Of a DNA stretch of 64,000 nt, positions 1 to 64,000 are shown in pieces. Made by a program: the position numbers and the translations under genes. The DNA is from an uncultured Verrucomicrobiae bacterium (lineage in GTDB: Bacteria; Verrucomicrobiota; Verrucomicrobiia; Limisphaerales; JAFGQR01). The stretch spans positions 64,001 through 128,000 of the forward strand of contig CAWBHS010000076.1 in the NCBI GenBank assembly GCA_963788655.1, in the 5' to 3' direction. Each line of letters opens with the position of its first letter. The stretch's first letter is position 1. The notes beneath the pieces were generated by a model. The model made no database searches. It had not been told where the DNA came from and saw nothing but the letters and a program-made list of their open reading frames with translations.

Positions 1-80
1 CCAGTCACCAGTGACAAGCCGAGGGACGTTCGCAATACCTGTCCGCCGCCTTCGCCCAGCGAGCCGTCAATGGTTAGCAT
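1..80 (-). CDS. rtcA: RNA 3'-terminal phosphate cyclase, 5' end only (runs off window)
   Basis: Manual translation of the minus strand from ATG at 80: MLTIDGSLGEGGGQVLRTSLGLSLVT, the characteristic RtcA N-terminus (IDGSxGEGGGQxLR). Not in the ORF track because it is truncated. Confidence 0.9.
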   Translation of the reverse strand, partial: MLTIDGSLGEGGGQVLRTSLGLSLVT

Positions 81-553
81 GTTCTCGCTCACAGATCCCG
101 ACGCTAGCCACTGCGGCCCGTCTTGAACAGCCGGAACATTCCATTGGAAAATGCGCTTGCTTGCGCGGATTGGCAGGCCTTGTCGGCCCTTCCCATGATC
201 CACCGGGCATTGCCATCGATGAATTCTAATGATGACCAAGATTGCCAAAACAGAAAATCCGGCTTGGAATTCTTTGCTGGTATGGCTCATTATAACCAGG
301 GTTTGTACCTTATGAAGCAGGTAACTCAAACGAAGGTCTTGTTCGCCCGGACTGGCGTTGCGACTTCAGCAGCGGAAACCGTATTGTGCCAGGACGATTT
401 CAAGTCCGGCCGTCTGGCGGAGCACGGAACCGGGACTCGAAATGCGGGTGCTACCCGGCAATTGCCTGGGATCGCCCGAGGTCGAACATTGGGCGCGGTT
501 CAGCCAGTTTCAGATGGTGCGAATCTGCAAGCGAAAATGGGGTTAATATAACT

Positions 554-1315
554 ATGGTAGCAGTGAAGATTGGATGTTGCGGATTCGCGGGTCGTCGAGA
601 GAACTATTTCAAGAAGTATCCCGTAATTGAGGTGGAGCAGACTTTTTTCGATCCCCCGCGCGTGTTTACCGGTGAAAAGTGGCGGCGGGAAGCGCCGGAC
701 GATTTTGAATTCACCGTGCGCGCCTGGCAGTTGATCACGCACGAACGCACCAGCCCCACGTACCGACGCATGCAGACGCGGATGAACCCCAAAGAATTGG
801 AGGGCGCCGGCCATTTCCAATCGACTCCCGTCGTCTGGCAAGCTTGGCAGCGGACGCACGAAATTGCCACCGCGCTCCGGGCGCGCACCATTTTGTTTCA
901 TTGCCCGGACACCTTCGCGCCCGACGCCGAGAACCAAGACCGCCTGCGCCGGTTTTTTGAACGGGTGCGCCAAGAGACTCAAGCCGGGGAATTCAATTAC
1001 GCCTGGGAACCGCCGGGGACGTGGCCGGACGAGGACGTGGCCGAGCTTTCTGGCGAACTGGGCCTGGTGCATGCCGTGGATCCGTTTGCGACGGACTGCT
1101 TGACGAGCGGCAAATGTTACTTCCGGCTGCACGGCATCAAAGGCTATCGCCACCACCACACCGAAGAGGAATTGCAGCGCCTGATCAAGCTGCTTGGCCG
1201 CTTCGAAGGGGGCTATTGCCTGTTCCACAACCTCCACATGCGGGAAGACGCCTCCCGCCTGACTTGGATGTTGCAGTCGTCCCAGGAAACAGCCGCAGAG
1301 CAAAGCGCCGCCTGA
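554..1315 (+). CDS. DUF72 domain-containing protein
   Basis: VKIGCCGF...VIEVEQTFF...WRREAPDDFEFTVRAWQLITH...YFRLHG motifs typical of DUF72; start moved to ATG 554. Confidence 0.85.
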   Translation: MVAVKIGCCGFAGRRENYFKKYPVIEVEQTFFDPPRVFTGEKWRREAPDDFEFTVRAWQLITHERTSPTYRRMQTRMNPKELEGAGHFQSTPVVWQAWQRTHEIATALRARTILFHCPDTFAPDAENQDRLRRFFERVRQETQAGEFNYAWEPPGTWPDEDVAELSGELGLVHAVDPFATDCLTSGKCYFRLHGIKGYRHHHTEEELQRLIKLLGRFEGGYCLFHNLHMREDASRLTWMLQSSQETAAEQSAA

Positions 1316-1391
1316 CCGCACCGTGGTTCTACCCGCCTTGACGCACAATGCGGGGTTGCCAAATCTCCCTTCCCCATTTACATGTTCGCTT

Positions 1392-1832
1392 ATGAAACTG
1401 ATAACACTGGCTATCGCTGGAACCGCTGCAATCCTCTGGGCGGGCACCGGATTGGCGGCGGCTGGCACGGTAGTGACTACGAAATCCGCCACCAACGTCG
1501 CCGTTGAAAAGACGACGATCACCCACGCCGATGCCGCCGCCGCCGCCAAACTGGTGGCGGCGAAATCCCTCGTGGTGCTCGATCTTCGCACGCCGAAGGA
1601 ATTCGGCGGCGGACACGTGCCCGGAGCGGTCAACCTGGATTGCCTTTCACCCGATTTTGGCAAGCAGCTCGACGCATTGGACAAATCCGAAAAATACCTG
1701 GTTTATTGCGCGTCCGGCCGACGCAGCACCCATTCGCTGCCGCAGTTTCAAAAACGGCGATTCGAATCGCTCGTCCATTTGGATGGCGGGATTGCCGCCT
1801 GGAAACGGGCCGGGGAGCCGCTGGAAAAGTAA
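1392..1832 (+). CDS. Secreted rhodanese-like domain protein
   Basis: Signal-peptide-like N-terminus; VLDLRTPKEFGGGHVPGAVN, VYCASGRRS active-site loop, LDGGIAAW. Confidence 0.9.
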   Translation: MKLITLAIAGTAAILWAGTGLAAAGTVVTTKSATNVAVEKTTITHADAAAAAKLVAAKSLVVLDLRTPKEFGGGHVPGAVNLDCLSPDFGKQLDALDKSEKYLVYCASGRRSTHSLPQFQKRRFESLVHLDGGIAAWKRAGEPLEK

Positions 1833-1860
1833 CTTCCCAACGTTGGTCTAAAGTTCTCCT

Positions 1861-2313
1861 GTGCCCATTTTCTACGAATGTCAACGTTGCACCGCCTGTT
1901 GCCGCTGGCCCGGGCAAACTCGGGTGACCGACGCCGAAATCACCCGCCTGGCCAACTTCCTCGAGCTGGGTGAAGACGAGTTCATTCAACGCTACACCCG
2001 GCTCGCCCTGGACCGGCGCGGGCTCGCCCTGGCGGAGAAACTGACCGGGGAGTGCATCTTTCTCGAAGACCAGGCGTGCGCCGTGCATTCGGTCAAACCG
2101 CGAATGTGCCAGGGCTTCCCGAATTTGTGGAACCTCCCCGGTTGGCAGAAGGTCTGTCAGGCGGTGCCCCGATCGGTCACTGCGGAAGATTACGAACGGC
2201 TGACCGGCGGCCTTCGTGATCACCCCCACGCGGACGCCGGATTGCCTGAAGCAGAAAGAAAGGATTGCCACCTGCCGGACGAGCCCGGCAGTATGCTGGA
2301 ATCTGCTACATGA
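1861..2313 (+). CDS. YkgJ-family (CxxCxxCC) cysteine-cluster protein
   Basis: YECQRCTACC...CIFL...CAVHSVKPRMCQGFP pattern; GTG start. Confidence 0.85.
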   Translation: MPIFYECQRCTACCRWPGQTRVTDAEITRLANFLELGEDEFIQRYTRLALDRRGLALAEKLTGECIFLEDQACAVHSVKPRMCQGFPNLWNLPGWQKVCQAVPRSVTAEDYERLTGGLRDHPHADAGLPEAERKDCHLPDEPGSMLESAT

Positions 2314-3491
2314 TGAATACCGCCATTTCAGATGCGCGCCCCATCGCGCCCGCAACCACCGCCGCGCCCCCGCCGGAAACACTACCGCCCGTGCGCCCAC
2401 CGCGCACGGGTTGGTTCAAGCTGCTTGGAGAAGTGCTGGAGCATGGCGGTCCGGGTTATCTCCAATTTGCTATTACCAATATCTGCAACGCCAAGTGCGA
2501 TTTCTGCGGCTTCGCGGTGGACAAGTTTGATCCCAAAAAGCGCCGCAGCGTTACGCTGCCGGAAGCGCGGGACGTGATCGATATTTGCGTGCGCAATCAC
2601 ATTGGGTACCTGCTGTTCGTCGGCGGCGAACCGTTGGCGCACCGCGAGTTGCCGGCCATGGTCCGCTACGCCGCCGAGCAGGGTATGCGCCCGATGATCT
2701 GCACCAACGGCTCGCTCTGGACGGAAGCCAACATGCGGGAACACGCTCGCAACGGCTTGACCAATGTCATCATGTCCATCGATGCCCACGACGTTGCCCG
2801 GCATGAAACGAACCGCGGCTTGCCGGAGGTCTGCCGCAAAATCAAGCGGGCCAACGAGGTGTTCACCGAACTCGGGGTGCAGACCACCGCCAGCATCACT
2901 GCCAGCCGGCTGATCGATGATTACGACAAGCTCCCGTCGTTCCTTCGCGAACTGGGTTTTACCAACTGCACGTTCAGTTACCCATTAACCACCCTGGGTT
3001 CGAGCTACCTCAGTTTCAGCGACTCCGACCTCGTCAACTATCGTCCGGAGGAACTGATCCAGGTGTTCGAGAAAATCAAAGCGATGAAACGCCGCAGCGG
3101 TTTTCCGGTGGTCAATCCGTCGGAATCACTCTCCGAAATGCAGCGGCATCTGCGCCAGGAACCCGAGCATTTCGGTTGCCTGGGCGGCCACAAATATTTC
3201 TACCTCGATTGGAACCTGGATTTGTACCGCTGCCACTTCTGGGAGACGCCGATGTGCAACATCTACGAGTTCGATCAGTCCAAGTTGATTCGCGACGGTT
3301 GCACGCGTTGCATGATCGACTGCTACCGCGATCCGAGCGTCCTCCAATTGGTGGCCGTCAACGCCAGCGACGCCTGGCACAATCTCAAACGGGGCAAATT
3401 GCTGGCGGCGGCCCGCCATATTTTTGACCGCCGCAACCTGACATCGCTCAAGGCGGTCTGGGAAGATCGCCAGTACATCGGCAAGGTGTGA
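2310..3491 (+). CDS. Radical SAM protein with Cys-rich (SPASM-like) C-terminus
   Basis: CNAKCDFC motif, GGEP, TNG; C-terminal CLGG..C..C..CTRCMIDC; ATGA overlap with the upstream stop. Confidence 0.9.
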   Translation: MMNTAISDARPIAPATTAAPPPETLPPVRPPRTGWFKLLGEVLEHGGPGYLQFAITNICNAKCDFCGFAVDKFDPKKRRSVTLPEARDVIDICVRNHIGYLLFVGGEPLAHRELPAMVRYAAEQGMRPMICTNGSLWTEANMREHARNGLTNVIMSIDAHDVARHETNRGLPEVCRKIKRANEVFTELGVQTTASITASRLIDDYDKLPSFLRELGFTNCTFSYPLTTLGSSYLSFSDSDLVNYRPEELIQVFEKIKAMKRRSGFPVVNPSESLSEMQRHLRQEPEHFGCLGGHKYFYLDWNLDLYRCHFWETPMCNIYEFDQSKLIRDGCTRCMIDCYRDPSVLQLVAVNASDAWHNLKRGKLLAAARHIFDRRNLTSLKAVWEDRQYIGKV

Positions 3492-3570
3492 TCCTGGCAC
3501 AGCGCGGCACCCCCGCCGCCCGTGGCCAGCCCTGCCTTGTCCACCATCATTCGCCGGCCCAACGCCGTGA

Positions 3571-3724
3571 CTAACACTACAGCGACACTTTCACAGATAG
3601 GCGCGCGGCCTTGAGGCCGCTTCAAGCACCCAAGGCCAACCAGCGGCTTGTGGGATAGGACGGTGAAGCGGCGTAAACGCCGCGCTCCTGCCGCGATTTG
3701 CCGGAACTGTCGCTGTAGTGCTAA
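3571..3724. mobile_element. MITE-like element, copy 1 (146 bp, 13-bp TIR, CTAA target duplication, internal REP doublet)
   Basis: CTAA(3571-3574)-CACTACAGCGACA(3575-3587)...TGTCGCTGTAGTG(3708-3720)-CTAA(3721-3724); highly similar copy at 57281-57435. Confidence 0.85.
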
Positions 3725-3814
3725 CTGCGCCGACAAGCAGGCTGCGCCCATTTCTGGCCGTTTTGGCCTTTCTTCGCTCTCGGATTTCGAACTGCGGATT
3801 TCCTCAAATCCCGC

Positions 3815-4933
3815 TTACTTGAGGTGCTCCGGATTCAACGGCTGCAAATCTTTCGGCAGGAACATGCCGTTCTTGCGGATCAGTTCGCCGTCGAACCAGA
3901 CTTCGCCGCCGCCCCATTCCTGGCGCTGGATCAGCACCATGTCCCAGTGCACCGCGGAGCGATTGCCGTTGTCGCAGTCCTCGTAGGCCTGGCCGGGCGT
4001 GAAGTGCAGCGAGCCGGCGATCTTCTCGTCGAACAGGATGTCGCACATCGGATTCAGGATGTAGGGATTGAACCCGAGCGAGAATTCGCCGACGTAACGC
4101 GCGCCCGGCGTCCGTGTCCAGAATCTCATTCAGCCGTTTCGTGTTGTTGCCCGTGGCTTTGACGACTTTGCCGTCTTTGAATTCCAGCCGGACGTTTTCA
4201 AACTTCGTCCCGGCATAAATGCGTCGGCGTGTTGAACTGGATCACGCCGTTCACGGAATTTTTCACCGGGCAGCGAGAACACCTCGCCGTCGGGAATGTT
4301 GCGGTCGCCCTGGCACATCTTGCGCGCCAATGCCCTTGATGCTGAAGGTGAGATCGGTGCCGGGCGCTTTGAGGTGGACGCGGTCGGCCTTCTTCATCCG
4401 TCGTTCCAGCGGCACCATCGCCCTGGCCATCTTCGCGGATAATCCATCGTGCAGACGTCGAAATAGAGATTCTCGAACGCCTCGGTGCTCATGCCGGCGC
4501 GCCTGGGCCATGCTGGGCGTGGGCCAGCGCAGCACGCACCAGCGGGTTTTGTTGACGCGATAGTTCAGCACCGGCCGCATGATGCGCGAGTACAGCGACA
4601 TCCGGTCGCTGGGCACATCGGAATTCTCGTTGGTGTTGGCGCTGCCGCGGATGGCGATGTAGGCCTGCACCTTCTTCATGCGCAACAGTTCCAGGTCGCG
4701 GACCAGCGCGGCGTGGCGTTCGTTGGTGCCGCGCAGCAGTTCCCGGGTGACGCGGGTGTGCCGGACTTCGACCAGCGGCGTGCCGCCGACGCGGCGCGCA
4801 CCGCGCGCATCAGTTCGATGGCGAACTCGTCCGGCACGTCAATCATGTCGAGCAGGGCGGGGTCGCCCTTCTTGATCTCGGTGGAATAATTGACGAGCAA
4901 CTTGGCCAGTTTGGTGTAACGCGGATCGGTCAT
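3815..4933 (-). CDS. M29-family (AmpS-like thermophilic) aminopeptidase, multiply frameshifted
   Basis: Fragments [17 protein letters not shown]..., [62 protein letters not shown] lie in several frames; the indels are probably assembly errors. Confidence 0.85.
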
Positions 4934-5240
4934 AATTCAGGACCACGACCGTAACCACGGCCCTGGATTTGTCGAGTGGTTTTGTGGGACAACTCCGAGC
5001 CGCACCAGAATCGGCGCCACAGGGAAGAACGCCGAAAACCTCCGCGTTGCGGGTTTCCACAAACCGGACTTGCCGAGCTTTTTCCTGGCCGCCGGGTTTG
5101 CCCGCGGCTTGCCCGCAAACTTCGGGCTGAGTGAGCGTGGACCAACTTCTGGGGCGACAGGCTCAGCTTGCCGGCCGCCGGAGATCGTTGAAATCGCCTT
5201 CGCAGCCCAGGTTGCCCGCACCGTGGCACCGTCCAGTAAT

Positions 5241-5828
5241 TCAAATCGCCTCTGGTTTGCCTGGCGGATCGGAAGCCTGGGTTTGGATTTCGCACAGCAA
5301 CCAGGCGCGGGCATACGCCCACCACCGCTTGGCTGTCGCTTCGGAAATTTTGAGCACCTGGGCGGCCTCTTCAACTGATAAGCCCACGAAGAAACGCAGT
5401 TTGACCAGTTGCGCTTTTTCCGGATATTCGGCGGCAAACTGGCTCAAGGCTTCATCAATGGCGAGCAGTTGATCATCGGACGCGGGCGCGGCAATTTCGA
5501 GTTCCTGAACGTCCAGCCGCGGTTGGCCGGCGCCGTGACGCCGGGCTTGTTTGCGGCGGGCATGCTCGATGAGAATCCGGCGCATGGCTTCGGCCGCCGC
5601 CCCAAAGAAGTGGGCGCGGCTGTCCCATTGCTGGCACGGATTCTTCGCGACGCGCAGCCACGCCTCGTGCACCAGGGCGGTCGGCTGGAGGGTTTGCCCG
5701 GGCGACTCATGCGCCATCTTGCTGGCCGCCAGCTTGCGCAATTCCTCGTACACCAGCGGCAAGAGTTCATCGGCGGCCCGGGCATCGCCTTGCTCGATGG
5801 CTTGCAGGATTTGGGTGACGTCACTCAC
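5241..5828 (-). CDS. ECF sigma factor, TIGR02999-like (ECF43-like)
   Basis: MSDVTQIL...LLPLVYEELRKLA...TLQPTALVHEAWLR...AHFFGAAAEAMRRILIEHAR...LRFFVGLS...WAYARAWL; GTG start overlaps the kinase stop. Confidence 0.92.
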   Translation of the reverse strand: MSDVTQILQAIEQGDARAADELLPLVYEELRKLAASKMAHESPGQTLQPTALVHEAWLRVAKNPCQQWDSRAHFFGAAAEAMRRILIEHARRKQARRHGAGQPRLDVQELEIAAPASDDQLLAIDEALSQFAAEYPEKAQLVKLRFFVGLSVEEAAQVLKISEATAKRWWAYARAWLLCEIQTQASDPPGKPEAI

Positions 5829-7968
5829 TTCGCTCCGGGGTTGGGGTCGGTCCCCAGGAGTGTCCGGGCTTCGTTCAGGAGCATTTCAGCGCTGCGCCGG
5901 TCGTTCCAGTTGGCACCGAAGCGGTCGGTGGCCTTGGCTTCGAAGGCGGTCGCTTGAGCCAAGGTCGTGCGAGCTGCCTCCGGTTGGTTGAGTTGATATT
6001 GAGTCATTGCCAGCACGGCATCCACCTGCAGCGTTAGTGCGGGATCGCCGGACTGACCGGCGGCCGCTTGCAACCAGTTGACGGCGCTGGCGAAATGGCC
6101 CTGGCGATATTCGGCAAAGCCCTTGACGAATTTCATCCAGCCGTTGGGGGTGGGATCCTTGACGGCGGTCTCCGCCATTTTAGCAAGGATTGGCAACTGG
6201 CTCGCCGCCGGAGCCAGGAGCAGACAATCCCGCCCAATCCGCTCGGCAGTGGTCGGATCGGACGTGCCGCCAAAGCAGCGCAGCATCTTCTCCCGATGTT
6301 GCTGATAGGCGCCCAAGTTTCCCATCGCCACCAGCACGGGCGACAGCAGGTGATAAGCATAGTGATTGGTGGGGTCCGCCTGGATGGCGCGCGTGTAGTT
6401 CGTAAGCGCCGGCGGCCACTCGCCGCGATAGGCGTGGAGATCGCCAATCATATTGAAAACGGCCGCTGCTTGACGGACCACCGGGGGCACGTGATCCATC
6501 AATTCTTCGGCTTGCGCAAACTCGCCCCGGCTCAGGAAGTAACCGGCAGCCGCGAGCTTGTCGGCCACGTCCGAAATGGTGCGCATCTCCTTTTCCAGGG
6601 CCCAACCCTTCTCGGCTTGCAGCCAGAGATGCAGCGAAACCACCAGTCCGAGCACCAGCGCGGCGACCACCGCGCCCGCCGCGATGAACACCGTCTTGTT
6701 CCGGCGCACCAGTTTGTGGAACCGGTAGAGATTGCTGGGTGGACGGGCTTCGACCGCGTCGTTCTGCAAGAACCGTTGCACATCCCGGGCCAGGGCGTTG
6801 GCGGTTTCATAACGGCGCGTGCGATCCTTTTCCAGCGACTTCATCACGATCCAATCCAAGTCCCCGCGGACGAAATGGACGAGTTTGGGGGCTTCGGCGC
6901 TGTGCCGCTTGGCGACCGAAGTCAGATCGGCGGCCAACATCGTGCTCAAGCGGGTCGAGGGACGCACGGGTTCCTGTTCGCGGATGGTGCGGCGCATCTG
7001 GTCGAGGCCGGACTGCATGCAGTTCCTGCGGATCAAACGGCGTGCGGCTCGTGAGCAACTCGTAGAGCATTACGCCCAAACTGTAGATGTCACTGCGCGT
7101 GTCCACGTCCAGTCCGCTCATCTCCGCCTGCTCGGGACTCATGTAAGCGGGCGTGCCAATGAACTGGTGCAGTTCGGTGTAAACCGTGAGTTCGGTCAGG
7201 CGGCCTTCCATGGATTTGGCAATCCCGAAGTCGATCACCTTCGGCACGGGCACGCCGTCGTGCAGGGTCACCAGAATGTTGGAGGGTTTGATGTCCCGAT
7301 GGATCACGCCTTTTTGATGCGCATGTTGAATGGCATGGCAGACCTGCATGAACAATTCCAGGCGTTCCTGGGTGCTCGAGATTGTTTTGGTCGCAATACT
7401 CGGTGATGCGAATGCCGCGCACCAATTCCATGACGAAATAGGGCCGGCCGGTCACCGTGGCGCCGGCATCCAGCACCTTGGCGATGTTCGGGTGGTCCAT
7501 CATGGCCAGCGCCTGGCGCTCGGCTTCGAAGCGGGCAATGACACTTTGGTGTCCATGCCCAGCTTGATGATCTTCAGGGCCACCCGCCGGCGCACCGGTT
7601 CGGTTCTGCTCGGCCATATACACCGTCCCGCAGCCGCCTTCCCCGAGTTTCTCCCGGATCTTGTAGCGGCCAATGATGTCGCCGGGTTTTTCGGTCACCG
7701 GCACGGACACGACCAGGGTTTCTTGAGCGGGACTGGGGGAAGCCGCCGGCAGGGGCGGCTCGAGGAATTCTCCGGCTCCGGCAAAAGCCTGGAGCAAGGC
7801 CGCCACCCGTTGGCGCAGCGGGCCATCGTGGCCGCAGGCTTGCGCGAGGTAATTGGCCCGTTGGTCGGGGGGCAACGCCAGGGCCGCCGCGAACAGGGCT
7901 TCCTCGCGACCCAACTCAGGTTGGATTGGCCCCGCGGTATTGGAGTTGCCCGTCATGGACCGGAACAT
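5825..7968 (-). CDS. Ser/Thr protein kinase with TM helix and C-terminal TPRs, frameshifted
   Basis: [54 protein letters not shown] across three ORFs; TM segment then TPR-like helices. Confidence 0.88.
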
Positions 7969-8033
7969 AGTCAGAATTCTTTCGGGGGGAAGGTTTTTGT
8001 GGGGGCTGCGATTTCAGCGGAATCGCCCGCCGG

Positions 8034-8245
8034 AAATCCGGAATAAGCCCGAAGTCCGAAAGGCCGAAACCAAAGCGGCTCTCCCAAACCGCCCGCCGGC
8101 CCTCTCCGCGTCTGGCGGCTCGGCACCGCAGGCATGTCCACTACCTGCGCCCGATGGGCCGCCGCACGACGTGAAGCGCTTTTCGGATTTTGGATTTGGG
8201 CCATTCGGATTTCTTTCGGATTTCGGATTTCGAGCTTCGGATTTG
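8034..8245. repeat. Degenerate heptamer (TTCGGAT / ATCCGAA) tandem repeats in inverted arrangement
   Basis: TTCGGAT-like units at 8182-8245 and complementary units at 8034-8070; similar units at ~3772-3803. Confidence 0.65.
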
Positions 8246-8252
8246 CCGCCTG

Positions 8253-9095
8253 TTAACGTCCGTTGGTGTCCGATGCCACAGCCAGTTTTTGCTGCAAGCC
8301 GTCGTCGCTGGGGAATAGGCCCGCCCCCCGTTCCCACACCAGGTGCGCGTAGTCGGCGTAACCGGCCTTCAGATACTGGTCGCCCAGCAAGACGTAGCTG
8401 TCGGCAAAGTGCGGTTGCGGTGGCTGGACTTCCTGTTGCTCGATCAACGTCCGAAAATGTTCGATGACCTCCGGGCCTTTGTTCATGCTTTCGGGCCAAT
8501 AGGACAAGGCGACGGCTTTGGTAAACCTCGCTTCCCAGTTGGCGGGATCCAGGTTCAACGCCAGGTCCAGGACCTTGTCGGCTTGCATCGCGAGGATGGC
8601 CTGTTCCCGCATGTCCTGGAGGGTGGCGCACTTTTGGAAATACGCCTGGCCCAGGGCGGCAGGATAGACGGCGGCTTGGGGATCGGCGGCCATCCGCTGT
8701 TCGAGTTCGTGGATGGCCGGGTCGAGTCGGCCTTGATCCCGCAATTGTTTCCAGGCCCCTTGCTTCTGGCCGTAGCCGATTTGCGGCGAAACCAGAATCT
8801 CGATGGCTTGGTTGACCAAGGCCTCATCCACCCGGGCGTCGGTCGAAGCCGGGCTCGGTTCGCTCTCCTGCTCGACCGGCATTGGGGCTGGCAGGGATGG
8901 GCGTGGGGCGGACGGTGGCTCGGCCGCCATGATGGGTTCAGATTCCAAGGGATCTTCCCTGACTGGAGCCGGGGCGTTAACGGCTGCCGCCACGGGTGCA
9001 TCCGGAATATCCGTCAACGCTCGTGACCGGTTGAGGTAACAGAAAACGCCCACCAAGATGCTCAGGCCGGAAATTGCCAAGACTAAGTTTTTCAT
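8253..9095 (-). CDS. Membrane-anchored TPR-containing hypothetical protein
   Basis: N-terminal hydrophobic anchor, Pro-rich linker, TPR-like helices (ALNLDPANWEARF, SYVLLGDQY). Confidence 0.75.
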   Translation of the reverse strand: MKNLVLAISGLSILVGVFCYLNRSRALTDIPDAPVAAAVNAPAPVREDPLESEPIMAAEPPSAPRPSLPAPMPVEQESEPSPASTDARVDEALVNQAIEILVSPQIGYGQKQGAWKQLRDQGRLDPAIHELEQRMAADPQAAVYPAALGQAYFQKCATLQDMREQAILAMQADKVLDLALNLDPANWEARFTKAVALSYWPESMNKGPEVIEHFRTLIEQQEVQPPQPHFADSYVLLGDQYLKAGYADYAHLVWERGAGLFPSDDGLQQKLAVASDTNGR

Positions 9096-9154
9096 ATTGT
9101 CGTAATGTTGTGCCTCGCCGCTCGCACTATTCGGCGGCGTTCATATATCCGACA

Positions 9155-9797
9155 ATGCGAAATCCGGGAGCAAAAGGGCTCACCCGCCAGGTGGATGAAT
9201 TGAAGCAGCGCTTCAACGGCATTGATCCCGAGGAAGTCCGGAGGATCGTGGAGGAACAGCGCAAGCTGGAGGAAGAACAGCAACTAAAGGCCGGGGAATA
9301 CAGGAAGGTTCTGGAGACCCGGCTCAAAGCCGTGAAGCCCGACCCGGGAAAACAACTTGAAGAGGTTTCGAGGGAACGAGACTCCCTGAATGTTCGCCTG
9401 GCTTCCATCCAGATCGACCAGGCCGTGGTGACTGAAGCGACCAAGCGCGGGCTGCGGGCGTCCGCATTGCCCGACATCACGGCGCGAGCGCGAAACACTT
9501 TCCGCCTGGTGACCGGGGTGCTCCAGGCATTCGAAGGCGATGGCCAGACGGTCCGCATGGGCAAAGATGGCCTCACGCCTTTGACATTGGCGGAGTGGAT
9601 TGATCTTCAGGTCAGTGAGGCTCCGCATCTGTTCGAATCCAACGCTGGTGGCGGTACCGCCAACAACCCCTCCGGGTGGAGCTGGCCAACGGTCCGTGAA
9701 GAATCTCTGGAAACGCGATACCTGGAACCTCACGGAGCAAAGGCGGCGGATGAAGAGTGACCTGCCATTGGCGGCACGACTCAATGCAGCCGGCTAA
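9155..9797 (+). pseudogene. Orphan phage capsid-scaffolding-like gene, 5'-truncated and frameshifted
   Basis: Coiled-coil FNGIDPEEVR..., APHLFESNAGGG linker and, after a frameshift near 9675, KNLWKRDTWNLTEQ...LAARLNAAG, which resembles phage scaffold C-termini. Confidence 0.6.
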
Positions 9798-9932
9798 GAG
9801 CCTGTTTTAAAACTCCAACCGGTTTGTAGCAGCCGACGTGAGGAAGCTCATTGTTCTTCGGAAAACCGTACCACGCCCGAAATGAATGAGCCTCCTTACG
9901 TCGGCTGCTACCATTTTTCAAACAGGCGCTAA
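9795..9932. mobile_element. Second MITE-like element (IS5-type GAGCCTGTTT ends, TAA duplication) enclosing a GTAG-type REP doublet
   Basis: TAA(9795-9797)-GAGCCTGTTT...AAACAGGCGC(9920-9929)-TAA(9930-9932); internal inverted pair GTAGCAGCCGACGTGAGGAAGCTCA (9826-9850) / TGAGCCTCCTTACGTCGGCTGCTAC (9887-9911). Confidence 0.75.
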
Positions 9933-10166
9933 GTATTGAACAACCCCGAATGGACGCCGACGACGACGGTCCGGTCGGGAATGAACCGGTGTCGTCGGGT
10001 GTCGTGTATGCATCGGCCATGCCGCCGGGCTTCGCCAACGAGCATGCCGCCAGCTTCAATGGCCGTTCCTCGCAAATCCGCTTGAAGGAAGCGAGTTACC
10101 CCTTCGGTCGGGAAGGTTCTTGGAACGGATTATTCGAAACGCTGAAGCGGCAACGAATGTTGACGA

Positions 10167-10292
10167 TTAGCGCCCTTTGCTGGGAACTCGTTTGGCGGCC
10201 AAGTCCTGCCTTTTCTTCTCGTTCGCGCTGGTGGCCTTGGCCTGCTTCTGCGATGACTTTTTCTGGTTGGCTTTCGGTGATTTGTCGCCCAT
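10167..10292 (-). CDS. Small basic (Lys-rich) protein, 41 aa
   Basis: MGDKSPKANQKKSSQKQAKATSANEKKRQDLAAKRVPSKGR; resembles a recurring small-protein N-terminus (MGDKSPK) recalled from related genomes, not verified. Confidence 0.5.
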   Translation of the reverse strand: MGDKSPKANQKKSSQKQAKATSANEKKRQDLAAKRVPSKGR

Positions 10293-10613
10293 AAGTTTGA
10301 TCCTGTTCGGTACGTTTGCTTTCCGGCGGCATGTCAGTTTCTCCGCCAGGAGGCCCATCATGCCTCGCTGGAGCAGTCATTGTAAACTGTTTGTCGGAAT
10401 CCTTTCCTTCAATATGTTCCGCACGTCCGAATACGGTTTGGTTACGAATCCCGCCCAGGCGAAACGCCCCGGGTCCAGAGTCGTTCGGATTATGGCCTTC
10501 AATCTGAGGTTTTTTCGGGAGCGCCTGGGTGGTTTTTGGGGGGGAAATCGTTGGCTCGTTAATCCTTGCCGGAAGCACGGTCCTCGATTGTAATTGGTAT
10601 CACTGAAACAACC

Positions 10614-12206
10614 ATGTTCTTAAGTCACCGCAATTTCGTCTCAATGATTCTTCGCTTACTCCAGGCACACACGCTGCGGCTTGCCGCGCTGTGCGGAACA
10701 CTTCTGGCCAGCTCGGGCTTCCTGCTCACCGCCGCCGAGCGCCCCAACATCATCGTCTTCCTCGTGGATGACATGGGGGTGATGGACACGTCCGTGCCGT
10801 TTCTCACCGATGAAGCCGGCGCGCCGAAGCCTTATCCCCTTAATGATTTTTATCGCACGCCGAACATGGAGCGACTGGCGGTCCGGGGCATCCGGTTCAA
10901 TAACTTTTGTGCGATGAGCGTGTGTTCCCCGACGCGCATATCGATCATGACCGGGCAGAACGCGGCCCGGCACCGCACCACCAACTGGATCAATCCCGAC
11001 CGGGACAACGCCGGCCCCTACGGTCCGCCGCAATGGAACTGGAAGGGTTTGCAGCGCGGCGATGTCACCCTGGCCCGTCTCCTCCAGGCCAACGGCTATC
11101 GCACCATTCACATTGGCAAAGGCCACTTTGGACCACGGGCGTCCGCTGGCGCCGAGCCCCGGAATCTCGGCTTCGACCTCAATGTTGGTGGCGCCGCCAT
11201 CGGTGCCCCCGCGAGCTATTACGGCGAACGGAATTACGGCAACCTGGGCGGCAACGTCAAAAAGCAAGCGTCTCACGCTGTCCCGCACTTGGAGAAATAC
11301 CATGGCACCCACACGTTCCTGACGGAAGCGCTCACCCGCGAAGCCAACACGCGGATTGGCGAGGCGGTGAAGGCCAGCCAACCGTTCTTCCTTTATTTGG
11401 CGCACTACGCGGTCCACGCACCGTTCAATTCCGATCCGCGGTTTGCCGCCCATTATAAGAATTCCGGCAAGCCAGCCCCGGCCCAGGCGTTCGCCACGTT
11501 GATCGAAGGCATGGACAAATCGCTGGGCGACGTCCTCGACCATCTGGAGGCACTGGGCATCGCGGAGAATACGCTCATTTTTTTCCTGGGGGATAATGGT
11601 TCCGACGCGCCGCTGGGTGATCCCCACGAAGTGGCCTGCGCCGCGCCGCTGCGCGGCAAGAAAGGGGCGCATTACGAAGGTGGCATGCGGGTGCCGTTCA
11701 TCGCGGCCTGGGCCAAGGCGCGCGCGGACAATCCTTACCAACGGCGCCTCCCCATCACTGCCGGCGTCATCCAGAACCAAATGGCTTCCGTTTGTGATCT
11801 GTTCCCCACGATCCTGGGCTTGCTCGACCTCACCTCACCTGCGGATCACCGGGTGGATGGCCGGCGCCTTGATACCCTGCTCACGGGGCAGCGCGATCCC
11901 AATCGCCGTGAGACGTTCCTGATGCACTACCCACACTCCCCCCACCGCAGCGACTACTTCACGGTGTTTCGGGATGGTCCTTGGAAGGTCATTTATCACT
12001 ACTTTCCATCGAAAGCCTCCGCGGGTTCGCACTACCAGCTTTTCAACCTGGCCAACGACCCTTTCGAACAGCATAACCTTACGACATCGCAGCCCCAGGA
12101 ACTGCGTCGCATGATGCGGGAACTCGTGACTGCTTTGGAAGATCATCAGGCCGTTTATCCCGTGGACAAAGCCAGCCGGTTGCCGCTGAAGCCGCAGTTG
12201 CCCTGA
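10614..12206 (+). CDS. Secreted arylsulfatase-type (formylglycine) sulfatase
   Basis: RPNIIVFLVDDMG, CSPTR signature, IGKGH, GDNG, KGAHYEGGMRVP. Confidence 0.95.
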   Translation: MFLSHRNFVSMILRLLQAHTLRLAALCGTLLASSGFLLTAAERPNIIVFLVDDMGVMDTSVPFLTDEAGAPKPYPLNDFYRTPNMERLAVRGIRFNNFCAMSVCSPTRISIMTGQNAARHRTTNWINPDRDNAGPYGPPQWNWKGLQRGDVTLARLLQANGYRTIHIGKGHFGPRASAGAEPRNLGFDLNVGGAAIGAPASYYGERNYGNLGGNVKKQASHAVPHLEKYHGTHTFLTEALTREANTRIGEAVKASQPFFLYLAHYAVHAPFNSDPRFAAHYKNSGKPAPAQAFATLIEGMDKSLGDVLDHLEALGIAENTLIFFLGDNGSDAPLGDPHEVACAAPLRGKKGAHYEGGMRVPFIAAWAKARADNPYQRRLPITAGVIQNQMASVCDLFPTILGLLDLTSPADHRVDGRRLDTLLTGQRDPNRRETFLMHYPHSPHRSDYFTVFRDGPWKVIYHYFPSKASAGSHYQLFNLANDPFEQHNLTTSQPQELRRMMRELVTALEDHQAVYPVDKASRLPLKPQLP

Positions 12207-12409
12207 ATCGCTTCAAATCCGGAAGAATGCTGGGCGCGGCTATCACCTGATTGGGTCACAAACCCCAAGAACACTACGAAAGTTGCCGAAGGCCCTCAAC
12301 GGTAATGCATTTACCCGCTGTAGCAGGATTCGCCTGCTTGCGCTTCTGTTCGAAGTTCGGCAGCAAAAAGGAGAGCGACGAACCGGGCAGAAACCGCTAA
12401 TGTCAAAGC

Positions 12410-12634
12410 ATGAGCTACCAAAACCTCATCACGATAGAACCCGGAAAGCGGGGCGGACGTCCCTGCATACGGGGAATGCGGATTACCGTCTCCGATGTAC
12501 TGGGCTGGTTGGCCACTGGAATGTCGCACCAGGAAATCATCGACGACTTTCCAGAACTGACGGAAAAAGACATACGCGCCTGCCTGGAATACGCGGCCGA
12601 CCGTGAGCGGCGGCTGGTTACCGTGAGCTCATGA
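12410..12634 (+). CDS. DUF433 family antitoxin
   Basis: ITIEPGKRGGRPCIRGMRITVSDVLGWLATGMS..DFPELT..DIRACLEYAA. Confidence 0.92.
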   Translation: MSYQNLITIEPGKRGGRPCIRGMRITVSDVLGWLATGMSHQEIIDDFPELTEKDIRACLEYAADRERRLVTVSS

Positions 12635-12963
12635 AGTTGCTGTTCGATCAGAACCTCAGCTTCAAGCTCGGCAAGAAACTGGATGACCTGTTTCCGGGAT
12701 CCAGTCAGGTGAAATTACTCGGCATGGAAGAAGCCGAGGACCACGAGATTTGGGAGTACGCTCGACTTCGTGGTTTCACTCTGGTGACGAAGGACGTGGA
12801 CTATTACGAACGGAGCACCTTGCTGGGGCATCCGCCGAAGGTGATTTGGCTGCGATGCGGCAATCAAGCGACCGCGTTCATTGAGAGTTTGCTGAGAAAT
12901 CATTACGCGAACATTGTTCAGTTCGAAAAGGACGCAACGGTAGGTTGTTTGGAAATCTATTAA
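12631..12963 (+). CDS. DUF5615 PIN-like toxin (VapC45-like)
   Basis: MKLLFDQNLS...D.EIWEYA...LVTKD..PPKVIWLRCGN; ATGA overlap with DUF433. Confidence 0.9.
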   Translation: MKLLFDQNLSFKLGKKLDDLFPGSSQVKLLGMEEAEDHEIWEYARLRGFTLVTKDVDYYERSTLLGHPPKVIWLRCGNQATAFIESLLRNHYANIVQFEKDATVGCLEIY

Positions 12964-13150
12964 AGCCCCGAACGACATGGGCTGGGCACTGACCGAGAAT
13001 TGGCATGGCGAAGAGGCCGAGCGGGTGTAGCAGAAGATCGTGGATTTGACGCCGCCGGAATTTGAACGTCCATTCAACAACTTGAGGGAATTACGGCGGC
13101 ACAATCAATGCAGTGGACATCAAGTAGCTTGATCAACAACAGGAAATTCT

Positions 13151-15604
13151 ATGCAAACAACGAACCGCCTTCTTAACATGCTCCAAGTGCTGCTCTTGTT
13201 CGCTGGCCTCGTGCCTGAAGTGGGCGCGGTGGAAGGGCTTCTGGCCACCCGTCCAGACCAATTCAAACCGGTCACCCTGGAGGGGGTCCAGCCAAAGTTT
13301 TCTATCCCGCCCGATTCCCGGCTGGCGCGGAATGAGCATCCCCGGTTCCTGGTCACTCGGGAGGACTTGGAGACGCTGCAAAGACGCCGGTCTGATCCGC
13401 GGTTGGCGGCGGAATTTGAAGCACTGAAGCGACAGGCTGACCGCGACCGGCCAACCGACTGCATCGGCTTGAAACGCGCGCTGCTCTGGAAATTCACCGG
13501 CGATCGGAAATACCTCGACGCCATCAAAAATTCCCCGGATTTCAAGCGGCCTGCATGGACGTTCAGTTGGCCGGCCATGATCGACCTGATCTGGGATGAC
13601 TTGACGGCAGCAGAACGCACCGAGCTGTCCGGCCTGGTGGTCAAAGCAGTGAGCAAGGATGGCGCTTTGTATTGGCGACCGACACTCCACCTCGTAAGTG
13701 TGTTCTACGAAGGTGGCCAGGGGCCGAATGACCCGGCTTTGCTGACGCGAATGAAACACGATTTTGACCAGACACTGATCCAATGGACCGACAAGTTGAA
13801 CCGTTGGGCCGCCGGACGCGGCGGTTCGGACATGAGCCACGGTTACAATGGCGAGCACGCTTACTGGGAGCCGTTCGTAGCCGCGATCGGTTGGTCGCAC
13901 GCCACGGGCGAGGATTACCTGAGCCGCGCTGACTTCACCAAATACCAAAGTGCCTTTTACTGGTATCACTTTGTGCCGGGACTGACTCCGCTCACAGTCG
14001 AGAAAATCGGCGTGACGCGCACCGCCGACGATCCCAGTGCGGTGACGCCGGCGCACAGCGGCGCGAATCACTTGCTCTTTCTAACGTTCACCCGCGAACA
14101 TGACGGCCTGGGGCTGGCCTGGATGGAAACGTTCCACGCCCAGGAACCCGCCTGGAACCGTGACCGCGAAGCGTTGGGCCGGTTCCTTTGGTGGGACCCG
14201 GATCAAAAGCAGCTCGATCCCACGACACTCCCAACCACGCGCCTTTTTCCCACATCCGGCCACGTGACCATGCGCTCGGACTGGGGTGAGGACGCGACTT
14301 TCGCCACGTTTCGCTGCGGGCGTTTCGGGGAGATCGATGGCACGTGGGGTCGAAACAATGCGGACAATCTCAGCTTCACGATTCGCAAGCGCGGACCGCT
14401 CGCCATTGATTCCGGGCCGGTGCATGGTCAGAACACGACGGTGCTCAAGTTCTACGGTGAAGGGAGCGACTCAGGCATTCCCGCCATCGGCAACTACGGG
14501 CGCCAGACCATCGCGCACAATTCCATCACCATCGGCGACGGCGAATACGTGCATCGCGATTGGCGGGGCCGCACGACGGGCAACGTGGTTCGGCGCGGCG
14601 GACAATCGGTTCCGCAGGCTCCGGATTGGTGGGCCCAATGGGGCTTCACCAACGCCCAGAACGATTTCATGGAGGGACGGATCACCGCCTACCGCACCCA
14701 TCCGCTTTATGATTACGCCTGCGGCGACGCCCGCTTCAGTTATCCGCCGGAATGGGGCGTCCAGGAAATCACGCGGCAGTTCATCTATCTCAAACCGGAC
14801 GTGTTTGTGATCTATGACCGGCTGGTGCTGGCCGATCCGGCGAAGAAGCCTTGCTGGATGCTGCACACTTTGCGCGAACCCAAAGCCAACGGCACGGAAA
14901 CGGCGCTGACACCGGAAGAGATCGGTCCCCAGTATTTCTGGAGCGGTCAGGGGAAAGTGCCGCATCCCAATCCCGGTGGGCAGGTGTGGATGGGGGGTGA
15001 TGGATTCACGGTGGAATCCGGTTCGCCAGGGAAGCCGGGCGGCGGATGGCTCCACGTCCGCACGCTGTACCCGACTGCCAATGATTGCGAACGCAAGAAG
15101 ATCGGCGGCAAAGGCCATGATTTCGAGGTGGGCGGCGTGCAATACGGTTTGAGCGACGAAGGCTATCAACAGGCCGAGAGCCCCTACGCCGTACGGAGCA
15201 CCATTGGGTTGCTGGGGTGGCGGGTGGAACTCCGGCCCCAAACGCCTTCCCGCAACGTGGAATTTCTGCACGTGCTTCAAGCTGGCTTGAACGGTCAGAC
15301 GCCCGACGCCGTTCTTAGCGCCACCCATGAAACCACCGCGGCGATGCAAGTCGTCACCGTGCAACAGGGCGCCCGGCGGTTCGTCCTTCACCTCAATCGC
15401 ACCGGCCCACGGGGCGGTTCCCTTTCCGCAAAGGATGAGACTATTTACATTGATGACTCGTTGCCAACGCAAGTGGAAGACCACTGGCGCTATTTCAAAA
15501 ACGACCCGCATTTCAAAGACTGGGTAACGGACCCGCGCTATCGAGTCGTCATTGAGCCGACCGCCCAAGACCGGCAGTGTCTGGAGCAGTTATTGCCTCG
15601 ATGA
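13151..15604 (+). CDS. Secreted heparinase II/III-like (polysaccharide lyase-fold) protein
   Basis: Signal peptide; HPRFLVT N-terminal motif; GHVTMRSDW..ATF.CG, SFTI..RGPLAIDSG, QTIAHNSITI, VFVIYDR, WMLH, GWRVEL, FLHVLQ. Confidence 0.75.
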   Translation: MQTTNRLLNMLQVLLLFAGLVPEVGAVEGLLATRPDQFKPVTLEGVQPKFSIPPDSRLARNEHPRFLVTREDLETLQRRRSDPRLAAEFEALKRQADRDRPTDCIGLKRALLWKFTGDRKYLDAIKNSPDFKRPAWTFSWPAMIDLIWDDLTAAERTELSGLVVKAVSKDGALYWRPTLHLVSVFYEGGQGPNDPALLTRMKHDFDQTLIQWTDKLNRWAAGRGGSDMSHGYNGEHAYWEPFVAAIGWSHATGEDYLSRADFTKYQSAFYWYHFVPGLTPLTVEKIGVTRTADDPSAVTPAHSGANHLLFLTFTREHDGLGLAWMETFHAQEPAWNRDREALGRFLWWDPDQKQLDPTTLPTTRLFPTSGHVTMRSDWGEDATFATFRCGRFGEIDGTWGRNNADNLSFTIRKRGPLAIDSGPVHGQNTTVLKFYGEGSDSGIPAIGNYGRQTIAHNSITIGDGEYVHRDWRGRTTGNVVRRGGQSVPQAPDWWAQWGFTNAQNDFMEGRITAYRTHPLYDYACGDARFSYPPEWGVQEITRQFIYLKPDVFVIYDRLVLADPAKKPCWMLHTLREPKANGTETALTPEEIGPQYFWSGQGKVPHPNPGGQVWMGGDGFTVESGSPGKPGGGWLHVRTLYPTANDCERKKIGGKGHDFEVGGVQYGLSDEGYQQAESPYAVRSTIGLLGWRVELRPQTPSRNVEFLHVLQAGLNGQTPDAVLSATHETTAAMQVVTVQQGARRFVLHLNRTGPRGGSLSAKDETIYIDDSLPTQVEDHWRYFKNDPHFKDWVTDPRYRVVIEPTAQDRQCLEQLLPR

Positions 15605-15613
15605 AGTATTTAT

Positions 15614-15657
15614 TTGCCAACAAACCATTCGTGCAGTATTTTCTGTCTAAACAGAAA
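15614..15657 (+). promoter_or_regulatory. Sigma70-type promoter with overlapping palindromic operator (site 1)
   Basis: TTGCCA(15614-15619)-N17-TATTTT(15637-15642); perfect inverted repeat TTTCTGT-N4-ACAGAAA at 15640-15657. Confidence 0.7.
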
Positions 15658-15668
15658 TAAACGAAACA

Positions 15669-16199
15669 ATGCCGAAGCTCAGTAAAGTTCAGCAGAAGTT
15701 CATCCTCCACTGGGGCGAGATGGGAACCCAGTGGGGCATCAACCGCACCGTGGCCCAGATTCACGCGCTGCTGTTCATTTCGCCCACGCCGCTCAACGCG
15801 GATGACCTGGTCGAGACGCTGGACGTGGCCCGCTCGAACGTGAGCGCCAGCCTCAAGGAATTGCAGGGCTGGGGTATCGTGAAGCGCGTCCACGTGATGG
15901 GCGACAAGCGCGACCATTTCGAGAGCAAGAAGGATGTCTGGGAAATGTTCCGGGTGGTTTTGGACGAGCGGAAGAAACGCGAGATTGACCCGACGCTGGC
16001 CCTCTTGCACGAGTGCGTGGCGGAGGCGGAAACGGACAAGGCGACCGACCAATACACCGAAAACAAACTCAAGGAACTGGTCGATTTCTTTGAGGTCACC
16101 GGCTCGTGGTATGCCCAGGTTCGCCAATGGCCCACGTCCGCCCTGACCCGATTCATCAAACTCGGCAGCAAAGTGCGTCAACTTTTGGGCTTGGATTAG
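15669..16199 (+). CDS. GbsR/MarR-family transcriptional regulator
   Basis: FILHWGEMGTQWGINRTVAQIHALL...ARSNVSASLKELQGWGIV...GDKRDHF..ERKKREIDPT. Confidence 0.9.
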   Translation: MPKLSKVQQKFILHWGEMGTQWGINRTVAQIHALLFISPTPLNADDLVETLDVARSNVSASLKELQGWGIVKRVHVMGDKRDHFESKKDVWEMFRVVLDERKKREIDPTLALLHECVAEAETDKATDQYTENKLKELVDFFEVTGSWYAQVRQWPTSALTRFIKLGSKVRQLLGLD

Positions 16200-16221
16200 A
16201 CCGCAGCTAGATTTTTTTTGA

Positions 16222-17505
16222 GTGATAATTTCAGTGCTTACAGAAAATACCATAAATGCCGAATTTAACGAGGCGCGCGGCTGGATCTTCTACGACGCGG
16301 ACTGCGTGCTCTGCGTGCGAATCATGCGACGCGTTCGACGGTTGTTTGAAACGCGCGGATTCCACTGGCTGCCATTGCAATCGCCTGGAGCGGCGGCGCG
16401 GCTGGGCGTGAACGAAATTGCGTTCGCCACTCGCATGCACGTGCTCACCCAACGGGGTGGCGTGTTCCACAATGCCGACGCGCTGGGAATTCTTTGCCGT
16501 TCGGTCTGGTGGCTGTGGCCGCTGGGCGTCCTGCTCCTGGTGCCGGGCTTTCGCGGGCTTGCTCGCCTTGGCTATGATTGGATTGCCCGCCATCGCTATT
16601 GCTTGGGCGGACAGTGCGCTCGCCGGCCCGTGAAGCAAAGGTCAGCCGGCGTGGTCACTTGGATTCCCGCCGTGCTGTTGCCGATCTTGGCGTGGTTATG
16701 CACCCGGCACCTTCCGGCATGGCTGGTTATGTGGGCGTTGGCCTTCGCCCTGTTCGCCGGATGCAAATGGGCGACCTGCTGGGAAGCTTTCCGCGCTGGC
16801 CTGAACCCAAGCGGCAAACGTATCCTGGGCTACATATTTGTCTGGCCGGGGATGAATGCGCAGACGTTTTTCGACGAAAGCAAGGCGTTCGTGGTGGCGA
16901 GCAACGCCTGGGCCTGGGGACTGGCCAACTTGATTGGAGGCGCGGCTCTCGTCTGGGGAATTGTTCCGCAACTCATCGACGCGAAGCCGATGTTGGCCGG
17001 ATGGCTGGGGATGTTCGGGTTGGCGCTGATGTTGCATTTTGGGCTGTTCGCCCTGTTGGCCTGGGCGTGGAGGCGTGTCGGTGTGAACGCCACGCCGATT
17101 ATGCAAACGCCCGTGGCCGCGACGTCGTTGTCGGAATTTTGGGGAACGCGTTGGAACACTGCCTTTCATCAACTGGCGAATCGTTACGTGTTTCGTCCGC
17201 TGGCGCGTCGTGTCGGCGTCCGTATGGCGGCGATGGTGGTCTTCTTAACCTCAGGCTTGATTCACGACCTCGTCATCTCCGTTCCTGCGCATGCGGGCTA
17301 TGGATTACCCACGCTCTACTTTGCGATCCAGGGCCTGGGCGTACGGTTTGAACGAACTGGCATTGCCCGGAAACTTGGACTGGGAAATGGGCTCGCTGGT
17401 TGGTTGTTCACCATGGCGGTTACGGTGGGGCCGGCGGCTTTGCTGTTTCACCCGAAATTTGTCCACCATGTCATCGTGCCATTTCTGCGTGCCTTGGGCG
17501 CTTAA
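16222..17505 (+). CDS. Fusion of DCC1-like thiol-disulfide oxidoreductase (DUF393) and MBOAT-family acyltransferase
   Basis: N-terminal WIFYDADCVLC...GYDWIARHRY; C-terminal multi-TM region with ATSLSEFWGTRWNTAF and FLTSGLIHDL (MBOAT His). Confidence 0.82.
   Translation: MIISVLTENTINAEFNEARGWIFYDADCVLCVRIMRRVRRLFETRGFHWLPLQSPGAAARLGVNEIAFATRMHVLTQRGGVFHNADALGILCRSVWWLWPLGVLLLVPGFRGLARLGYDWIARHRYCLGGQCARRPVKQRSAGVVTWIPAVLLPILAWLCTRHLPAWLVMWALAFALFAGCKWATCWEAFRAGLNPSGKRILGYIFVWPGMNAQTFFDESKAFVVASNAWAWGLANLIGGAALVWGIVPQLIDAKPMLAGWLGMFGLALMLHFGLFALLAWAWRRVGVNATPIMQTPVAATSLSEFWGTRWNTAFHQLANRYVFRPLARRVGVRMAAMVVFLTSGLIHDLVISVPAHAGYGLPTLYFAIQGLGVRFERTGIARKLGLGNGLAGWLFTMAVTVGPAALLFHPKFVHHVIVPFLRALGA
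16229..16246. promoter_or_regulatory. Second copy of the operator (TTTCAGT-N4-ACAGAAA)
   Basis: Matches site 1 at 13/14 arm positions; lies within codons 3-9 of the next ORF. Confidence 0.65.
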
Positions 17506-17523
17506 ACAAAGAAAGGAATTAGC

Positions 17524-17940
17524 ATGAAACTCGTCACCTTACTCCAACTCGCCGGAATTATGCACGTGGGCTTGATTGGGGCCGGCGCACTGATGCCCGG
17601 CGTCGTCGGTCTGCGCGCGCATCTGGCAAAGCTGCCGCCGTTCATCCGCCGACTGGTGTGGGTCTATTACACCTTCATCGGTTTTTGCCTGATTGCGTTT
17701 GGTAGCATGACCTTCTTCTTCGCGGACGCGATGGCGTCGGGAACGCCACTGGCACGGGCGTTGTGCGCTTTCTTCTGCTTGTTCTGGATGCTGCGATTGG
17801 TGGTGGCGACCTTCGTGTTCGACCTCCGGCCGTATTTGACCAATCGGTGGCGCCGCCTCGGTTACCACGCCACCAATATCGTGTTTGGGCTGCTTCCCAT
17901 CATCTATGGCTGGGCAGCCTTGAAGGGAGGACTGACATGA
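17524..17940 (+). CDS. Hypothetical 4-TM membrane protein
   Basis: AAGGA SD upstream, four hydrophobic segments, ATGA overlap with the next gene. Confidence 0.75.
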   Translation: MKLVTLLQLAGIMHVGLIGAGALMPGVVGLRAHLAKLPPFIRRLVWVYYTFIGFCLIAFGSMTFFFADAMASGTPLARALCAFFCLFWMLRLVVATFVFDLRPYLTNRWRRLGYHATNIVFGLLPIIYGWAALKGGLT

Positions 17941-18722
17941 AGTCACCTATCAAATACGTCCGTGCGGTGATGACGCGACGGATTCTGGTCAATTTCCGGG
18001 TGCGACCGGAGGCCTTGCAAGCGGTGCTACCCGCGCCCTTCCGGCCCAAACTCATCAATGGTTGGGGCCTCGGCGGAATATGTCTGATCAAACTCCAACA
18101 CCTGCGACCTTGGTTCCTGCCCGACTTTGTCGGGACTTCCTCCGAAAACGCTGCCCATCGCATCGCGGTGGAGTGGACGGAGGCCGGTGTCATCCAAAGT
18201 GGCGTCTTCATCCCGCGCCGGGACACGAATTCAGTCGTCAACCTGCTGGCCGGCGGACGACTGTTTCCCGGAGCGCATCACTTTGCGCGGTTCCAATGCG
18301 CCGAGACGGAACAACAGTTTCAAGTCGCGCTGCGCAGCCGCGATGGGGAAACGGTTGTCCGGATCGAAGCCCACCTTGCGAATGAATGGCCGACGGGTTC
18401 CGTTTTCGCGTCGCTCGAACAAGCTTCGGCCTTTCTGAAGGAGGGAAACTGCGGCTGGTCGCCGTGTGAAGGCGGCCGCCATTTTGAAGGAGTTGAACTG
18501 CGCACCGAGCGTTGGGAAATGCAATCCCTCGCGGTGACGCATGTCCAATCCAGCTTCTTTTCGGACAAGCCTCGGTTCGCTCCCGGTAGCGTTGAGTTTG
18601 ACTCCGCACTGCTCATGCGCGGTATTCCACACACTTGGAACGCGCTGGAGTCTGGAAATTCCATCGTCTCTGTTCAACCCAGCAATCGCCACCGAACACG
18701 GACATTTCTCGAAATGCCGTGA
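17937..18722 (+). CDS. DUF2071 family protein
   Basis: RRILVNFRV.PE....LPAPFRPKL..G.GGICLI...SSENAAHRIAVEW...GVFIPRRDT. Confidence 0.8.
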   Translation: MKSPIKYVRAVMTRRILVNFRVRPEALQAVLPAPFRPKLINGWGLGGICLIKLQHLRPWFLPDFVGTSSENAAHRIAVEWTEAGVIQSGVFIPRRDTNSVVNLLAGGRLFPGAHHFARFQCAETEQQFQVALRSRDGETVVRIEAHLANEWPTGSVFASLEQASAFLKEGNCGWSPCEGGRHFEGVELRTERWEMQSLAVTHVQSSFFSDKPRFAPGSVEFDSALLMRGIPHTWNALESGNSIVSVQPSNRHRTRTFLEMP

Positions 18723-18763
18723 CGGCGATTCATGTCCACGCTTGATGCGCGCCAAACCAGCTT

Positions 18764-19696
18764 ATGAAAACGCAAGCGAACTACCTCACTCAGGTTGCCT
18801 GGCGAGATCTCGTGCCGCTCTCCACCGCCGAAAAGATGTGGGAACTCACGTTGCGCCTGCCGTGGCTTGGATTGTCATTGTGGCTTTACCAAGTCGGGTG
18901 GTGGCGGCTGGGAGCGATGGCCTCGTTTTACTTCTTTTTGACTGGTCTGCGGCAGTCCCACAATGCCCAACACTATTCGCTCGGACTTTCGCACCGAATC
19001 CAGGACACGATTTTGTTCATCCTGAGCGGGCTGATGCTCGCCAGCATGCATGCGGTGCAAGTGACACATTTGCACCATCACCGCCACTGTCTTGCGGAGG
19101 CTGACGTGGAAGGCGCGACGGCGCGGAAAGCCTGGTGGCGGGCCTTGCTGGAAGGACCGCTGTTCATTGGGCGGCTGCACTGGTTTGCCTGGCAGTTGGC
19201 GGGCCGCGTCAAGCGCCGGTGGATCCTCGCTGAATTGGCGGTGATGGCCGCATGGCTTGGACTGGTTTTCGGGGTTTTCAAATGGCCGGCCTGGCGTTGG
19301 CACGCGGGAGCCATGCTGGTGGGCGAATGTTTCGCGGCGTTCTTTGCGGTATGGACGGTTCATCACGACTGCGATTCCGACGCGGCCATCGGGCGGACCC
19401 AACGCGGCCGATGGTGGACGGCTCTGACTTACAGCATGTTTCTCCACGCCGAACATCATCTTTTTCCCGCGGTGCCTACGATTCACCTCGCCCGGTTGGC
19501 GGAACGGCTCGACGCCGCCGGCTTGAATTACCAACCTCAGAGTGTGTTTAAAACGGGTAGCCGCCAACCTCAGAACGCGGATTCGCCAGAGTCAAGTGGC
19601 CAAAACGTCCACCTCCTTGCGTCGGTGGCTACAGGATTACGGAATGTCAAAACATGCCCAGAGGTCAACTTGGGCCGGAGCCGAGCAAGACTATGA
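18764..19696 (+). CDS. Membrane fatty-acid desaturase-family di-iron enzyme
   Basis: Three His boxes HNAQH, HLHHHRH and HAEHHLFP with hydrophobic segments. Confidence 0.88.
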   Translation: MKTQANYLTQVAWRDLVPLSTAEKMWELTLRLPWLGLSLWLYQVGWWRLGAMASFYFFLTGLRQSHNAQHYSLGLSHRIQDTILFILSGLMLASMHAVQVTHLHHHRHCLAEADVEGATARKAWWRALLEGPLFIGRLHWFAWQLAGRVKRRWILAELAVMAAWLGLVFGVFKWPAWRWHAGAMLVGECFAAFFAVWTVHHDCDSDAAIGRTQRGRWWTALTYSMFLHAEHHLFPAVPTIHLARLAERLDAAGLNYQPQSVFKTGSRQPQNADSPESSGQNVHLLASVATGLRNVKTCPEVNLGRSRARL

Positions 19697-20649
19697 AACG
19701 TGAACGCATGATCATCGCCGGGGGCAGTGGTTTTCTCGGCCACGTTTTGCGGACCTACTTTCTCCAACGCGGATTTGAAGTGCTGGTGCTGACCCGCTCG
19801 GCGGGCAACGGGCCGGGCAATAATCGGAGCCGCGATTGCTACTGGGATGGTCGGACGTTGGGCGAATGGGCGCAGAAACTTAAAGGCGCTGACGTGCTCA
19901 TCAATCTCGCCGGGCGTTCCGTGAACTGCCGCTATCACGCGCGCAACCGCCAACTCATGATGGATTCGCGCGTCCATTCGACGCGGGTGCTCGGCGAAGC
20001 GATTGCCCGTTGCGAGTGTCCACCACGCGTGTGGCTCAACTCCAGCACCGCCACCATTTATCGGCACACCCTCGGTCCGGCCTGGGATGAGGCGGGCGAA
20101 ATCGGATCAACACCTGAGGCGAAGGACGCGTTTTCCGTTGAAGTAGCGACCGCGTGGGAACGGGTATTCCACGAAGCCGTCACGCCGGGCACCCGGAAGG
20201 TCCAGTTGCGTTCGGCCATGGTGCTGGGGCTCGGATTGAACAGCGTCTTTCCCATGCTGCAACGACTCGTGCGGTTCGGGCTGGGCGGAATGATGGGCAG
20301 CGGCCGGCAGTTCGTTTCGTGGATTCACCAAACAGATTTCTGCCGCGCGGTCGAATTTCTCATTCGGGGGGAGGAGTTCAGCGGGCCAGTGAATCTCGCG
20401 TCGCCTAATCCGCTGCCAAACGTGGAAATGATGCGCATTCTGCGTGAGGTGTGTGGAGTGCCGTTCGGCTTGCCGGCCCCAGAGTGGATGCTGGAGATCG
20501 GCGCCTTCCTGCTGCGCACCGAAACTGAACTGATCATCAAAAGCCGGCGCGTCGTGCCCGGAAAGTTGCTGGCGGCTGACTTCGAATTTCAATTCCCATA
20601 CCTTCGCGATGCCTTCGAGAATTTGTGCGCTCTTGAGAAGAAGCAGTAA
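19693..20649 (+). CDS. TIGR01777-family NAD-dependent epimerase/oxidoreductase
   Basis: AGGSGFLG, INLAGRSV, SRVHST, GSGRQFVSWIH, SRRVVP; ATGA overlap with the desaturase. Confidence 0.92.
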   Translation: MKRERMIIAGGSGFLGHVLRTYFLQRGFEVLVLTRSAGNGPGNNRSRDCYWDGRTLGEWAQKLKGADVLINLAGRSVNCRYHARNRQLMMDSRVHSTRVLGEAIARCECPPRVWLNSSTATIYRHTLGPAWDEAGEIGSTPEAKDAFSVEVATAWERVFHEAVTPGTRKVQLRSAMVLGLGLNSVFPMLQRLVRFGLGGMMGSGRQFVSWIHQTDFCRAVEFLIRGEEFSGPVNLASPNPLPNVEMMRILREVCGVPFGLPAPEWMLEIGAFLLRTETELIIKSRRVVPGKLLAADFEFQFPYLRDAFENLCALEKKQ

Positions 20650-20731
20650 GCCGTGAGCCGTGAACTTTGAAGCCGGTATTTGAATTGACCACGGATCGCG
20701 GATTACGTGGATAGCAAGCCATTCACATTAA

Positions 20732-21340
20732 TCACCATTGATTCTTTGGATCGTACGGCCCTTCGCATAGGCTTTCCCGCACCGGGCGACGACCGGTGGG
20801 CGTTTCGCGCTCCTGCAATTCCGGCGGCAGCTCGGCGGGATTGCCCGGTCGGCCGAGGGCGAACATGGCGGCCACGGCAAAATGGTCCGGCACGTGCAGG
20901 TCCGTTCGGGCCTTCTCGAAATCGAATCCAGCCATTCCGTGGGCCACAAGACCCATGGATGTCGCTTGCAAGGCCAGATTCTCCCAGGCCGAGCCAGCAT
21001 CGTACAAATGGACCGGATTCGGTTTGCCATTGCGCGTGAACACTTTGCGCGCCAGCACGACTACCAGCACCGCGGCACGCTGGCACCAGACCTGGTTGGC
21101 TTCCATGAGCAGACCGAAAAACAGCGGCCATTGCGGCGTGTCGCGCCGCGCGTAAAGAAAGCGCCACTCCTGTTCGTTGTAGGTCGAAGGCGCCCAGCGG
21201 GCCGCCTCGAACAAGGTCAGCAATTCCTCCTCGCTCAACGGTTCGCCGCTCATCGCCCTGGGGGACCAGCGCCGCAGGAAGATCGGCTCAATTGCATGAT
21301 CAGTCTTCCGTGCCGCTGGTTGATTGGTTGGATTGTTCAT
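20732..21340 (-). CDS. Nitroreductase family protein
   Basis: RRWSPRAM, EAARWAPSTYNEQEWRF, YDAGSAWENLALQA, HGMAGFD. Confidence 0.92.
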   Translation of the reverse strand: MNNPTNQPAARKTDHAIEPIFLRRWSPRAMSGEPLSEEELLTLFEAARWAPSTYNEQEWRFLYARRDTPQWPLFFGLLMEANQVWCQRAAVLVVVLARKVFTRNGKPNPVHLYDAGSAWENLALQATSMGLVAHGMAGFDFEKARTDLHVPDHFAVAAMFALGRPGNPAELPPELQERETPTGRRPVRESLCEGPYDPKNQW

Positions 21341-21515
21341 AGGTATGTGTATGTCGATTCTTCAATAACATCGTCGCGTTTGCTCCTTCGTTCCGGACCG
21401 TGAACGCGGCTGATTACTGTAACCTGTTTCTCGACTGTGGCCAAGGCGGCCAGTGTGGCGGCGGTTTGGGCGACGCGGGCCGGGAGGGCAGAGCGGGCAG
21501 CGGCTCGGCGCGGGC

Positions 21516-21729
21516 AGTCCCGTCAGGGACCAATGAGAATAGCCCAGCATTTCAATGCTGGGTTGGCGAATTGGAAATTTCGATGAGTCCCGGAGGGACG
21601 TTAGAGATGCCCGCGGCAGTGGTAACCGTGGCAAAGAATTTCTTTCGTCCCTCCGGGATTCGTTGCGTTTTGGGCGGAAGCTACCCTCCGTTCAAATGGT
21701 GGGCTATTAGCGGTCGTCCCGCTGGGACT
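21516..21729. repeat. ~210-bp imperfect palindromic (REP-like composite) element
   Basis: Nested inverted pairs AGTCCCGTCAGGGAC/GTCCCGCTGGGACT, AATAGCCC/GGGCTATT, AGTCCCGGAGGGACG/CGTCCCTCCGGGATT. Confidence 0.75.
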
Positions 21730-21793
21730 CGAACTACCATCGCGCAAAGCAATTGGCGGTTGTTCCCATCGCGCGATATCTGCCTCGCAATCC

Positions 21794-24529
21794 TCAGTCT
21801 GTCTCCGCCAACAGCGTCAGCCAGAATGGATTCCCGGACGTGCCGTCAGGAGGCGGGTTAGCCAGGAAGATTTTGGAGCCGAGGTGTTCACCGAGCTGGC
21901 GGTAACTTTCCCATTGGGCCTCGTCGAAGAACTGGTCCGCCGTGCTCTGATGGGGGAAGTCAGGATTCTCCAGCATGTAGTTGCGGACGTTCGGCGGTTC
22001 ATCGCCCAGCAAGGTTGCCTTCACGTAGAGCAGCACCGAGCTCGTGTCTGTATCCGGGTAGTTGATGCGGAACAACGCGGCGCATTTCTTGGCCGGCTCA
22101 GTGATCCGACCGTCGGCGTCGCGGGTGGGCGTCATCTCATCAAACGTCCCGCCGTGCGGTCCCGGCACGGCCAATTGGTCGCGCACCGGACGGAAATACT
22201 CGCGCCATTGCTGTTTGGCATCCTTGCTTGCACCGGGGCGGGTGGTGGCCAGGCGGTCCACGGCGTCGTTCCATTCCTGGTCGGTGAACAGGTCCAGTTG
22301 CGCCTGGAAATCGATCCGCACTTTGCGCTGGAAGTTGGCGAAGTCGTCGAAGTCGTAATCACTGTCCGCGCCCGCATCGATGACGATCATGTACGGGACG
22401 CGGCGTCGCACCAGTTCGTAGGCGCCCAGGTTTTCGAAATGCCCGCCATCGGACAAATACCACAAGCGCGACCACGGCCCGGGAAAGCGCGCCAAGGCTT
22501 CGTCGAGCAGGCAACTTTGCGTGGGAAAAATGTGCGGCAGGAGCCACAGCAGCCGCCGCGAGAACGAGACGTGCGGCCGCATTCCGCGATCGGCGGCGCT
22601 CAGTCCGGTATCCCACCAGTAACCGGTGCGCAAGCCGCTCATAGTAAACAAAAAGGAGAGCGCCAGGCTGGTGTGCTGGCCCATGCCGGAACCGAAAGCC
22701 GCCCCCGAGATGGCCATCCACCGCCGCAGCGGCATGCTTTCGAGCCGCTCTTGCGTACCGCACCACGACGGGCGGACCGGCGGCGGATTGCCGCGGATGT
22801 CCAGCAACGGATGGGCAGTGCCGGGCACTTGGCCGACCGCGAATTGCGGCGCGTCCCACAGCCCGTGCCAATACCGTCCGATGCTCAGGCCGAGCGGACT
22901 GACGGCGAGGATGTTTCCCAAACGGTCGCGCGATTCGCGCAAGGTCAATTGGTCCACGGTCTCGTTTACGCAAGTTCCCAAAAGGTGCAACGGCCCGCCC
23001 GCCTTGAACGGTTGGTAGGCGGTCAGCGAATCGGTGTCGTCTCCGGGCATGACCTGGTCGATGTCGCGTCCCATGCGGTTGCGACTGGCCTGGCGCAACG
23101 GGTTCGACGCGCCGAGGTAAGCCCCCGCCAGGCGCGCCGCGTACGTTTGGTTAAGCGACGAACGATTGATGAACGGCAGCGACACGGGAAAGGCGAACAG
23201 GATCGAAAGAAACAAACCGCCGAGCACGAGCATCTCTCCGCGACGCGGCGTGTCGCCTCCGCCAAAGGTGGCATGACTCAGCAGGCACACCACGACGGTG
23301 GGTGGGGCAATCAACATCACCGCCACCAACGCGTTCACGGCCGGCAGGGAAAGCCAGCGCGTCAACGAGCTGGGATTTTTGTTTTTGGACTGCCATTGCG
23401 AAACCATCCTGGCGGTGAACTGCAACACGGGTAACAAACCCACCAGGACCGCACCCACCTGGGCCAGCGCGGCGAGGTAAGATTGGTTGTGGCGCAGGTA
23501 GGCTTCGTACACGGCGTGAGCCGCCGTGTCCACGAACGCAAATCCCAACAAGCTAAGGCCCAGGGCCAGCCACAATCCCAGGTCCAACGTTAGAATTGCC
23601 CGCGCGCGCAAGCGTTCGATCGAGTCGCCGCCGGTGCCGACGGCCGCATTCTGCAGCCGCACTTGCCACCAGGCGTGCTCGACAAAGAGGAACGATGCCA
23701 ACAACGGAACTGCCGCCAGCGCGGTGGTAGTGTTCCACCCGTTGCGCACCGTCAGCGAGAGCAGAACGGTGAGCACGAAAAAAGTGGCGCCCAGGATGGC
23801 GCAGTTGTAGCGCTCGGGCCAGCGCGGCGAAACGAGCCAATAGCCGATGCCGCGCGGAATAATGAACACCAGCAACACCAATTCGAACAGCATGAACCAC
23901 GGGCTCCAAAACGCTCCCAAGCCGCCGGCTTCCACCAAGTGCCCCAAGGGCATGTCTGCCCAATCGAGTCCGCCAATGTACGGAAACACCGCGGAGACTT
24001 TTTCCAACAGATCGTAACGAAGCGTGTTGGCCACCCCAAACGCCACGAACGCGATCAAGCCCACCACCAAGTGCAACGTCAAAAAATTCCGGAAGAAGAT
24101 CCCCAGGTTGGTGTGCAGGTCGCTCTTGCCGTTGGGGGCGATGTAGTTCCCGTGCCGCCGCAACCAGGTGATTTCCGGCGACTGCGGGTCCACTAATGCG
24201 CCTTCCACCAAGTCCGCCGGCGGAACCGGCGAGCCGCGGAGCCGGTCGAAGAATCGTCCCAGGAAGCAGCCGATGTAGCCGCCGCCGGAGATGGTCGAGA
24301 GCACGTCAACACGCCGAAGCAAGTGATGCTTCGCCAGCGCCTGCAACATCCCCAGGTTGAACGTCGCGCTGCGAATGCCTCCGCCGGATAGTCCCAGTCC
24401 CAGGGTGTCTTTCGGTAACTGACCATCGGCGGCATCTCCGACCGGCAGCCCACAAGTGGTCCGCCGCTCGTGAATGGCGGCGCTCTCCGCGCGGCGGAGT
24501 TCCGACGGGTAAATTTGGAAAGGTTCCAT
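21794..24529 (-). CDS. Large polytopic patatin/cPLA2-like phospholipase
   Basis: GLSGGGIRSA oxyanion motif, STISGGG nucleophile elbow, LSDGGHFENLG catalytic Asp, many TM helices between them, FPHQSTADQFFDEAQWESYR C-terminus. Confidence 0.88.
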   Translation of the reverse strand: MEPFQIYPSELRRAESAAIHERRTTCGLPVGDAADGQLPKDTLGLGLSGGGIRSATFNLGMLQALAKHHLLRRVDVLSTISGGGYIGCFLGRFFDRLRGSPVPPADLVEGALVDPQSPEITWLRRHGNYIAPNGKSDLHTNLGIFFRNFLTLHLVVGLIAFVAFGVANTLRYDLLEKVSAVFPYIGGLDWADMPLGHLVEAGGLGAFWSPWFMLFELVLLVFIIPRGIGYWLVSPRWPERYNCAILGATFFVLTVLLSLTVRNGWNTTTALAAVPLLASFLFVEHAWWQVRLQNAAVGTGGDSIERLRARAILTLDLGLWLALGLSLLGFAFVDTAAHAVYEAYLRHNQSYLAALAQVGAVLVGLLPVLQFTARMVSQWQSKNKNPSSLTRWLSLPAVNALVAVMLIAPPTVVVCLLSHATFGGGDTPRRGEMLVLGGLFLSILFAFPVSLPFINRSSLNQTYAARLAGAYLGASNPLRQASRNRMGRDIDQVMPGDDTDSLTAYQPFKAGGPLHLLGTCVNETVDQLTLRESRDRLGNILAVSPLGLSIGRYWHGLWDAPQFAVGQVPGTAHPLLDIRGNPPPVRPSWCGTQERLESMPLRRWMAISGAAFGSGMGQHTSLALSFLFTMSGLRTGYWWDTGLSAADRGMRPHVSFSRRLLWLLPHIFPTQSCLLDEALARFPGPWSRLWYLSDGGHFENLGAYELVRRRVPYMIVIDAGADSDYDFDDFANFQRKVRIDFQAQLDLFTDQEWNDAVDRLATTRPGASKDAKQQWREYFRPVRDQLAVPGPHGGTFDEMTPTRDADGRITEPAKKCAALFRINYPDTDTSSVLLYVKATLLGDEPPNVRNYMLENPDFPHQSTADQFFDEAQWESYRQLGEHLGSKIFLANPPPDGTSGNPFWLTLLAETD

Positions 24530-24548
24530 AATCGAAGTGAATTGATTT

Positions 24549-26548
24549 TTACTGCCGCCAGGCCGCCTGGATCGTGTCCGCCGCTTTTTCGCTGGCCATG
24601 TAAATGTCCGTCACGATGAAGTAACCGGGAATGCGCCAGAAGATCGAAGCATCCACCACGCGCAAGCCCGCCACCGGTTTGCGGCGACCATTTTCGTCCG
24701 GTTGGTCCAGCACCCGGAACTGGCTGTCCAATACCGCGGACGGATCGCCCGCCCGGCCCATCCGGCAAGTGCCGCAAGCGTGATGCCCCCAGGCTTCACG
24801 CTTGATCCATGCTTTAACCTCGGCGTCGGATTGGCAACTGGCGCCGGGATGGTCTTCGTTTTTCAAGCCGGCGCAATGGGCGATCTTGCGGACGAATTTC
24901 ACCCCCTCGATCAGGGCCTCCAAATCCGGGTCGTCGTCGGTGCAATCCGGGCGCGACACTTCCTGAAAATAGTGAAAGTTGATTTCCGGGCGATCGCGGG
25001 GATCGGTCCGTTTTGAGTCGTCACTTGGCCGTCGCGATTGGCGGTGTGTGATTTCAAAATGGCCCAGGTGAACAGATCACGTTCCGGCACCCGGGAGTAG
25101 CCGCGGAAGTAGCCGTAGAACTTCAACGGAATGCCGAAGATGAAGAGGTTGGGCTGGGGCACATCCGGGCGCGAACGCTTGAGGATCGCCAGGACGGCGC
25201 CGTTGCTGGCGTACAGTCCACTGCCGTCCTGACGCCACCGGGTCATTGGTTCGTCGGGCTGACCGTTCGCGGTGGGCATCGCGAGCGTGGCGCCATGCAA
25301 TAACTCGAAGTTCTCCGGCATTTTGCTGACAACCGTGACTTCGTAGCGATCCTGGAGGTTCCGTCCCACGCCCGGCGAAGGCACCAGACATTGGATGCCG
25401 AGGTCTTCGAGGTGTTGCTTCGGCCCGATGCCGGAGAGCATCAGCAATTGCGGTGTGTTGAACGCGCCGCCGGACAGGACCACCTCGCGACGGGCGTGAA
25501 CGCGACCGGCGGTTCCGTCCTGCGTCGAAGGATTGGGCACCGCTCGGTAGAGCTTGTCCCCAAGGCGGTATTCGACACCCGTCGCCCGCCATCCGCCTTG
25601 GCCATCAGCGTCGAGCAAGACTTTCGTGACCAAACAATCAGAAACGATCGTCAGCCGTTCCGGGTAGGTGCGCTGCACCGCTTGCAACCGCTCACGCGGA
25701 CTCGAACGGTGACCGCGCCTCGCCGTGTCATCTGTCTTTGGGCCGCAAATAGCCGTTGGAATCAAAGCGACGCCTGCGGGACGTTGTGCCTGCCGGCGCG
25801 CGTGGTTTGGGTCCAGTTCCTCAAAACCTTCGCCGGCCAGAATTCGTTTGATCAAACGTTTGGGTGGAGCTTCCAGTCCGGTCAAAACCGCGGCAGCGAC
25901 CGCGCCAAACAACATCCCGAGAAGCTGCTTGTCTCCCAATCCAATGCTCAGGTCCACGGTGCTCGTGTGCAGCCATCCGCCAAAGCCGTGACGCCCGCGC
26001 GTGGGATCGACTTCCCGGCCGAAGAGCCAACGCACGTGTTCGAGAGCTTTCTTCCAGGGCGTGGTGGGGCGCGGTTCGGGCAACGGGAGGAATTCGCAGT
26101 GCTCGATCTTTTCGAAGTAAGTCCGCATCGTGTCCGCCCGCCACGAACCATCCCCGAGGAACCACGCCAGTTCGTCCCAATCCGAATCGGGCCCGGCGAT
26201 GGTGATCATGGCGTTGTGGACCGTGCAGCCGCCGATGCCCGTGGCGCGCGGGTAAAAAATCCCCTGCTCTTGCTGGTCCCATTTCGGGTCCGGCGATTTC
26301 GGCTGGTCGTAGTGTTTGACGAAGAATTGCCAGCTTATCTCCGGATTCTCCGAGGCCGGTCCGTGCAAGACGGGGACCTGGGTAATCTCCTCTTCCTTGA
26401 ATTGGCCCGGCCCCGCTTCAAGCACCAACACATGCCATCCGTTCTCGGCCAATCGCGCTGCCAGCGGAGCTCCGCCGGCGCCCGATCCCACGATGATGAT
26501 ATCATACGGGCTGTCCTCGGGAGAGGTGGTCTTGGCGATGGTAGCCAT
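24549..26548 (-). CDS. GMC-family FAD oxidoreductase (frameshifted near 25.0 kb)
   Basis: YDIIIVGSGAGG, GGCTVHNAMI, GGAFNTPQLLMLSGIG, PGVGRNLQD, WGHHACGTCRMG, LRVVDAS. Confidence 0.9.
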
Positions 26549-26638
26549 AATTGATTCGTTACCTGGGGAGCGCGCCCGCCTCGGGCGCAGTGGTTGGCGC
26601 CTCGCCAACCAGCTCTGCCCCGCGGGCACGAACTCGTT

Positions 26639-29569
26639 TTAGAACGTTTTCATTAATTCGATGAGCGCTTCCTTGTCGTCGTCGCTCAAGTCCCGGAACC
26701 AGGGAAAATAGTGTCCCTTGTCCATGACAAAATCAGGACACTTGCTGACGCGCAGGAGCGCGGGAGCGATCTCCGTCCGAAGCACCTCCAATTTATCCTG
26801 GTCCTGCAAATGCCGGGTCTCGATTTCTGCCAGGGCATTCAGGGTCGTTTTGAGCGTCCGCTTCAGATGTCTGGTGCCGGCATCGGGATTGATGTTGGCC
26901 AGCAAGTCCACCGGCGTGCCGGCCGGAATGGGGCCCAGCCGCAAGTCACCCAGACCGCCCGCGAGGAAATAGATGAACAGTCCGAGCACCAACGCCAGAG
27001 CCAGTGACGCGTAGCCCGCCAACCGCTCAAGCCGGCCCGCGCGATTGGCCCCGCGGCTGACCAACAACAGCACGAGCGCCGCTACCAGCAGGACAATGCT
27101 GGGCACGGCCTTCCATTTTCCCCAGCTTTCGAGGACATCGGCCAGTTTGTCGAGCGCCGACGGCCAGGGAAGCCGGCGCGCGAAAGCCGGCACGTGTTTG
27201 GCGGGAATGATGATGTAGGTTTCGCAAGGCGTTCGCCAAATCAGGCCGTGATCGCGCGCCAATTGTTCGGCCGATGCGTAATTCGTGTTCTGCGCGCGCT
27301 GATCCAGCCAGAGCAGTTTGTGAACGGCATCGTCGAACGCAGCCAATCGTCCTTTCACCGACGGATCGTTGTTGAACAAACCCAGACTGTTATTGTGCAG
27401 AAAGGGCGCCGTCGCCCAAATCGACATCAACGACGCCGGCCGGTAGAAACCGGGTCCGCCGCCGCCGGGTGGACCGCCGTTCAAAGTGCGGTGCCGGGGC
27501 GTGAAGAAGTCGTCTTCTCCGTTCGGGCCTTTGTAAGGATTGAAGAACGGGATGGAACCAATTGAGGCCATGCCCTTGTAACTTGCCGAGGAAAAGTCTT
27601 CCCATAGATGGCCGCTCGTCCCGTTGTTGGCCATCGCGCGTTTCGGATTGGTGCCGACGTAGTTCACCGGCACGCGAAAGTCCGTGGAGAGAAAGTTTAA
27701 GCGCCAGAACTCAGGCAGCTCGACGATTTGCGTTGCCCAAGCAGCGTAATCGTCGCGCCGCAGCCATTGGCCGGGATCGTGATCCCACAATTCGCCCCGT
27801 TGCTCGCACTCAACGATGCTCTTCTTGCGGTCGGCAATCAGCGCCGCGTTGGTCTGCAGGTAGGCCTCCAAGTCAGCCTCTTTTTGCACCAGAAGGCGGG
27901 GATTCGTTTCGGGTTGAACGCTCGAATGGCAAACGATGCAGTTCCGGGCAAACACCCGCCGTCCGCGCGCCAGTTTATCGATGTGAATTCGTTTCTCAAC
28001 GTCGTCCGGTCCCCGCGCATCGAGCAACGGCATGCTGGGCGTGATCTTCAGAAAGTAATCGCGCAAAGCGCCAACGCGCAGTTGCGTAGCCCGCCAATAA
28101 AGCGAGTGTTCCCGGCAATCCTTGATGGTGAAGGGCAACTGGGTCCGGACGCGTTGCTCGGCGTTGGTCGCAGCTTTGGGCGGCAGGAAACCAATCAGCG
28201 GTTCGTGCAGCCGAATCCATTGCTCCGAGTAAGTGCCGATGTTCAGATACACCCGCGCCAATGCTCCCCAAACGCCAATCGAATCCGCGCCATCCAAAAG
28301 CACCCGCGGCACCCAGCGCGGATTCTTGTTGGAATCTTTCAGTTCCGGAATCAGGTTTGTGTACATCGCCGGCGGATCATTTGTTGGATCCCACCACAAT
28401 GAAGGCAGGTTCGTACTGTCGCCGGCCAGTTGTTCGCGCGGATTTTGAAACGAGCGCAAGATACGTTGCGGCACGCCAAAGATGGCGTTCATCGTGTTCG
28501 GATTGTTGATATTGTCGCTGGCGATGAGGGAGGTGTCGATGGTTCCCGGTGGCTGGCTGTCGAGCACGTGATAGACAAAATTATTGGTCGGCAGCAGGTT
28601 GCCGAAGATCGCGCGGATACGGAGGTATTGGCTGCCAATCGAGCCGGATAAGTTTTCCCAGCGCGGATTGGCTGGGTCTTGCGGCGGATTGAGCGGATGC
28701 GCGCTGGCATGGCAAAAGGCGCAACTCATCCCCACGCGAAACGGCCGGACCAGCTTGGGATCGCTGTAATAGCTTGAGTCCCGATAATATTTGCGCGCAT
28801 CCCATTGCTGCTGGGCGCGGGCATCGAAGTTCGGATTGGGAAACAGCCGGAGTCCGATGACCCCGCTGGACAAACCGTAGATGCGCCATGGAGGAACATT
28901 CGAATAGGCGCCGGTTTCGCCGTAAGGATCGTTTTGGTATTGCGCTGTGGCGGGGTCACCCGAAAAGACCTCCTTTAGCACTTTCCGCCGGTATTCACGT
29001 TCAGTCTCACCGACCGGTTGATCCAGCCAGAGGCCAAACTCGCCATCGGCGGGCTTAACGGTCTCGCGCATTTCCGGTTCGTTGACCATCCCGGCATTGT
29101 GCCAGCGCTGGCCGCGTTTCCGGCTGTCCAACAGTTTGAGCAGGTCCATGAAACCCAGACTGTGATCCGCCAGCCAATCCCAAAAGGCCTCATTGCCCCC
29201 GCACCAAATCATCCAGGTATTCCGGCCCAGCACCTCGCTGGGAGTTGCCACCGGATCCATCAGCACGCGGGCGCCGCGCTGCGGATGCAGGTCGAGCAAT
29301 GGGTCCGGCCAGGTTTCAAGCAGGTTCGTCGAGGTGCTGCCCGCGGGCGCGCTGATCACATCCATGCCCCGGAAGTAATTGACGATGAGTTGGGGATAGA
29401 ATTCGCGAGCGGCTTGATCCGGGGTCTTACCGGCGGCCTTGGCGGCGGCCATGGCTTCGTCGTCGGGTACCCCGCTGGAAGAATAATCGGCGGCAGACAA
29501 CGTTGCGGCCCACGTCAGGACGCCGAATAAACCCAGGCGGCACAGGCTGGTCAAGTTCATAAGAATCAT
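26639..29569 (-). CDS. Exported di-heme c-type cytochrome, RoxA/cytochrome-c-peroxidase-like
   Basis: Signal peptide; two heme motifs CAFCH and CIVCH; YRPASLMSIWATAPFLHNNS motif; C-terminal LSDDDKEALIELMKTF. Confidence 0.8.
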   Translation of the reverse strand: MILMNLTSLCRLGLFGVLTWAATLSAADYSSSGVPDDEAMAAAKAAGKTPDQAAREFYPQLIVNYFRGMDVISAPAGSTSTNLLETWPDPLLDLHPQRGARVLMDPVATPSEVLGRNTWMIWCGGNEAFWDWLADHSLGFMDLLKLLDSRKRGQRWHNAGMVNEPEMRETVKPADGEFGLWLDQPVGETEREYRRKVLKEVFSGDPATAQYQNDPYGETGAYSNVPPWRIYGLSSGVIGLRLFPNPNFDARAQQQWDARKYYRDSSYYSDPKLVRPFRVGMSCAFCHASAHPLNPPQDPANPRWENLSGSIGSQYLRIRAIFGNLLPTNNFVYHVLDSQPPGTIDTSLIASDNINNPNTMNAIFGVPQRILRSFQNPREQLAGDSTNLPSLWWDPTNDPPAMYTNLIPELKDSNKNPRWVPRVLLDGADSIGVWGALARVYLNIGTYSEQWIRLHEPLIGFLPPKAATNAEQRVRTQLPFTIKDCREHSLYWRATQLRVGALRDYFLKITPSMPLLDARGPDDVEKRIHIDKLARGRRVFARNCIVCHSSVQPETNPRLLVQKEADLEAYLQTNAALIADRKKSIVECEQRGELWDHDPGQWLRRDDYAAWATQIVELPEFWRLNFLSTDFRVPVNYVGTNPKRAMANNGTSGHLWEDFSSASYKGMASIGSIPFFNPYKGPNGEDDFFTPRHRTLNGGPPGGGGPGFYRPASLMSIWATAPFLHNNSLGLFNNDPSVKGRLAAFDDAVHKLLWLDQRAQNTNYASAEQLARDHGLIWRTPCETYIIIPAKHVPAFARRLPWPSALDKLADVLESWGKWKAVPSIVLLVAALVLLLVSRGANRAGRLERLAGYASLALALVLGLFIYFLAGGLGDLRLGPIPAGTPVDLLANINPDAGTRHLKRTLKTTLNALAEIETRHLQDQDKLEVLRTEIAPALLRVSKCPDFVMDKGHYFPWFRDLSDDDKEALIELMKTF

Positions 29570-29895
29570 TCAACTTCACCGAACCGCCGCCGGCAATTCA
29601 CAATCAGGCCAGAGCGGTCCTTGCTACCTAGCTGATGCACTTCATAAACGAACGTGATCCTTGATACAGCCTGCCTGCCCGCTGGTCAAGCCCAGTCACA
29701 CTATTTCGTGCATTTCCAAACATTGAGTCCGGGAATGGGTTAAAACTCCGCTCAGGGTACTGGAACGGCTGAAAACGTGGACTGCTCCCACGGTCCGCCT
29801 CACGGACTGTCTTCGAACCAGCGTCGCGGCCGGAGCGCCCTCCCGCTTGCCGCACCGTCCCAGACCCGTGACGCTAACTGCGGCGCAATCTTTCA

Positions 29896-31296
<1,401 letters not shown>

Positions 31297-31300
31297 GCAA

Positions 31301-32521
31301 ATGACCGACGCCTCCACAGGTCTGGCCCAGGGCGACCTCCAGGACCAGAAAGTCAAAGACTACCATTCGGACCTGGGTACGACGCAAACGCAAACGGTCA
31401 CTCTGCCCGGCTTCCGCACCCAGTCGGGCTACGTGTTCGAGTCGGTGGAAGTGGCGTACCAGACCCTCGGCACACTGTCGCCGGACAAAGACAACGCGAT
31501 CCTCGTATGCCACGCGCTTTCCGGCGATGCTCACGTGGCTGGCCTGAGTCCGGCCACCGGCCGCCCGGGTTGGTGGGATTACCACGTGGGTCCGGGCAAA
31601 GCCATCGACACGGACCGCTTCTTCGTGATCAGTTCCAATGTGCTGGGCGGGTGCAGCGGCACCACCGGGCCGTCGTCGATCAATCCGGCCACTGGCCAGC
31701 CCTACGCCATGAGTTTCCCGCCGGTCAACATTCGCGACATGGTGGCGGTGCAATCCCGTTTGATCGATCACCTGGGCATTTCCAAGTTGTTTGCCGTGAC
31801 GGGTGGTTCGATGGGCGGCATGCAGGCCTTGGTCTGGGCGGTGGACTATCCCAATCGCGTCCACACCTGCGTGCCCATTGCCACCTGCATGGCGCACACG
31901 GCGATGCAGATCGCGTTCAACGAAATCGGACGCCAGGCGATCATCACGGACACGAACTGGAAGGGCGGTCACTACGAGGCGGGACACCGTCCCGAACACG
32001 GCTTGGCGGTGGCGCGCATGGTGGGGCACGTGACGTATCTCAGTGAGTTCGCCATGAAGACGAAGTTCGGTCGGAACCTCCAACGTGAGACGCACCCGGA
32101 GGATTTGTTCCCCGAATTTTTCGCCATCGAAAGTTACTTGCAGTATCAGGGTGAGAGTTTTGTCAAACGCTTTGATCCCAACTCGTATTTGTTCATTACC
32201 AAGGCGCTCGACCGGTTCGAGCTCATGGAAGGCCGCCCCCCGCACGACGTGCTGGGCGGTGTCAAAGCGCGGTTCCTGGTCATCTCGTTTGCGTCGGACT
32301 GGCTGTATCCGCCCGATCAATCGCAGCAACTGGTCCGGGCGCTGAAGCGCTCCAGTGCGGTGGTCACCTACCTGAACATGGAGACACCGTACGGACACGA
32401 TTCCTTCCTGATCCACAACCCTGATTTTTCACAGGTGGTACACCACTTTCTCAACCGCGAGTATCACCGCCAACGCACGCCGTTGAAGAAAACCACGCAG
32501 GTAGTCCGCCACTCGCCATAA
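31301..32521 (+). CDS. metX: Homoserine O-acetyltransferase
   Basis: CHALSGDAH, SNVLGGC.GTTGP, GGSMGGMQ, SDWLYP, YGHDSFL. Confidence 0.95.
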   Translation: MTDASTGLAQGDLQDQKVKDYHSDLGTTQTQTVTLPGFRTQSGYVFESVEVAYQTLGTLSPDKDNAILVCHALSGDAHVAGLSPATGRPGWWDYHVGPGKAIDTDRFFVISSNVLGGCSGTTGPSSINPATGQPYAMSFPPVNIRDMVAVQSRLIDHLGISKLFAVTGGSMGGMQALVWAVDYPNRVHTCVPIATCMAHTAMQIAFNEIGRQAIITDTNWKGGHYEAGHRPEHGLAVARMVGHVTYLSEFAMKTKFGRNLQRETHPEDLFPEFFAIESYLQYQGESFVKRFDPNSYLFITKALDRFELMEGRPPHDVLGGVKARFLVISFASDWLYPPDQSQQLVRALKRSSAVVTYLNMETPYGHDSFLIHNPDFSQVVHHFLNREYHRQRTPLKKTTQVVRHSP

Positions 32522-32527
32522 GCCCCC

Positions 32528-33130
32528 ATGCCGTACCAACCGCTCTACGATACCGTGCTGGAATGGATCCCGCCCAAATCGCGGGTGCTGGACCTGGGGA
32601 CGGGCGACGGTGAATTGCTGGAGCGGCTCATCAAGACGAAACGCGTCTATGGCGAAGGCGTGGAACTGGATTCCAAACAGGTGGCCCGGTGCATCGAACG
32701 CGGCCTGGCCGTGCATCAGGGCGACGTCATGAACGGCCTGGACCAATACGGCAACGGCGCATTCGACTACGTCCTGCTGCTCGGCACATTCCAGGAATTG
32801 AAGGCCTCCGAGAAACTGGTCAATGAAGCCATGCGCGTGTCGCGGCGGCTCGTTGTTTCCTACAGCAATTTCGGTTACGTGCGCGCCCGGTGGCAGATGA
32901 TGGCGGGCGGCCGTTCACCGATGACGAAGGCATTGCCCTCGCCCTGGTACCGCACCCCCAATATTCATTTTTTCACGATCCTCGATTTCCAGGACTTTTG
33001 CCACGAAATGAATATCCGCGAACTCGAAACCGCCTATTTCAACGCGCGCGGCCGCGTGCGCTGGCTGCCCAACCTCCGGGCTGAAGTGGCGCTGACGTTG
33101 TTGGAAGGCGAACCGCAGCGGGCAGAGTGA
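32528..33130 (+). CDS. metW: Methionine biosynthesis protein MetW
   Basis: SRVLDLGTGDGELL, GRSPMTKALPSPWYRTPNIHFFTILDF; directly follows metX. Confidence 0.92.
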   Translation: MPYQPLYDTVLEWIPPKSRVLDLGTGDGELLERLIKTKRVYGEGVELDSKQVARCIERGLAVHQGDVMNGLDQYGNGAFDYVLLLGTFQELKASEKLVNEAMRVSRRLVVSYSNFGYVRARWQMMAGGRSPMTKALPSPWYRTPNIHFFTILDFQDFCHEMNIRELETAYFNARGRVRWLPNLRAEVALTLLEGEPQRAE

Positions 33131-33202
33131 GCGGCAACCAAACCGCTGGAAGGTTGCACGCCGAACCGCAAACCTCCCAGGAACCATCCGAGTGGCCGCC
33201 AG

Positions 33203-33285
33203 GTTTTGGAGTGCGGCAGTCCTCTGCCGCTGTCGAACGCATCGCCACCCATTGAAAGCGGCAGAGGACTGCCGCACTCCAAAAC
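33203..33285. repeat. REP doublet (GGAGTGCGGCAGTCCTCTGCCGCT family)
   Basis: Perfect inverted pair at 33203-33231 and 33257-33285; related degenerate pair at 49358-49478. Confidence 0.85.
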
Positions 33286-33433
33286 GCTCGCGCGACTGGC
33301 AGAGGCGCCCAACCAGATGGTGCCCCGTTGCTTTCCTGGTTTTCCTTGTCCGGCGCTTGCCGCCGGCCACATGATGCGTCGCATGATGCCAATCGGCATT
33401 GACACTTAGAATGTGCAGCATAAGACTCAAAAT

Positions 33434-34475
33434 ATGAAGCGACTTCGCATAGTAGTTGGCGTGTTCATTCTCGGGGCGATTGCCGCTGGCTTATGGTTTT
33501 GGAATTCCCGCCAACCGACAACGGATGAGCACGAACTGGTTTTGTACGGCAACGTCGATATCCGCCAGGTGCAACTGGCGTTCAATGGCAGCGAACGGAT
33601 CGTCGCGCTGCTCGTTCAGGAAGGTGACCGGGTAAAATCCGGTCAATTGCTCGGCTTGCTGGATACGAATCGGCTGGCGGCGGCGGTCGCCAGTCGCGGG
33701 GCGCAAGTAGCCGCACAGCGCCAGGTGGTCGCCCGTTTCGACGCCGGCAACCGGCCCGAGGATATTCGCAAAGCCAAAGCCGATCTGGAAGTGGCTCAAG
33801 CCGAAGCCCGCAACGCGCAACTTACCTTCCAACGCGCCACCAATTTGCAGGCCCAGGGCGTGTTGGCCCCGCAACAACTAGATGACACCACGGCCGCCCT
33901 GAGCGTCGCGGACTCCCGAGTGAATGCGGCCAAGCAAGCGTACGACCTGATGGTAATCGGTCCGCGCAAGGAGGACATTGCCGCCGCCAAAGCCACCTTG
34001 CAGGCTTATGAGGCGGAGTTGGCGCTGGCGCAACGTCAACTGGCCGACGCCCGTCTCTTGTGCGCCCACCAACGGCGTCATCCAGAACCGCATCCTCGAA
34101 CCCGGCGATATGGCGTCGCCGCAAAAATCCGTGTTCGCCATGGCGCTGGACGATCCGCTCTGGGTGCGGGCTTACGTGCCAGAAACCGAACTGGGCAAAC
34201 TCCAACTCGGTATAAAAGCTGAGGTGACCACCGACACGTTTCCGGGAAAAACGTACGACGGGTGGGTGGGATTCATTTCTCCGACGGCAGAATTCACTCC
34301 CAAGACCGTCGAAACTACGGAAGTGCGCACCAAGCTCGTGTTTCAAGTTCGTGTGTTCGTGCGCAATCCACAGGACGAATTGCGACTGGGCATGCCCGCG
34401 GTCGTCACCATTCCGCTGACGGCGCCATCCACCGCCAATGCGGAGGCAAAACCGTCCACCACCAATACGCCTTGA
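33434..34475 (+). CDS. HlyD-family periplasmic adaptor (YbhG-like), one frameshift near 34060
   Basis: LYGNVDIRQVQLAF, EGDRVKSGQ, then WVRAYVPE..GFISPTAEFTPKTVET..LRLGMP in the next frame. Confidence 0.88.
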
Positions 34476-34487
34476 CGTTGCGACTGC

Positions 34488-36284
34488 ATGGATGATTCCG
34501 TCAAACTCGGGCCTCCGACCATCGCCTCCGACCCAGTGTTGGAGCTGCGCGGTATCAGCAAGAAGTTCGTCGCCGGTGGCCGCACCATTCAGGCGCTGCG
34601 CCAGGTTCATTTCAGTGTGCAACGCGGTCGGGTAACCGGCTTGATCGGACCGGACGGCGCGGGCAAGACCACCTCGATGCGGATGGCCGTGGGGTTGTTG
34701 ACGCCGGACGAAGGCCAGATCGTGGCGCTGGGCTTTGACGCAACCCGCGAATCCCTCGCGGTGCAAGCGCGCGTCGGTTACATGCCGCAACGGTTCGGGC
34801 TCTACGAAGATCTGTCCGTCCAGGAGAACCTCGATTTGTATGCCGACTTGCAGGGCTTGCCCCACCGGGAGCGCGCGCCGCGCTACGAGGAATTGATGCG
34901 CATGACCGGTTTGGCCCGGTTTACTGGGCGGCTGGCCGGACGCCTTTCCGGCGGCATGAAACAGAAACTGGGGCTGGCCTGCACGCTCGTGCGTCCGCCG
35001 GAATTGCTCTTGTTGGACGAACCCACCGTGGGCGTTGATCCCGTTTCCCGGCGCGAACTTTGGCAGATCGTCTATCGGCTCGTGCAGCAGGAAGGGATGA
35101 CCGTCCTGCTCAGCACTGCTTACTTGGACGAAGCCGAGCGCTGCGATGAGGTGATCCTGATGCATGACGGCGAAGTGCTTGGCCACGGTCCGCCGCAGGA
35201 ATTTCGCGAGCGTTCGCGGGGCCGCACTTACATGGTGTCCACCGCCGCGGTACACAAACGCGCGCTCCAGCATCAACTCTCCCACGCGCCCGCCGTGGTC
35301 GATGCCCTCATTCAAGGCGAACGAGTGCGGTTGGTGATGGACAGCACCGTGGTGCCGGAACGCGAAACCCTGCTGCCCGACGTTCCTAACGTTTCCATCC
35401 AACCAGTAGCGCCGCGTCTGGAAGACAGCTTTGTGGCCTTGCTGCGAAAACGAGAAACCAAAGCCGACTCCAAGCGGCCCGCGCACCCAGATCACGCGGA
35501 AGGCAATTCACCCGACCGCGAACACGGCGCGGTCATCGAAGTGGACGGGGTGAAACGGCGCTTTGGAGATTTCTATGCGGTCAAGGGATTAACCTTCCAA
35601 GTGGAGCGCGGCGAAGTTTTCGGTCTGCTGGGAGCCAACGGTGCCGGCAAGTCCACCACGTTCCGCATGCTCTGCGGATTGCTGCCCGCCACCGAAGGCC
35701 GTCTGCGCGTGGCGGGCCTGGATTTGCGGCACGCGGCGGCTGCGGCGCGGGCCCGGATTGGTTACATGTCCCAGAAATTCTCACTCTACGGCAACCTGAG
35801 CGTGTGCGAAAACCTCCGCTTCTTCAGCAGCGCCTACGGGCTGGCGGGCCGGCGCCAGCGCGAGCGAATGGACTGGGCCCTCGAACAGTTCGAATTGGCG
35901 CCGCTGACCGACGCGACCAGCAGCGATCTGCCGCTGGGCCACAAACAACGGCTGGCGATGGCGTGCGCCCTGATGCACGAGCCGGAAATCCTTTTCTTGG
36001 ACGAACCCACTTCCGGGGTTGATCCGCTGGCGCGCCGCGAATTTTGGAGCCGCATCAACGCGCTGGCGGCCCGGAAGGTCACGGTCATGGTCACCACTCA
36101 TTTCATGGAAGAAGCCGAGTATTGCGACCGGCTGGCCATCATGGCCGACGGGGAAATTCTCGCCCTCGGCACGCCCGAAGCCATCAAAGCCGCGCAACGT
36201 TCCGAAGCTAAACCGGACCCGACCATGGAGGATGCGTTCATTGCGCTGATCGAACATCAAGACGAGCAAACGGAAGCCGCATGA
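34488..36284 (+). CDS. ABC transporter ATP-binding protein with two NBDs (YbhF-like)
   Basis: GPDGAGKT/LSGGMKQ/LLDEPT and GANGAGKS/LDEPTSGVDP. Confidence 0.93.
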   Translation: MDDSVKLGPPTIASDPVLELRGISKKFVAGGRTIQALRQVHFSVQRGRVTGLIGPDGAGKTTSMRMAVGLLTPDEGQIVALGFDATRESLAVQARVGYMPQRFGLYEDLSVQENLDLYADLQGLPHRERAPRYEELMRMTGLARFTGRLAGRLSGGMKQKLGLACTLVRPPELLLLDEPTVGVDPVSRRELWQIVYRLVQQEGMTVLLSTAYLDEAERCDEVILMHDGEVLGHGPPQEFRERSRGRTYMVSTAAVHKRALQHQLSHAPAVVDALIQGERVRLVMDSTVVPERETLLPDVPNVSIQPVAPRLEDSFVALLRKRETKADSKRPAHPDHAEGNSPDREHGAVIEVDGVKRRFGDFYAVKGLTFQVERGEVFGLLGANGAGKSTTFRMLCGLLPATEGRLRVAGLDLRHAAAAARARIGYMSQKFSLYGNLSVCENLRFFSSAYGLAGRRQRERMDWALEQFELAPLTDATSSDLPLGHKQRLAMACALMHEPEILFLDEPTSGVDPLARREFWSRINALAARKVTVMVTTHFMEEAEYCDRLAIMADGEILALGTPEAIKAAQRSEAKPDPTMEDAFIALIEHQDEQTEAA

Positions 36285-37453
36285 GCCACGCCGATTCCAA
36301 CCCGCACCATCCTGGCCCTGCCCCCGCGCGGGGGGCGGCCGCATGCGGCTGCGCGGCTTGATCCGAAAGGAGTTTTACCAAATCCTGCGTGACCCCAGCA
36401 GCATCGCCATTGCCTTCCTGCTGCCGGTGGTGTTGCTGCTGATTTTCGGTTACGGCGTTTCGCTGGATGCGGAGCACGTGCCCATTGCGCTGGTCGTGGA
36501 ACAGCCCAGCGCCGATACGGCGAGCTTCACCAGCGGCTTTCAGCAGTCGCGTTATTTTGCCCCGGTGTTCATGCGCAACTTGCGCGAGGCCGAAGCGGCT
36601 TTGATGCAGCGGCCGTGTAAGCCATCGTGCATTTGCGCGCCGATTTTGCCCGGCAACTGCGCCAGCCGGACGGCGCGCCCATCCAGGTGATCGTCAACGG
36701 CGTGGACGCCAACACCGGCCGGCTCATTCTCGGTTACGTGCAGGGCGTCTGGCAAAAATGGCTGCAACGTCAGATGCAAGCCGAATGGCGAGGCGCTCTC
36801 CCCGCCGGTCCAACTCGAGCCGCGGGTCTGGTTCAACAGCGAACTGCGCAGCCGCAACTTTCTGGTGCCCGGGCTTGATCGCCATCATCATGACCTTGAT
36901 CGGCGCGCTGCTGACGGCGCTGGTGATGGCGCGCGAATGGGAACGCGGCACGATGGAGGCGCTGATGGTGACGCCGGTGACGATGCGCGAAGTGCTGCTC
37001 GGCAAAGCTGGTGCCGTATTTCCTGTCTGGGCCTGGGCGGCATGGCGTTGTCCGTAGCCATGGGCGTCTGGCTGTTCGGCGTGCCGTTGCGCGGCTCGCT
37101 TTGGGTGCTTGTTCGGCAGCGCCGCGCTGTTCCTGCTGGCGGCGCTGGGCATGGGACTGCTGATTTCGACGGTGACAAAGAACCAGTTCGTGGCCGGGCA
37201 GGTGGCGATCATCACGACGTTCCTGCCGGCGTTCATCCTGTCGGGTTTCATTTTCGACATTGGCAGCATGCCGCCGGTCGTCCAGGGCATCACTCACGTC
37301 CTGGCGGCGCGCTATTTCGTGGCGATGCTGCAAACGGTCTTCCTGGCCGGCAACGTGTGGTCGGTGATCCTGCCCAACGCGCTGGCGCTGCTATTGATGG
37401 CGGCGTTCTTTCTGGGCGTCAGCCGGCGCAAATTGCGCAAACGTTTGGAATAG
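36281..37453 (+). CDS. ABC-2 permease (YbhS-like), multiply frameshifted
   Basis: [41 protein letters not shown] in different frames. Confidence 0.85.
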
Positions 37454-37461
37454 GAGCGCGG

Positions 37462-38574
37462 ATGTTCCGGCGAATTCGAGCGCTCATGATCAAGGAGTTT
37501 CTGGCCCTGCTGAAGGACAAGCGGAGCCGGACGGTGGTCTTGATTCCGCCCATCCTGCAATTGCTGGTCTTTGGCTACGCCGCAACGTTCGATCTGAACC
37601 GCATTCCGTTCGCGGTTCTATAACGAAGACCTGGGGCAAGCCTTCGCGCGACCTGGTGGCGCGCTTCGCCGGTTCGCCCAATTTCCATCAGGTGGCGGTG
37701 TTGACTCACGAGGACGCAGATCGCGCCTGAGGTTGACGGGCGGAACGTGCTGATGGTGCTGCACATCGGACCGCAGTTCAGCCGTGAGCTGCTCGCGGCC
37801 GGTCGGGTCCGGTGCAGGTGATCGTGGACGGACGCAACTCGAACACCGCGGCGATTCTGTTGAATTACGTCAACACCATCGTCGCCGCGTTCAACGTGGA
37901 CTGGCAGCAGCGAACCGGCAGGGGGACGGCGCTCGGCGCATTTGGAAACGCGGGCGTGGTTCAATCCCAACCTGCTCAGCCGCTGGTTTATCGTGCCGGG
38001 CATCGTGGGATTGCTAACCCTGGTGGTGACCACGCTGGTGACGGCCCTTTCGGTGGCCCGCGAACGCGAGCAAGGCACCTTCGACCAGTTGCTGGTCACC
38101 CCGTTCCGCCCGGGGGAAATTCTCATCGGCAAGGCGTTGCCCGGATTCATGATCGGCTTTTTCGAGGCCACGCTCATCATCCTGATCGCGACCTTTTGGT
38201 TCCAAGTGCCGTTGCGCGGCAGTCTGTTGACGCTTTACGTAGGGCTGTTCTGCTTTGTGCTTTCGACCGTCGGAATGGGCTTGATGATTTCTTCCCTGGC
38301 CGTCACGCAGCAACAAGGATTGCTGGGCGCGTTCCTGTTCCTGGTGCCGTCCATCATTCTGTCCGGTTTCGCCACCCCCATCGCCAACATGCCGCATTGG
38401 GTGCAACAGATCACGTACCTCGATCCGCTGCGCTATTTTCTAGTAATCCTGCGGGGGGTGTTCCTGGAAGGCACACCGTTCCATCTATTGATCGATCAAT
38501 TCTGGCCCATGGCCATCATCGGGGTGGTCAACCTGACTTTGGCCGGATGGCTGTTCCGCCACCGGCTGTATTGA
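37462..38574 (+). CDS. ABC-2 permease (YbhR-like), multiply frameshifted
   Basis: MFRRIRALMIKEFLALLKDKRS, DGRNSNTA, AREREQGTFDQLLVTP, LSGFATPIANMP. Confidence 0.85.
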
Positions 38575-38803
38575 GGGAGCCAACGGTCGAGTTATTCCCC
38601 TTTTGGCCGATAAGGAACCAGACGAGCCATGGCCGCCGCAATGTGCGAAGCAAGGGGCATTCGGCTCCGGCGTTTTGATCCAGTATCCTTTTCTGGCTGG
38701 ACAAAGCCCATTGGAGCCGGTTGAAATGGACAGGATGTGTTTCCGTCCTGCTGGTTGCGGCTCCTAGAAGCCCATGCTAGGTTGGCGCGCACATTAATTT
38801 AAG

Positions 38804-40843
38804 ATGGCTGACGATAGAAAACGCAAAGACGACGGAAATCAACGAAAGAACGGCGAGTTCCGAGTGCCGCCGCGTTCGTATATGCTGTGGATTGCCCTGC
38901 TGCTGGCGATCCCGCTATTGATGTTTTTCAAAAGCAGCACCTCGTCGCAAGGGAGATCCATCTCCCAGGTTGATTTCATGCGGTTGGTGGATTCGAACCA
39001 CATCGCCAACGGCGTGATCGTGTACGATCCCCAATCACCTTATCTCCAGGAAATTCACGGCAACTTTTACGAAACTGAACCCAATGGCGAGGTTAAGATG
39101 GACAAAGGCAAGCCGGTGGAAGTGCCTTTCAACGCCAAAGTAAGGCTGACCGACACCCTGGAGGACAAGGTTCTGAACAGTGGGGTCTTCGCCACCAAAC
39201 AAGCCAACGCCGTTCTGATGGGTTTGGTTTATAGTTTGGGACCAATCCTGCTCATTGGCTTGTTTATTTGGTTCTTCTTTATCCGCCAACTCAAAATGGC
39301 GGGCAAAGGCGCCTTGAGCTTCGGCAAGAGCAAAGCGCGCATGCTGGCCAAAGAAAAGAACAAGACCACCTTCAAAGACGTGGCCGGAGTTGAAGAAGCC
39401 AAAGAAGAAGTCCAGGAACTGGTCGATTTCTTGAAGGATCCGAAGAAGTTTCAGAAACTCGGCGGTCGTATTCCCAAAGGCGTCCTCATGGTTGGACCGC
39501 CCGGCACCGGCAAAACGCTGTTGGCCAAGGCCATTGCCGGCGAAGCGGACGCGGCTTTTTTCAGCATCAGCGGTTCGGATTTCGTGGAAATGTTTGTCGG
39601 GGTGGGCGCCAGCCGGGTGCGCGACATGTTCGAGCAGGCGCGCAAAAACACCCCTTGCCTGGTGTTTATTGACGAAATTGACGCCGTGGGCCGTAGCCGC
39701 GGACACGGTTTGGGCGGCGGCAATGACGAACGCGAGCAAACCCTCAATGCCTTGCTCGTGGAAATGGACGGTTTTGACACCACGGAAGGCATCATCATCA
39801 TTGCCGCAACGAACCGGCCCGACGTGCTGGATCCCGCGCTGTTACGACCGGGCCGATTTGATCGGCAAATCACCGTCAACCTGCCGGACGTGCGCGGACG
39901 CGAGGCCATTCTCAAGGTCCATGCCAAGAACGTGAAACTGGACATGGGCGTTGACTTGGCCGTCATCGCGCGCGGCACCCCGGGCTATTCCGGCGCGGAA
40001 CTGGCGAACCTGCTCAATGAAGCGGCGCTGCTGGCCGCCCGCATGGGCAAGAAAGCTGTGGGCATGGCGGAACTCGAGGAAGCGCGCGACAAAGTCCGCT
40101 GGGGCCGGGAACGCCGCAGCATGGCCATGACGGACGAAGAAAAGAAATGCACGGCTTGGCACGAGGCCGGTCATGCGCTGGTCAACGTCATGCTGGAGCA
40201 CACTCATCCCCTGCACAAAGTGACCATCATTCCGCGGGGCCAGGCGCTGGGTGCCACCATGTATTTGCCCAAGGACGACGTGCTCAACCGCAAACGCAAA
40301 GAGTTGCTGGATATGATCGCCGTGACGATGGCCGGCCGGATTGCCGAGGAAATCGTGTCGGAAGACATCTCGAGCGGCGCTGCCGGCGACATTCAACAGG
40401 CCACCCAGATGGCCCGGGCCATGGTAACCCAATGGGGCATGAGCGACAAAGTGGGCATGGTGCAATACGGCGACAACAGCGAATACGTTTTCCTGGGCCG
40501 CGAAATGATGCGGAGCAAAGATTATAGCGAGCAAACCGCCCAGGAGATTGACCAGGAAGTCAAACGGATCATCAACGGACAGTTCGAAATCGCGCGGCGC
40601 ATCATTTCGGAGAACCGGGACAAGTTGGAATTGATCGCCAAGAGCCTCCTCGAATACGAGACGTTGGAAGGCCAGCAAGTCGAAGAAATCGTTCGCACCG
40701 GCAAGTTCACTCCACCGTCGGAAAAGGCGACGCCAGCCGGCCCGCTGACCGGCGCGCCAGCCGGTACTCCGTTGCCCGAAGTCGTCAAGCCGGCGCCTCC
40801 AACCCTGCCGGGTTTGGGTTCTCCCGCGCCCGCGACGGCCTGA
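38804..40843 (+). CDS. ftsH: ATP-dependent zinc metalloprotease FtsH
   Basis: Two TM helices, [16 protein letters not shown] (LLRPGRFDR), HEAGH. Confidence 0.97.
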
Positions 40844-40975
40844 GTCCTATCATTTCCATCAAGACGGGGCATTTCCGCCCACTTTGCTTTTTTCCGCGCG
40901 GATCCAGCCAACGGGCTTCTTTTGCGGTCGCCAATTACTGGTGAGCAGGCAATGCAGGCTTTCCTGCAGTCAGTA

Positions 40976-41161
40976 TCACAGCCTCAACAATGACTCCGGG
41001 CCGCCGGTGGCCCACTCCCACTTGGAGCACGTCAGCACCGCGTGACACAACAGATACTCCCGGGGCCGACCTCGCATACTCACTCCCAGCGCGTTGAGAT
41101 TGCTCCAGTCCAACTGCACGACGCGGCTGGGCAGAGGTTTCAATTCAAAGAACATTGCCAC
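40976..41161 (-). pseudogene. IS21-family IstA transposase fragment
   Basis: FFELKPLPSRVVQLDWSNLNALGVSMRG...LLCHAVLTCSKWEWAT..ESLL resembles the first catalytic-Asp (QxD[WF]) region of IstA. Confidence 0.55.
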
Positions 41162-41281
41162 AAGGGCGCAGGGATGCAGGTGCAGACAGGCAAGCCAGCG
41201 AAAAATAGTTTGACCGGGAACCAGCGATTTCGCGCTAATTTCCGGTCAAACCGAGAGAGATGGTAACCTGTGGAGAAAGAA

Positions 41282-41491
41282 TTATTGGAGAAACTCGACC
41301 AGCACCCAATAGGTCAACAGCACCAGCAAAAAGGAGATGAGCAACGGCCGGACACTGGTGTGCGTGCCCGCTTCCGCGGCTTCCCTTTGTGGACGCAAAC
41401 CGACTTCAGGCTTCGCCGGCCCAGCAGGCTCTTCCGGAGTCAGGACTCGCAGCGGCCTCTCTTCCAGGAGTTCCAAGATGCTTTGTTTCAT
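41282..41491 (-). CDS. Small protein with C-terminal TM helix
   Basis: 69-aa ORF downstream of ppx ending in LLISFLLVLLTYWVLVEFL. Confidence 0.45.
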   Translation of the reverse strand: MKQSILELLEERPLRVLTPEEPAGPAKPEVGLRPQREAAEAGTHTSVRPLLISFLLVLLTYWVLVEFLQ

Positions 41492-41606
41492 GGAGCAATA
41501 TCCCTTGCCGGCCAGTCCGTTACAATTGGAGGGATTACCCGCCGCCAGCTCCGTAAAACTACGATTCCCAGCTCCGTAGCCCGCGGAGTCCTGGCCGGCC
41601 TTCTGT

Positions 41607-42551
41607 TCAAGCCGGGGAATTCAACAACGCTCCAAACCGAAGGCCGCGGGTGCTGACGTAGATTTCAGGAAAATGAAGATGCTCCATCACCGCTTCATAA
41701 ATCGCCACGCCCAGTGGAAGAATATCAGCCCGACTGGGAGGCACGCCGACGATCTGCTTGCGTTCGGCCAACGGCAGACTCCAAAGCATCACCAAATGAT
41801 CCAGCACCTGGCTCTTGCTCAGGCGGGTGCCCTCCAGATGTTGCCGATTGAAGGTGTTCGCCTGCTGCGTCATCCGGGCCAGAATGGTGGTGGTGCCGCC
41901 CGTGCCAATGAGCCGGATGTTCGCGTGGATAGGCTCGCGCAGTAATCCTTCCAAGGTCGGCGCAAGCTGCTGATTGAAAAAATCCGTGAGCCAGCTTCGG
42001 CAATTCGTCAGGTCCCGCAAGCTAGGTGGGTCGGGAGGACGCAGAAGTTCCATCAACCGCACCGTGCCCAAGTTGAAGCTCTGACTGAAGGAAAGGTGTT
42101 CCCCGGCACCCAGAATGAATTCGCTGCTGCCGCCCCCGACGTCCAAAATCAGCAATGGCTTGCCCCCCAATAGCGGGTCCGTGTTGACACCGCGATAGAC
42201 CCATTCGGCTTCCTGGTCGCCGGAGATCACCTCGAGCGGCAATCCACAGGCTTGCTGAATGGACGCCTGGAGTTCCGCTTGGTTCTCCGCCTCCCGCGCG
42301 GCGCTGGTGCCGATGACTTGCACGGACTGCGCTTCCAATTGTCGCGCCAGCTTCGTGAATTCCGCCACTGCCAGGGCCGTTTGCTCGATGGCCTTGGGGT
42401 CCAATCGCCGCGTGGCATAGAAACCTTGTCCCAAGCGGGTCTGCCAGCTTTTTTCAATCACCGGCTCAACGGTCACGCTCCGAACGTCCGCCACGAGAAG
42501 TTTAACGGAGTTGGTGCCGACATCGATCACGGCCTTGCGAACGGGTAGCAT
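41607..42551 (-). CDS. ppx: Ppx/GppA exopolyphosphatase
   Basis: AVIDVGTNSVKLLV, TSAAREAEN, LDVGGGSSEF, GTGGT, GLRFG. Confidence 0.92.
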   Translation of the reverse strand: MLPVRKAVIDVGTNSVKLLVADVRSVTVEPVIEKSWQTRLGQGFYATRRLDPKAIEQTALAVAEFTKLARQLEAQSVQVIGTSAAREAENQAELQASIQQACGLPLEVISGDQEAEWVYRGVNTDPLLGGKPLLILDVGGGSSEFILGAGEHLSFSQSFNLGTVRLMELLRPPDPPSLRDLTNCRSWLTDFFNQQLAPTLEGLLREPIHANIRLIGTGGTTTILARMTQQANTFNRQHLEGTRLSKSQVLDHLVMLWSLPLAERKQIVGVPPSRADILPLGVAIYEAVMEHLHFPEIYVSTRGLRFGALLNSPA

Positions 42552-42668
42552 CGTAGCGCCAAACTACATCACGACTGGCCGACCAACCCAAGTCAAAACT
42601 GCTCCAACACAAAAGGCATGCTTGACACCCATTGGGCAAAGCGGACGATTGAGCCAATCGTACCGCTT

Positions 42669-43178
42669 ATGGAACTCTACTTTCTCAGGCATGCCAAAGC
42701 TGTGCCGCGCACTGGGCGCCTGGCCCACCGGGACGCCGAACGTGCGTTAACCCCGGACGGAGAGGAGAAGATGCGACTCATCGCCATGGGCCTCCAGACC
42801 CTGGATTTGCGCTTTGACCGAGTTCTAAGCAGCCCTTACGTACGGGCGCGCCAAACGGCGGACATTGCGGCCAAAGCCCTCAAATGCACCAGCAAACTCT
42901 CTCTCACCGAACAGTTGGCTCCCGCCGGCGATCCCAAGGGTTTGATCGCCGAAATCATTCGGCCCTCTCCCAGTCTGGGCAGCGTTTTGCTGGTCGGTCA
43001 TGAACCCTATCTCAGTGAGTTGATCTCCAAGTTGACGACCGGCACCACCCATCTGCGTCTGGACATGAAGAAGGCTGGTTTGGTCAAACTGAGCACGGAT
43101 GCCTTGCGCTACGGCCAATGCGCGACGTTGGAATGGCTGTTGCCTCCGCGCCACTTGGTACTCCTCTCGAAAGTATAG
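42669..43178 (+). CDS. sixA: Phosphohistidine phosphatase SixA
   Basis: MELYFLRHAKA, SSPYVRARQTA, LLVGHEP. Confidence 0.92.
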   Translation: MELYFLRHAKAVPRTGRLAHRDAERALTPDGEEKMRLIAMGLQTLDLRFDRVLSSPYVRARQTADIAAKALKCTSKLSLTEQLAPAGDPKGLIAEIIRPSPSLGSVLLVGHEPYLSELISKLTTGTTHLRLDMKKAGLVKLSTDALRYGQCATLEWLLPPRHLVLLSKV

Positions 43179-43353
43179 TTCGACCGCCGTCCTGGGGTCC
43201 CGCATTGCCAAGGCGGTTCCTCGTGTCGATGGCCGTTGGCCGAAAGGTTGGTGCGATCAATGGCATAGGGCAGATGGCAAACATCGGAGGCCGGACCATT
43301 TCCAAGCTTGCTGCCCGTCCGGTTTTCGATTATCCCCTGGGCAAAGGCAAATC

Positions 43354-45507
43354 ATGCAGTCATTTAAACCAGCTCATTTAATCAATCGCGAATTGAGCTG
43401 GCTGGAATTCAACCAGCGGGTGTTGGACGAAGTGTTGAATCCAGCCACCCCGTTGCTTGAACGGGTCAAGTTCTTTTGCATCGTCAGTTCGAACCTCGAT
43501 GAGTTTTTTGAGGTGCGCGTGGCGGGCATCAAACAACAGATCGAGAGCGAGGTGACCGAGCGCAGCGTCGATGGCCTGACGCCGACCCAAACGTTTCAAG
43601 CGATTGTCCAACGAGTGCATCGCATGGTGGACGACCAATATCGATGCTGGCGGGAGAACCTCTGCCCCGCCCTTGCCGTCGAAGGGATCCGCTTCCTGGA
43701 CTTTAGTGATTTGAGCGCCGAAGACCGCGCCTGGCTCGACGAATACTATCACGCCGAGGTCCGGCCGGTGCTAACGCCATTGTCCATCGATCCTGCGCAC
43801 CCGTTCCCACAGCTCCTGAACAAATCCTTGAATCTGATCGTGCAACTGGAGGTGGCTTTCTCCGGCCAGCCCATGCGGCACATGGCCGTGGTGCAGGTGC
43901 CGCGCATCCTCCAGCGACTGGTACCGTTGCCCCGCCACCAAGGCCCGCGGGACTACATCTTCCTGCGCAAGGTCATTGGACATTATCTGGCGGACCTGTT
44001 TCCCGGCACCAAGATTCTCGGCTATTGGCAGTTCCGGATCACCCGCAACAGTGAGCTGTACATCGAAGAAGAGGAACTGGCCAACCTGCTCAAAGCGGTG
44101 GAAAATGAACTCCACAACCGGCGGCGCGGCGACGCGGTCCGGTTGGAAATCGAGCCGGATTGCCCGACCGAAATCCGCCACGCCCTGATGAGCACCTTCC
44201 GGTTGACCATGGACGATGTGTACCTGGTCGATGGCCCGCTGAATCCGGTCCGGCTGATGACCTTGTGCGAAGGGGACCATTCGCCCGAACTGCGCGATCC
44301 GCCCTTCATCGCCCTGGTCAGCACTCAACTGCGCGGACGCTCGAACTTGTTCGCCGCCATTCGGGAGCGGGACTTTTTGTTGCACCACCCGTACGAGAGT
44401 TTCCACACCGTCGTTGAGCTGTTGGAACAGGCGGCCGCCGATCCCCAGGTGTTGGCCATCAAACAAACCCTTTACCGCACCGGCGGCGACACGCGCCTGG
44501 TGGACGCGCTCATGAACGCCGTCAAGAACGGCAAACAAGTAACGGTGGTGGTCGAATTGCGCGCGCGCTTCGATGAAGCCAACAACATCCAATGGGCCCG
44601 CGCGTTGGAAGAAGCCGGCGTCCACGTCGTCTATGGGTTGGTCAGTTACAAAATTCACTGCAAAATCTGTCTCATCGTGCGGCGGGATGAAGACGGCATT
44701 CGCCGCTACGTCCATCTCGGCACCGGCAATTACAATCCCCACACCGCCAAATTATACACCGACCTGGGCTTGCTCACCTGCCGGCCAGACTTTGGGGAAG
44801 ACGCCACCAATCTGTTCAACCTGCTCACCGGCATCTGCCAGTTCCGGGGCCTGCGCAAGTTCCTGACGGCCCCCTTCGACCTGCACGACCGGATGCTGGC
44901 TTTGATCGAGCGCGAAACGCAGAATGCCCGCAACGGTCTGCCGGCCCGAATCATCGCCAAGATGAATTCCCTGGTGGACGAAAAAATTATCCAGGCGCTC
45001 TACGAAGCTTCGCAAGCCGGCGTCAAAATCGACTTGATCGTGCGAGGGATATGTTGCCTGCGCCCCGGAATTCCCGGTGTCAGCGAAACCATTACGGTTC
45101 GCAGTATTTTGGACCGTTTTCTCGAACACAGCCGTATTTTCTACTTTGACAATGCCTGCCAGCCCGAGGTTTTCGTTGGCAGCGCGGACTGGATGCCCCG
45201 CAACTTTTTCCGCCGGGTGGAAGTCGTCTTTCCGATTGAAGATGGCAATCTGCGGGAGCGGTTGGCCAACGAGATTTTGACAGTATCATTGGGCGACAAC
45301 GTGAAGGCCCGTTTCCTGCAAGCCGATGGCACCTACCAAACGCCGCCGTTGCCCAAAGGTGCCCAGCGGCGCCGCAGTCAATGGGAATTCATGGAGCTGG
45401 CCCAACGTTCCGAACTGAACCAACCGTCCAGCGCGAAAGGCCGGCCGCGCTACCCCAAAGTCAAACTGGCTCCGCGGCCTGGAGCGACGAAGCAGAAGCC
45501 AGCGTAG
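43354..45507 (+). CDS. ppk1: Polyphosphate kinase 1
   Basis: NRELSWLEFNQRVL, HPFP, LHHPYESF, KIHCK (phospho-His), HLGTGNYN, SADWMPRN. Confidence 0.97.
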   Translation: MQSFKPAHLINRELSWLEFNQRVLDEVLNPATPLLERVKFFCIVSSNLDEFFEVRVAGIKQQIESEVTERSVDGLTPTQTFQAIVQRVHRMVDDQYRCWRENLCPALAVEGIRFLDFSDLSAEDRAWLDEYYHAEVRPVLTPLSIDPAHPFPQLLNKSLNLIVQLEVAFSGQPMRHMAVVQVPRILQRLVPLPRHQGPRDYIFLRKVIGHYLADLFPGTKILGYWQFRITRNSELYIEEEELANLLKAVENELHNRRRGDAVRLEIEPDCPTEIRHALMSTFRLTMDDVYLVDGPLNPVRLMTLCEGDHSPELRDPPFIALVSTQLRGRSNLFAAIRERDFLLHHPYESFHTVVELLEQAAADPQVLAIKQTLYRTGGDTRLVDALMNAVKNGKQVTVVVELRARFDEANNIQWARALEEAGVHVVYGLVSYKIHCKICLIVRRDEDGIRRYVHLGTGNYNPHTAKLYTDLGLLTCRPDFGEDATNLFNLLTGICQFRGLRKFLTAPFDLHDRMLALIERETQNARNGLPARIIAKMNSLVDEKIIQALYEASQAGVKIDLIVRGICCLRPGIPGVSETITVRSILDRFLEHSRIFYFDNACQPEVFVGSADWMPRNFFRRVEVVFPIEDGNLRERLANEILTVSLGDNVKARFLQADGTYQTPPLPKGAQRRRSQWEFMELAQRSELNQPSSAKGRPRYPKVKLAPRPGATKQKPA

Positions 45508-45611
45508 AGAGCGCTAGGTTCCCGGTCAGCGTGGCGCGCGAGCCTCCGCATGTCGGCTCCTGCGGCGCTCCCAAGGAGGGACGAGAAAAGCCATTATCGT
45601 GGAAGGGTTAT

Positions 45612-47006
45612 TCACTGGGATTGCGCAGATTGGAGCGCCGGGTCGTCAAGGTCGAGACGATAGAGGATCTGGTTGTAATCGTAGCGAGGGGTGGGCGGCG
45701 GATGATTGGCGAACTGCATCGTGTAGGTGCCTTCGAAGAGAAGAATGGGGGAATCGGCCGGAGTGAACTCAGGGTGCAGACGGGGATTGTAGAACGTATA
45801 GTTCTCGTGGCTCAACACTTTGACCGCGGTCCCCCAAGGACCCATCGGGGCGTCGGCTTCGGCATACCACAATTCGCCGAAGGCCGAGGGTTTGCCGAAG
45901 GCTTCCATGAACACCGTCACCCAACGCCGCCGCCACGGATTCCAGGCAATCGAGCCGGTGTGCGGTTTGACGGCTCGGCCACCGTTGGCCGCTGCGAAAG
46001 TGGTCTGCGGTTTCAGCACTTCCCATGTACTGGAATCCTGCCACGCCTCGAAGGTGGCCGGGCAACGTAACTTGGGCAGCGGATTGCCGAAGCACACCCA
46101 ATCCTTGCCGCCAGCATCCTTCCAAAACGCTGGATGACCTTCGGGGAAGGGCGGCGGCTTCGGCGCCTGACTGGACTTGGTCCACACGGTTCGGAGCTTG
46201 TCGAATCGTTCGGTCTGATCATTCCAGACGCACAAGCTCCATTCGTAGGCCTCGAGGGGTGGTTTAATCTTCGAATACGACGCAACCAAATGCGGAACAC
46301 CATTTTTGTCGGGCAAGGTCACATAGCCGGTGAGCCAGGTCGGACCGTTGCCCGGCATTTTGGCCACGCCTCGCGGCCGTCCTTGTTCATCGCGAAAATA
46401 GTTAAACGGCAATTGCAGCGGCGGTTCGAATGAGGTCAACGGACGCACTGGTGTGGTGGCGCTGGTGCTGTCAAAGATGCCCAAGGGATACCGGGCCAGC
46501 GTGGTGTCGCCCCACAACCAAAACATTTTTCCCTGATACACCGCGTTTTGCACGCTGTCGCAGCCGAGCACCCCGGATTCCTGCCAATCCAGTTGCTCGC
46601 CCAGTTGCTGGCTTTCCGCGAACAAACCGGCGCCGGTGATCCGCCCGAGGCGCTTGGCGATGATGGTGCGTTTCACTTCCACTTTCAAGGTCTTGCCCGG
46701 CTCGGGCGTCAATCGCACGCCCCGATAGCCAAAACCGTCTTTGGGCCGTTCGTAGCCATGGCCGATGACATCGAACCAGGTTTCGCGCCCCATCAGCTCG
46801 GGCAGGTCAAAAGCAATGATCCCCGCGTTGTCCGTGACCAACCGCACTTGGTGCGTGGTACGCAATTCAACGAGCGGCACCGGCCACCCACTGCCCTGCT
46901 CGACGACTTGGATGCGACAGGGTTCGCTGGCACGCGCCAATTCCGAGGCCATGCAGAAAGCCAAAAGGCAAGTAATGATGAGCCGCACGGGCGGGAAGCA
47001 CCGCAT
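45612..47006 (-). CDS. Secreted hypothetical protein (beta-rich, possibly carbohydrate-active)
   Basis: Signal peptide from ATG 47006; LFWLWGDT, YTFYNP, FEGTYT, TPRYDYNQ motifs; function not assignable. Confidence 0.7.
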   Translation of the reverse strand: MRCFPPVRLIITCLLAFCMASELARASEPCRIQVVEQGSGWPVPLVELRTTHQVRLVTDNAGIIAFDLPELMGRETWFDVIGHGYERPKDGFGYRGVRLTPEPGKTLKVEVKRTIIAKRLGRITGAGLFAESQQLGEQLDWQESGVLGCDSVQNAVYQGKMFWLWGDTTLARYPLGIFDSTSATTPVRPLTSFEPPLQLPFNYFRDEQGRPRGVAKMPGNGPTWLTGYVTLPDKNGVPHLVASYSKIKPPLEAYEWSLCVWNDQTERFDKLRTVWTKSSQAPKPPPFPEGHPAFWKDAGGKDWVCFGNPLPKLRCPATFEAWQDSSTWEVLKPQTTFAAANGGRAVKPHTGSIAWNPWRRRWVTVFMEAFGKPSAFGELWYAEADAPMGPWGTAVKVLSHENYTFYNPRLHPEFTPADSPILLFEGTYTMQFANHPPPTPRYDYNQILYRLDLDDPALQSAQSQ

Positions 47007-47151
47007 GGCGAACGGAAGCGGAATTGAATGACGACTGGGAGCGGAACGAGTCCAAGCGACTCGCTGAACAAAAGGAAGTCTCTTTTGTGTTGCGTCTGTC
47101 AAAACGGCTTTGGCCGACAGGATGGGGGAATCAGAATTCAGTTTGTTGGTT

Positions 47152-47262
47152 TTCAGCGTCCCATAAGGTGGTGAAGTGACAACCAAGTGAAAACTCTCGT
47201 TCGCAATAAATGGGAGGTCGCGGGCGTCGCCGCAGATCAAGCGATGTTCGGTCTGAACATCC
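47152..47262 (-). pseudogene. N-terminal remnant of a beta-class (N4-C/N6-A) DNA methyltransferase
   Basis: HRLICGDARDLPFIANESFHLVVTSPPY contains motif IV (SPPY); the rest of the enzyme is absent. Confidence 0.7.
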
Positions 47263-47538
47263 ACGCTCTCATTCGTCACGATCAGCGGGTCGCTAGATCT
47301 TTCATTTGCCTCAGGAATCACAACGAACGAGAGCATTGCAGGATGACCAGAAGCACCGCAAGTTGATTCCACGGGTCACGGGTGAAGCAGTCCGGCAAGC
47401 AGAATTGCAGCAATATGGCGAAGCGCAGCCGTCTTTGGCGGCGACCGGTCAGCGATGCAATACGAGAACGGTATTGCAGAGGTCGCTGTCTGCCGACTTT
47501 CCGTTGGCTATAAGCTGAAGCAGGCGTAAAACAATGGC

Positions 47539-48960
47539 GTGGCAATCAATCCGTGCCAATCGGATGTTCCGCCGGACAGAAGACGTCGGCGATGGATTCT
47601 CGGCATCGTTCTGGGGATGCTGTCCGTTGGACTTGTGGTCGCGGTGATGGTCATCAAGGTGCAGCAAGCAAACAGTCGCGTTCGAGCACGCCTCGAGCAG
47701 AAGCTGGCCGCCCTTAAAGCCTCGGGAATGCCTACCACCGCCGCCGACTTGGCCCAGCGCTTTCCGGATCCTTCGGACGCCGAGGATGCGGCCCTGTTGT
47801 TGCAGGATGCCTTGTCACTGTTGGTGGCGCCCACTAACGGCCACATCCCGTTCCTTTCCGGCGAGCTGCCGCGGGGGACGAACCGCATGAACGCCGAGAT
47901 GACCAAGGCGCTGGCCCAATTGGCGCAAGACAATCAAGACGCCTTGAAGGCGCTGCCCAACGAGTGGCCGGCCAATGCTCGATTTGCCGCGGGTTTCGCC
48001 AATGGGTTCCCCCTAAACCAGTCGATGAACCTTGTCCAACTCCGCCGATTGGAGCAGACCCTGGCCGCCATTGCGGTGTATCAGGCGGAACAAGGCGACG
48101 CCACCGAAGCCACCCACAACCTCGCCCAATGCCTGCGGGTCAGCCTTACGGTGAAGCCCTATTCGCTGTTGAATTACATGGTACAACGCGCTTGCCAGAG
48201 TCTATCGTCAACGCGCTGGAACGGTGTCTTAATCAAACCGACTTTGCTGATCCGGACTTGCACACTCCTGAACCAGCCGCTCGCCGCCGCCATCACCAAC
48301 GAGATCGGAACCGTGATGATCGCCGAGCTCTGCCAGAGCATATGGGGTTTCGAGCTCGGACGCAACTCACCAATGAGTTCGCACTTTGGGGCTCCCGGCC
48401 AATCCACTCCACTGGCGGTTTTGCGCGAGGTGTTAGGACTGGATCCGCCGATCTATTCCGATGCGGGTTACCTGCAATATCTGGAATGGATGGAGATGTG
48501 TCTGGCCTCCGCGGGTGCGCCATACCGCACCCAGATAAACAAGTGCAATCCCTGGAGCAGAGACGCTCTCGCCGTCGCCTATGTCTGCTGGCGCAATCCG
48601 TAATGCCGTAATCTGGAGCGAGCGATGAAGCATGACGCGGAAATCATTTCGCGCCTCCAAACTGCACGCACCGCCCTGGCCATTGAACGCTACCGATTGG
48701 CGCACGGTGGCAGATTACCGGATTCACTTGAGTAGTTGGTTCCCGAGTTCCTTCCCGACTTGCCGATGGACGCCTACGGTGACCAACCGCTGCGCTATCG
48801 CCAACTCGGGCAAGGTTATATCGTTTACAGCCTTGGCTTGGATGGTGTGGACAATGGTGGAAAGGAGAAGCCCGCAAAACCTGGCGAAACCGAGCAATAC
48901 GATCTGACGTTCACCGTCGAACGTCCAACCACCACCACCAATGCCGGAGGATTGAAGTAA
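47539..48960 (+). pseudogene. Membrane-anchored protein with GspG-like C-terminal motif, disrupted
   Basis: N-terminal TM; C-terminal TALAIERYRLAHGGRLPDSLE*LVPEFLPDLPMD..YSLGLDGVDNGG with an in-frame TAG at 48733-48735 plus frameshifts. Confidence 0.6.
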
Positions 48961-49063
48961 TGGCGCGCCCGAGCCGGTCAAACCGCAAAAGCTTGGCGCC
49001 CATTGGGAAATTGCTGGGAAATTGAGGCGTTGACTTTCGGGCCCACTGCTTAAATTTTGTCCT

Positions 49064-49309
49064 ATGCCGCTTTATGAGTATGAGCGTTGTGAAGGGGAGT
49101 GCAAAATCTGCGGCGGCAATTTTACGCTCCGCCGGCCGATCAGCGCCCCCGAATTGACAAAATGCCCGCTGTGCAAGGCGCCGGTCCGCAAAGTCATTAC
49201 GGGATTCAGCACTCCCAAGATCCTGAAACCGGTTTCCATTTCGGACGCCAAGAAGGCCGGGTTCACCGTGTTAAAGCGGGTCAGCAAAGGCGAATACGAG
49301 CGCCAGTAA
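49064..49309 (+). CDS. FmdB-family zinc-ribbon protein
   Basis: MPLYEYE.C..CKIC...CPLC. Confidence 0.88.
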   Translation: MPLYEYERCEGECKICGGNFTLRRPISAPELTKCPLCKAPVRKVITGFSTPKILKPVSISDAKKAGFTVLKRVSKGEYERQ

Positions 49310-49658
49310 GCCGGCTGGCGCGGACGTTCGGCAGGCGCCCAAACCTCGCGAAACGTCTGGAGTGCGCCCGGCTTGCCGGCGCGTTCGCCGACCGGGTGGG
49401 GACAAGCCAGGTGGACGCGGCGGTTGACCTCGGAGAGCGCTCTCCCTTCGATGGCGGCGGAGGACCGCACGCACTCCACGACCTGGCGGAGGTTCGAAAA
49501 ATCCCAGTCGGTCGCGTTAGACGCCCTGCTTGCCCGCAAAACTTTTTGCTGCTGAGCCGTGACATTTTTCAGATTTTCGGCCCTGAGGTACTTGGCAGGC
49601 GTGGCGCGACCAGCGACTATGGGAGCAACCGTTGCGGCCGCCAGCACAGGCAACGTGT

Positions 49659-52600
49659 ATGAAGAACGATCATCAGGACCGCCAACCGAAGCAGCCCGCC
49701 GGAGCGGGAGACACGGTTCCGATCAAAACTCCGTGGGAGAGCGTTTCGGAACTGGCCGGGCTTTTGGACCAATACCTGGCAGACTTGCAGGCCGGAATAC
49801 GACCCGACCGCGCCCGTCAGGTCGCCGACCATCCCGAGTTGGCGCCGCATTTGGAAGAGGCGCTGACGGGAATCGAGTTCATTCATGGCGCCGAACCGAC
49901 ACCCGGCCAACCGCCGGCGCAACTGGGGGATTTCCGCATCGTTCGTGAAGTCGGCCGGGGCGGGATGGGCGTCGTGTACGAAGCGGAGCAGATTTCCCTC
50001 AAACGTCGCGTTGCGCTCAAAGTGTTGCGACTGGGCGCGGTCGCTGACGAGGTGGCGATGCAACGCTTTCAGCGTGAGGCGGAGACCATTGCCCAATTGC
50101 ACCACACGAACATCGTTCCGATTTTCGCGGTCGGCTGCGAAGCGGGCGTGCGCTACTACGCGATGCAGTTCATCGAAGGCCGCGACCTGGCCGCCATAGT
50201 GCAAGCAGCCCAGGCCAGCCAGGAGGCACTTGAACCTGTAGCCGTCGCGCGCTGGGCATTGCAAGCCGCCGAGGCCTTGAGCCACGCCCACGCCCGCGGA
50301 GTGATTCACCGCGACATCAAACCGTCCAATCTGATCCTCGATGCCGACGGACGCATCTGGCTCACCGATTTCGGTCTGGCGCGGCGGACGGAAGATGTCG
50401 CCCTCAGTTTGACGGGCGCGCTGTTGGGGACGCCGCGTTACATGAGTCCGGAGCAGGCCAATGCCGCCAATCGCCCGATCGATCACCGGACGGATCTTTA
50501 TAGTCTGGGCGCCACGTTGTACGAACTGGCCACCCGCCGTCCGATCTTCGATGCCGCTACTTCGCACGAGCTGATTCGATTGATTCTGCAAGAAGAGCCG
50601 GTGGCCCCGCGGCGCTTGGTGCCCAACGTGCCGCGCGATCTGGAAACCATCATCCTCAAGTGCGTGGCCAAGGAACCGGCGCAGCGTTACGCGTCGGCCC
50701 AGGCGTTGGCGGATGACTTGCGGGCGTTCCTCGAAGGCCGGGCCATCAATGCCCGGCGGCCGAGTCTGCCGGAACAGGCCGTGCGTTGGGCGCGGAAGCA
50801 CCGACGCAGTAGCACGGTGGCGGCGGTGTCCGCGGCGGCGTCCGTGGCGGTTTTGGCGGCGGGTATCCTGGGGTGGAAACTCTATCGGCAAACCCAGCTC
50901 GGTGAACTCAAGTTGGTCACTGGCGAAGCACTGCTCCAGGCGGAAGTGCTCGAACCCAACCAGAACGCCGGCGTTCTGCCGGTCTTCTCGCTGCCGACCA
51001 AACAGCCGGTGGCCTTGCCCGGTGGCGCCTACCGGGTGCGGTTGTCCGGCGAAGGCCGGTTGAGCGAGACGCTGCAAGTCCAGGTCGATCGTGGCGCGCA
51101 GCAGCAATTCGACGTGGCACTTGCCCAAACGGGAGTTGTTCGAGCCGTTTTCCATTGCCACGCGCGATACCGTCGAGGTGGTGGACTTCGCCGACGGGGC
51201 GGATTTTGTCAGCGCCCGCTTGTGGGAGATGCGGCGCATCGACGGTGCCACCGGAAAGGAGTTGTGGCGCGTCGGGTTGAAGCCGGAAGACAATCGCCAG
51301 TGGTGGCAGAGCGAAGCCCAACGCCAAGGCTGGTTGCAATTCTTTAACCGGCACAAGCGAGGACCCAAACTCGCTCGGCCCCTTCCAGATTTGAACGGCG
51401 ACGGGGTCGGGGATCTGGTCTGGGCCAGCGAAGCTAATCCGACGCTGCTCGCGGTTTCCGGCCAGACCGGCGACGTCTTGTGGTGGCACATTGGACAATG
51501 GCCGGCGGAAGCAACAAACCTGCCTCCCGATCAGATTTTCCAGCCGGGGCCTTTCAGAGAAGCTTGCGCTCCGGCGGTCGCGGACATGGACGACGACGGG
51601 ACGCCGGATGTGATTGCGATGTTTGCGAATCGCGGCTGGTATTGGGTGGAAGCCGTGTCGGGCAAGACCGGTTCCAATGTGTGGCAACGCACCCTGAACA
51701 GCCGGTGGTTCCAGGCGCCGCAATGGACCAGCCAGGTGAGCGCGTTTGCGCCGCAACTCGCCATGGTCAACGGAGAACCAGTCTTGGTGGTGGTGGCCAG
51801 CTTGCGGTTGCTGGTGTTGTCGCTCCGAACCGGGGAATCCCTATGGGAAACCGAGTTGCCCCACGTGACGCTGCAAACTCCGCGAATTGCTGATCTCGAT
51901 GGTGACGGACAAGATGACGTGCTGCTCCTGGCCGAACTGGGCCAGCGCCGGACCTTGCTGGCGGCCTTTTCCCTGGCTGCCCGCCGGCAACTGTGGCAAC
52001 AACTGCTCACCGCCCCGTTCGAGCCGACTACCGAAGAACCGGAACAGCTTGATTGGCCGGTGGTGGCCGACTTGGATCATGACGGCAACCCCGAAATCCT
52101 GGTGCCGGCTTTATACGCCAGCCACCCATTGGTGGAATCACACCCGCCCACGCCCTGGGCCGGTCTGGACGTGTTGAATGGGCAGGACGGCTCGCGGCGT
52201 TTTCGGCGGGTGCTCGAACGTTCCACCCGATTGCTGGCGCCGGTCAACCGCTTCATCGTCGGACCGGACCTCGATGGCGATGGCGTCGATGAAATCCTGG
52301 CGGCCTCGACGGTCACGGAGTCCTGGCGCCACCACCAGACCTGGCTGTACGTGGACGCGGTTTCGGGGCGCGACGGCCACTCGGTGTGGTGGTGGCGGAC
52401 ACCGTTGAAAATGTGGAACGACCGGCCAGGACAATTGGCGCTGTGGACCGAAGGCCCGGACGGTTTTCCCCTGGTCGTGGTTTCCGCGATAAGCTGGCCC
52501 AAGAAGGCCGAAGGAATCTATGTGTTGGCGGGCGGCACGGGCCGCTTGCGGAACCAAGTGGCCGGCAGTTTCGCGCCGCTCATCGCCGATGGCGACGGCG

Positions 52601-54773
52601 ATGGTCTGCCGGACTTGGGCTATTGCGTGCCCGAGCAATCCGACATCCGGTTCGGGCGCGCCGGCAAGTCCTGCTGCGCGGCGCCCCACCGATGGCCTGG
52701 GCCCGGCTGAGTGCTTCCTTCGGCAATCAAACCGCCGTTCCCGATCTCGATGGCGACGGGGTTCAAGAGGTGCTGTTCGGCCATCCCGTCCAGGCGTTTT
52801 CCGGCGCCACCGGCCGACCGCTTTGGCGTTCCTCAAATCAGGCCGGGCATTTCATACCATTGCAATTGCCCGAGGGCGATCTCGATGGCGATGGCGTTCT
52901 CGACGCCCTGACCGTTCAGCGTGGCGTCAGCAGTGACATGTTTTCCTTCGAACCCGTCGCCGCAGTCTCCGGCAAGACAGGGCGCGTGCTGTTGGACGGC
53001 CGTCGTTGAAAACGCAACGCGTCGGTGAACTGCACCTGGCCACGTGCGTCAATCTCGATCACCAGGGGCCCGCGGAAATCGTGCTCAGCCTGGGCATTGG
53101 GCTTGACCGTCCGCCAGCCGAATCAGATTCCAGGCCGCCGCAATCCAATCGGCTTTGGCTGGTGGTGCTGTCGGGGCGGGATGGTTCGGTGAACTGGAAG
53201 CAACCGTTGAGCGAACCGTTCCTCGCGGGCGACAACGACGGGCGCGTTACTCCGGCGATTGCCGATCTGGACGGCGACGGCGTGGACGACATCATGGCGG
53301 GCGCGCTCACCGCCACAAATTCGTGGGACGCGTGCGCTTTCAGCGGCGTCAATGGCCAAGTCTTATGGCGGCAACCGTTGTCCCGTGAGCGGAATGTTCC
53401 TGTCGATCGCCTCCTGCGTCTCCGGCCCGAACCGTTGGTGGGCGACTTGGACGGCGATGGCCTTTCGGAAATTGTCGTTGTGGATCACGCGCCGTTGGAA
53501 CAAGCCGGACCCAATGGGGAGCTGATGGATTGCACGATGCTGGTGCTCGACGGACGTACGGGGCAGCCGAAATGGAAGTGGACGTGGTCAGAGCGTTCCG
53601 ACGACCGCCGCGTCTTGCCCCTGTTGATCAACTTTCGCGGCGGGCACGAACGCGACGTGTGCCTGCTGACTGGACAATTCGACCGGTCGGAAATCGTTTT
53701 GCTGGACGCGCGCGGGCAAGTCGTCGAACGCCTGCGGGTGAACCTCAGGCAATGGCCCGGCCGCCTGTGGCAAGGCGACCTGCTGGGGGACGGACGAGAG
53801 GAACTGTTGTATTTGACGAATGACGGGCAGTTGCAGGCAGTCCGGGGCGGTTTGCGGCAGGTGTTGTGGCGCCAGCCAGCGGACCAGGTGCATGGCATCT
53901 ATTCCTTGGGTGGCGAAGCCGCGACGGTCGTGGTGCAACGAGGGCGAGACATGGTCGGCTTATCCGGTGCCACGAACAGCGCGCTCTGGCGTAGCGAGTT
54001 CGCCAGCTCGCAATCGGGCGCGCCGGTTCTCCTGGCCAGCGCACAGCGAGATGAGTTGCCGCTCGTGGTTGCCGCCGATCCCAGCGGTGTCGTTTGCCGT
54101 CAAGTGCTGCCGACCTTGGCCTCCGGCGAATACCGGCCACCGGCGGGCGGGCGACCGGTGCCGTTGCCTGTTGCGCGCGATCCTCGATTGGTACGGGCAT
54201 TACCGTGGGACTTGCTCGGGGAAACAGGAACGATTCCCGGGCAACGGTTGCGGACTTTTGGCCGGGGCGCGTTGTTGGAGGGCGGTGTCCTGGCCGTGAT
54301 TCTGGCGCTGCCAACGATGCTGGTCTGGTGGATTTGGCGAAAATGGTCGTGGAAGGCAGGAACCGCCGCAACAATTTTGGCGGGCGACACTGACGGGCCT
54401 GTTCCTGCTTTCGATAACGGCCAGTTGGCAGCAGTTGGCGTTGAATGTGACGCTACGTCCGCTACTGGGGCTGCCGCTGCTGCTGTTTCTCGGCGCTGGT
54501 TGGGTCGCGGTGGGAAATCGCAACTGGCGGCAATTGGCGTTATTGCTGGCGGTCGCGGGGGCCTTGACCCTGTTGCTGGCCGTTGTCTGGTTGCTGCTCG
54601 ATTGGAGGAGCAAGCCGCCGGGTGAATACTACGCGGCAGGTGGTTGGTACTTCGCGCTGCTGTTCGGGAGTTACTTCGTCGGCCTGGCACTGGCGGTTGC
54701 CTGGATCGGGCGCAACCTCGGGCGACGCTTTCGCCGGATTGGCCGATCCGCCGCGGCACTCGCTTCCACTTGA
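49659..54773 (+). CDS. Giant Ser/Thr kinase with extracellular FG-GAP/PQQ-like beta-propeller repeats and C-terminal TM bundle (about 4 frameshifts)
   Basis: [35 protein letters not shown] at ~50810-50880; about a dozen DxDGDG-type motifs across ORFs 51091, 52386 and 53006; hydrophobic helices 54270-54720. Confidence 0.8.
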
Positions 54774-54787
54774 GTCAGCGGAATCCG

Positions 54788-55414
54788 ATGGAAGCCGCAA
54801 AACCCAGCCTAAGCCAATTGTTGAACGCCTACCGTCAGGGGCGGACGGAGGCGGGGAATCGTCTGCTCGAACACTTCGAGCCGTGGCTGCGACTGCTGGC
54901 GCGCGTGCAGGTCGAAAGCCGGTTCCGCGCGAAATTTGATCCGTCCGATATTGTGCAGCAAACGATGCTGGAAGCGGTGCGGGCCTTCCCGCAGTTCCGC
55001 GGGAACACTGAGGCCGAATTGGCCGCGTGGCTGCGCCGGATATTAGCGCACGTGCTGGCGCATGAAATCCGCCGTTACCACGGCACGGCCAAGCGCGATC
55101 TGGACCGCGAGGTGCCGCTGGACCAGCAATTGACCCAAACGTCGCAACGGTTCGGTGATATGCTGGCCGGCACCGGCACTTCGCCCAGCCAGGCGCTCGA
55201 CCGGCACGAACAGCAGACCTTGCTGGCCGCCGTCCTCGACCGGTTGCCCGAGGACTATCGGGAAGTCATCATTTTGCGTCACCTCGAGGGCTTGTCCCAT
55301 GAAGAAGTGGCTCAGCGTATGGGCCGCAATCCCGGGGCCGTGCGCATGCTCTGGGTGCGGGCCCTGGCCCGTCTGCGGCAGGAATTGGCGACGCGGGGCC
55401 AGGGGCCAGGGTAG
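54788..55414 (+). CDS. ECF sigma factor, TIGR02984-like (Planctomycete-type)
   Basis: KFDPSDIVQQTMLEA..F.QFRG..E.EL.AWLR.IL, TAKRDLDREV, LPEDYREVIILRHLEGL, LWVRAL. Confidence 0.9.
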   Translation: MEAAKPSLSQLLNAYRQGRTEAGNRLLEHFEPWLRLLARVQVESRFRAKFDPSDIVQQTMLEAVRAFPQFRGNTEAELAAWLRRILAHVLAHEIRRYHGTAKRDLDREVPLDQQLTQTSQRFGDMLAGTGTSPSQALDRHEQQTLLAAVLDRLPEDYREVIILRHLEGLSHEEVAQRMGRNPGAVRMLWVRALARLRQELATRGQGPG

Positions 55415-55436
55415 TGCGGGAACACGCGCTAACAAG

Positions 55437-55553
55437 CGTAGGACAACCGTCTCGGCTGTTCCGAATGGGCAGGGCTGCTCGCCGGTTGACGGGTGTTCTG
55501 CACAGAGGAGATAAGCATTGGTCATTTGGGACAGGCGAGACGGTTGTCCTACG
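55437..55553. repeat. REP doublet (GTAGGACA... family)
   Basis: CGTAGGACAACCGTCTCGGCTGTTCC / GGGACAGGCGAGACGGTTGTCCTACG inverted pair. Confidence 0.8.
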
Positions 55554-55699
55554 ATGCTTGGTGCGGGTGCGGTGGCATTTCAGTGCCCGGGATGAAAATC
55601 GAAACGCCCCTTGACACTGCCTTTATTTCTTTCGGAAGATGCGGCTGCGTCCCCTGGATTCGATTCAGGGATGGATTGTCAATATGCGAAATCGAAATC

Positions 55700-57052
55700 A
55701 TGCAAACTCCAGCAACTAGCAGCGGCGGGCCAAAGCAAAGTATCTTTGAAGGAGTCACCCCCTATCACTGGCTGGTGGTCATCATCGCCTCGTGCGGCTG
55801 GCTGTTCGACTGCATGGATCAACGAATCTTCGCCCTGGCTCGGGAACCGGCGCTCACGGAAGTCCTGGGCAGCGAAGTGGCGGCTGCGTTGGTCAGAGAA
55901 TGGGGCGGTTGGGCGACGGCCTCGATGATGATCGGTTGGGCCACCGGCGGCATCATTTTTGGCATCATGAGCGACCGTTGGGGCCGGGTGAAGACCATGG
56001 TGTTCGCCTTGTTGGTGTACTCTGGGTTCACGGGGTTGTCCGGATTGTCGCGCACCGGTTATGAGTTCCTGTTCTACCGGTTTTTGGTCGGCCTCGGGGT
56101 GGGCGGCATGTTTGGGGCGGCCACGACGCTGGTGGCGGAGAGTGTGCCCGGGCGGTTCCGTTCGCTGGCCCTGGGATCCTTGCAGGCGCTTTCCGCCTGC
56201 GGAAATATTGTTGGCTCACTGCTAAGCACCCAGATTCAACCGAGCAAAGCGGATTTCCTCTTTGGGATGTCCGGTTGGCGGATCCTGTTTTTCGTCGGCA
56301 TCCTTCCCGCCTTGCTCGTGGTGCCCATTGTGATGGTCTTGCGGGAACCGGAAGTATGGAAGCAAGCCAAGCAGCGCGCCAAGGAAACGACGGACAAATC
56401 CAAACACATTGGCTCGATTCCCGATTTGTTCAAGCACCCCCGGTGGCGGCGCAATACGCTGGTGGGGGTGTGTCTGGGACTGGCCGGCATGGCGGGCTTG
56501 TGGGGCATTGGATTCTTTTCGCCGGAACTCATTTCCACCGCGCTGCACGGCGAATCGCAGCAGGTCATCGATACCGTGAAAGGTTATGGCACGGCGTTGC
56601 AGGATGTTGGCGCATTTCTCGGCATGATGACATTTACGATTGTCGCCACGTTCATCGGGCGACGCATTGCCTTTCTGGGCGCGTTCATTCTGTGCCTGTT
56701 TACCACGATTTTTGTCTTCAACAGTCTGCGCACCGGGACGGACGCGTATTGGATGCTGCCCATGATGGGGTTTGCGCAGCTTTCCGTGTTCGGTGGTTAC
56801 TCGATCTACTTTCCGGAATTGTTCCCCACTCGATTGCGCGGCACCGGTGTGGGATTCTGCTACAATACCGTGCGCTACTTGGCGGCTGGTTTCCCGCCGA
56901 TGTTGATGATTGCGAACCGGATGTTGCTGGAAAGCAATGTCGCCGAACCCTTCCGCAAGGCCGCCACGATTCTGTCCTTCATTTTCGTGCTGGGCATCAT
57001 CGCCCTGATCTGGGCTCCGGAAACCAAAGGCCAGCCGCTGCCGGAAGACTGA
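55700..57052 (+). CDS. MFS transporter (sialate/carboxylate-like)
   Basis: GWLFDCMD, SDRWGRVK motif A, PELFPTRLRGTG, PETKG; about 12 TM helices. Confidence 0.92.
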   Translation: MQTPATSSGGPKQSIFEGVTPYHWLVVIIASCGWLFDCMDQRIFALAREPALTEVLGSEVAAALVREWGGWATASMMIGWATGGIIFGIMSDRWGRVKTMVFALLVYSGFTGLSGLSRTGYEFLFYRFLVGLGVGGMFGAATTLVAESVPGRFRSLALGSLQALSACGNIVGSLLSTQIQPSKADFLFGMSGWRILFFVGILPALLVVPIVMVLREPEVWKQAKQRAKETTDKSKHIGSIPDLFKHPRWRRNTLVGVCLGLAGMAGLWGIGFFSPELISTALHGESQQVIDTVKGYGTALQDVGAFLGMMTFTIVATFIGRRIAFLGAFILCLFTTIFVFNSLRTGTDAYWMLPMMGFAQLSVFGGYSIYFPELFPTRLRGTGVGFCYNTVRYLAAGFPPMLMIANRMLLESNVAEPFRKAATILSFIFVLGIIALIWAPETKGQPLPED

Positions 57053-57280
57053 ATGGGACTGGCGAGCAGTTCCAAGCTTCCACGATAAAGCTTATCGATC
57101 CCGTTGAATCCAGGCGGCTCGGTTGCGCCATCTTGGAACGGTCAGAAACCTCTGGATTACCTCTACCGGGTGCTTCGCAAATTGTTACGAGTCCGGCCAC
57201 GCCCCTTCAGGTCAGCAGCGAGGCGTCGTTGACGGCACCCGAGGCGGGCGCGTGCTTCCTGTCATCAATTATGTTTGCTG

Positions 57281-57435
57281 CTAACACTACAGCGACACTT
57301 TCACCGATAGGCGCGTGGCCTTTAGGCCGCTTCAAGCACCAAAGGTCAACCAGCGGCTTGCGGGATAGTCCGATGAAGCGGCGTAAACGCCGCGCTCCTG
57401 CCGCGATTCGACGGAACTGTCGCTGCATGTGCTAA
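57281..57435. mobile_element. MITE-like element, copy 2
   Basis: CTAA-CACTACAGCGACA...TGTCGCTGCATGTG-CTAA; co-linear with 3571-3724, right TIR degenerate. Confidence 0.85.
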
Positions 57436-57599
57436 GCCGCGCAGTTTCCTAACGCAAGTTCCTTCCAGATAAAGCCGGTCAAAACTCATCAAGTGTCTCG
57501 CGCCGGAGCAAAGAGTCTTCCGGAATGACTCAATCTTGGACACTTCTCTCGCCCTGCAAGTGGCTGAGTATCAATTGTCAAAAAAATGAGGAAGATGAC

Positions 57600-57626
57600 T
57601 GAGTGACTCCGGGGAAGTGCCGATGA
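57600..57626 (+). promoter_or_regulatory. Putative sigma28 (FliA) promoter of flagellin
   Basis: TGAG(57600-57603)-N15-GCCGATGA(57619-57626) versus consensus TAAA-N15-GCCGATAA. Confidence 0.6.
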
Positions 57627-57632
57627 TGTCAG

Positions 57633-57776
57633 TGTCGGTAAACAAGGTGATTGGCCACCTGCAAGGGCCAAAGGGTCAACCGATGGACGCCCGAAACACA
57701 AAGGTCCATCACGCGGAAAGGATGACGCTCGCAAGGGCACACCTGTAAAGGTGGCTCACGGAAAGAGTCAACATAT
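57633..57776 (+). promoter_or_regulatory. Structured flagellin 5' UTR with GGA (CsrA-type) motifs
   Basis: Hairpins GATGGAC/GTCCATC, CACCT-GTAA-AGGTG, CTC-ACGGAAA-GAG; ANGGA at 57683, 57718 and 57758. Confidence 0.5.
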
Positions 57777-58586
57777 ATGGTTATTAATACAAACGTATCC
57801 TCAATTAGCAGCGCCCGGCTGCTGGCAGAATCCTCGACGATGCTGTCCAAGTCGCTGGCCCGTTTATCCTCCGGTTCAAAAATAGTGTCCCCGGAAGACG
57901 ACGCGGCCGGTTTGGCGGTCTCGTTGCGGTTTGATGCTCAGATCAACCGCACCAACGCAGCCAACGCCAATGTCGGCAACGCGATCTCATTCAGTCAGAC
58001 GCAGGATGGCTTCCTGCAAAAAGTCGGCAAAGCCCTGGATCGGATGAGCGAATTGGCCATCCTGGCCCAAGACGTGACGAAGACCGATGACGATCGTGAC
58101 CTCTACAACACCGAGTTCTCGACGTTGAAAGACTACATCAGCAGTACGTCGGGCAAGGACTTCAACGGAGTCAGCCTGTTCAGTGCCACCGCCCTGTCGG
58201 TGACCATTGATTCGGACGCTACCGCGTTCTCCATGTCGAGCGTCGATCTGAGCACCGGCGACATTTCCACCGCAATTGGCAGCGGGATTAACATTTCGAC
58301 CACGGCCGCGGCCGCGACGGCATTGACGAATGTGAAAGACGCGATTTCCGAGTTGGCCACGAACCGATCCACGGTCGGGTCCAACATTTCGCGGTTGACT
58401 TACACCAGCGAACAGTTGTCCGTCCTGCGGGACAATCTGGCGGCGGCCAACAGCCGGATCAAGGACGTTGATGTCGCTGACGAGAGCACGCAGTTTGCGC
58501 GCTACAACATTCTGGTGCAGGCGGGAACCGCCATGTTGGCGCAAGCCAACGCGGTGCCCAGCGCGGCCTTGCGTTTGTTGTCTTAG
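57777..58586 (+). CDS. fliC: Flagellin (minimal, 269 aa)
   Basis: MVINTN..LSSGSKI..DDAAGLA and SRIKDVDVADE..ILVQAGTAMLAQAN termini. Confidence 0.96.
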   Translation: MVINTNVSSISSARLLAESSTMLSKSLARLSSGSKIVSPEDDAAGLAVSLRFDAQINRTNAANANVGNAISFSQTQDGFLQKVGKALDRMSELAILAQDVTKTDDDRDLYNTEFSTLKDYISSTSGKDFNGVSLFSATALSVTIDSDATAFSMSSVDLSTGDISTAIGSGINISTTAAAATALTNVKDAISELATNRSTVGSNISRLTYTSEQLSVLRDNLAAANSRIKDVDVADESTQFARYNILVQAGTAMLAQANAVPSAALRLLS

Positions 58587-58623
58587 TCCCTGGCCCTTCT
58601 TCTCAACAGAAGTGAGCTAAATC

Positions 58624-58662
58624 CTCGGGCGGTGCCCTGGCGCCGTCCGAGTTTTGGTTTTT
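58624..58662 (+). terminator. Rho-independent terminator after flagellin
   Basis: CTCGGGCGGTGCC..GGCGCCGTCCGAG stem followed by TTTTGGTTTTT. Confidence 0.8.
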
Positions 58663-58677
58663 ATCCGGACGCCCTGA

Positions 58678-58800
58678 GTCGCGCTGAATGTCAGTGTCAA
58701 AACCGTGGAAGTCCACCGGCACCGGATCATGGAAAAGTTGAAAGTGCATAGTGTCGCGGAGTTAACCAAACACCTCATCCGCGAGGGCTTGACTGCGCTC
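58678..58800 (+). pseudogene. LuxR/NarL-type HTH C-terminal remnant
   Basis: ALNVSVKTVEVHRHRIMEKLKVHSVAELTKHLIREGL; preceded by a stop, no receiver domain. Confidence 0.7.
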
Positions 58801-58924
58801 GGAACCGGCGGCCTCCAGGCACTCCTCCCGCCACGGAAAATCCCCCCGCGCCACTTCCTGGCACTTCACCGGGCTAAGCCGTATCCATTCAGTAGCTGGA
58901 GCAGCGATGACGCGATTCGGCGCG

Positions 58925-59057
58925 GTAGGACAGGCGTCTCGCCTGTCTCGAATAGCCCAAAACATCCTCACCGTTTGGTGACATGAAAAAACTCGCGGCG
59001 CCGTGATACAAGTTGTTGGTTTGCACTTGTTCGGGACAGGCGGGACGCCTGTCCTAC
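58925..59057. repeat. REP doublet (GTAGGACAGGCGTC family)
   Basis: GTAGGACAGGCGTCTCGCCTGTC / GACAGGCGGGACGCCTGTCCTAC inverted pair. Confidence 0.85.
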
Positions 59058-59488
59058 TGAATAGTCACGCCTACGGTCCGCGCACGCTCCGAGACGGCGG
59101 CCGCATCCGGCGGTCCCGTTCAGGAATCTGGCAACTTCCGATAAGGAAAACCGCAGCCGAAATAGGGTTTTCCCATGAAGAGATGGCCACGCTCTTGCTA
59201 CCCACAGCCGCATGAGTTGCTGGTCCATGAAGTCAATTGCGAAGGCGCTGAACACGTTGCGCCCCCGGGCGGTCCCGTCGGCTGGATCGCGCCATCCCGG
59301 CCGCTCCCGCCGTGCAAACTGAAGCGCAGCAACCCTCTCCAAAACCCCGCGGTAAGCCAAAACCAAACGAAGAATAACATGAAGCCAATCATACCAGACC
59401 ACAATATCGCGCTGGGAATCGGCGTGGGCATCCGGATGCCGGTGGGGCTTGGGGTGGTCCGCTAATTGAAGAAGGAAAGCGCCGAATT

Positions 59489-61915
59489 ATGGATGACATC
59501 ACGAAAGAGTTCCTCATTGAGAATTACGAAAACCTCGACCGGCTGGACCGGGATTTGGTCATGTTGGAAAAGGATCCGCACTCCAAGGAGACGCTGGGCA
59601 ATATCTTCCGCACGATTCACACGCTCAAAGGCACGAGCGGGTTCCTCGGCTTTGGCAAGTTGGAAGCCGTTGCCCACGTCGGGGAAAACCTTCTGAGCAA
59701 GCTGCGCGACGGCGTGTTGACCATCAACCCGGAGATAACCAGCGCCCTGCTGGCCATGGTGGACGCCGTACGTTACATGCTCGGCCAGATTGAGGCAACC
59801 GGCCAGCCGGGCGAAAATGCCTTCTCTGACTTGATCAAACGGCTCACGCGGTTAAACGAAGGGAACAGTTTGCCACCATTGGAAGCGGTCCCGGCGGATC
59901 CGGCGGCTGCAAGCCCCGCTGAGCCCGTGTCCGCAGGCAGCGAACCCGCCCAGCCGGTCGCCGCCAGCGTGGAAGTATCGCCCCTGACGGCCGTGTCAGA
60001 CGCTCCCGTTCCGACTTCCGAGAGCACGCCGCCTACGGTCAATGCTGCCGTTCCCGCGCCCATCCCTCCCGCGCCGGAGCCGGCATCCGTCGCCAGCGAA
60101 GCGCCCGAGGCACGCAACTCGGCCGTATCGGACAGCAACATACGCGTGGATGTTGGGTTGCTTGACAAGCTCATGAACCTGGTCGGGGAACTCGTGCTGG
60201 CCCGCAATCAAGTTCTCCAATACACCAGCCAGTGCGCGGACAGCGCCTTTCTCGCCACCTCCCAGCGGCTGAACCTCATCACGACCGAGCTGCAAGGGAG
60301 CGTCATGAAGACGCGTATGCAGCCCATCGGCAACGTGTGGGGCAAATTGCCGCGCGTCGTGCGCGACTTGGCGGCCGCCTGCGGGAAAGAAGTGCGCATC
60401 GAGATGGAAGGCCAGGAAACCGAGCTGGACAAGACCATCATCGAAGCCATCAAGGATCCCCTCACGCACATCGTCCGCAACTCGATTGATCATGGCATCG
60501 AACGGCCGGAGGCCCGCGCCGCGCACGGCAAGCCGGCGGAAGGCTGCTTGAAAATGCGCGCCTACCACGAAGGCGGCCAGGTGATCATCGAGATTAGTGA
60601 TGACGGCTGCGGCATCGATTACGAGCGGGTCAAGCAGAAGGCCCTTCAGCGCGGATTGGTCACCGCCGAACAGGCCGCCCGCATGAGCGATCACGAGTCG
60701 CTGCACCTCGTGTTCCTGCCGAGCTTGTCCACTGCCGAAAAGATCACCAATGTGTCCGGTCGCGGGGTCGGCATGGACGTAGTGAAGACCAACATCGAGA
60801 AGATCGGCGGCACCGTGGACCTGCAGAGCCAGCCGGACGAAGGCACCACGCTCAAAATCAAGATCCCGCTGACCCTGGCGATCATCCCGGCGCTGATCGT
60901 GACCAGCGGTGGCGACCGCTTCGCCATCCCGCAAGTCAGCTTGTTGGAGCTGGTGCGGCTCGAAGGGGAGCAGGCGCGGCAACAGATCGAGTCGATTCAC
61001 AGTGCGCCGGTGTACCGCCTGAGGGGCCAACTGCTTCCGTTGGTTTATCTCAACAAGGAGTTGAAACTCGACGCAACAAGCACGGCAAGTCCGCTCGGCG
61101 AGACGGCCGCCGAGTCGCGCCCCGTTGGGCTCTCAGGCGACAAGGATGTCACGTCAACTGGCGGGCAGGAGGCCGGCCCCTCTTCACACGCAGACGCGGT
61201 CAACATCGTCGTGCTGCAGGCCGACGGCCATCCGTTCGGCCTGGTGGTGGACGAAATCAATGACACCGAGGAAATCGTCGTCAAGCCCCTGGGCAAACAG
61301 CTCAAAGGAGTCGCTTGCTTCGCCGGGGCCACCATCATGGGCGATGGCCGCGTCGCCTTGATTCTCGACGTGCTGGGTTTGGCCCAAGGAGCCAGCGTGG
61401 TTACGGAGGTACGGGACCGGACGTTGTTGGAAAACACCGCGCAGACCCGCAAAACGACCGATCCGAGGCAGACCCTGTTGCTGTTTGACGCCGGCCAAGG
61501 CAGTCGGATGGCCATTCCGCTCTCGATGGTCGCCCGGCTGGAAGAGTTTCCGCCGTCATCCGTCGAGCATTCCGGCGCCCAGGAAGTGGTGCAGTATCGC
61601 GGGCAGATTCTGCCGCTCATCCGTGTCTCAAAACATGTCCCGGCCGTGAACGTTACGGCCAGCGACGACCCCCAACAGCCCATGCAGGTGGTGGTTTACG
61701 CCGAAGAAGGCCGCAGCGTCGGGCTCGTGGTCGGGCGCATCAGCGATATTGTGCAGGAAACCATCACTGTCAAGCGTCATGCCTGCGGCAACGGCCTCTT
61801 CGGCTCGGTCGTCATCCAGGACAAAGTGACCGACCTGCTCGACGTGCAGGCGGTCATCCGCGCCGCCGATCCGGCATTTTATGGCGGCAAGGATCTCGTC
61901 CAACTCGCGGCGTGA
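59489..61915 (+). CDS. cheA: Chemotaxis histidine kinase CheA with two CheW domains
   Basis: Hpt IFRTIHTLKG, Pro/Ala linker, IRVDV dimerisation domain, HIVRNSIDHG, SGRGVGMDVV, two CheW-like domains. Confidence 0.95.
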   Translation: MDDITKEFLIENYENLDRLDRDLVMLEKDPHSKETLGNIFRTIHTLKGTSGFLGFGKLEAVAHVGENLLSKLRDGVLTINPEITSALLAMVDAVRYMLGQIEATGQPGENAFSDLIKRLTRLNEGNSLPPLEAVPADPAAASPAEPVSAGSEPAQPVAASVEVSPLTAVSDAPVPTSESTPPTVNAAVPAPIPPAPEPASVASEAPEARNSAVSDSNIRVDVGLLDKLMNLVGELVLARNQVLQYTSQCADSAFLATSQRLNLITTELQGSVMKTRMQPIGNVWGKLPRVVRDLAAACGKEVRIEMEGQETELDKTIIEAIKDPLTHIVRNSIDHGIERPEARAAHGKPAEGCLKMRAYHEGGQVIIEISDDGCGIDYERVKQKALQRGLVTAEQAARMSDHESLHLVFLPSLSTAEKITNVSGRGVGMDVVKTNIEKIGGTVDLQSQPDEGTTLKIKIPLTLAIIPALIVTSGGDRFAIPQVSLLELVRLEGEQARQQIESIHSAPVYRLRGQLLPLVYLNKELKLDATSTASPLGETAAESRPVGLSGDKDVTSTGGQEAGPSSHADAVNIVVLQADGHPFGLVVDEINDTEEIVVKPLGKQLKGVACFAGATIMGDGRVALILDVLGLAQGASVVTEVRDRTLLENTAQTRKTTDPRQTLLLFDAGQGSRMAIPLSMVARLEEFPPSSVEHSGAQEVVQYRGQILPLIRVSKHVPAVNVTASDDPQQPMQVVVYAEEGRSVGLVVGRISDIVQETITVKRHACGNGLFGSVVIQDKVTDLLDVQAVIRAADPAFYGGKDLVQLAA

Positions 61916-61936
61916 CCCCCTCAACTCCACACCCCT

Positions 61937-62398
61937 ATGACTGACAACAAACAATTCGCAACGTTCTTCCTCAACGGCCTGTTCTTCGGCGTCGAAGTCC
62001 TCAAGGTCCAGGAGGTCATCCGTTACCAGGAGATGACCCGCGTGCCGATCGCGCCCACCATGGTCCAGGGTCTCATCAACCTGCGCGGGCAGATCATCAC
62101 CGCGATCGACTTGCGCCGCCGGCTCGAGATGCCGCTGCGCGCGGAGGGCCAGCTCCCCATGAACGTCGTTGTCCGCACGGAGGACGGGGCGGTAAGCCTG
62201 CTGGTGGACGAAATCGGTGATGTCGTGGAAATCCAGGACGATACCTACGAGCGGCTGCCGGAGACGCTCACCGGCGTGGCCCGCGAACTCATCCGAGGCG
62301 TCTATAAGCTCAAAGAGCGTTTGCTGCTCATTCTCGACATCGAGCCCACGGTCAACCTGCCGGGTGGATTCAAGCGCGCGCCGTCGCCCGGGACTTGA
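61937..62398 (+). CDS. cheW: Chemotaxis coupling protein CheW
   Basis: VQEVI, TRVP.AP, GLINLRGQI, LLVDEIGDV. Confidence 0.95.
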   Translation: MTDNKQFATFFLNGLFFGVEVLKVQEVIRYQEMTRVPIAPTMVQGLINLRGQIITAIDLRRRLEMPLRAEGQLPMNVVVRTEDGAVSLLVDEIGDVVEIQDDTYERLPETLTGVARELIRGVYKLKERLLLILDIEPTVNLPGGFKRAPSPGT

Positions 62399-62620
62399 CC
62401 GTCCTGCTTGAGATCCCCCATCGACCCAGCCGGAAGCTATGGACAACATCAAGATTGAAGGCGCTAAAAACTCTGCCCCATTGAATCGGCCAGGTAATGG
62501 GGAGGGCGGGGCTGGCCAGCCCCGGAACGGTCACCCCCTGGCGATTAAGTTCCCACTCCAAATAAACCAGCGAACTCGCTTATCGCACAAAACAATCCCA
62601 CAAAACAAATACACACTCCT

Positions 62621-64000
62621 ATGCAAACTACACTGATTGCCCCCAAGAAAAACGGTGGCACCGCCGTCCGCCCCACTGCTAAAACCGGGCCCGGCACCGT
62701 GCCCAATGAGGCCGAGCACGAACTGATGGAACTGCGCGGCCAACTCGCCGCCATCAACAAGGCCCAGGCCGTGATCGAGTTCAACCTCGACGGCACGGTC
62801 ATCACCGCCAACGACAACTTCCTGAAGACGCTCGGCTATTCGCTCGACGAAATCAAAGGCGAGCATCACAGTATGTTTGTGGAGCCCGCCCACCGCGCCA
62901 GCGCCGATTACAAACAATTTTGGCGCGACCTCAACGACGGCAAGTTCCAGGCGGCGGAATACAAGCGCATCGGCAAAGGGGGCAAGGAAGTCTGGATTCA
63001 GGCCTCCTACAACCCGATCTTCGACGCCGACGGCCAGCCGTTCAAAGTCGTCAAATACGCCACCGACGTGACCGCCACCAAGTTGCAGAACGCCGATTAC
63101 CAGGGGCAAATCGCCGCTATCGGCAAGGCCCAGGCCGTGATCGAGTTCAACCTCGACGGCACGATCATCACCGCCAACGACAACTTCCTGAAAACGCTCG
63201 GCTATCGGCTGGAAGAGATCAAGGGCCAGCACCACAGCCTGTTTGTGGAGCCCGCCTACCGCGCCAGCGCCGAGTATCAGCAGTTCTGGCGCGACCTCAA
63301 CGACGGCAAGTTCCAGGCGGCGGAATACAAGCGCATCGGCAAGGGGGGCAAGGAAGTCTGGATTCAGGCCTCCTACAACCCGATCTTCGACCTCAACGGC
63401 CGGCCCTTCAAAGTCGTCAAATACGCCACCGACGTGACCGCCAACAAGTTGCAGAACGCCGACTACCAGGGGCAACTCGCCGCCATCGGCAAGGCCCAGG
63501 CCGTGATCGAGTTCAACCTCGACGGCACGATCATCACCGCCAACGACAATTTCCTGAAGACGCTGGGCTATACGCTGGACGAGATCAAGGGCAAGCACCA
63601 CAGCCTCTTTATCGAGCCATCGTACCGCGCCAGCGCGGAATACCGAAATTTCTGGCGCGACCTCAATGACGGCAAGTTCCAGGCCGATCGTTTCAAACGC
63701 ATCGGCAAAGGCGGCAAGGAAGTCTGGATTCAGGCCTCCTACAACCCGATCTTCGACCTCAACGGCCGGCCCTTCAAAGTGGTGAAGTATGCCACGGACG
63801 TCACCGCGGCGGTGCAGCAGGAAGAAAGCCTCAAAGTCACCTTTGCCGGCGTCACTCAAAACGCCCAGGCCCTCGGGGCCGCCTCCGAAGAACTGTCCGC
63901 CAACAGCCAGCAAATGGTGAGCAACGCGGAAGAAACCGCCACCCAGGCGGGCGTTGTCTCGGCCGCGGCCGAGCAGGTCAGCAAGAACGTTCAAACCGTG
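62621..64000 (+). CDS. Soluble methyl-accepting chemotaxis protein with three PAS domains (3' truncated by window)
   Basis: Manual translation from ATG 62621: three AVIEFNLDGT..ANDNFL..EVWIQASYNPI..KVVKYATDVT units, then ASEELSANSQQM..AEET..QA..VSAAAEQVS signalling helix; no TM. Confidence 0.92.
   Translation, partial: MQTTLIAPKKNGGTAVRPTAKTGPGTVPNEAEHELMELRGQLAAINKAQAVIEFNLDGTVITANDNFLKTLGYSLDEIKGEHHSMFVEPAHRASADYKQFWRDLNDGKFQAAEYKRIGKGGKEVWIQASYNPIFDADGQPFKVVKYATDVTATKLQNADYQGQIAAIGKAQAVIEFNLDGTIITANDNFLKTLGYRLEEIKGQHHSLFVEPAYRASAEYQQFWRDLNDGKFQAAEYKRIGKGGKEVWIQASYNPIFDLNGRPFKVVKYATDVTANKLQNADYQGQLAAIGKAQAVIEFNLDGTIITANDNFLKTLGYTLDEIKGKHHSLFIEPSYRASAEYRNFWRDLNDGKFQADRFKRIGKGGKEVWIQASYNPIFDLNGRPFKVVKYATDVTAAVQQEESLKVTFAGVTQNAQALGAASEELSANSQQMVSNAEETATQAGVVSAAAEQVSKNVQTV
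62738..63808 (+). repeat. Three near-identical 366-bp intragenic tandem repeats (PAS domains)
   Basis: Equivalent positions at 62741, 63107 and 63473 (period 366 bp). Confidence 0.92.

Follow-up and report, generated by a model that had tools for sequence, protein, structure and literature searches.

A conserved di-haem cytochrome, GMC oxidoreductase and membrane patatin gene module with a possible role in lipid oxidation

Introduction

In Pseudomonas aeruginosa, oleic acid is oxygenated by the 10S-dioxygenase PA2077 together with the 7,10-diol synthase PA2078, two FadCcp proteins that the available text of PMC4496055 presents as soluble tandem paralogues of ~630 aa; the same text defines the MauG-type motif as P-[YF]-[FL]-H-N-G-S. 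The rubber oxygenases RoxA, RoxB and RoxC (4b2n; NF050033, NF050034, NF051462; PF21419) provide a second comparison, where RoxA, as described in the accessible part of PMC6797691, is a secreted, polyisoprene-cleaving enzyme with a hydrophobic distal pocket (F301/F317) and stably bound O2. Natural fusions occur in eukaryotic lipase-to-oxygenase cascades, namely the coral catalase-related AOS-lipoxygenase and the fungal dioxygenase-P450 (PMC5617202, PMC13049297; available text).

Here, we describe a bacterial locus within a 64,000-nucleotide stretch of DNA, termed the window, that encodes a di-haem c-type cytochrome, a GMC oxidoreductase and a membrane patatin. Its logic would match that of the eukaryotic cascades as far as the accessible text of the two sources outlines them, with acyl release, a haem dioxygenase and then a catalase-fold enzyme or self-sufficient P450 acting on the hydroperoxide. 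It differs in using an unrelated oxygenase family, with no lipoxygenase or animal-haem peroxidase fold, in its predicted membrane-spanning arrangement and in its GMC flavoenzyme, which has no counterpart in the cascades as outlined there. In the literature searched, supplements aside, we found no description of this trio and no paper containing both 'RoxA-like' and 'patatin'.

Results

Organization of the locus

The module is encoded on the minus strand of the window by the following features:

21794–24529, minus strand: polytopic patatin-like acyl hydrolase of 911 aa, intact ORF with catalytic motifs
24549–25013, minus strand: GMC oxidoreductase, C-terminal part, in another frame, reading KRTDPRDRPEINFHYF..., with HHACGTCRMG and the GMC_oxred_C domain
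24911–26548, minus strand: GMC oxidoreductase, N-terminal part, with the FAD motif DIIIVGSGAGG and the GMC_oxred_N domain
26639–29569, minus strand: di-haem c-type protein of 976 aa, single intact ORF with a signal-like hydrophobic N-terminus

A first-pass annotation had read this region as three co-directional genes with short gaps. The order and the gaps hold, with 90 bp between the cytochrome stop and the GMC start codon (ATG, 26548) and 19 bp between the GMC stop (24549) and the patatin ATG (24529), whereas the GMC gene, taken there as a single open gene, is split into two ORFs. Its frame is lost after ...RDGQVT, and alignment with orthologues locates a one-base frame change at ~25011–25020, within or next to an A run, leaving the N- and C-terminal parts in different frames, the ORF of the former ending at 24911 and that of the latter running from 24959 to 24549.

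The cytochrome is a remote RoxA/FadCcp-type protein

The ORF translation bears out the initial description of a 976-aa exported protein, exhibiting the hydrophobic N-terminus, the haem motifs CAFCH (residues 283–287) and CIVCH (544–548) as well as IWATAPFLHNNS (717–728), whose MauG-type part APFLHNNS spans 721–728. Both CXXCH haem c attachment motifs are invariant across 17 family sequences, the invariant residues of this alignment comprising C283, C286, H287, C544, C547, H548, H725 and H953, together with A721, P722, N726, N727 and S728, which besides H725 make up the MauG-type motif. The conserved carboxy-terminal segment contains GH953 and ends with LMKTF; the invariant GH953 lines up with a GH that is likewise conserved in four canonical RoxA-like members, rendering it a candidate second axial His for the C-terminal haem. 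Ahead of this segment, hydropathy indicated a transmembrane hairpin (820–838 and 856–874), and in 36 of 42 proteins an even number of hydrophobic segments was inserted to separate the MauG motif from the C-terminal His segment. We infer that the cytochrome is exported, with periplasmic haems, and tethered to the membrane by a hairpin inserted in its own fold. A periplasmic haem domain interrupted by an even count of membrane helices (0, 2, 4, 6 or 8) would be an unusual fold.

Profile searches corroborated the earlier proposal that the WATAPxLHN motif ties this protein to the RoxA/MauG/CCP superfamily. For the window cytochrome, NF040606 matched residues 521–728 with 44 bits (E 1.7e-11), under its 150-bit curated cut-off, and PF21419 matched residues 709–728 with 23.6 bits (E 3.7e-5), under its cut-off of 26.7 bits. 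Family-wide, at E ≤ 1e-3, NF040606 detected 17/17 members and the rubber oxygenase model PF21419 13/17, every score lying below the curated cut-off and those of the rubber oxygenase models far below. An HMM built from the four canonical RoxA-like proteins gave collinear family matches in pieces, at haem-2, at the MauG motif and at the very C-terminus, GH953 included. The RoxC model matched weakly in one of the 17 members, and the C-terminal 25 residues of a short homologue from the same order match the RoxB and RoxC ends. In its second haem region the protein is similar to class I cytochrome c; the N-terminal haem region gave no match to any known model. Sequence and profile searches of the PDB returned nothing beyond weak matches to cytochrome c6, located at the second haem motif, and hhalign of the A1 cytochrome against the four canonical RoxA-like proteins covered 28 columns at only 27% probability. 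The AlphaFold2 model from the 17-sequence alignment was poor (pLDDT 63); Foldseek with this model found nothing in the PDB at E ≤ 0.001, RoxA (4b2n) included, and VIA-align wide matched the membrane hairpin alone. Judged from its sequence, this di-haem protein is of the RoxA/FadCcp type, though remote.

The likeness to FadCcp is one of features rather than of direct alignment with PA2077. As in PA2077/PA2078, described in the available text of PMC4496055, the window cytochrome has two CXXCH motifs, a periplasmic location (here predicted) and a conserved His ~20 residues from the C-terminus, and both are tied to fatty-acid chemistry by gene context. The MauG-type motif reads PYFHNGSVP in FadCcp and APFLHNNS here (PMC4496055, same portion). 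The window protein differs from the soluble FadCcp pair in its 976-aa length, its hairpin, a long extra N-terminal region and its pairing with a GMC-patatin, and from the secreted RoxA (PMC6797691, accessible part) in its predicted membrane tether. Closer to home, the short homologue in the same-order genomes L013 and L014 has two neighbouring genes encoding NF040606 'di-heme cytochrome c peroxidase' proteins that are collinear with the window cytochrome over the haem-2, MauG-motif and C-terminal regions, those of L013 sharing a gene cluster with a patatin. They score 167–170 bits on NF040606, above the cut-off that the window cytochrome falls short of, and carry an N-terminal anchor in place of its internal hairpin.

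The flavoenzyme and the membrane patatin

Taken together, the two GMC ORFs retain both Pfam domains, GMC_oxred_N with 77 bits (cut-off 23) and GMC_oxred_C with 73.5 bits (cut-off 24.6), as well as the FAD GxGxxG motif (VGSGAGG) and the catalytic His motif (HHACGTCRMG). The closest solved relatives are choline oxidase (3ljp; 4.6e-34) followed by the fatty-acid photodecarboxylase (5ncc; 6.7e-29), an order that gives no specific pointer to fatty acids. Both have the FAD fold, the two Pfam domains (N and C) and the motif of the catalytic His in common with the window GMC, which differs from them by a ~170-aa insertion in the N domain, enclosing a hydrophobic segment, and by its fusion to a lipase in most genomes. 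The best NCBIfam match was choline dehydrogenase with 140 bits against a 605-bit cut-off, and no equivalog-level match was obtained. GMC flavoenzymes also include the membrane alcohol dehydrogenase AlkJ.

For the patatin, the annotated 911-aa polytopic protein with intact GGGIRS, STISGG and DGG motifs was recovered as such, the motifs residing at residues 49–54, 78–83 and 694–696, respectively. The catalytic set comprises the oxyanion residues G49–G51/R53 with S54, the nucleophile S81 and D694-G-G, all invariant in 25 sequences; in the nucleophile elbow T-I-S-G-G, Thr replaces the first Gly of GxSxG. Hydropathy indicated ~8 hydrophobic or transmembrane segments between residues 149 and 451, separating the halves of the catalytic domain, so that the patatin domain is interrupted by a membrane insert of ~300 aa. 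The Pfam Patatin model (PF01734) matched with the N-terminal 45 residues of the domain alone, at 24.7 bits versus a gathering cut-off of 27.7. The protein starts with a YPSELRRAE linker helix, which in fused orthologues sits between the GMC and the patatin, and the catalytic residues of both enzymes are invariant in orthologues.

Gene order is conserved across several phyla

We compared the module with 53 related loci from GTDB species genomes. Synteny elsewhere, on which the first-pass annotation had staked its trio, was retained: a GMC gene follows the cytochrome in 45/47 loci with at least 500 bp downstream, and an orthologous membrane patatin lies downstream of it in 37 of the 42 loci with at least 3 kb. 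In 34/39 assessable loci, and also in the same-order genome G008, GMC and patatin form a single fused ORF of ~1600 aa. This gene order, repeated across dozens of genomes from several phyla, goes beyond chance and, together with the fusion, marks the trio as a real functional unit. Where the orthologous patatin is replaced, its position is taken by an unrelated TIGR03607/DUF3376 patatin (two Acidobacteria loci, following cytochrome and GMC), an alpha/beta hydrolase (one locus) or a small patatin (one locus); this non-orthologous replacement would appear to preserve the same functions.

The families are large, with more than 2000 cytochrome and ~1700 GMC-patatin homologues, named in their sources as hypothetical protein, mono/diheme cytochrome c family protein, GMC oxidoreductase or choline dehydrogenase-like flavoprotein. 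The module itself is patchy, occurring in 4/41 relatives and 4/301 genomes of the window's own phylum. Cultured carriers appear in genome records, namely Stieleria sedimenti, Stieleria mannarensis, a Rhodopirellula baltica strain and Paludisphaera soli, making genetics and lipidomics feasible.

In the window, the module is flanked by a 90-aa ORF, a nitroreductase, metY/metX/metW and a desaturase cluster. Searching the 53 related loci by tblastn, with metX and metW left out of the queries, yielded no match for the 90-aa ORF, nitroreductase, metY, desaturase, SDR, DUF2071 or DCC1-MBOAT, and these neighbours were therefore excluded from the module. Promoter and terminator sites in the window were no more numerous than in shuffled sequence.

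The window copy itself could be a decaying remnant, its GMC inactivated by the frameshift and its fusion disrupted by a stop together with a frame change, a possibility to be taken seriously but short of probable. Besides the change within GMC, a stop separates GMC and patatin, which lie in different frames, and the window copy departs at 7 of 221 otherwise invariant columns, where most orthologues depart at 0–4. A public contig identical over 24421–24618 includes the GMC stop and the patatin start, although it may represent the same sample. Against decay, the cytochrome and patatin ORFs are intact, all catalytic residues are retained and GMC and patatin are split in 5 other loci as well. The frameshift site lacks read or contig cover (no contig over 24687–25301), and a read search returned one soil-metagenome study containing a minor part of the stretch (0.15 of words in X1) and no RNA data set. 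Moreover, two ABC-2 permease genes 12 kb away show several frame changes, making assembly indels a live alternative for the one in GMC. Provided that this frame change is real, the module of this genome may be impaired.

Predicted topology and complex formation

As GMC-patatin lacks a signal peptide, both of its catalytic domains should face the cytoplasm, placing them opposite the predicted periplasmic haems. Handing over a substrate between these sides would need lipid flipping or a channel, and the soluble release-oxygenate-oxidise chain suggested initially does not fit such a topology. Complex prediction for the patatin membrane part against cytochrome residues 780–976 gave a score of 0.50 (runs 0.46, 0.50 and 0.52), compared to 0.00 for the controls (best of 3), with the runs sharing at least 84% of contacts and a partner pLDDT of at least 63. 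Among 157 solved complexes, 116 attained the mark, and among 215 mismatched pairs, 2 did; at ≤ 0.60, just 18 of the solved complexes and both mismatches remain, counts that are only approximate here because own alignments were used. The prediction thus lends weak support to a physical complex between the patatin membrane part and the cytochrome.

Additional haem partners

A 355-aa catalase-fold haem protein is added to the module in 17/53 loci. No sequence match was found for it in Pfam, NCBIfam or the PDB, so its identity comes only from the fold search and the Atlas lead; its model (pLDDT 71, pTM 0.80) resembles those of catalases and their relatives, with hits to 3e4w (Foldseek E 1.2e-6, Z 10.2) and to allene oxide synthase (1u5u, Z 9.7). 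The window genome (86% complete) yielded no catalase-fold gene and no clear copy of the DUF4331-like gene. Such a partner could simply serve to clear H2O2 produced by a GMC oxidase. In three Casimicrobiaceae loci the additional partner is a P450, fused in two and adjacent in one, with P450 BM3 and CYP4B1 as best solved relatives. The I-helix acid-alcohol motif [AG]Gx[DE]T[TS] is found in 0/3 of these P450s, nor do they have a reductase domain. As far as sequence and fold comparisons reach, the P450, the catalase-fold protein and the alternative patatins and hydrolases would point to fatty-acid or hydroperoxide chemistry.

The same partners bear on an H2O2 couple, in which a GMC oxidase makes H2O2 that the di-haem, catalase-fold and P450 proteins use or detoxify, with the patatin just supplying an alcohol or fatty-acid substrate. 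GMC enzymes often reduce O2 to H2O2, all three recurrent haem partner kinds belong to H2O2-using superfamilies, and the absence of both a reductase domain and the I-helix acid-alcohol motif is also seen in peroxide-driven P450s. We nevertheless consider this unlikely: the predicted topology puts the GMC in the cytoplasm and the di-haem domain in the periplasm, O2 rather than quinone as the GMC acceptor has no support, and the lipase-flavoenzyme fusion would be left unexplained.

Discussion

Building on the gene set, its fusion, the intact catalytic motifs and the superfamily of each part, all directly observed, we propose a membrane-spanning module that frees acyl chains and oxidises them, leading to oxylipin-like products or the handling of lipid hydroperoxides, a reading to which we assign a probability of about 0.5. 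For its topology, substrate, order of steps and physical association, we envisage a conserved inner-membrane module of two components, a GMC oxidoreductase with a patatin-type Ser-Asp acyl hydrolase and a RoxA/FadCcp-type di-haem c protein. The first component is one polypeptide in most genomes and is encoded by separate genes in the window, where GMC is frameshifted in addition. Its patatin domain would free an acyl chain from a membrane lipid, and the di-haem enzyme at the outer face would oxygenate the unsaturated chain or process its hydroperoxide. The flavoenzyme may oxidise the hydroxyl of the product, or provide H2O2. Further conversion of the hydroperoxide would fall in many genomes to a catalase-fold haem protein or P450. 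Oxylipin-like molecules, or the removal of peroxidised lipid, would be the outcome.

A respiratory or electron-transfer role appears quite unlikely. Here, a GMC dehydrogenase would oxidise a lipid head-group alcohol (e.g. choline-like) and feed the quinone pool with electrons, and the di-haem protein would be a mere electron carrier or a terminal peroxidase. Choline dehydrogenase and choline oxidase are indeed the top NCBIfam and PDB matches of the GMC, and the class I-like second haem region would suit a carrier. However, the choline dehydrogenase score is far under its cut-off, patatins free acyl chains rather than head groups, the MauG-type motif and RoxA-like C-terminus are typical of catalytic di-haem enzymes, and the recurrent P450 and catalase-fold partners would not be accounted for. 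Finally, an anti-phage or conflict system with the membrane patatin as membrane-disrupting effector is highly improbable and was rejected, since, although patatin phospholipases act as effectors in some defence systems and the module is patchy, 0/6 scanned proteins matched a PADLOC model (E ≤ 0.01) and the gene context speaks against it, with redox enzymes as partners and no recurrent sensor, nuclease or cyclase genes alongside.

The proposed acyl-release and oxidation module allows for a more specific version, which we regard as unlikely: a bacterial oxylipin synthase working across the membrane, in which a lipase-flavoenzyme facing the cytoplasm and a di-haem dioxygenase facing the periplasm would act in one complex, converting membrane lipid of the cell itself into an oxidised fatty acid for signalling or defence. 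If true, prokaryotes would possess their own version of the phospholipase A2 to oxygenase cascade, assembled from unrelated components and widely distributed among Planctomycetota, Verrucomicrobiota and Acidobacteriota.

The two protein families, although large, are unstudied, and their carriers belong to abundant soil and aquatic phyla. So far, the experimental tie of RoxA/FadCcp-type enzymes to membrane lipid chemistry has come from one Pseudomonas operon; the fusion, along with lipases having been recruited repeatedly, provides a firm and testable tie of these di-haem enzymes to that chemistry.

Gene content and conservation of the trio

The window region 21794–29569 is occupied by three minus-strand genes encoding a di-haem cytochrome, a GMC oxidoreductase and a membrane patatin.

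Features of the trio and of neighbouring transporter genes in the window
26639–29569, minus: di-haem cytochrome, 976 aa, first gene of the trio
26548 (ATG taken as start) to stop at 24911, minus: FAD-binding N-terminal part of the GMC flavoenzyme, middle gene
Frame other than that of the N-terminal part, minus: C-terminal part of the GMC flavoenzyme with catalytic HHACGTCRMG, middle gene
21794–24529, minus: membrane patatin, 911 aa, last gene
34488–36284: intact double ABC ATPase, upstream of the broken permease genes
36250–38678, plus: two ABC-2 type permease genes, split across frames into six or more pieces

The cytochrome and patatin motifs claimed in the first-pass annotation are present in the 976-aa and 911-aa reading frames. 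The cytochrome starts with a hydrophobic, signal-like segment and contains the haem c motifs CAFCH (283–287) and CIVCH (544–548) as well as IWATAPFLHNNS at residues 717–728, and hydropathy analysis indicated two strongly hydrophobic segments (820–838 and 856–874). The patatin exhibits GGGIRS, T-I-S-G-G and DGG, with about eight hydrophobic segments by hydropathy separating DGG from the other two motifs. The claim of three co-directional genes held for their orientation, but the GMC gene is not a single open frame; the short gaps, about 90 bp ahead of the GMC gene and 19 bp past its stop, were recovered provided that ATG 26548 is its start.

A large protein collection contained more than 2000 cytochrome homologues. 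Those that a source names are labelled as Verrucomicrobiota or Planctomycetota and go by no more specific name than 'hypothetical protein' or 'mono/diheme cytochrome c family protein'. Scanning one genome per GTDB species yielded 53 loci with flanks of up to 10 kb either way, whose record titles indicate Verrucomicrobiota, Planctomycetota, Acidobacteriota, Casimicrobiaceae and one 'Alphaproteobacteria' bin. Synteny elsewhere, looked for as a test of the proposed unit, was evident: of 47 loci with 500 bp or more downstream, 45 have a same-strand GMC gene after the cytochrome, and of 42 with 3 kb or more, 40 have the GMC gene and 37 the orthologous membrane patatin. In 34 of the 39 loci that could be assessed, GMC and patatin form a single open frame of ~1575–1670 aa, and likewise in the same-order relative G008. 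The fused proteins share a conserved linker helix between both domains (YPxxLRxxE...RR), which in the window begins the stand-alone patatin; five further loci have the two parts split or broken (L046, L059, L060, L062, L066). Five of the 42 loci lack the orthologous patatin: in two Acidobacteria loci the cytochrome and GMC genes are followed by another kind of patatin (TIGR03607/DUF3376), in a third locus an alpha/beta hydrolase comes after the GMC gene, in a fourth a small patatin adjoins the cytochrome, and only L068 is devoid of any acyl hydrolase substitute. We consider the independent recruitment of acyl hydrolases and the GMC–patatin fusion, taken together, to be strong evidence for a shared function.

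Few relatives carry the module (4 of 41), and it was detected in 4 of 301 genomes sampled from the phylum of the window (E ≤ 1e-20); the three other phylum matches lie in open frames of 727–759 aa, the size of the short cytochrome form. Convergent with the trio in the window lies a lipid-flavoured row (16222–20649, plus strand) comprising a DCC1-like/MBOAT_2 fusion, DUF2071, a fatty-acid desaturase and an SDR epimerase with DUF1731. At the 53 other loci, none of these genes turned up next to the trio. An ordinary methionine set (30007–33130, plus strand; O-acetylhomoserine sulfhydrylase, homoserine O-acetyltransferase-like hydrolase, MetW) is divergent from the trio, and sulfatase and heparinase II/III-like genes are located at 10566–15604.

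Condition of the window's copy

The window originates from a metagenome-assembled genome (8.96 Mb, 115 contigs, 86% complete). Catalytic residues are intact in all three proteins. Alignment with orthologues located a one-base frame change in the GMC gene to about 25011–25020, at an A run, and a stop and a frame shift lie between GMC and patatin. The copy departs from 7 of 221 otherwise invariant columns, most orthologues from 0–4. The frame change, the separation from patatin and the changed columns point to damage or drift. At a distance of 12 kb, the two ABC-2 permease genes carry several frame changes of their own, from either decay of the transporter or locally clustered assembly indels; given those changes, an assembly error and decay are equally likely for the GMC frameshift, a site covered by none of the public reads.

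A predicted membrane insertion inside the cytochrome

NF040606 matches all 17 aligned cytochrome members and PF21419 (RoxA-like) 13 of them, pointing to a remote but consistent homology to the RoxA/di-haem peroxidase superfamily. The window protein matches NF040606 over residues 521–728 with E 1.7e-11 and 44 bits (cut-off 150), and no known model matches the N-terminal haem region. Two same-order genomes, G005 and G031, encode shorter homologues of 724 and 713 aa.

Clusters with the short cytochrome form, lacking the membrane insertion
L013, 3798–13796: same-order genome G005
L014, 12013–18568: same-order genome G031

Here the short form is followed by two small open frames and two canonical NF040606 RoxA-like di-haem genes (170 and 167 bits), and, in G005, then by a 1063-aa patatin. 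A profile HMM built from the four canonical NF040606 proteins of both genomes gave collinear matches to the cytochrome family at the second haem motif, the MauG-type motif (712–729 in the window protein) and the exact C-terminus (952–976, GH...DKxALIELxKTF). With an HMM of the last 150 columns, the four training sequences were followed by 50-odd matches, all from the cytochrome family, before the first unrelated one among 660 proteins searched. As the collinear matches extend through the exact C-terminus, the membrane hairpin is, judged from these alignments, an insertion within the RoxA-like fold and not a boundary ahead of a new domain. For the C-terminal haem, the second axial ligand may be the invariant H953; the listing for PA2077 gives H611 for this ligand, with a gene length implying ~634 aa (PMC4496055). 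A crude hydropathy rule gave 0, 2, 4, 6 or 8 hydrophobic segments within the insertion in 36 of 42 proteins and odd numbers in 6, and the even counts would fit a C-terminal segment returning to the periplasm.

Additional haem and predicted periplasmic partners

Partner proteins in related loci
L065, 11408–17551, and L070, 6154–12192: natural GMC–patatin–P450 triple fusions of Casimicrobiaceae, 2047 and 2012 aa
L025, 8979–10373, and 19 other loci: DUF4331-like membrane-anchored protein, predicted periplasmic (alignment A3)
L025, 10377–11444, and 16 other loci: catalase-fold protein (alignment A2)

A P450 is attached in all three Casimicrobiaceae loci, as C-terminal fusion in two and as next gene in one. 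In the triple fusions, which contain no reductase domain, the P450 part is preceded by its own hydrophobic segment. These P450s exhibit the Cys loop FSAHRQSCxG, no [AG]Gx[DE]T[TS] motif was found in them, and their best solved relatives are P450 BM3 and CYP4B1 (~1e-8).

In 20 of 53 loci the fusion gene is followed by a DUF4331-like protein of 430–530 aa that has a signal peptide, is anchored to the membrane at its C-terminus and matches DUF4331 weakly. Its invariant SDHADP start corresponds to the predicted mature N-terminus, placing His at position 3, which we take to resemble an amino-terminal Cu/Ni-binding motif. Loci of Verrucomicrobiota also contain, near this gene, HupE/UreJ-like and TPR genes along with a second DUF4331 protein.

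The catalase-fold protein (~355 aa, no signal peptide; 17 of 53 loci) has no sequence match in Pfam, NCBIfam or PDB. Its structure model (pLDDT 71, pTM 0.80) matches catalases and catalase-related proteins, with 184 chains at Z ≥ 8, including 3e4w, a 33-kDa protein of M. avium paratuberculosis (Foldseek E 1.2e-6, Z 10.2, rmsd 4.4, 195 aligned), and the coral allene oxide synthase 1u5u (Z 9.7); the protein Atlas gave the same lead. An RRLxHPNG motif is invariant in A2; the expected proximal Tyr position is not, with His in at least one member (L019). Catalase-related proteins and atypical P450s are described as the two classes of haem protein known to transform fatty-acid hydroperoxides (PMC5617202, PMC8124189). 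A search of the window's genome, 86% complete, revealed no catalase-fold gene and, for the DUF4331-like gene, no more than a weak match.

Topology and proposed function

Because the fused GMC–patatin proteins start straight at the FAD fold without a signal peptide and the helices that interrupt the patatin domain are even in number, the cytoplasmic side is the expected location of GMC, patatin, P450 and catalase-fold protein; a periplasmic location is expected for the di-haem domain and the DUF4331-like protein. Complex prediction for the patatin membrane part and cytochrome residues 780–976 scored 0.50 (best of three controls 0.00), on a scale whose mark 116 of 157 solved complexes and 2 of 215 mismatches attained, scores at 0.60 or under accounting for only 18 of the 157 solved complexes and both mismatches. 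With at least 84% of contacts in common between runs and partner pLDDT of at least 63, the models lend weak support to an association of both parts.

We propose that the module would act as a membrane-spanning machine in which an acyl chain is released and then oxidised, the di-haem enzyme having a role like that of Pseudomonas oleate dioxygenase and the GMC domain oxidising a hydroxyl or supplying H2O2. The strongest competing explanation is an H2O2 couple with the GMC oxidase at its centre. Explanations by electron transfer or by defence are weaker; PADLOC models matched none of the six proteins scanned.

A literature search found no description of the module, and the fusion is named in sources only as 'GMC oxidoreductase' or 'choline dehydrogenase-like flavoprotein'. 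Compared with RoxA-like di-haem genes beside lipases or fatty-acid oxygenases, the putative acyl-oxidising trio is a distinct form, adding the hairpin insertion, a near-constant GMC pairing and, in most genomes, the GMC–patatin fusion.
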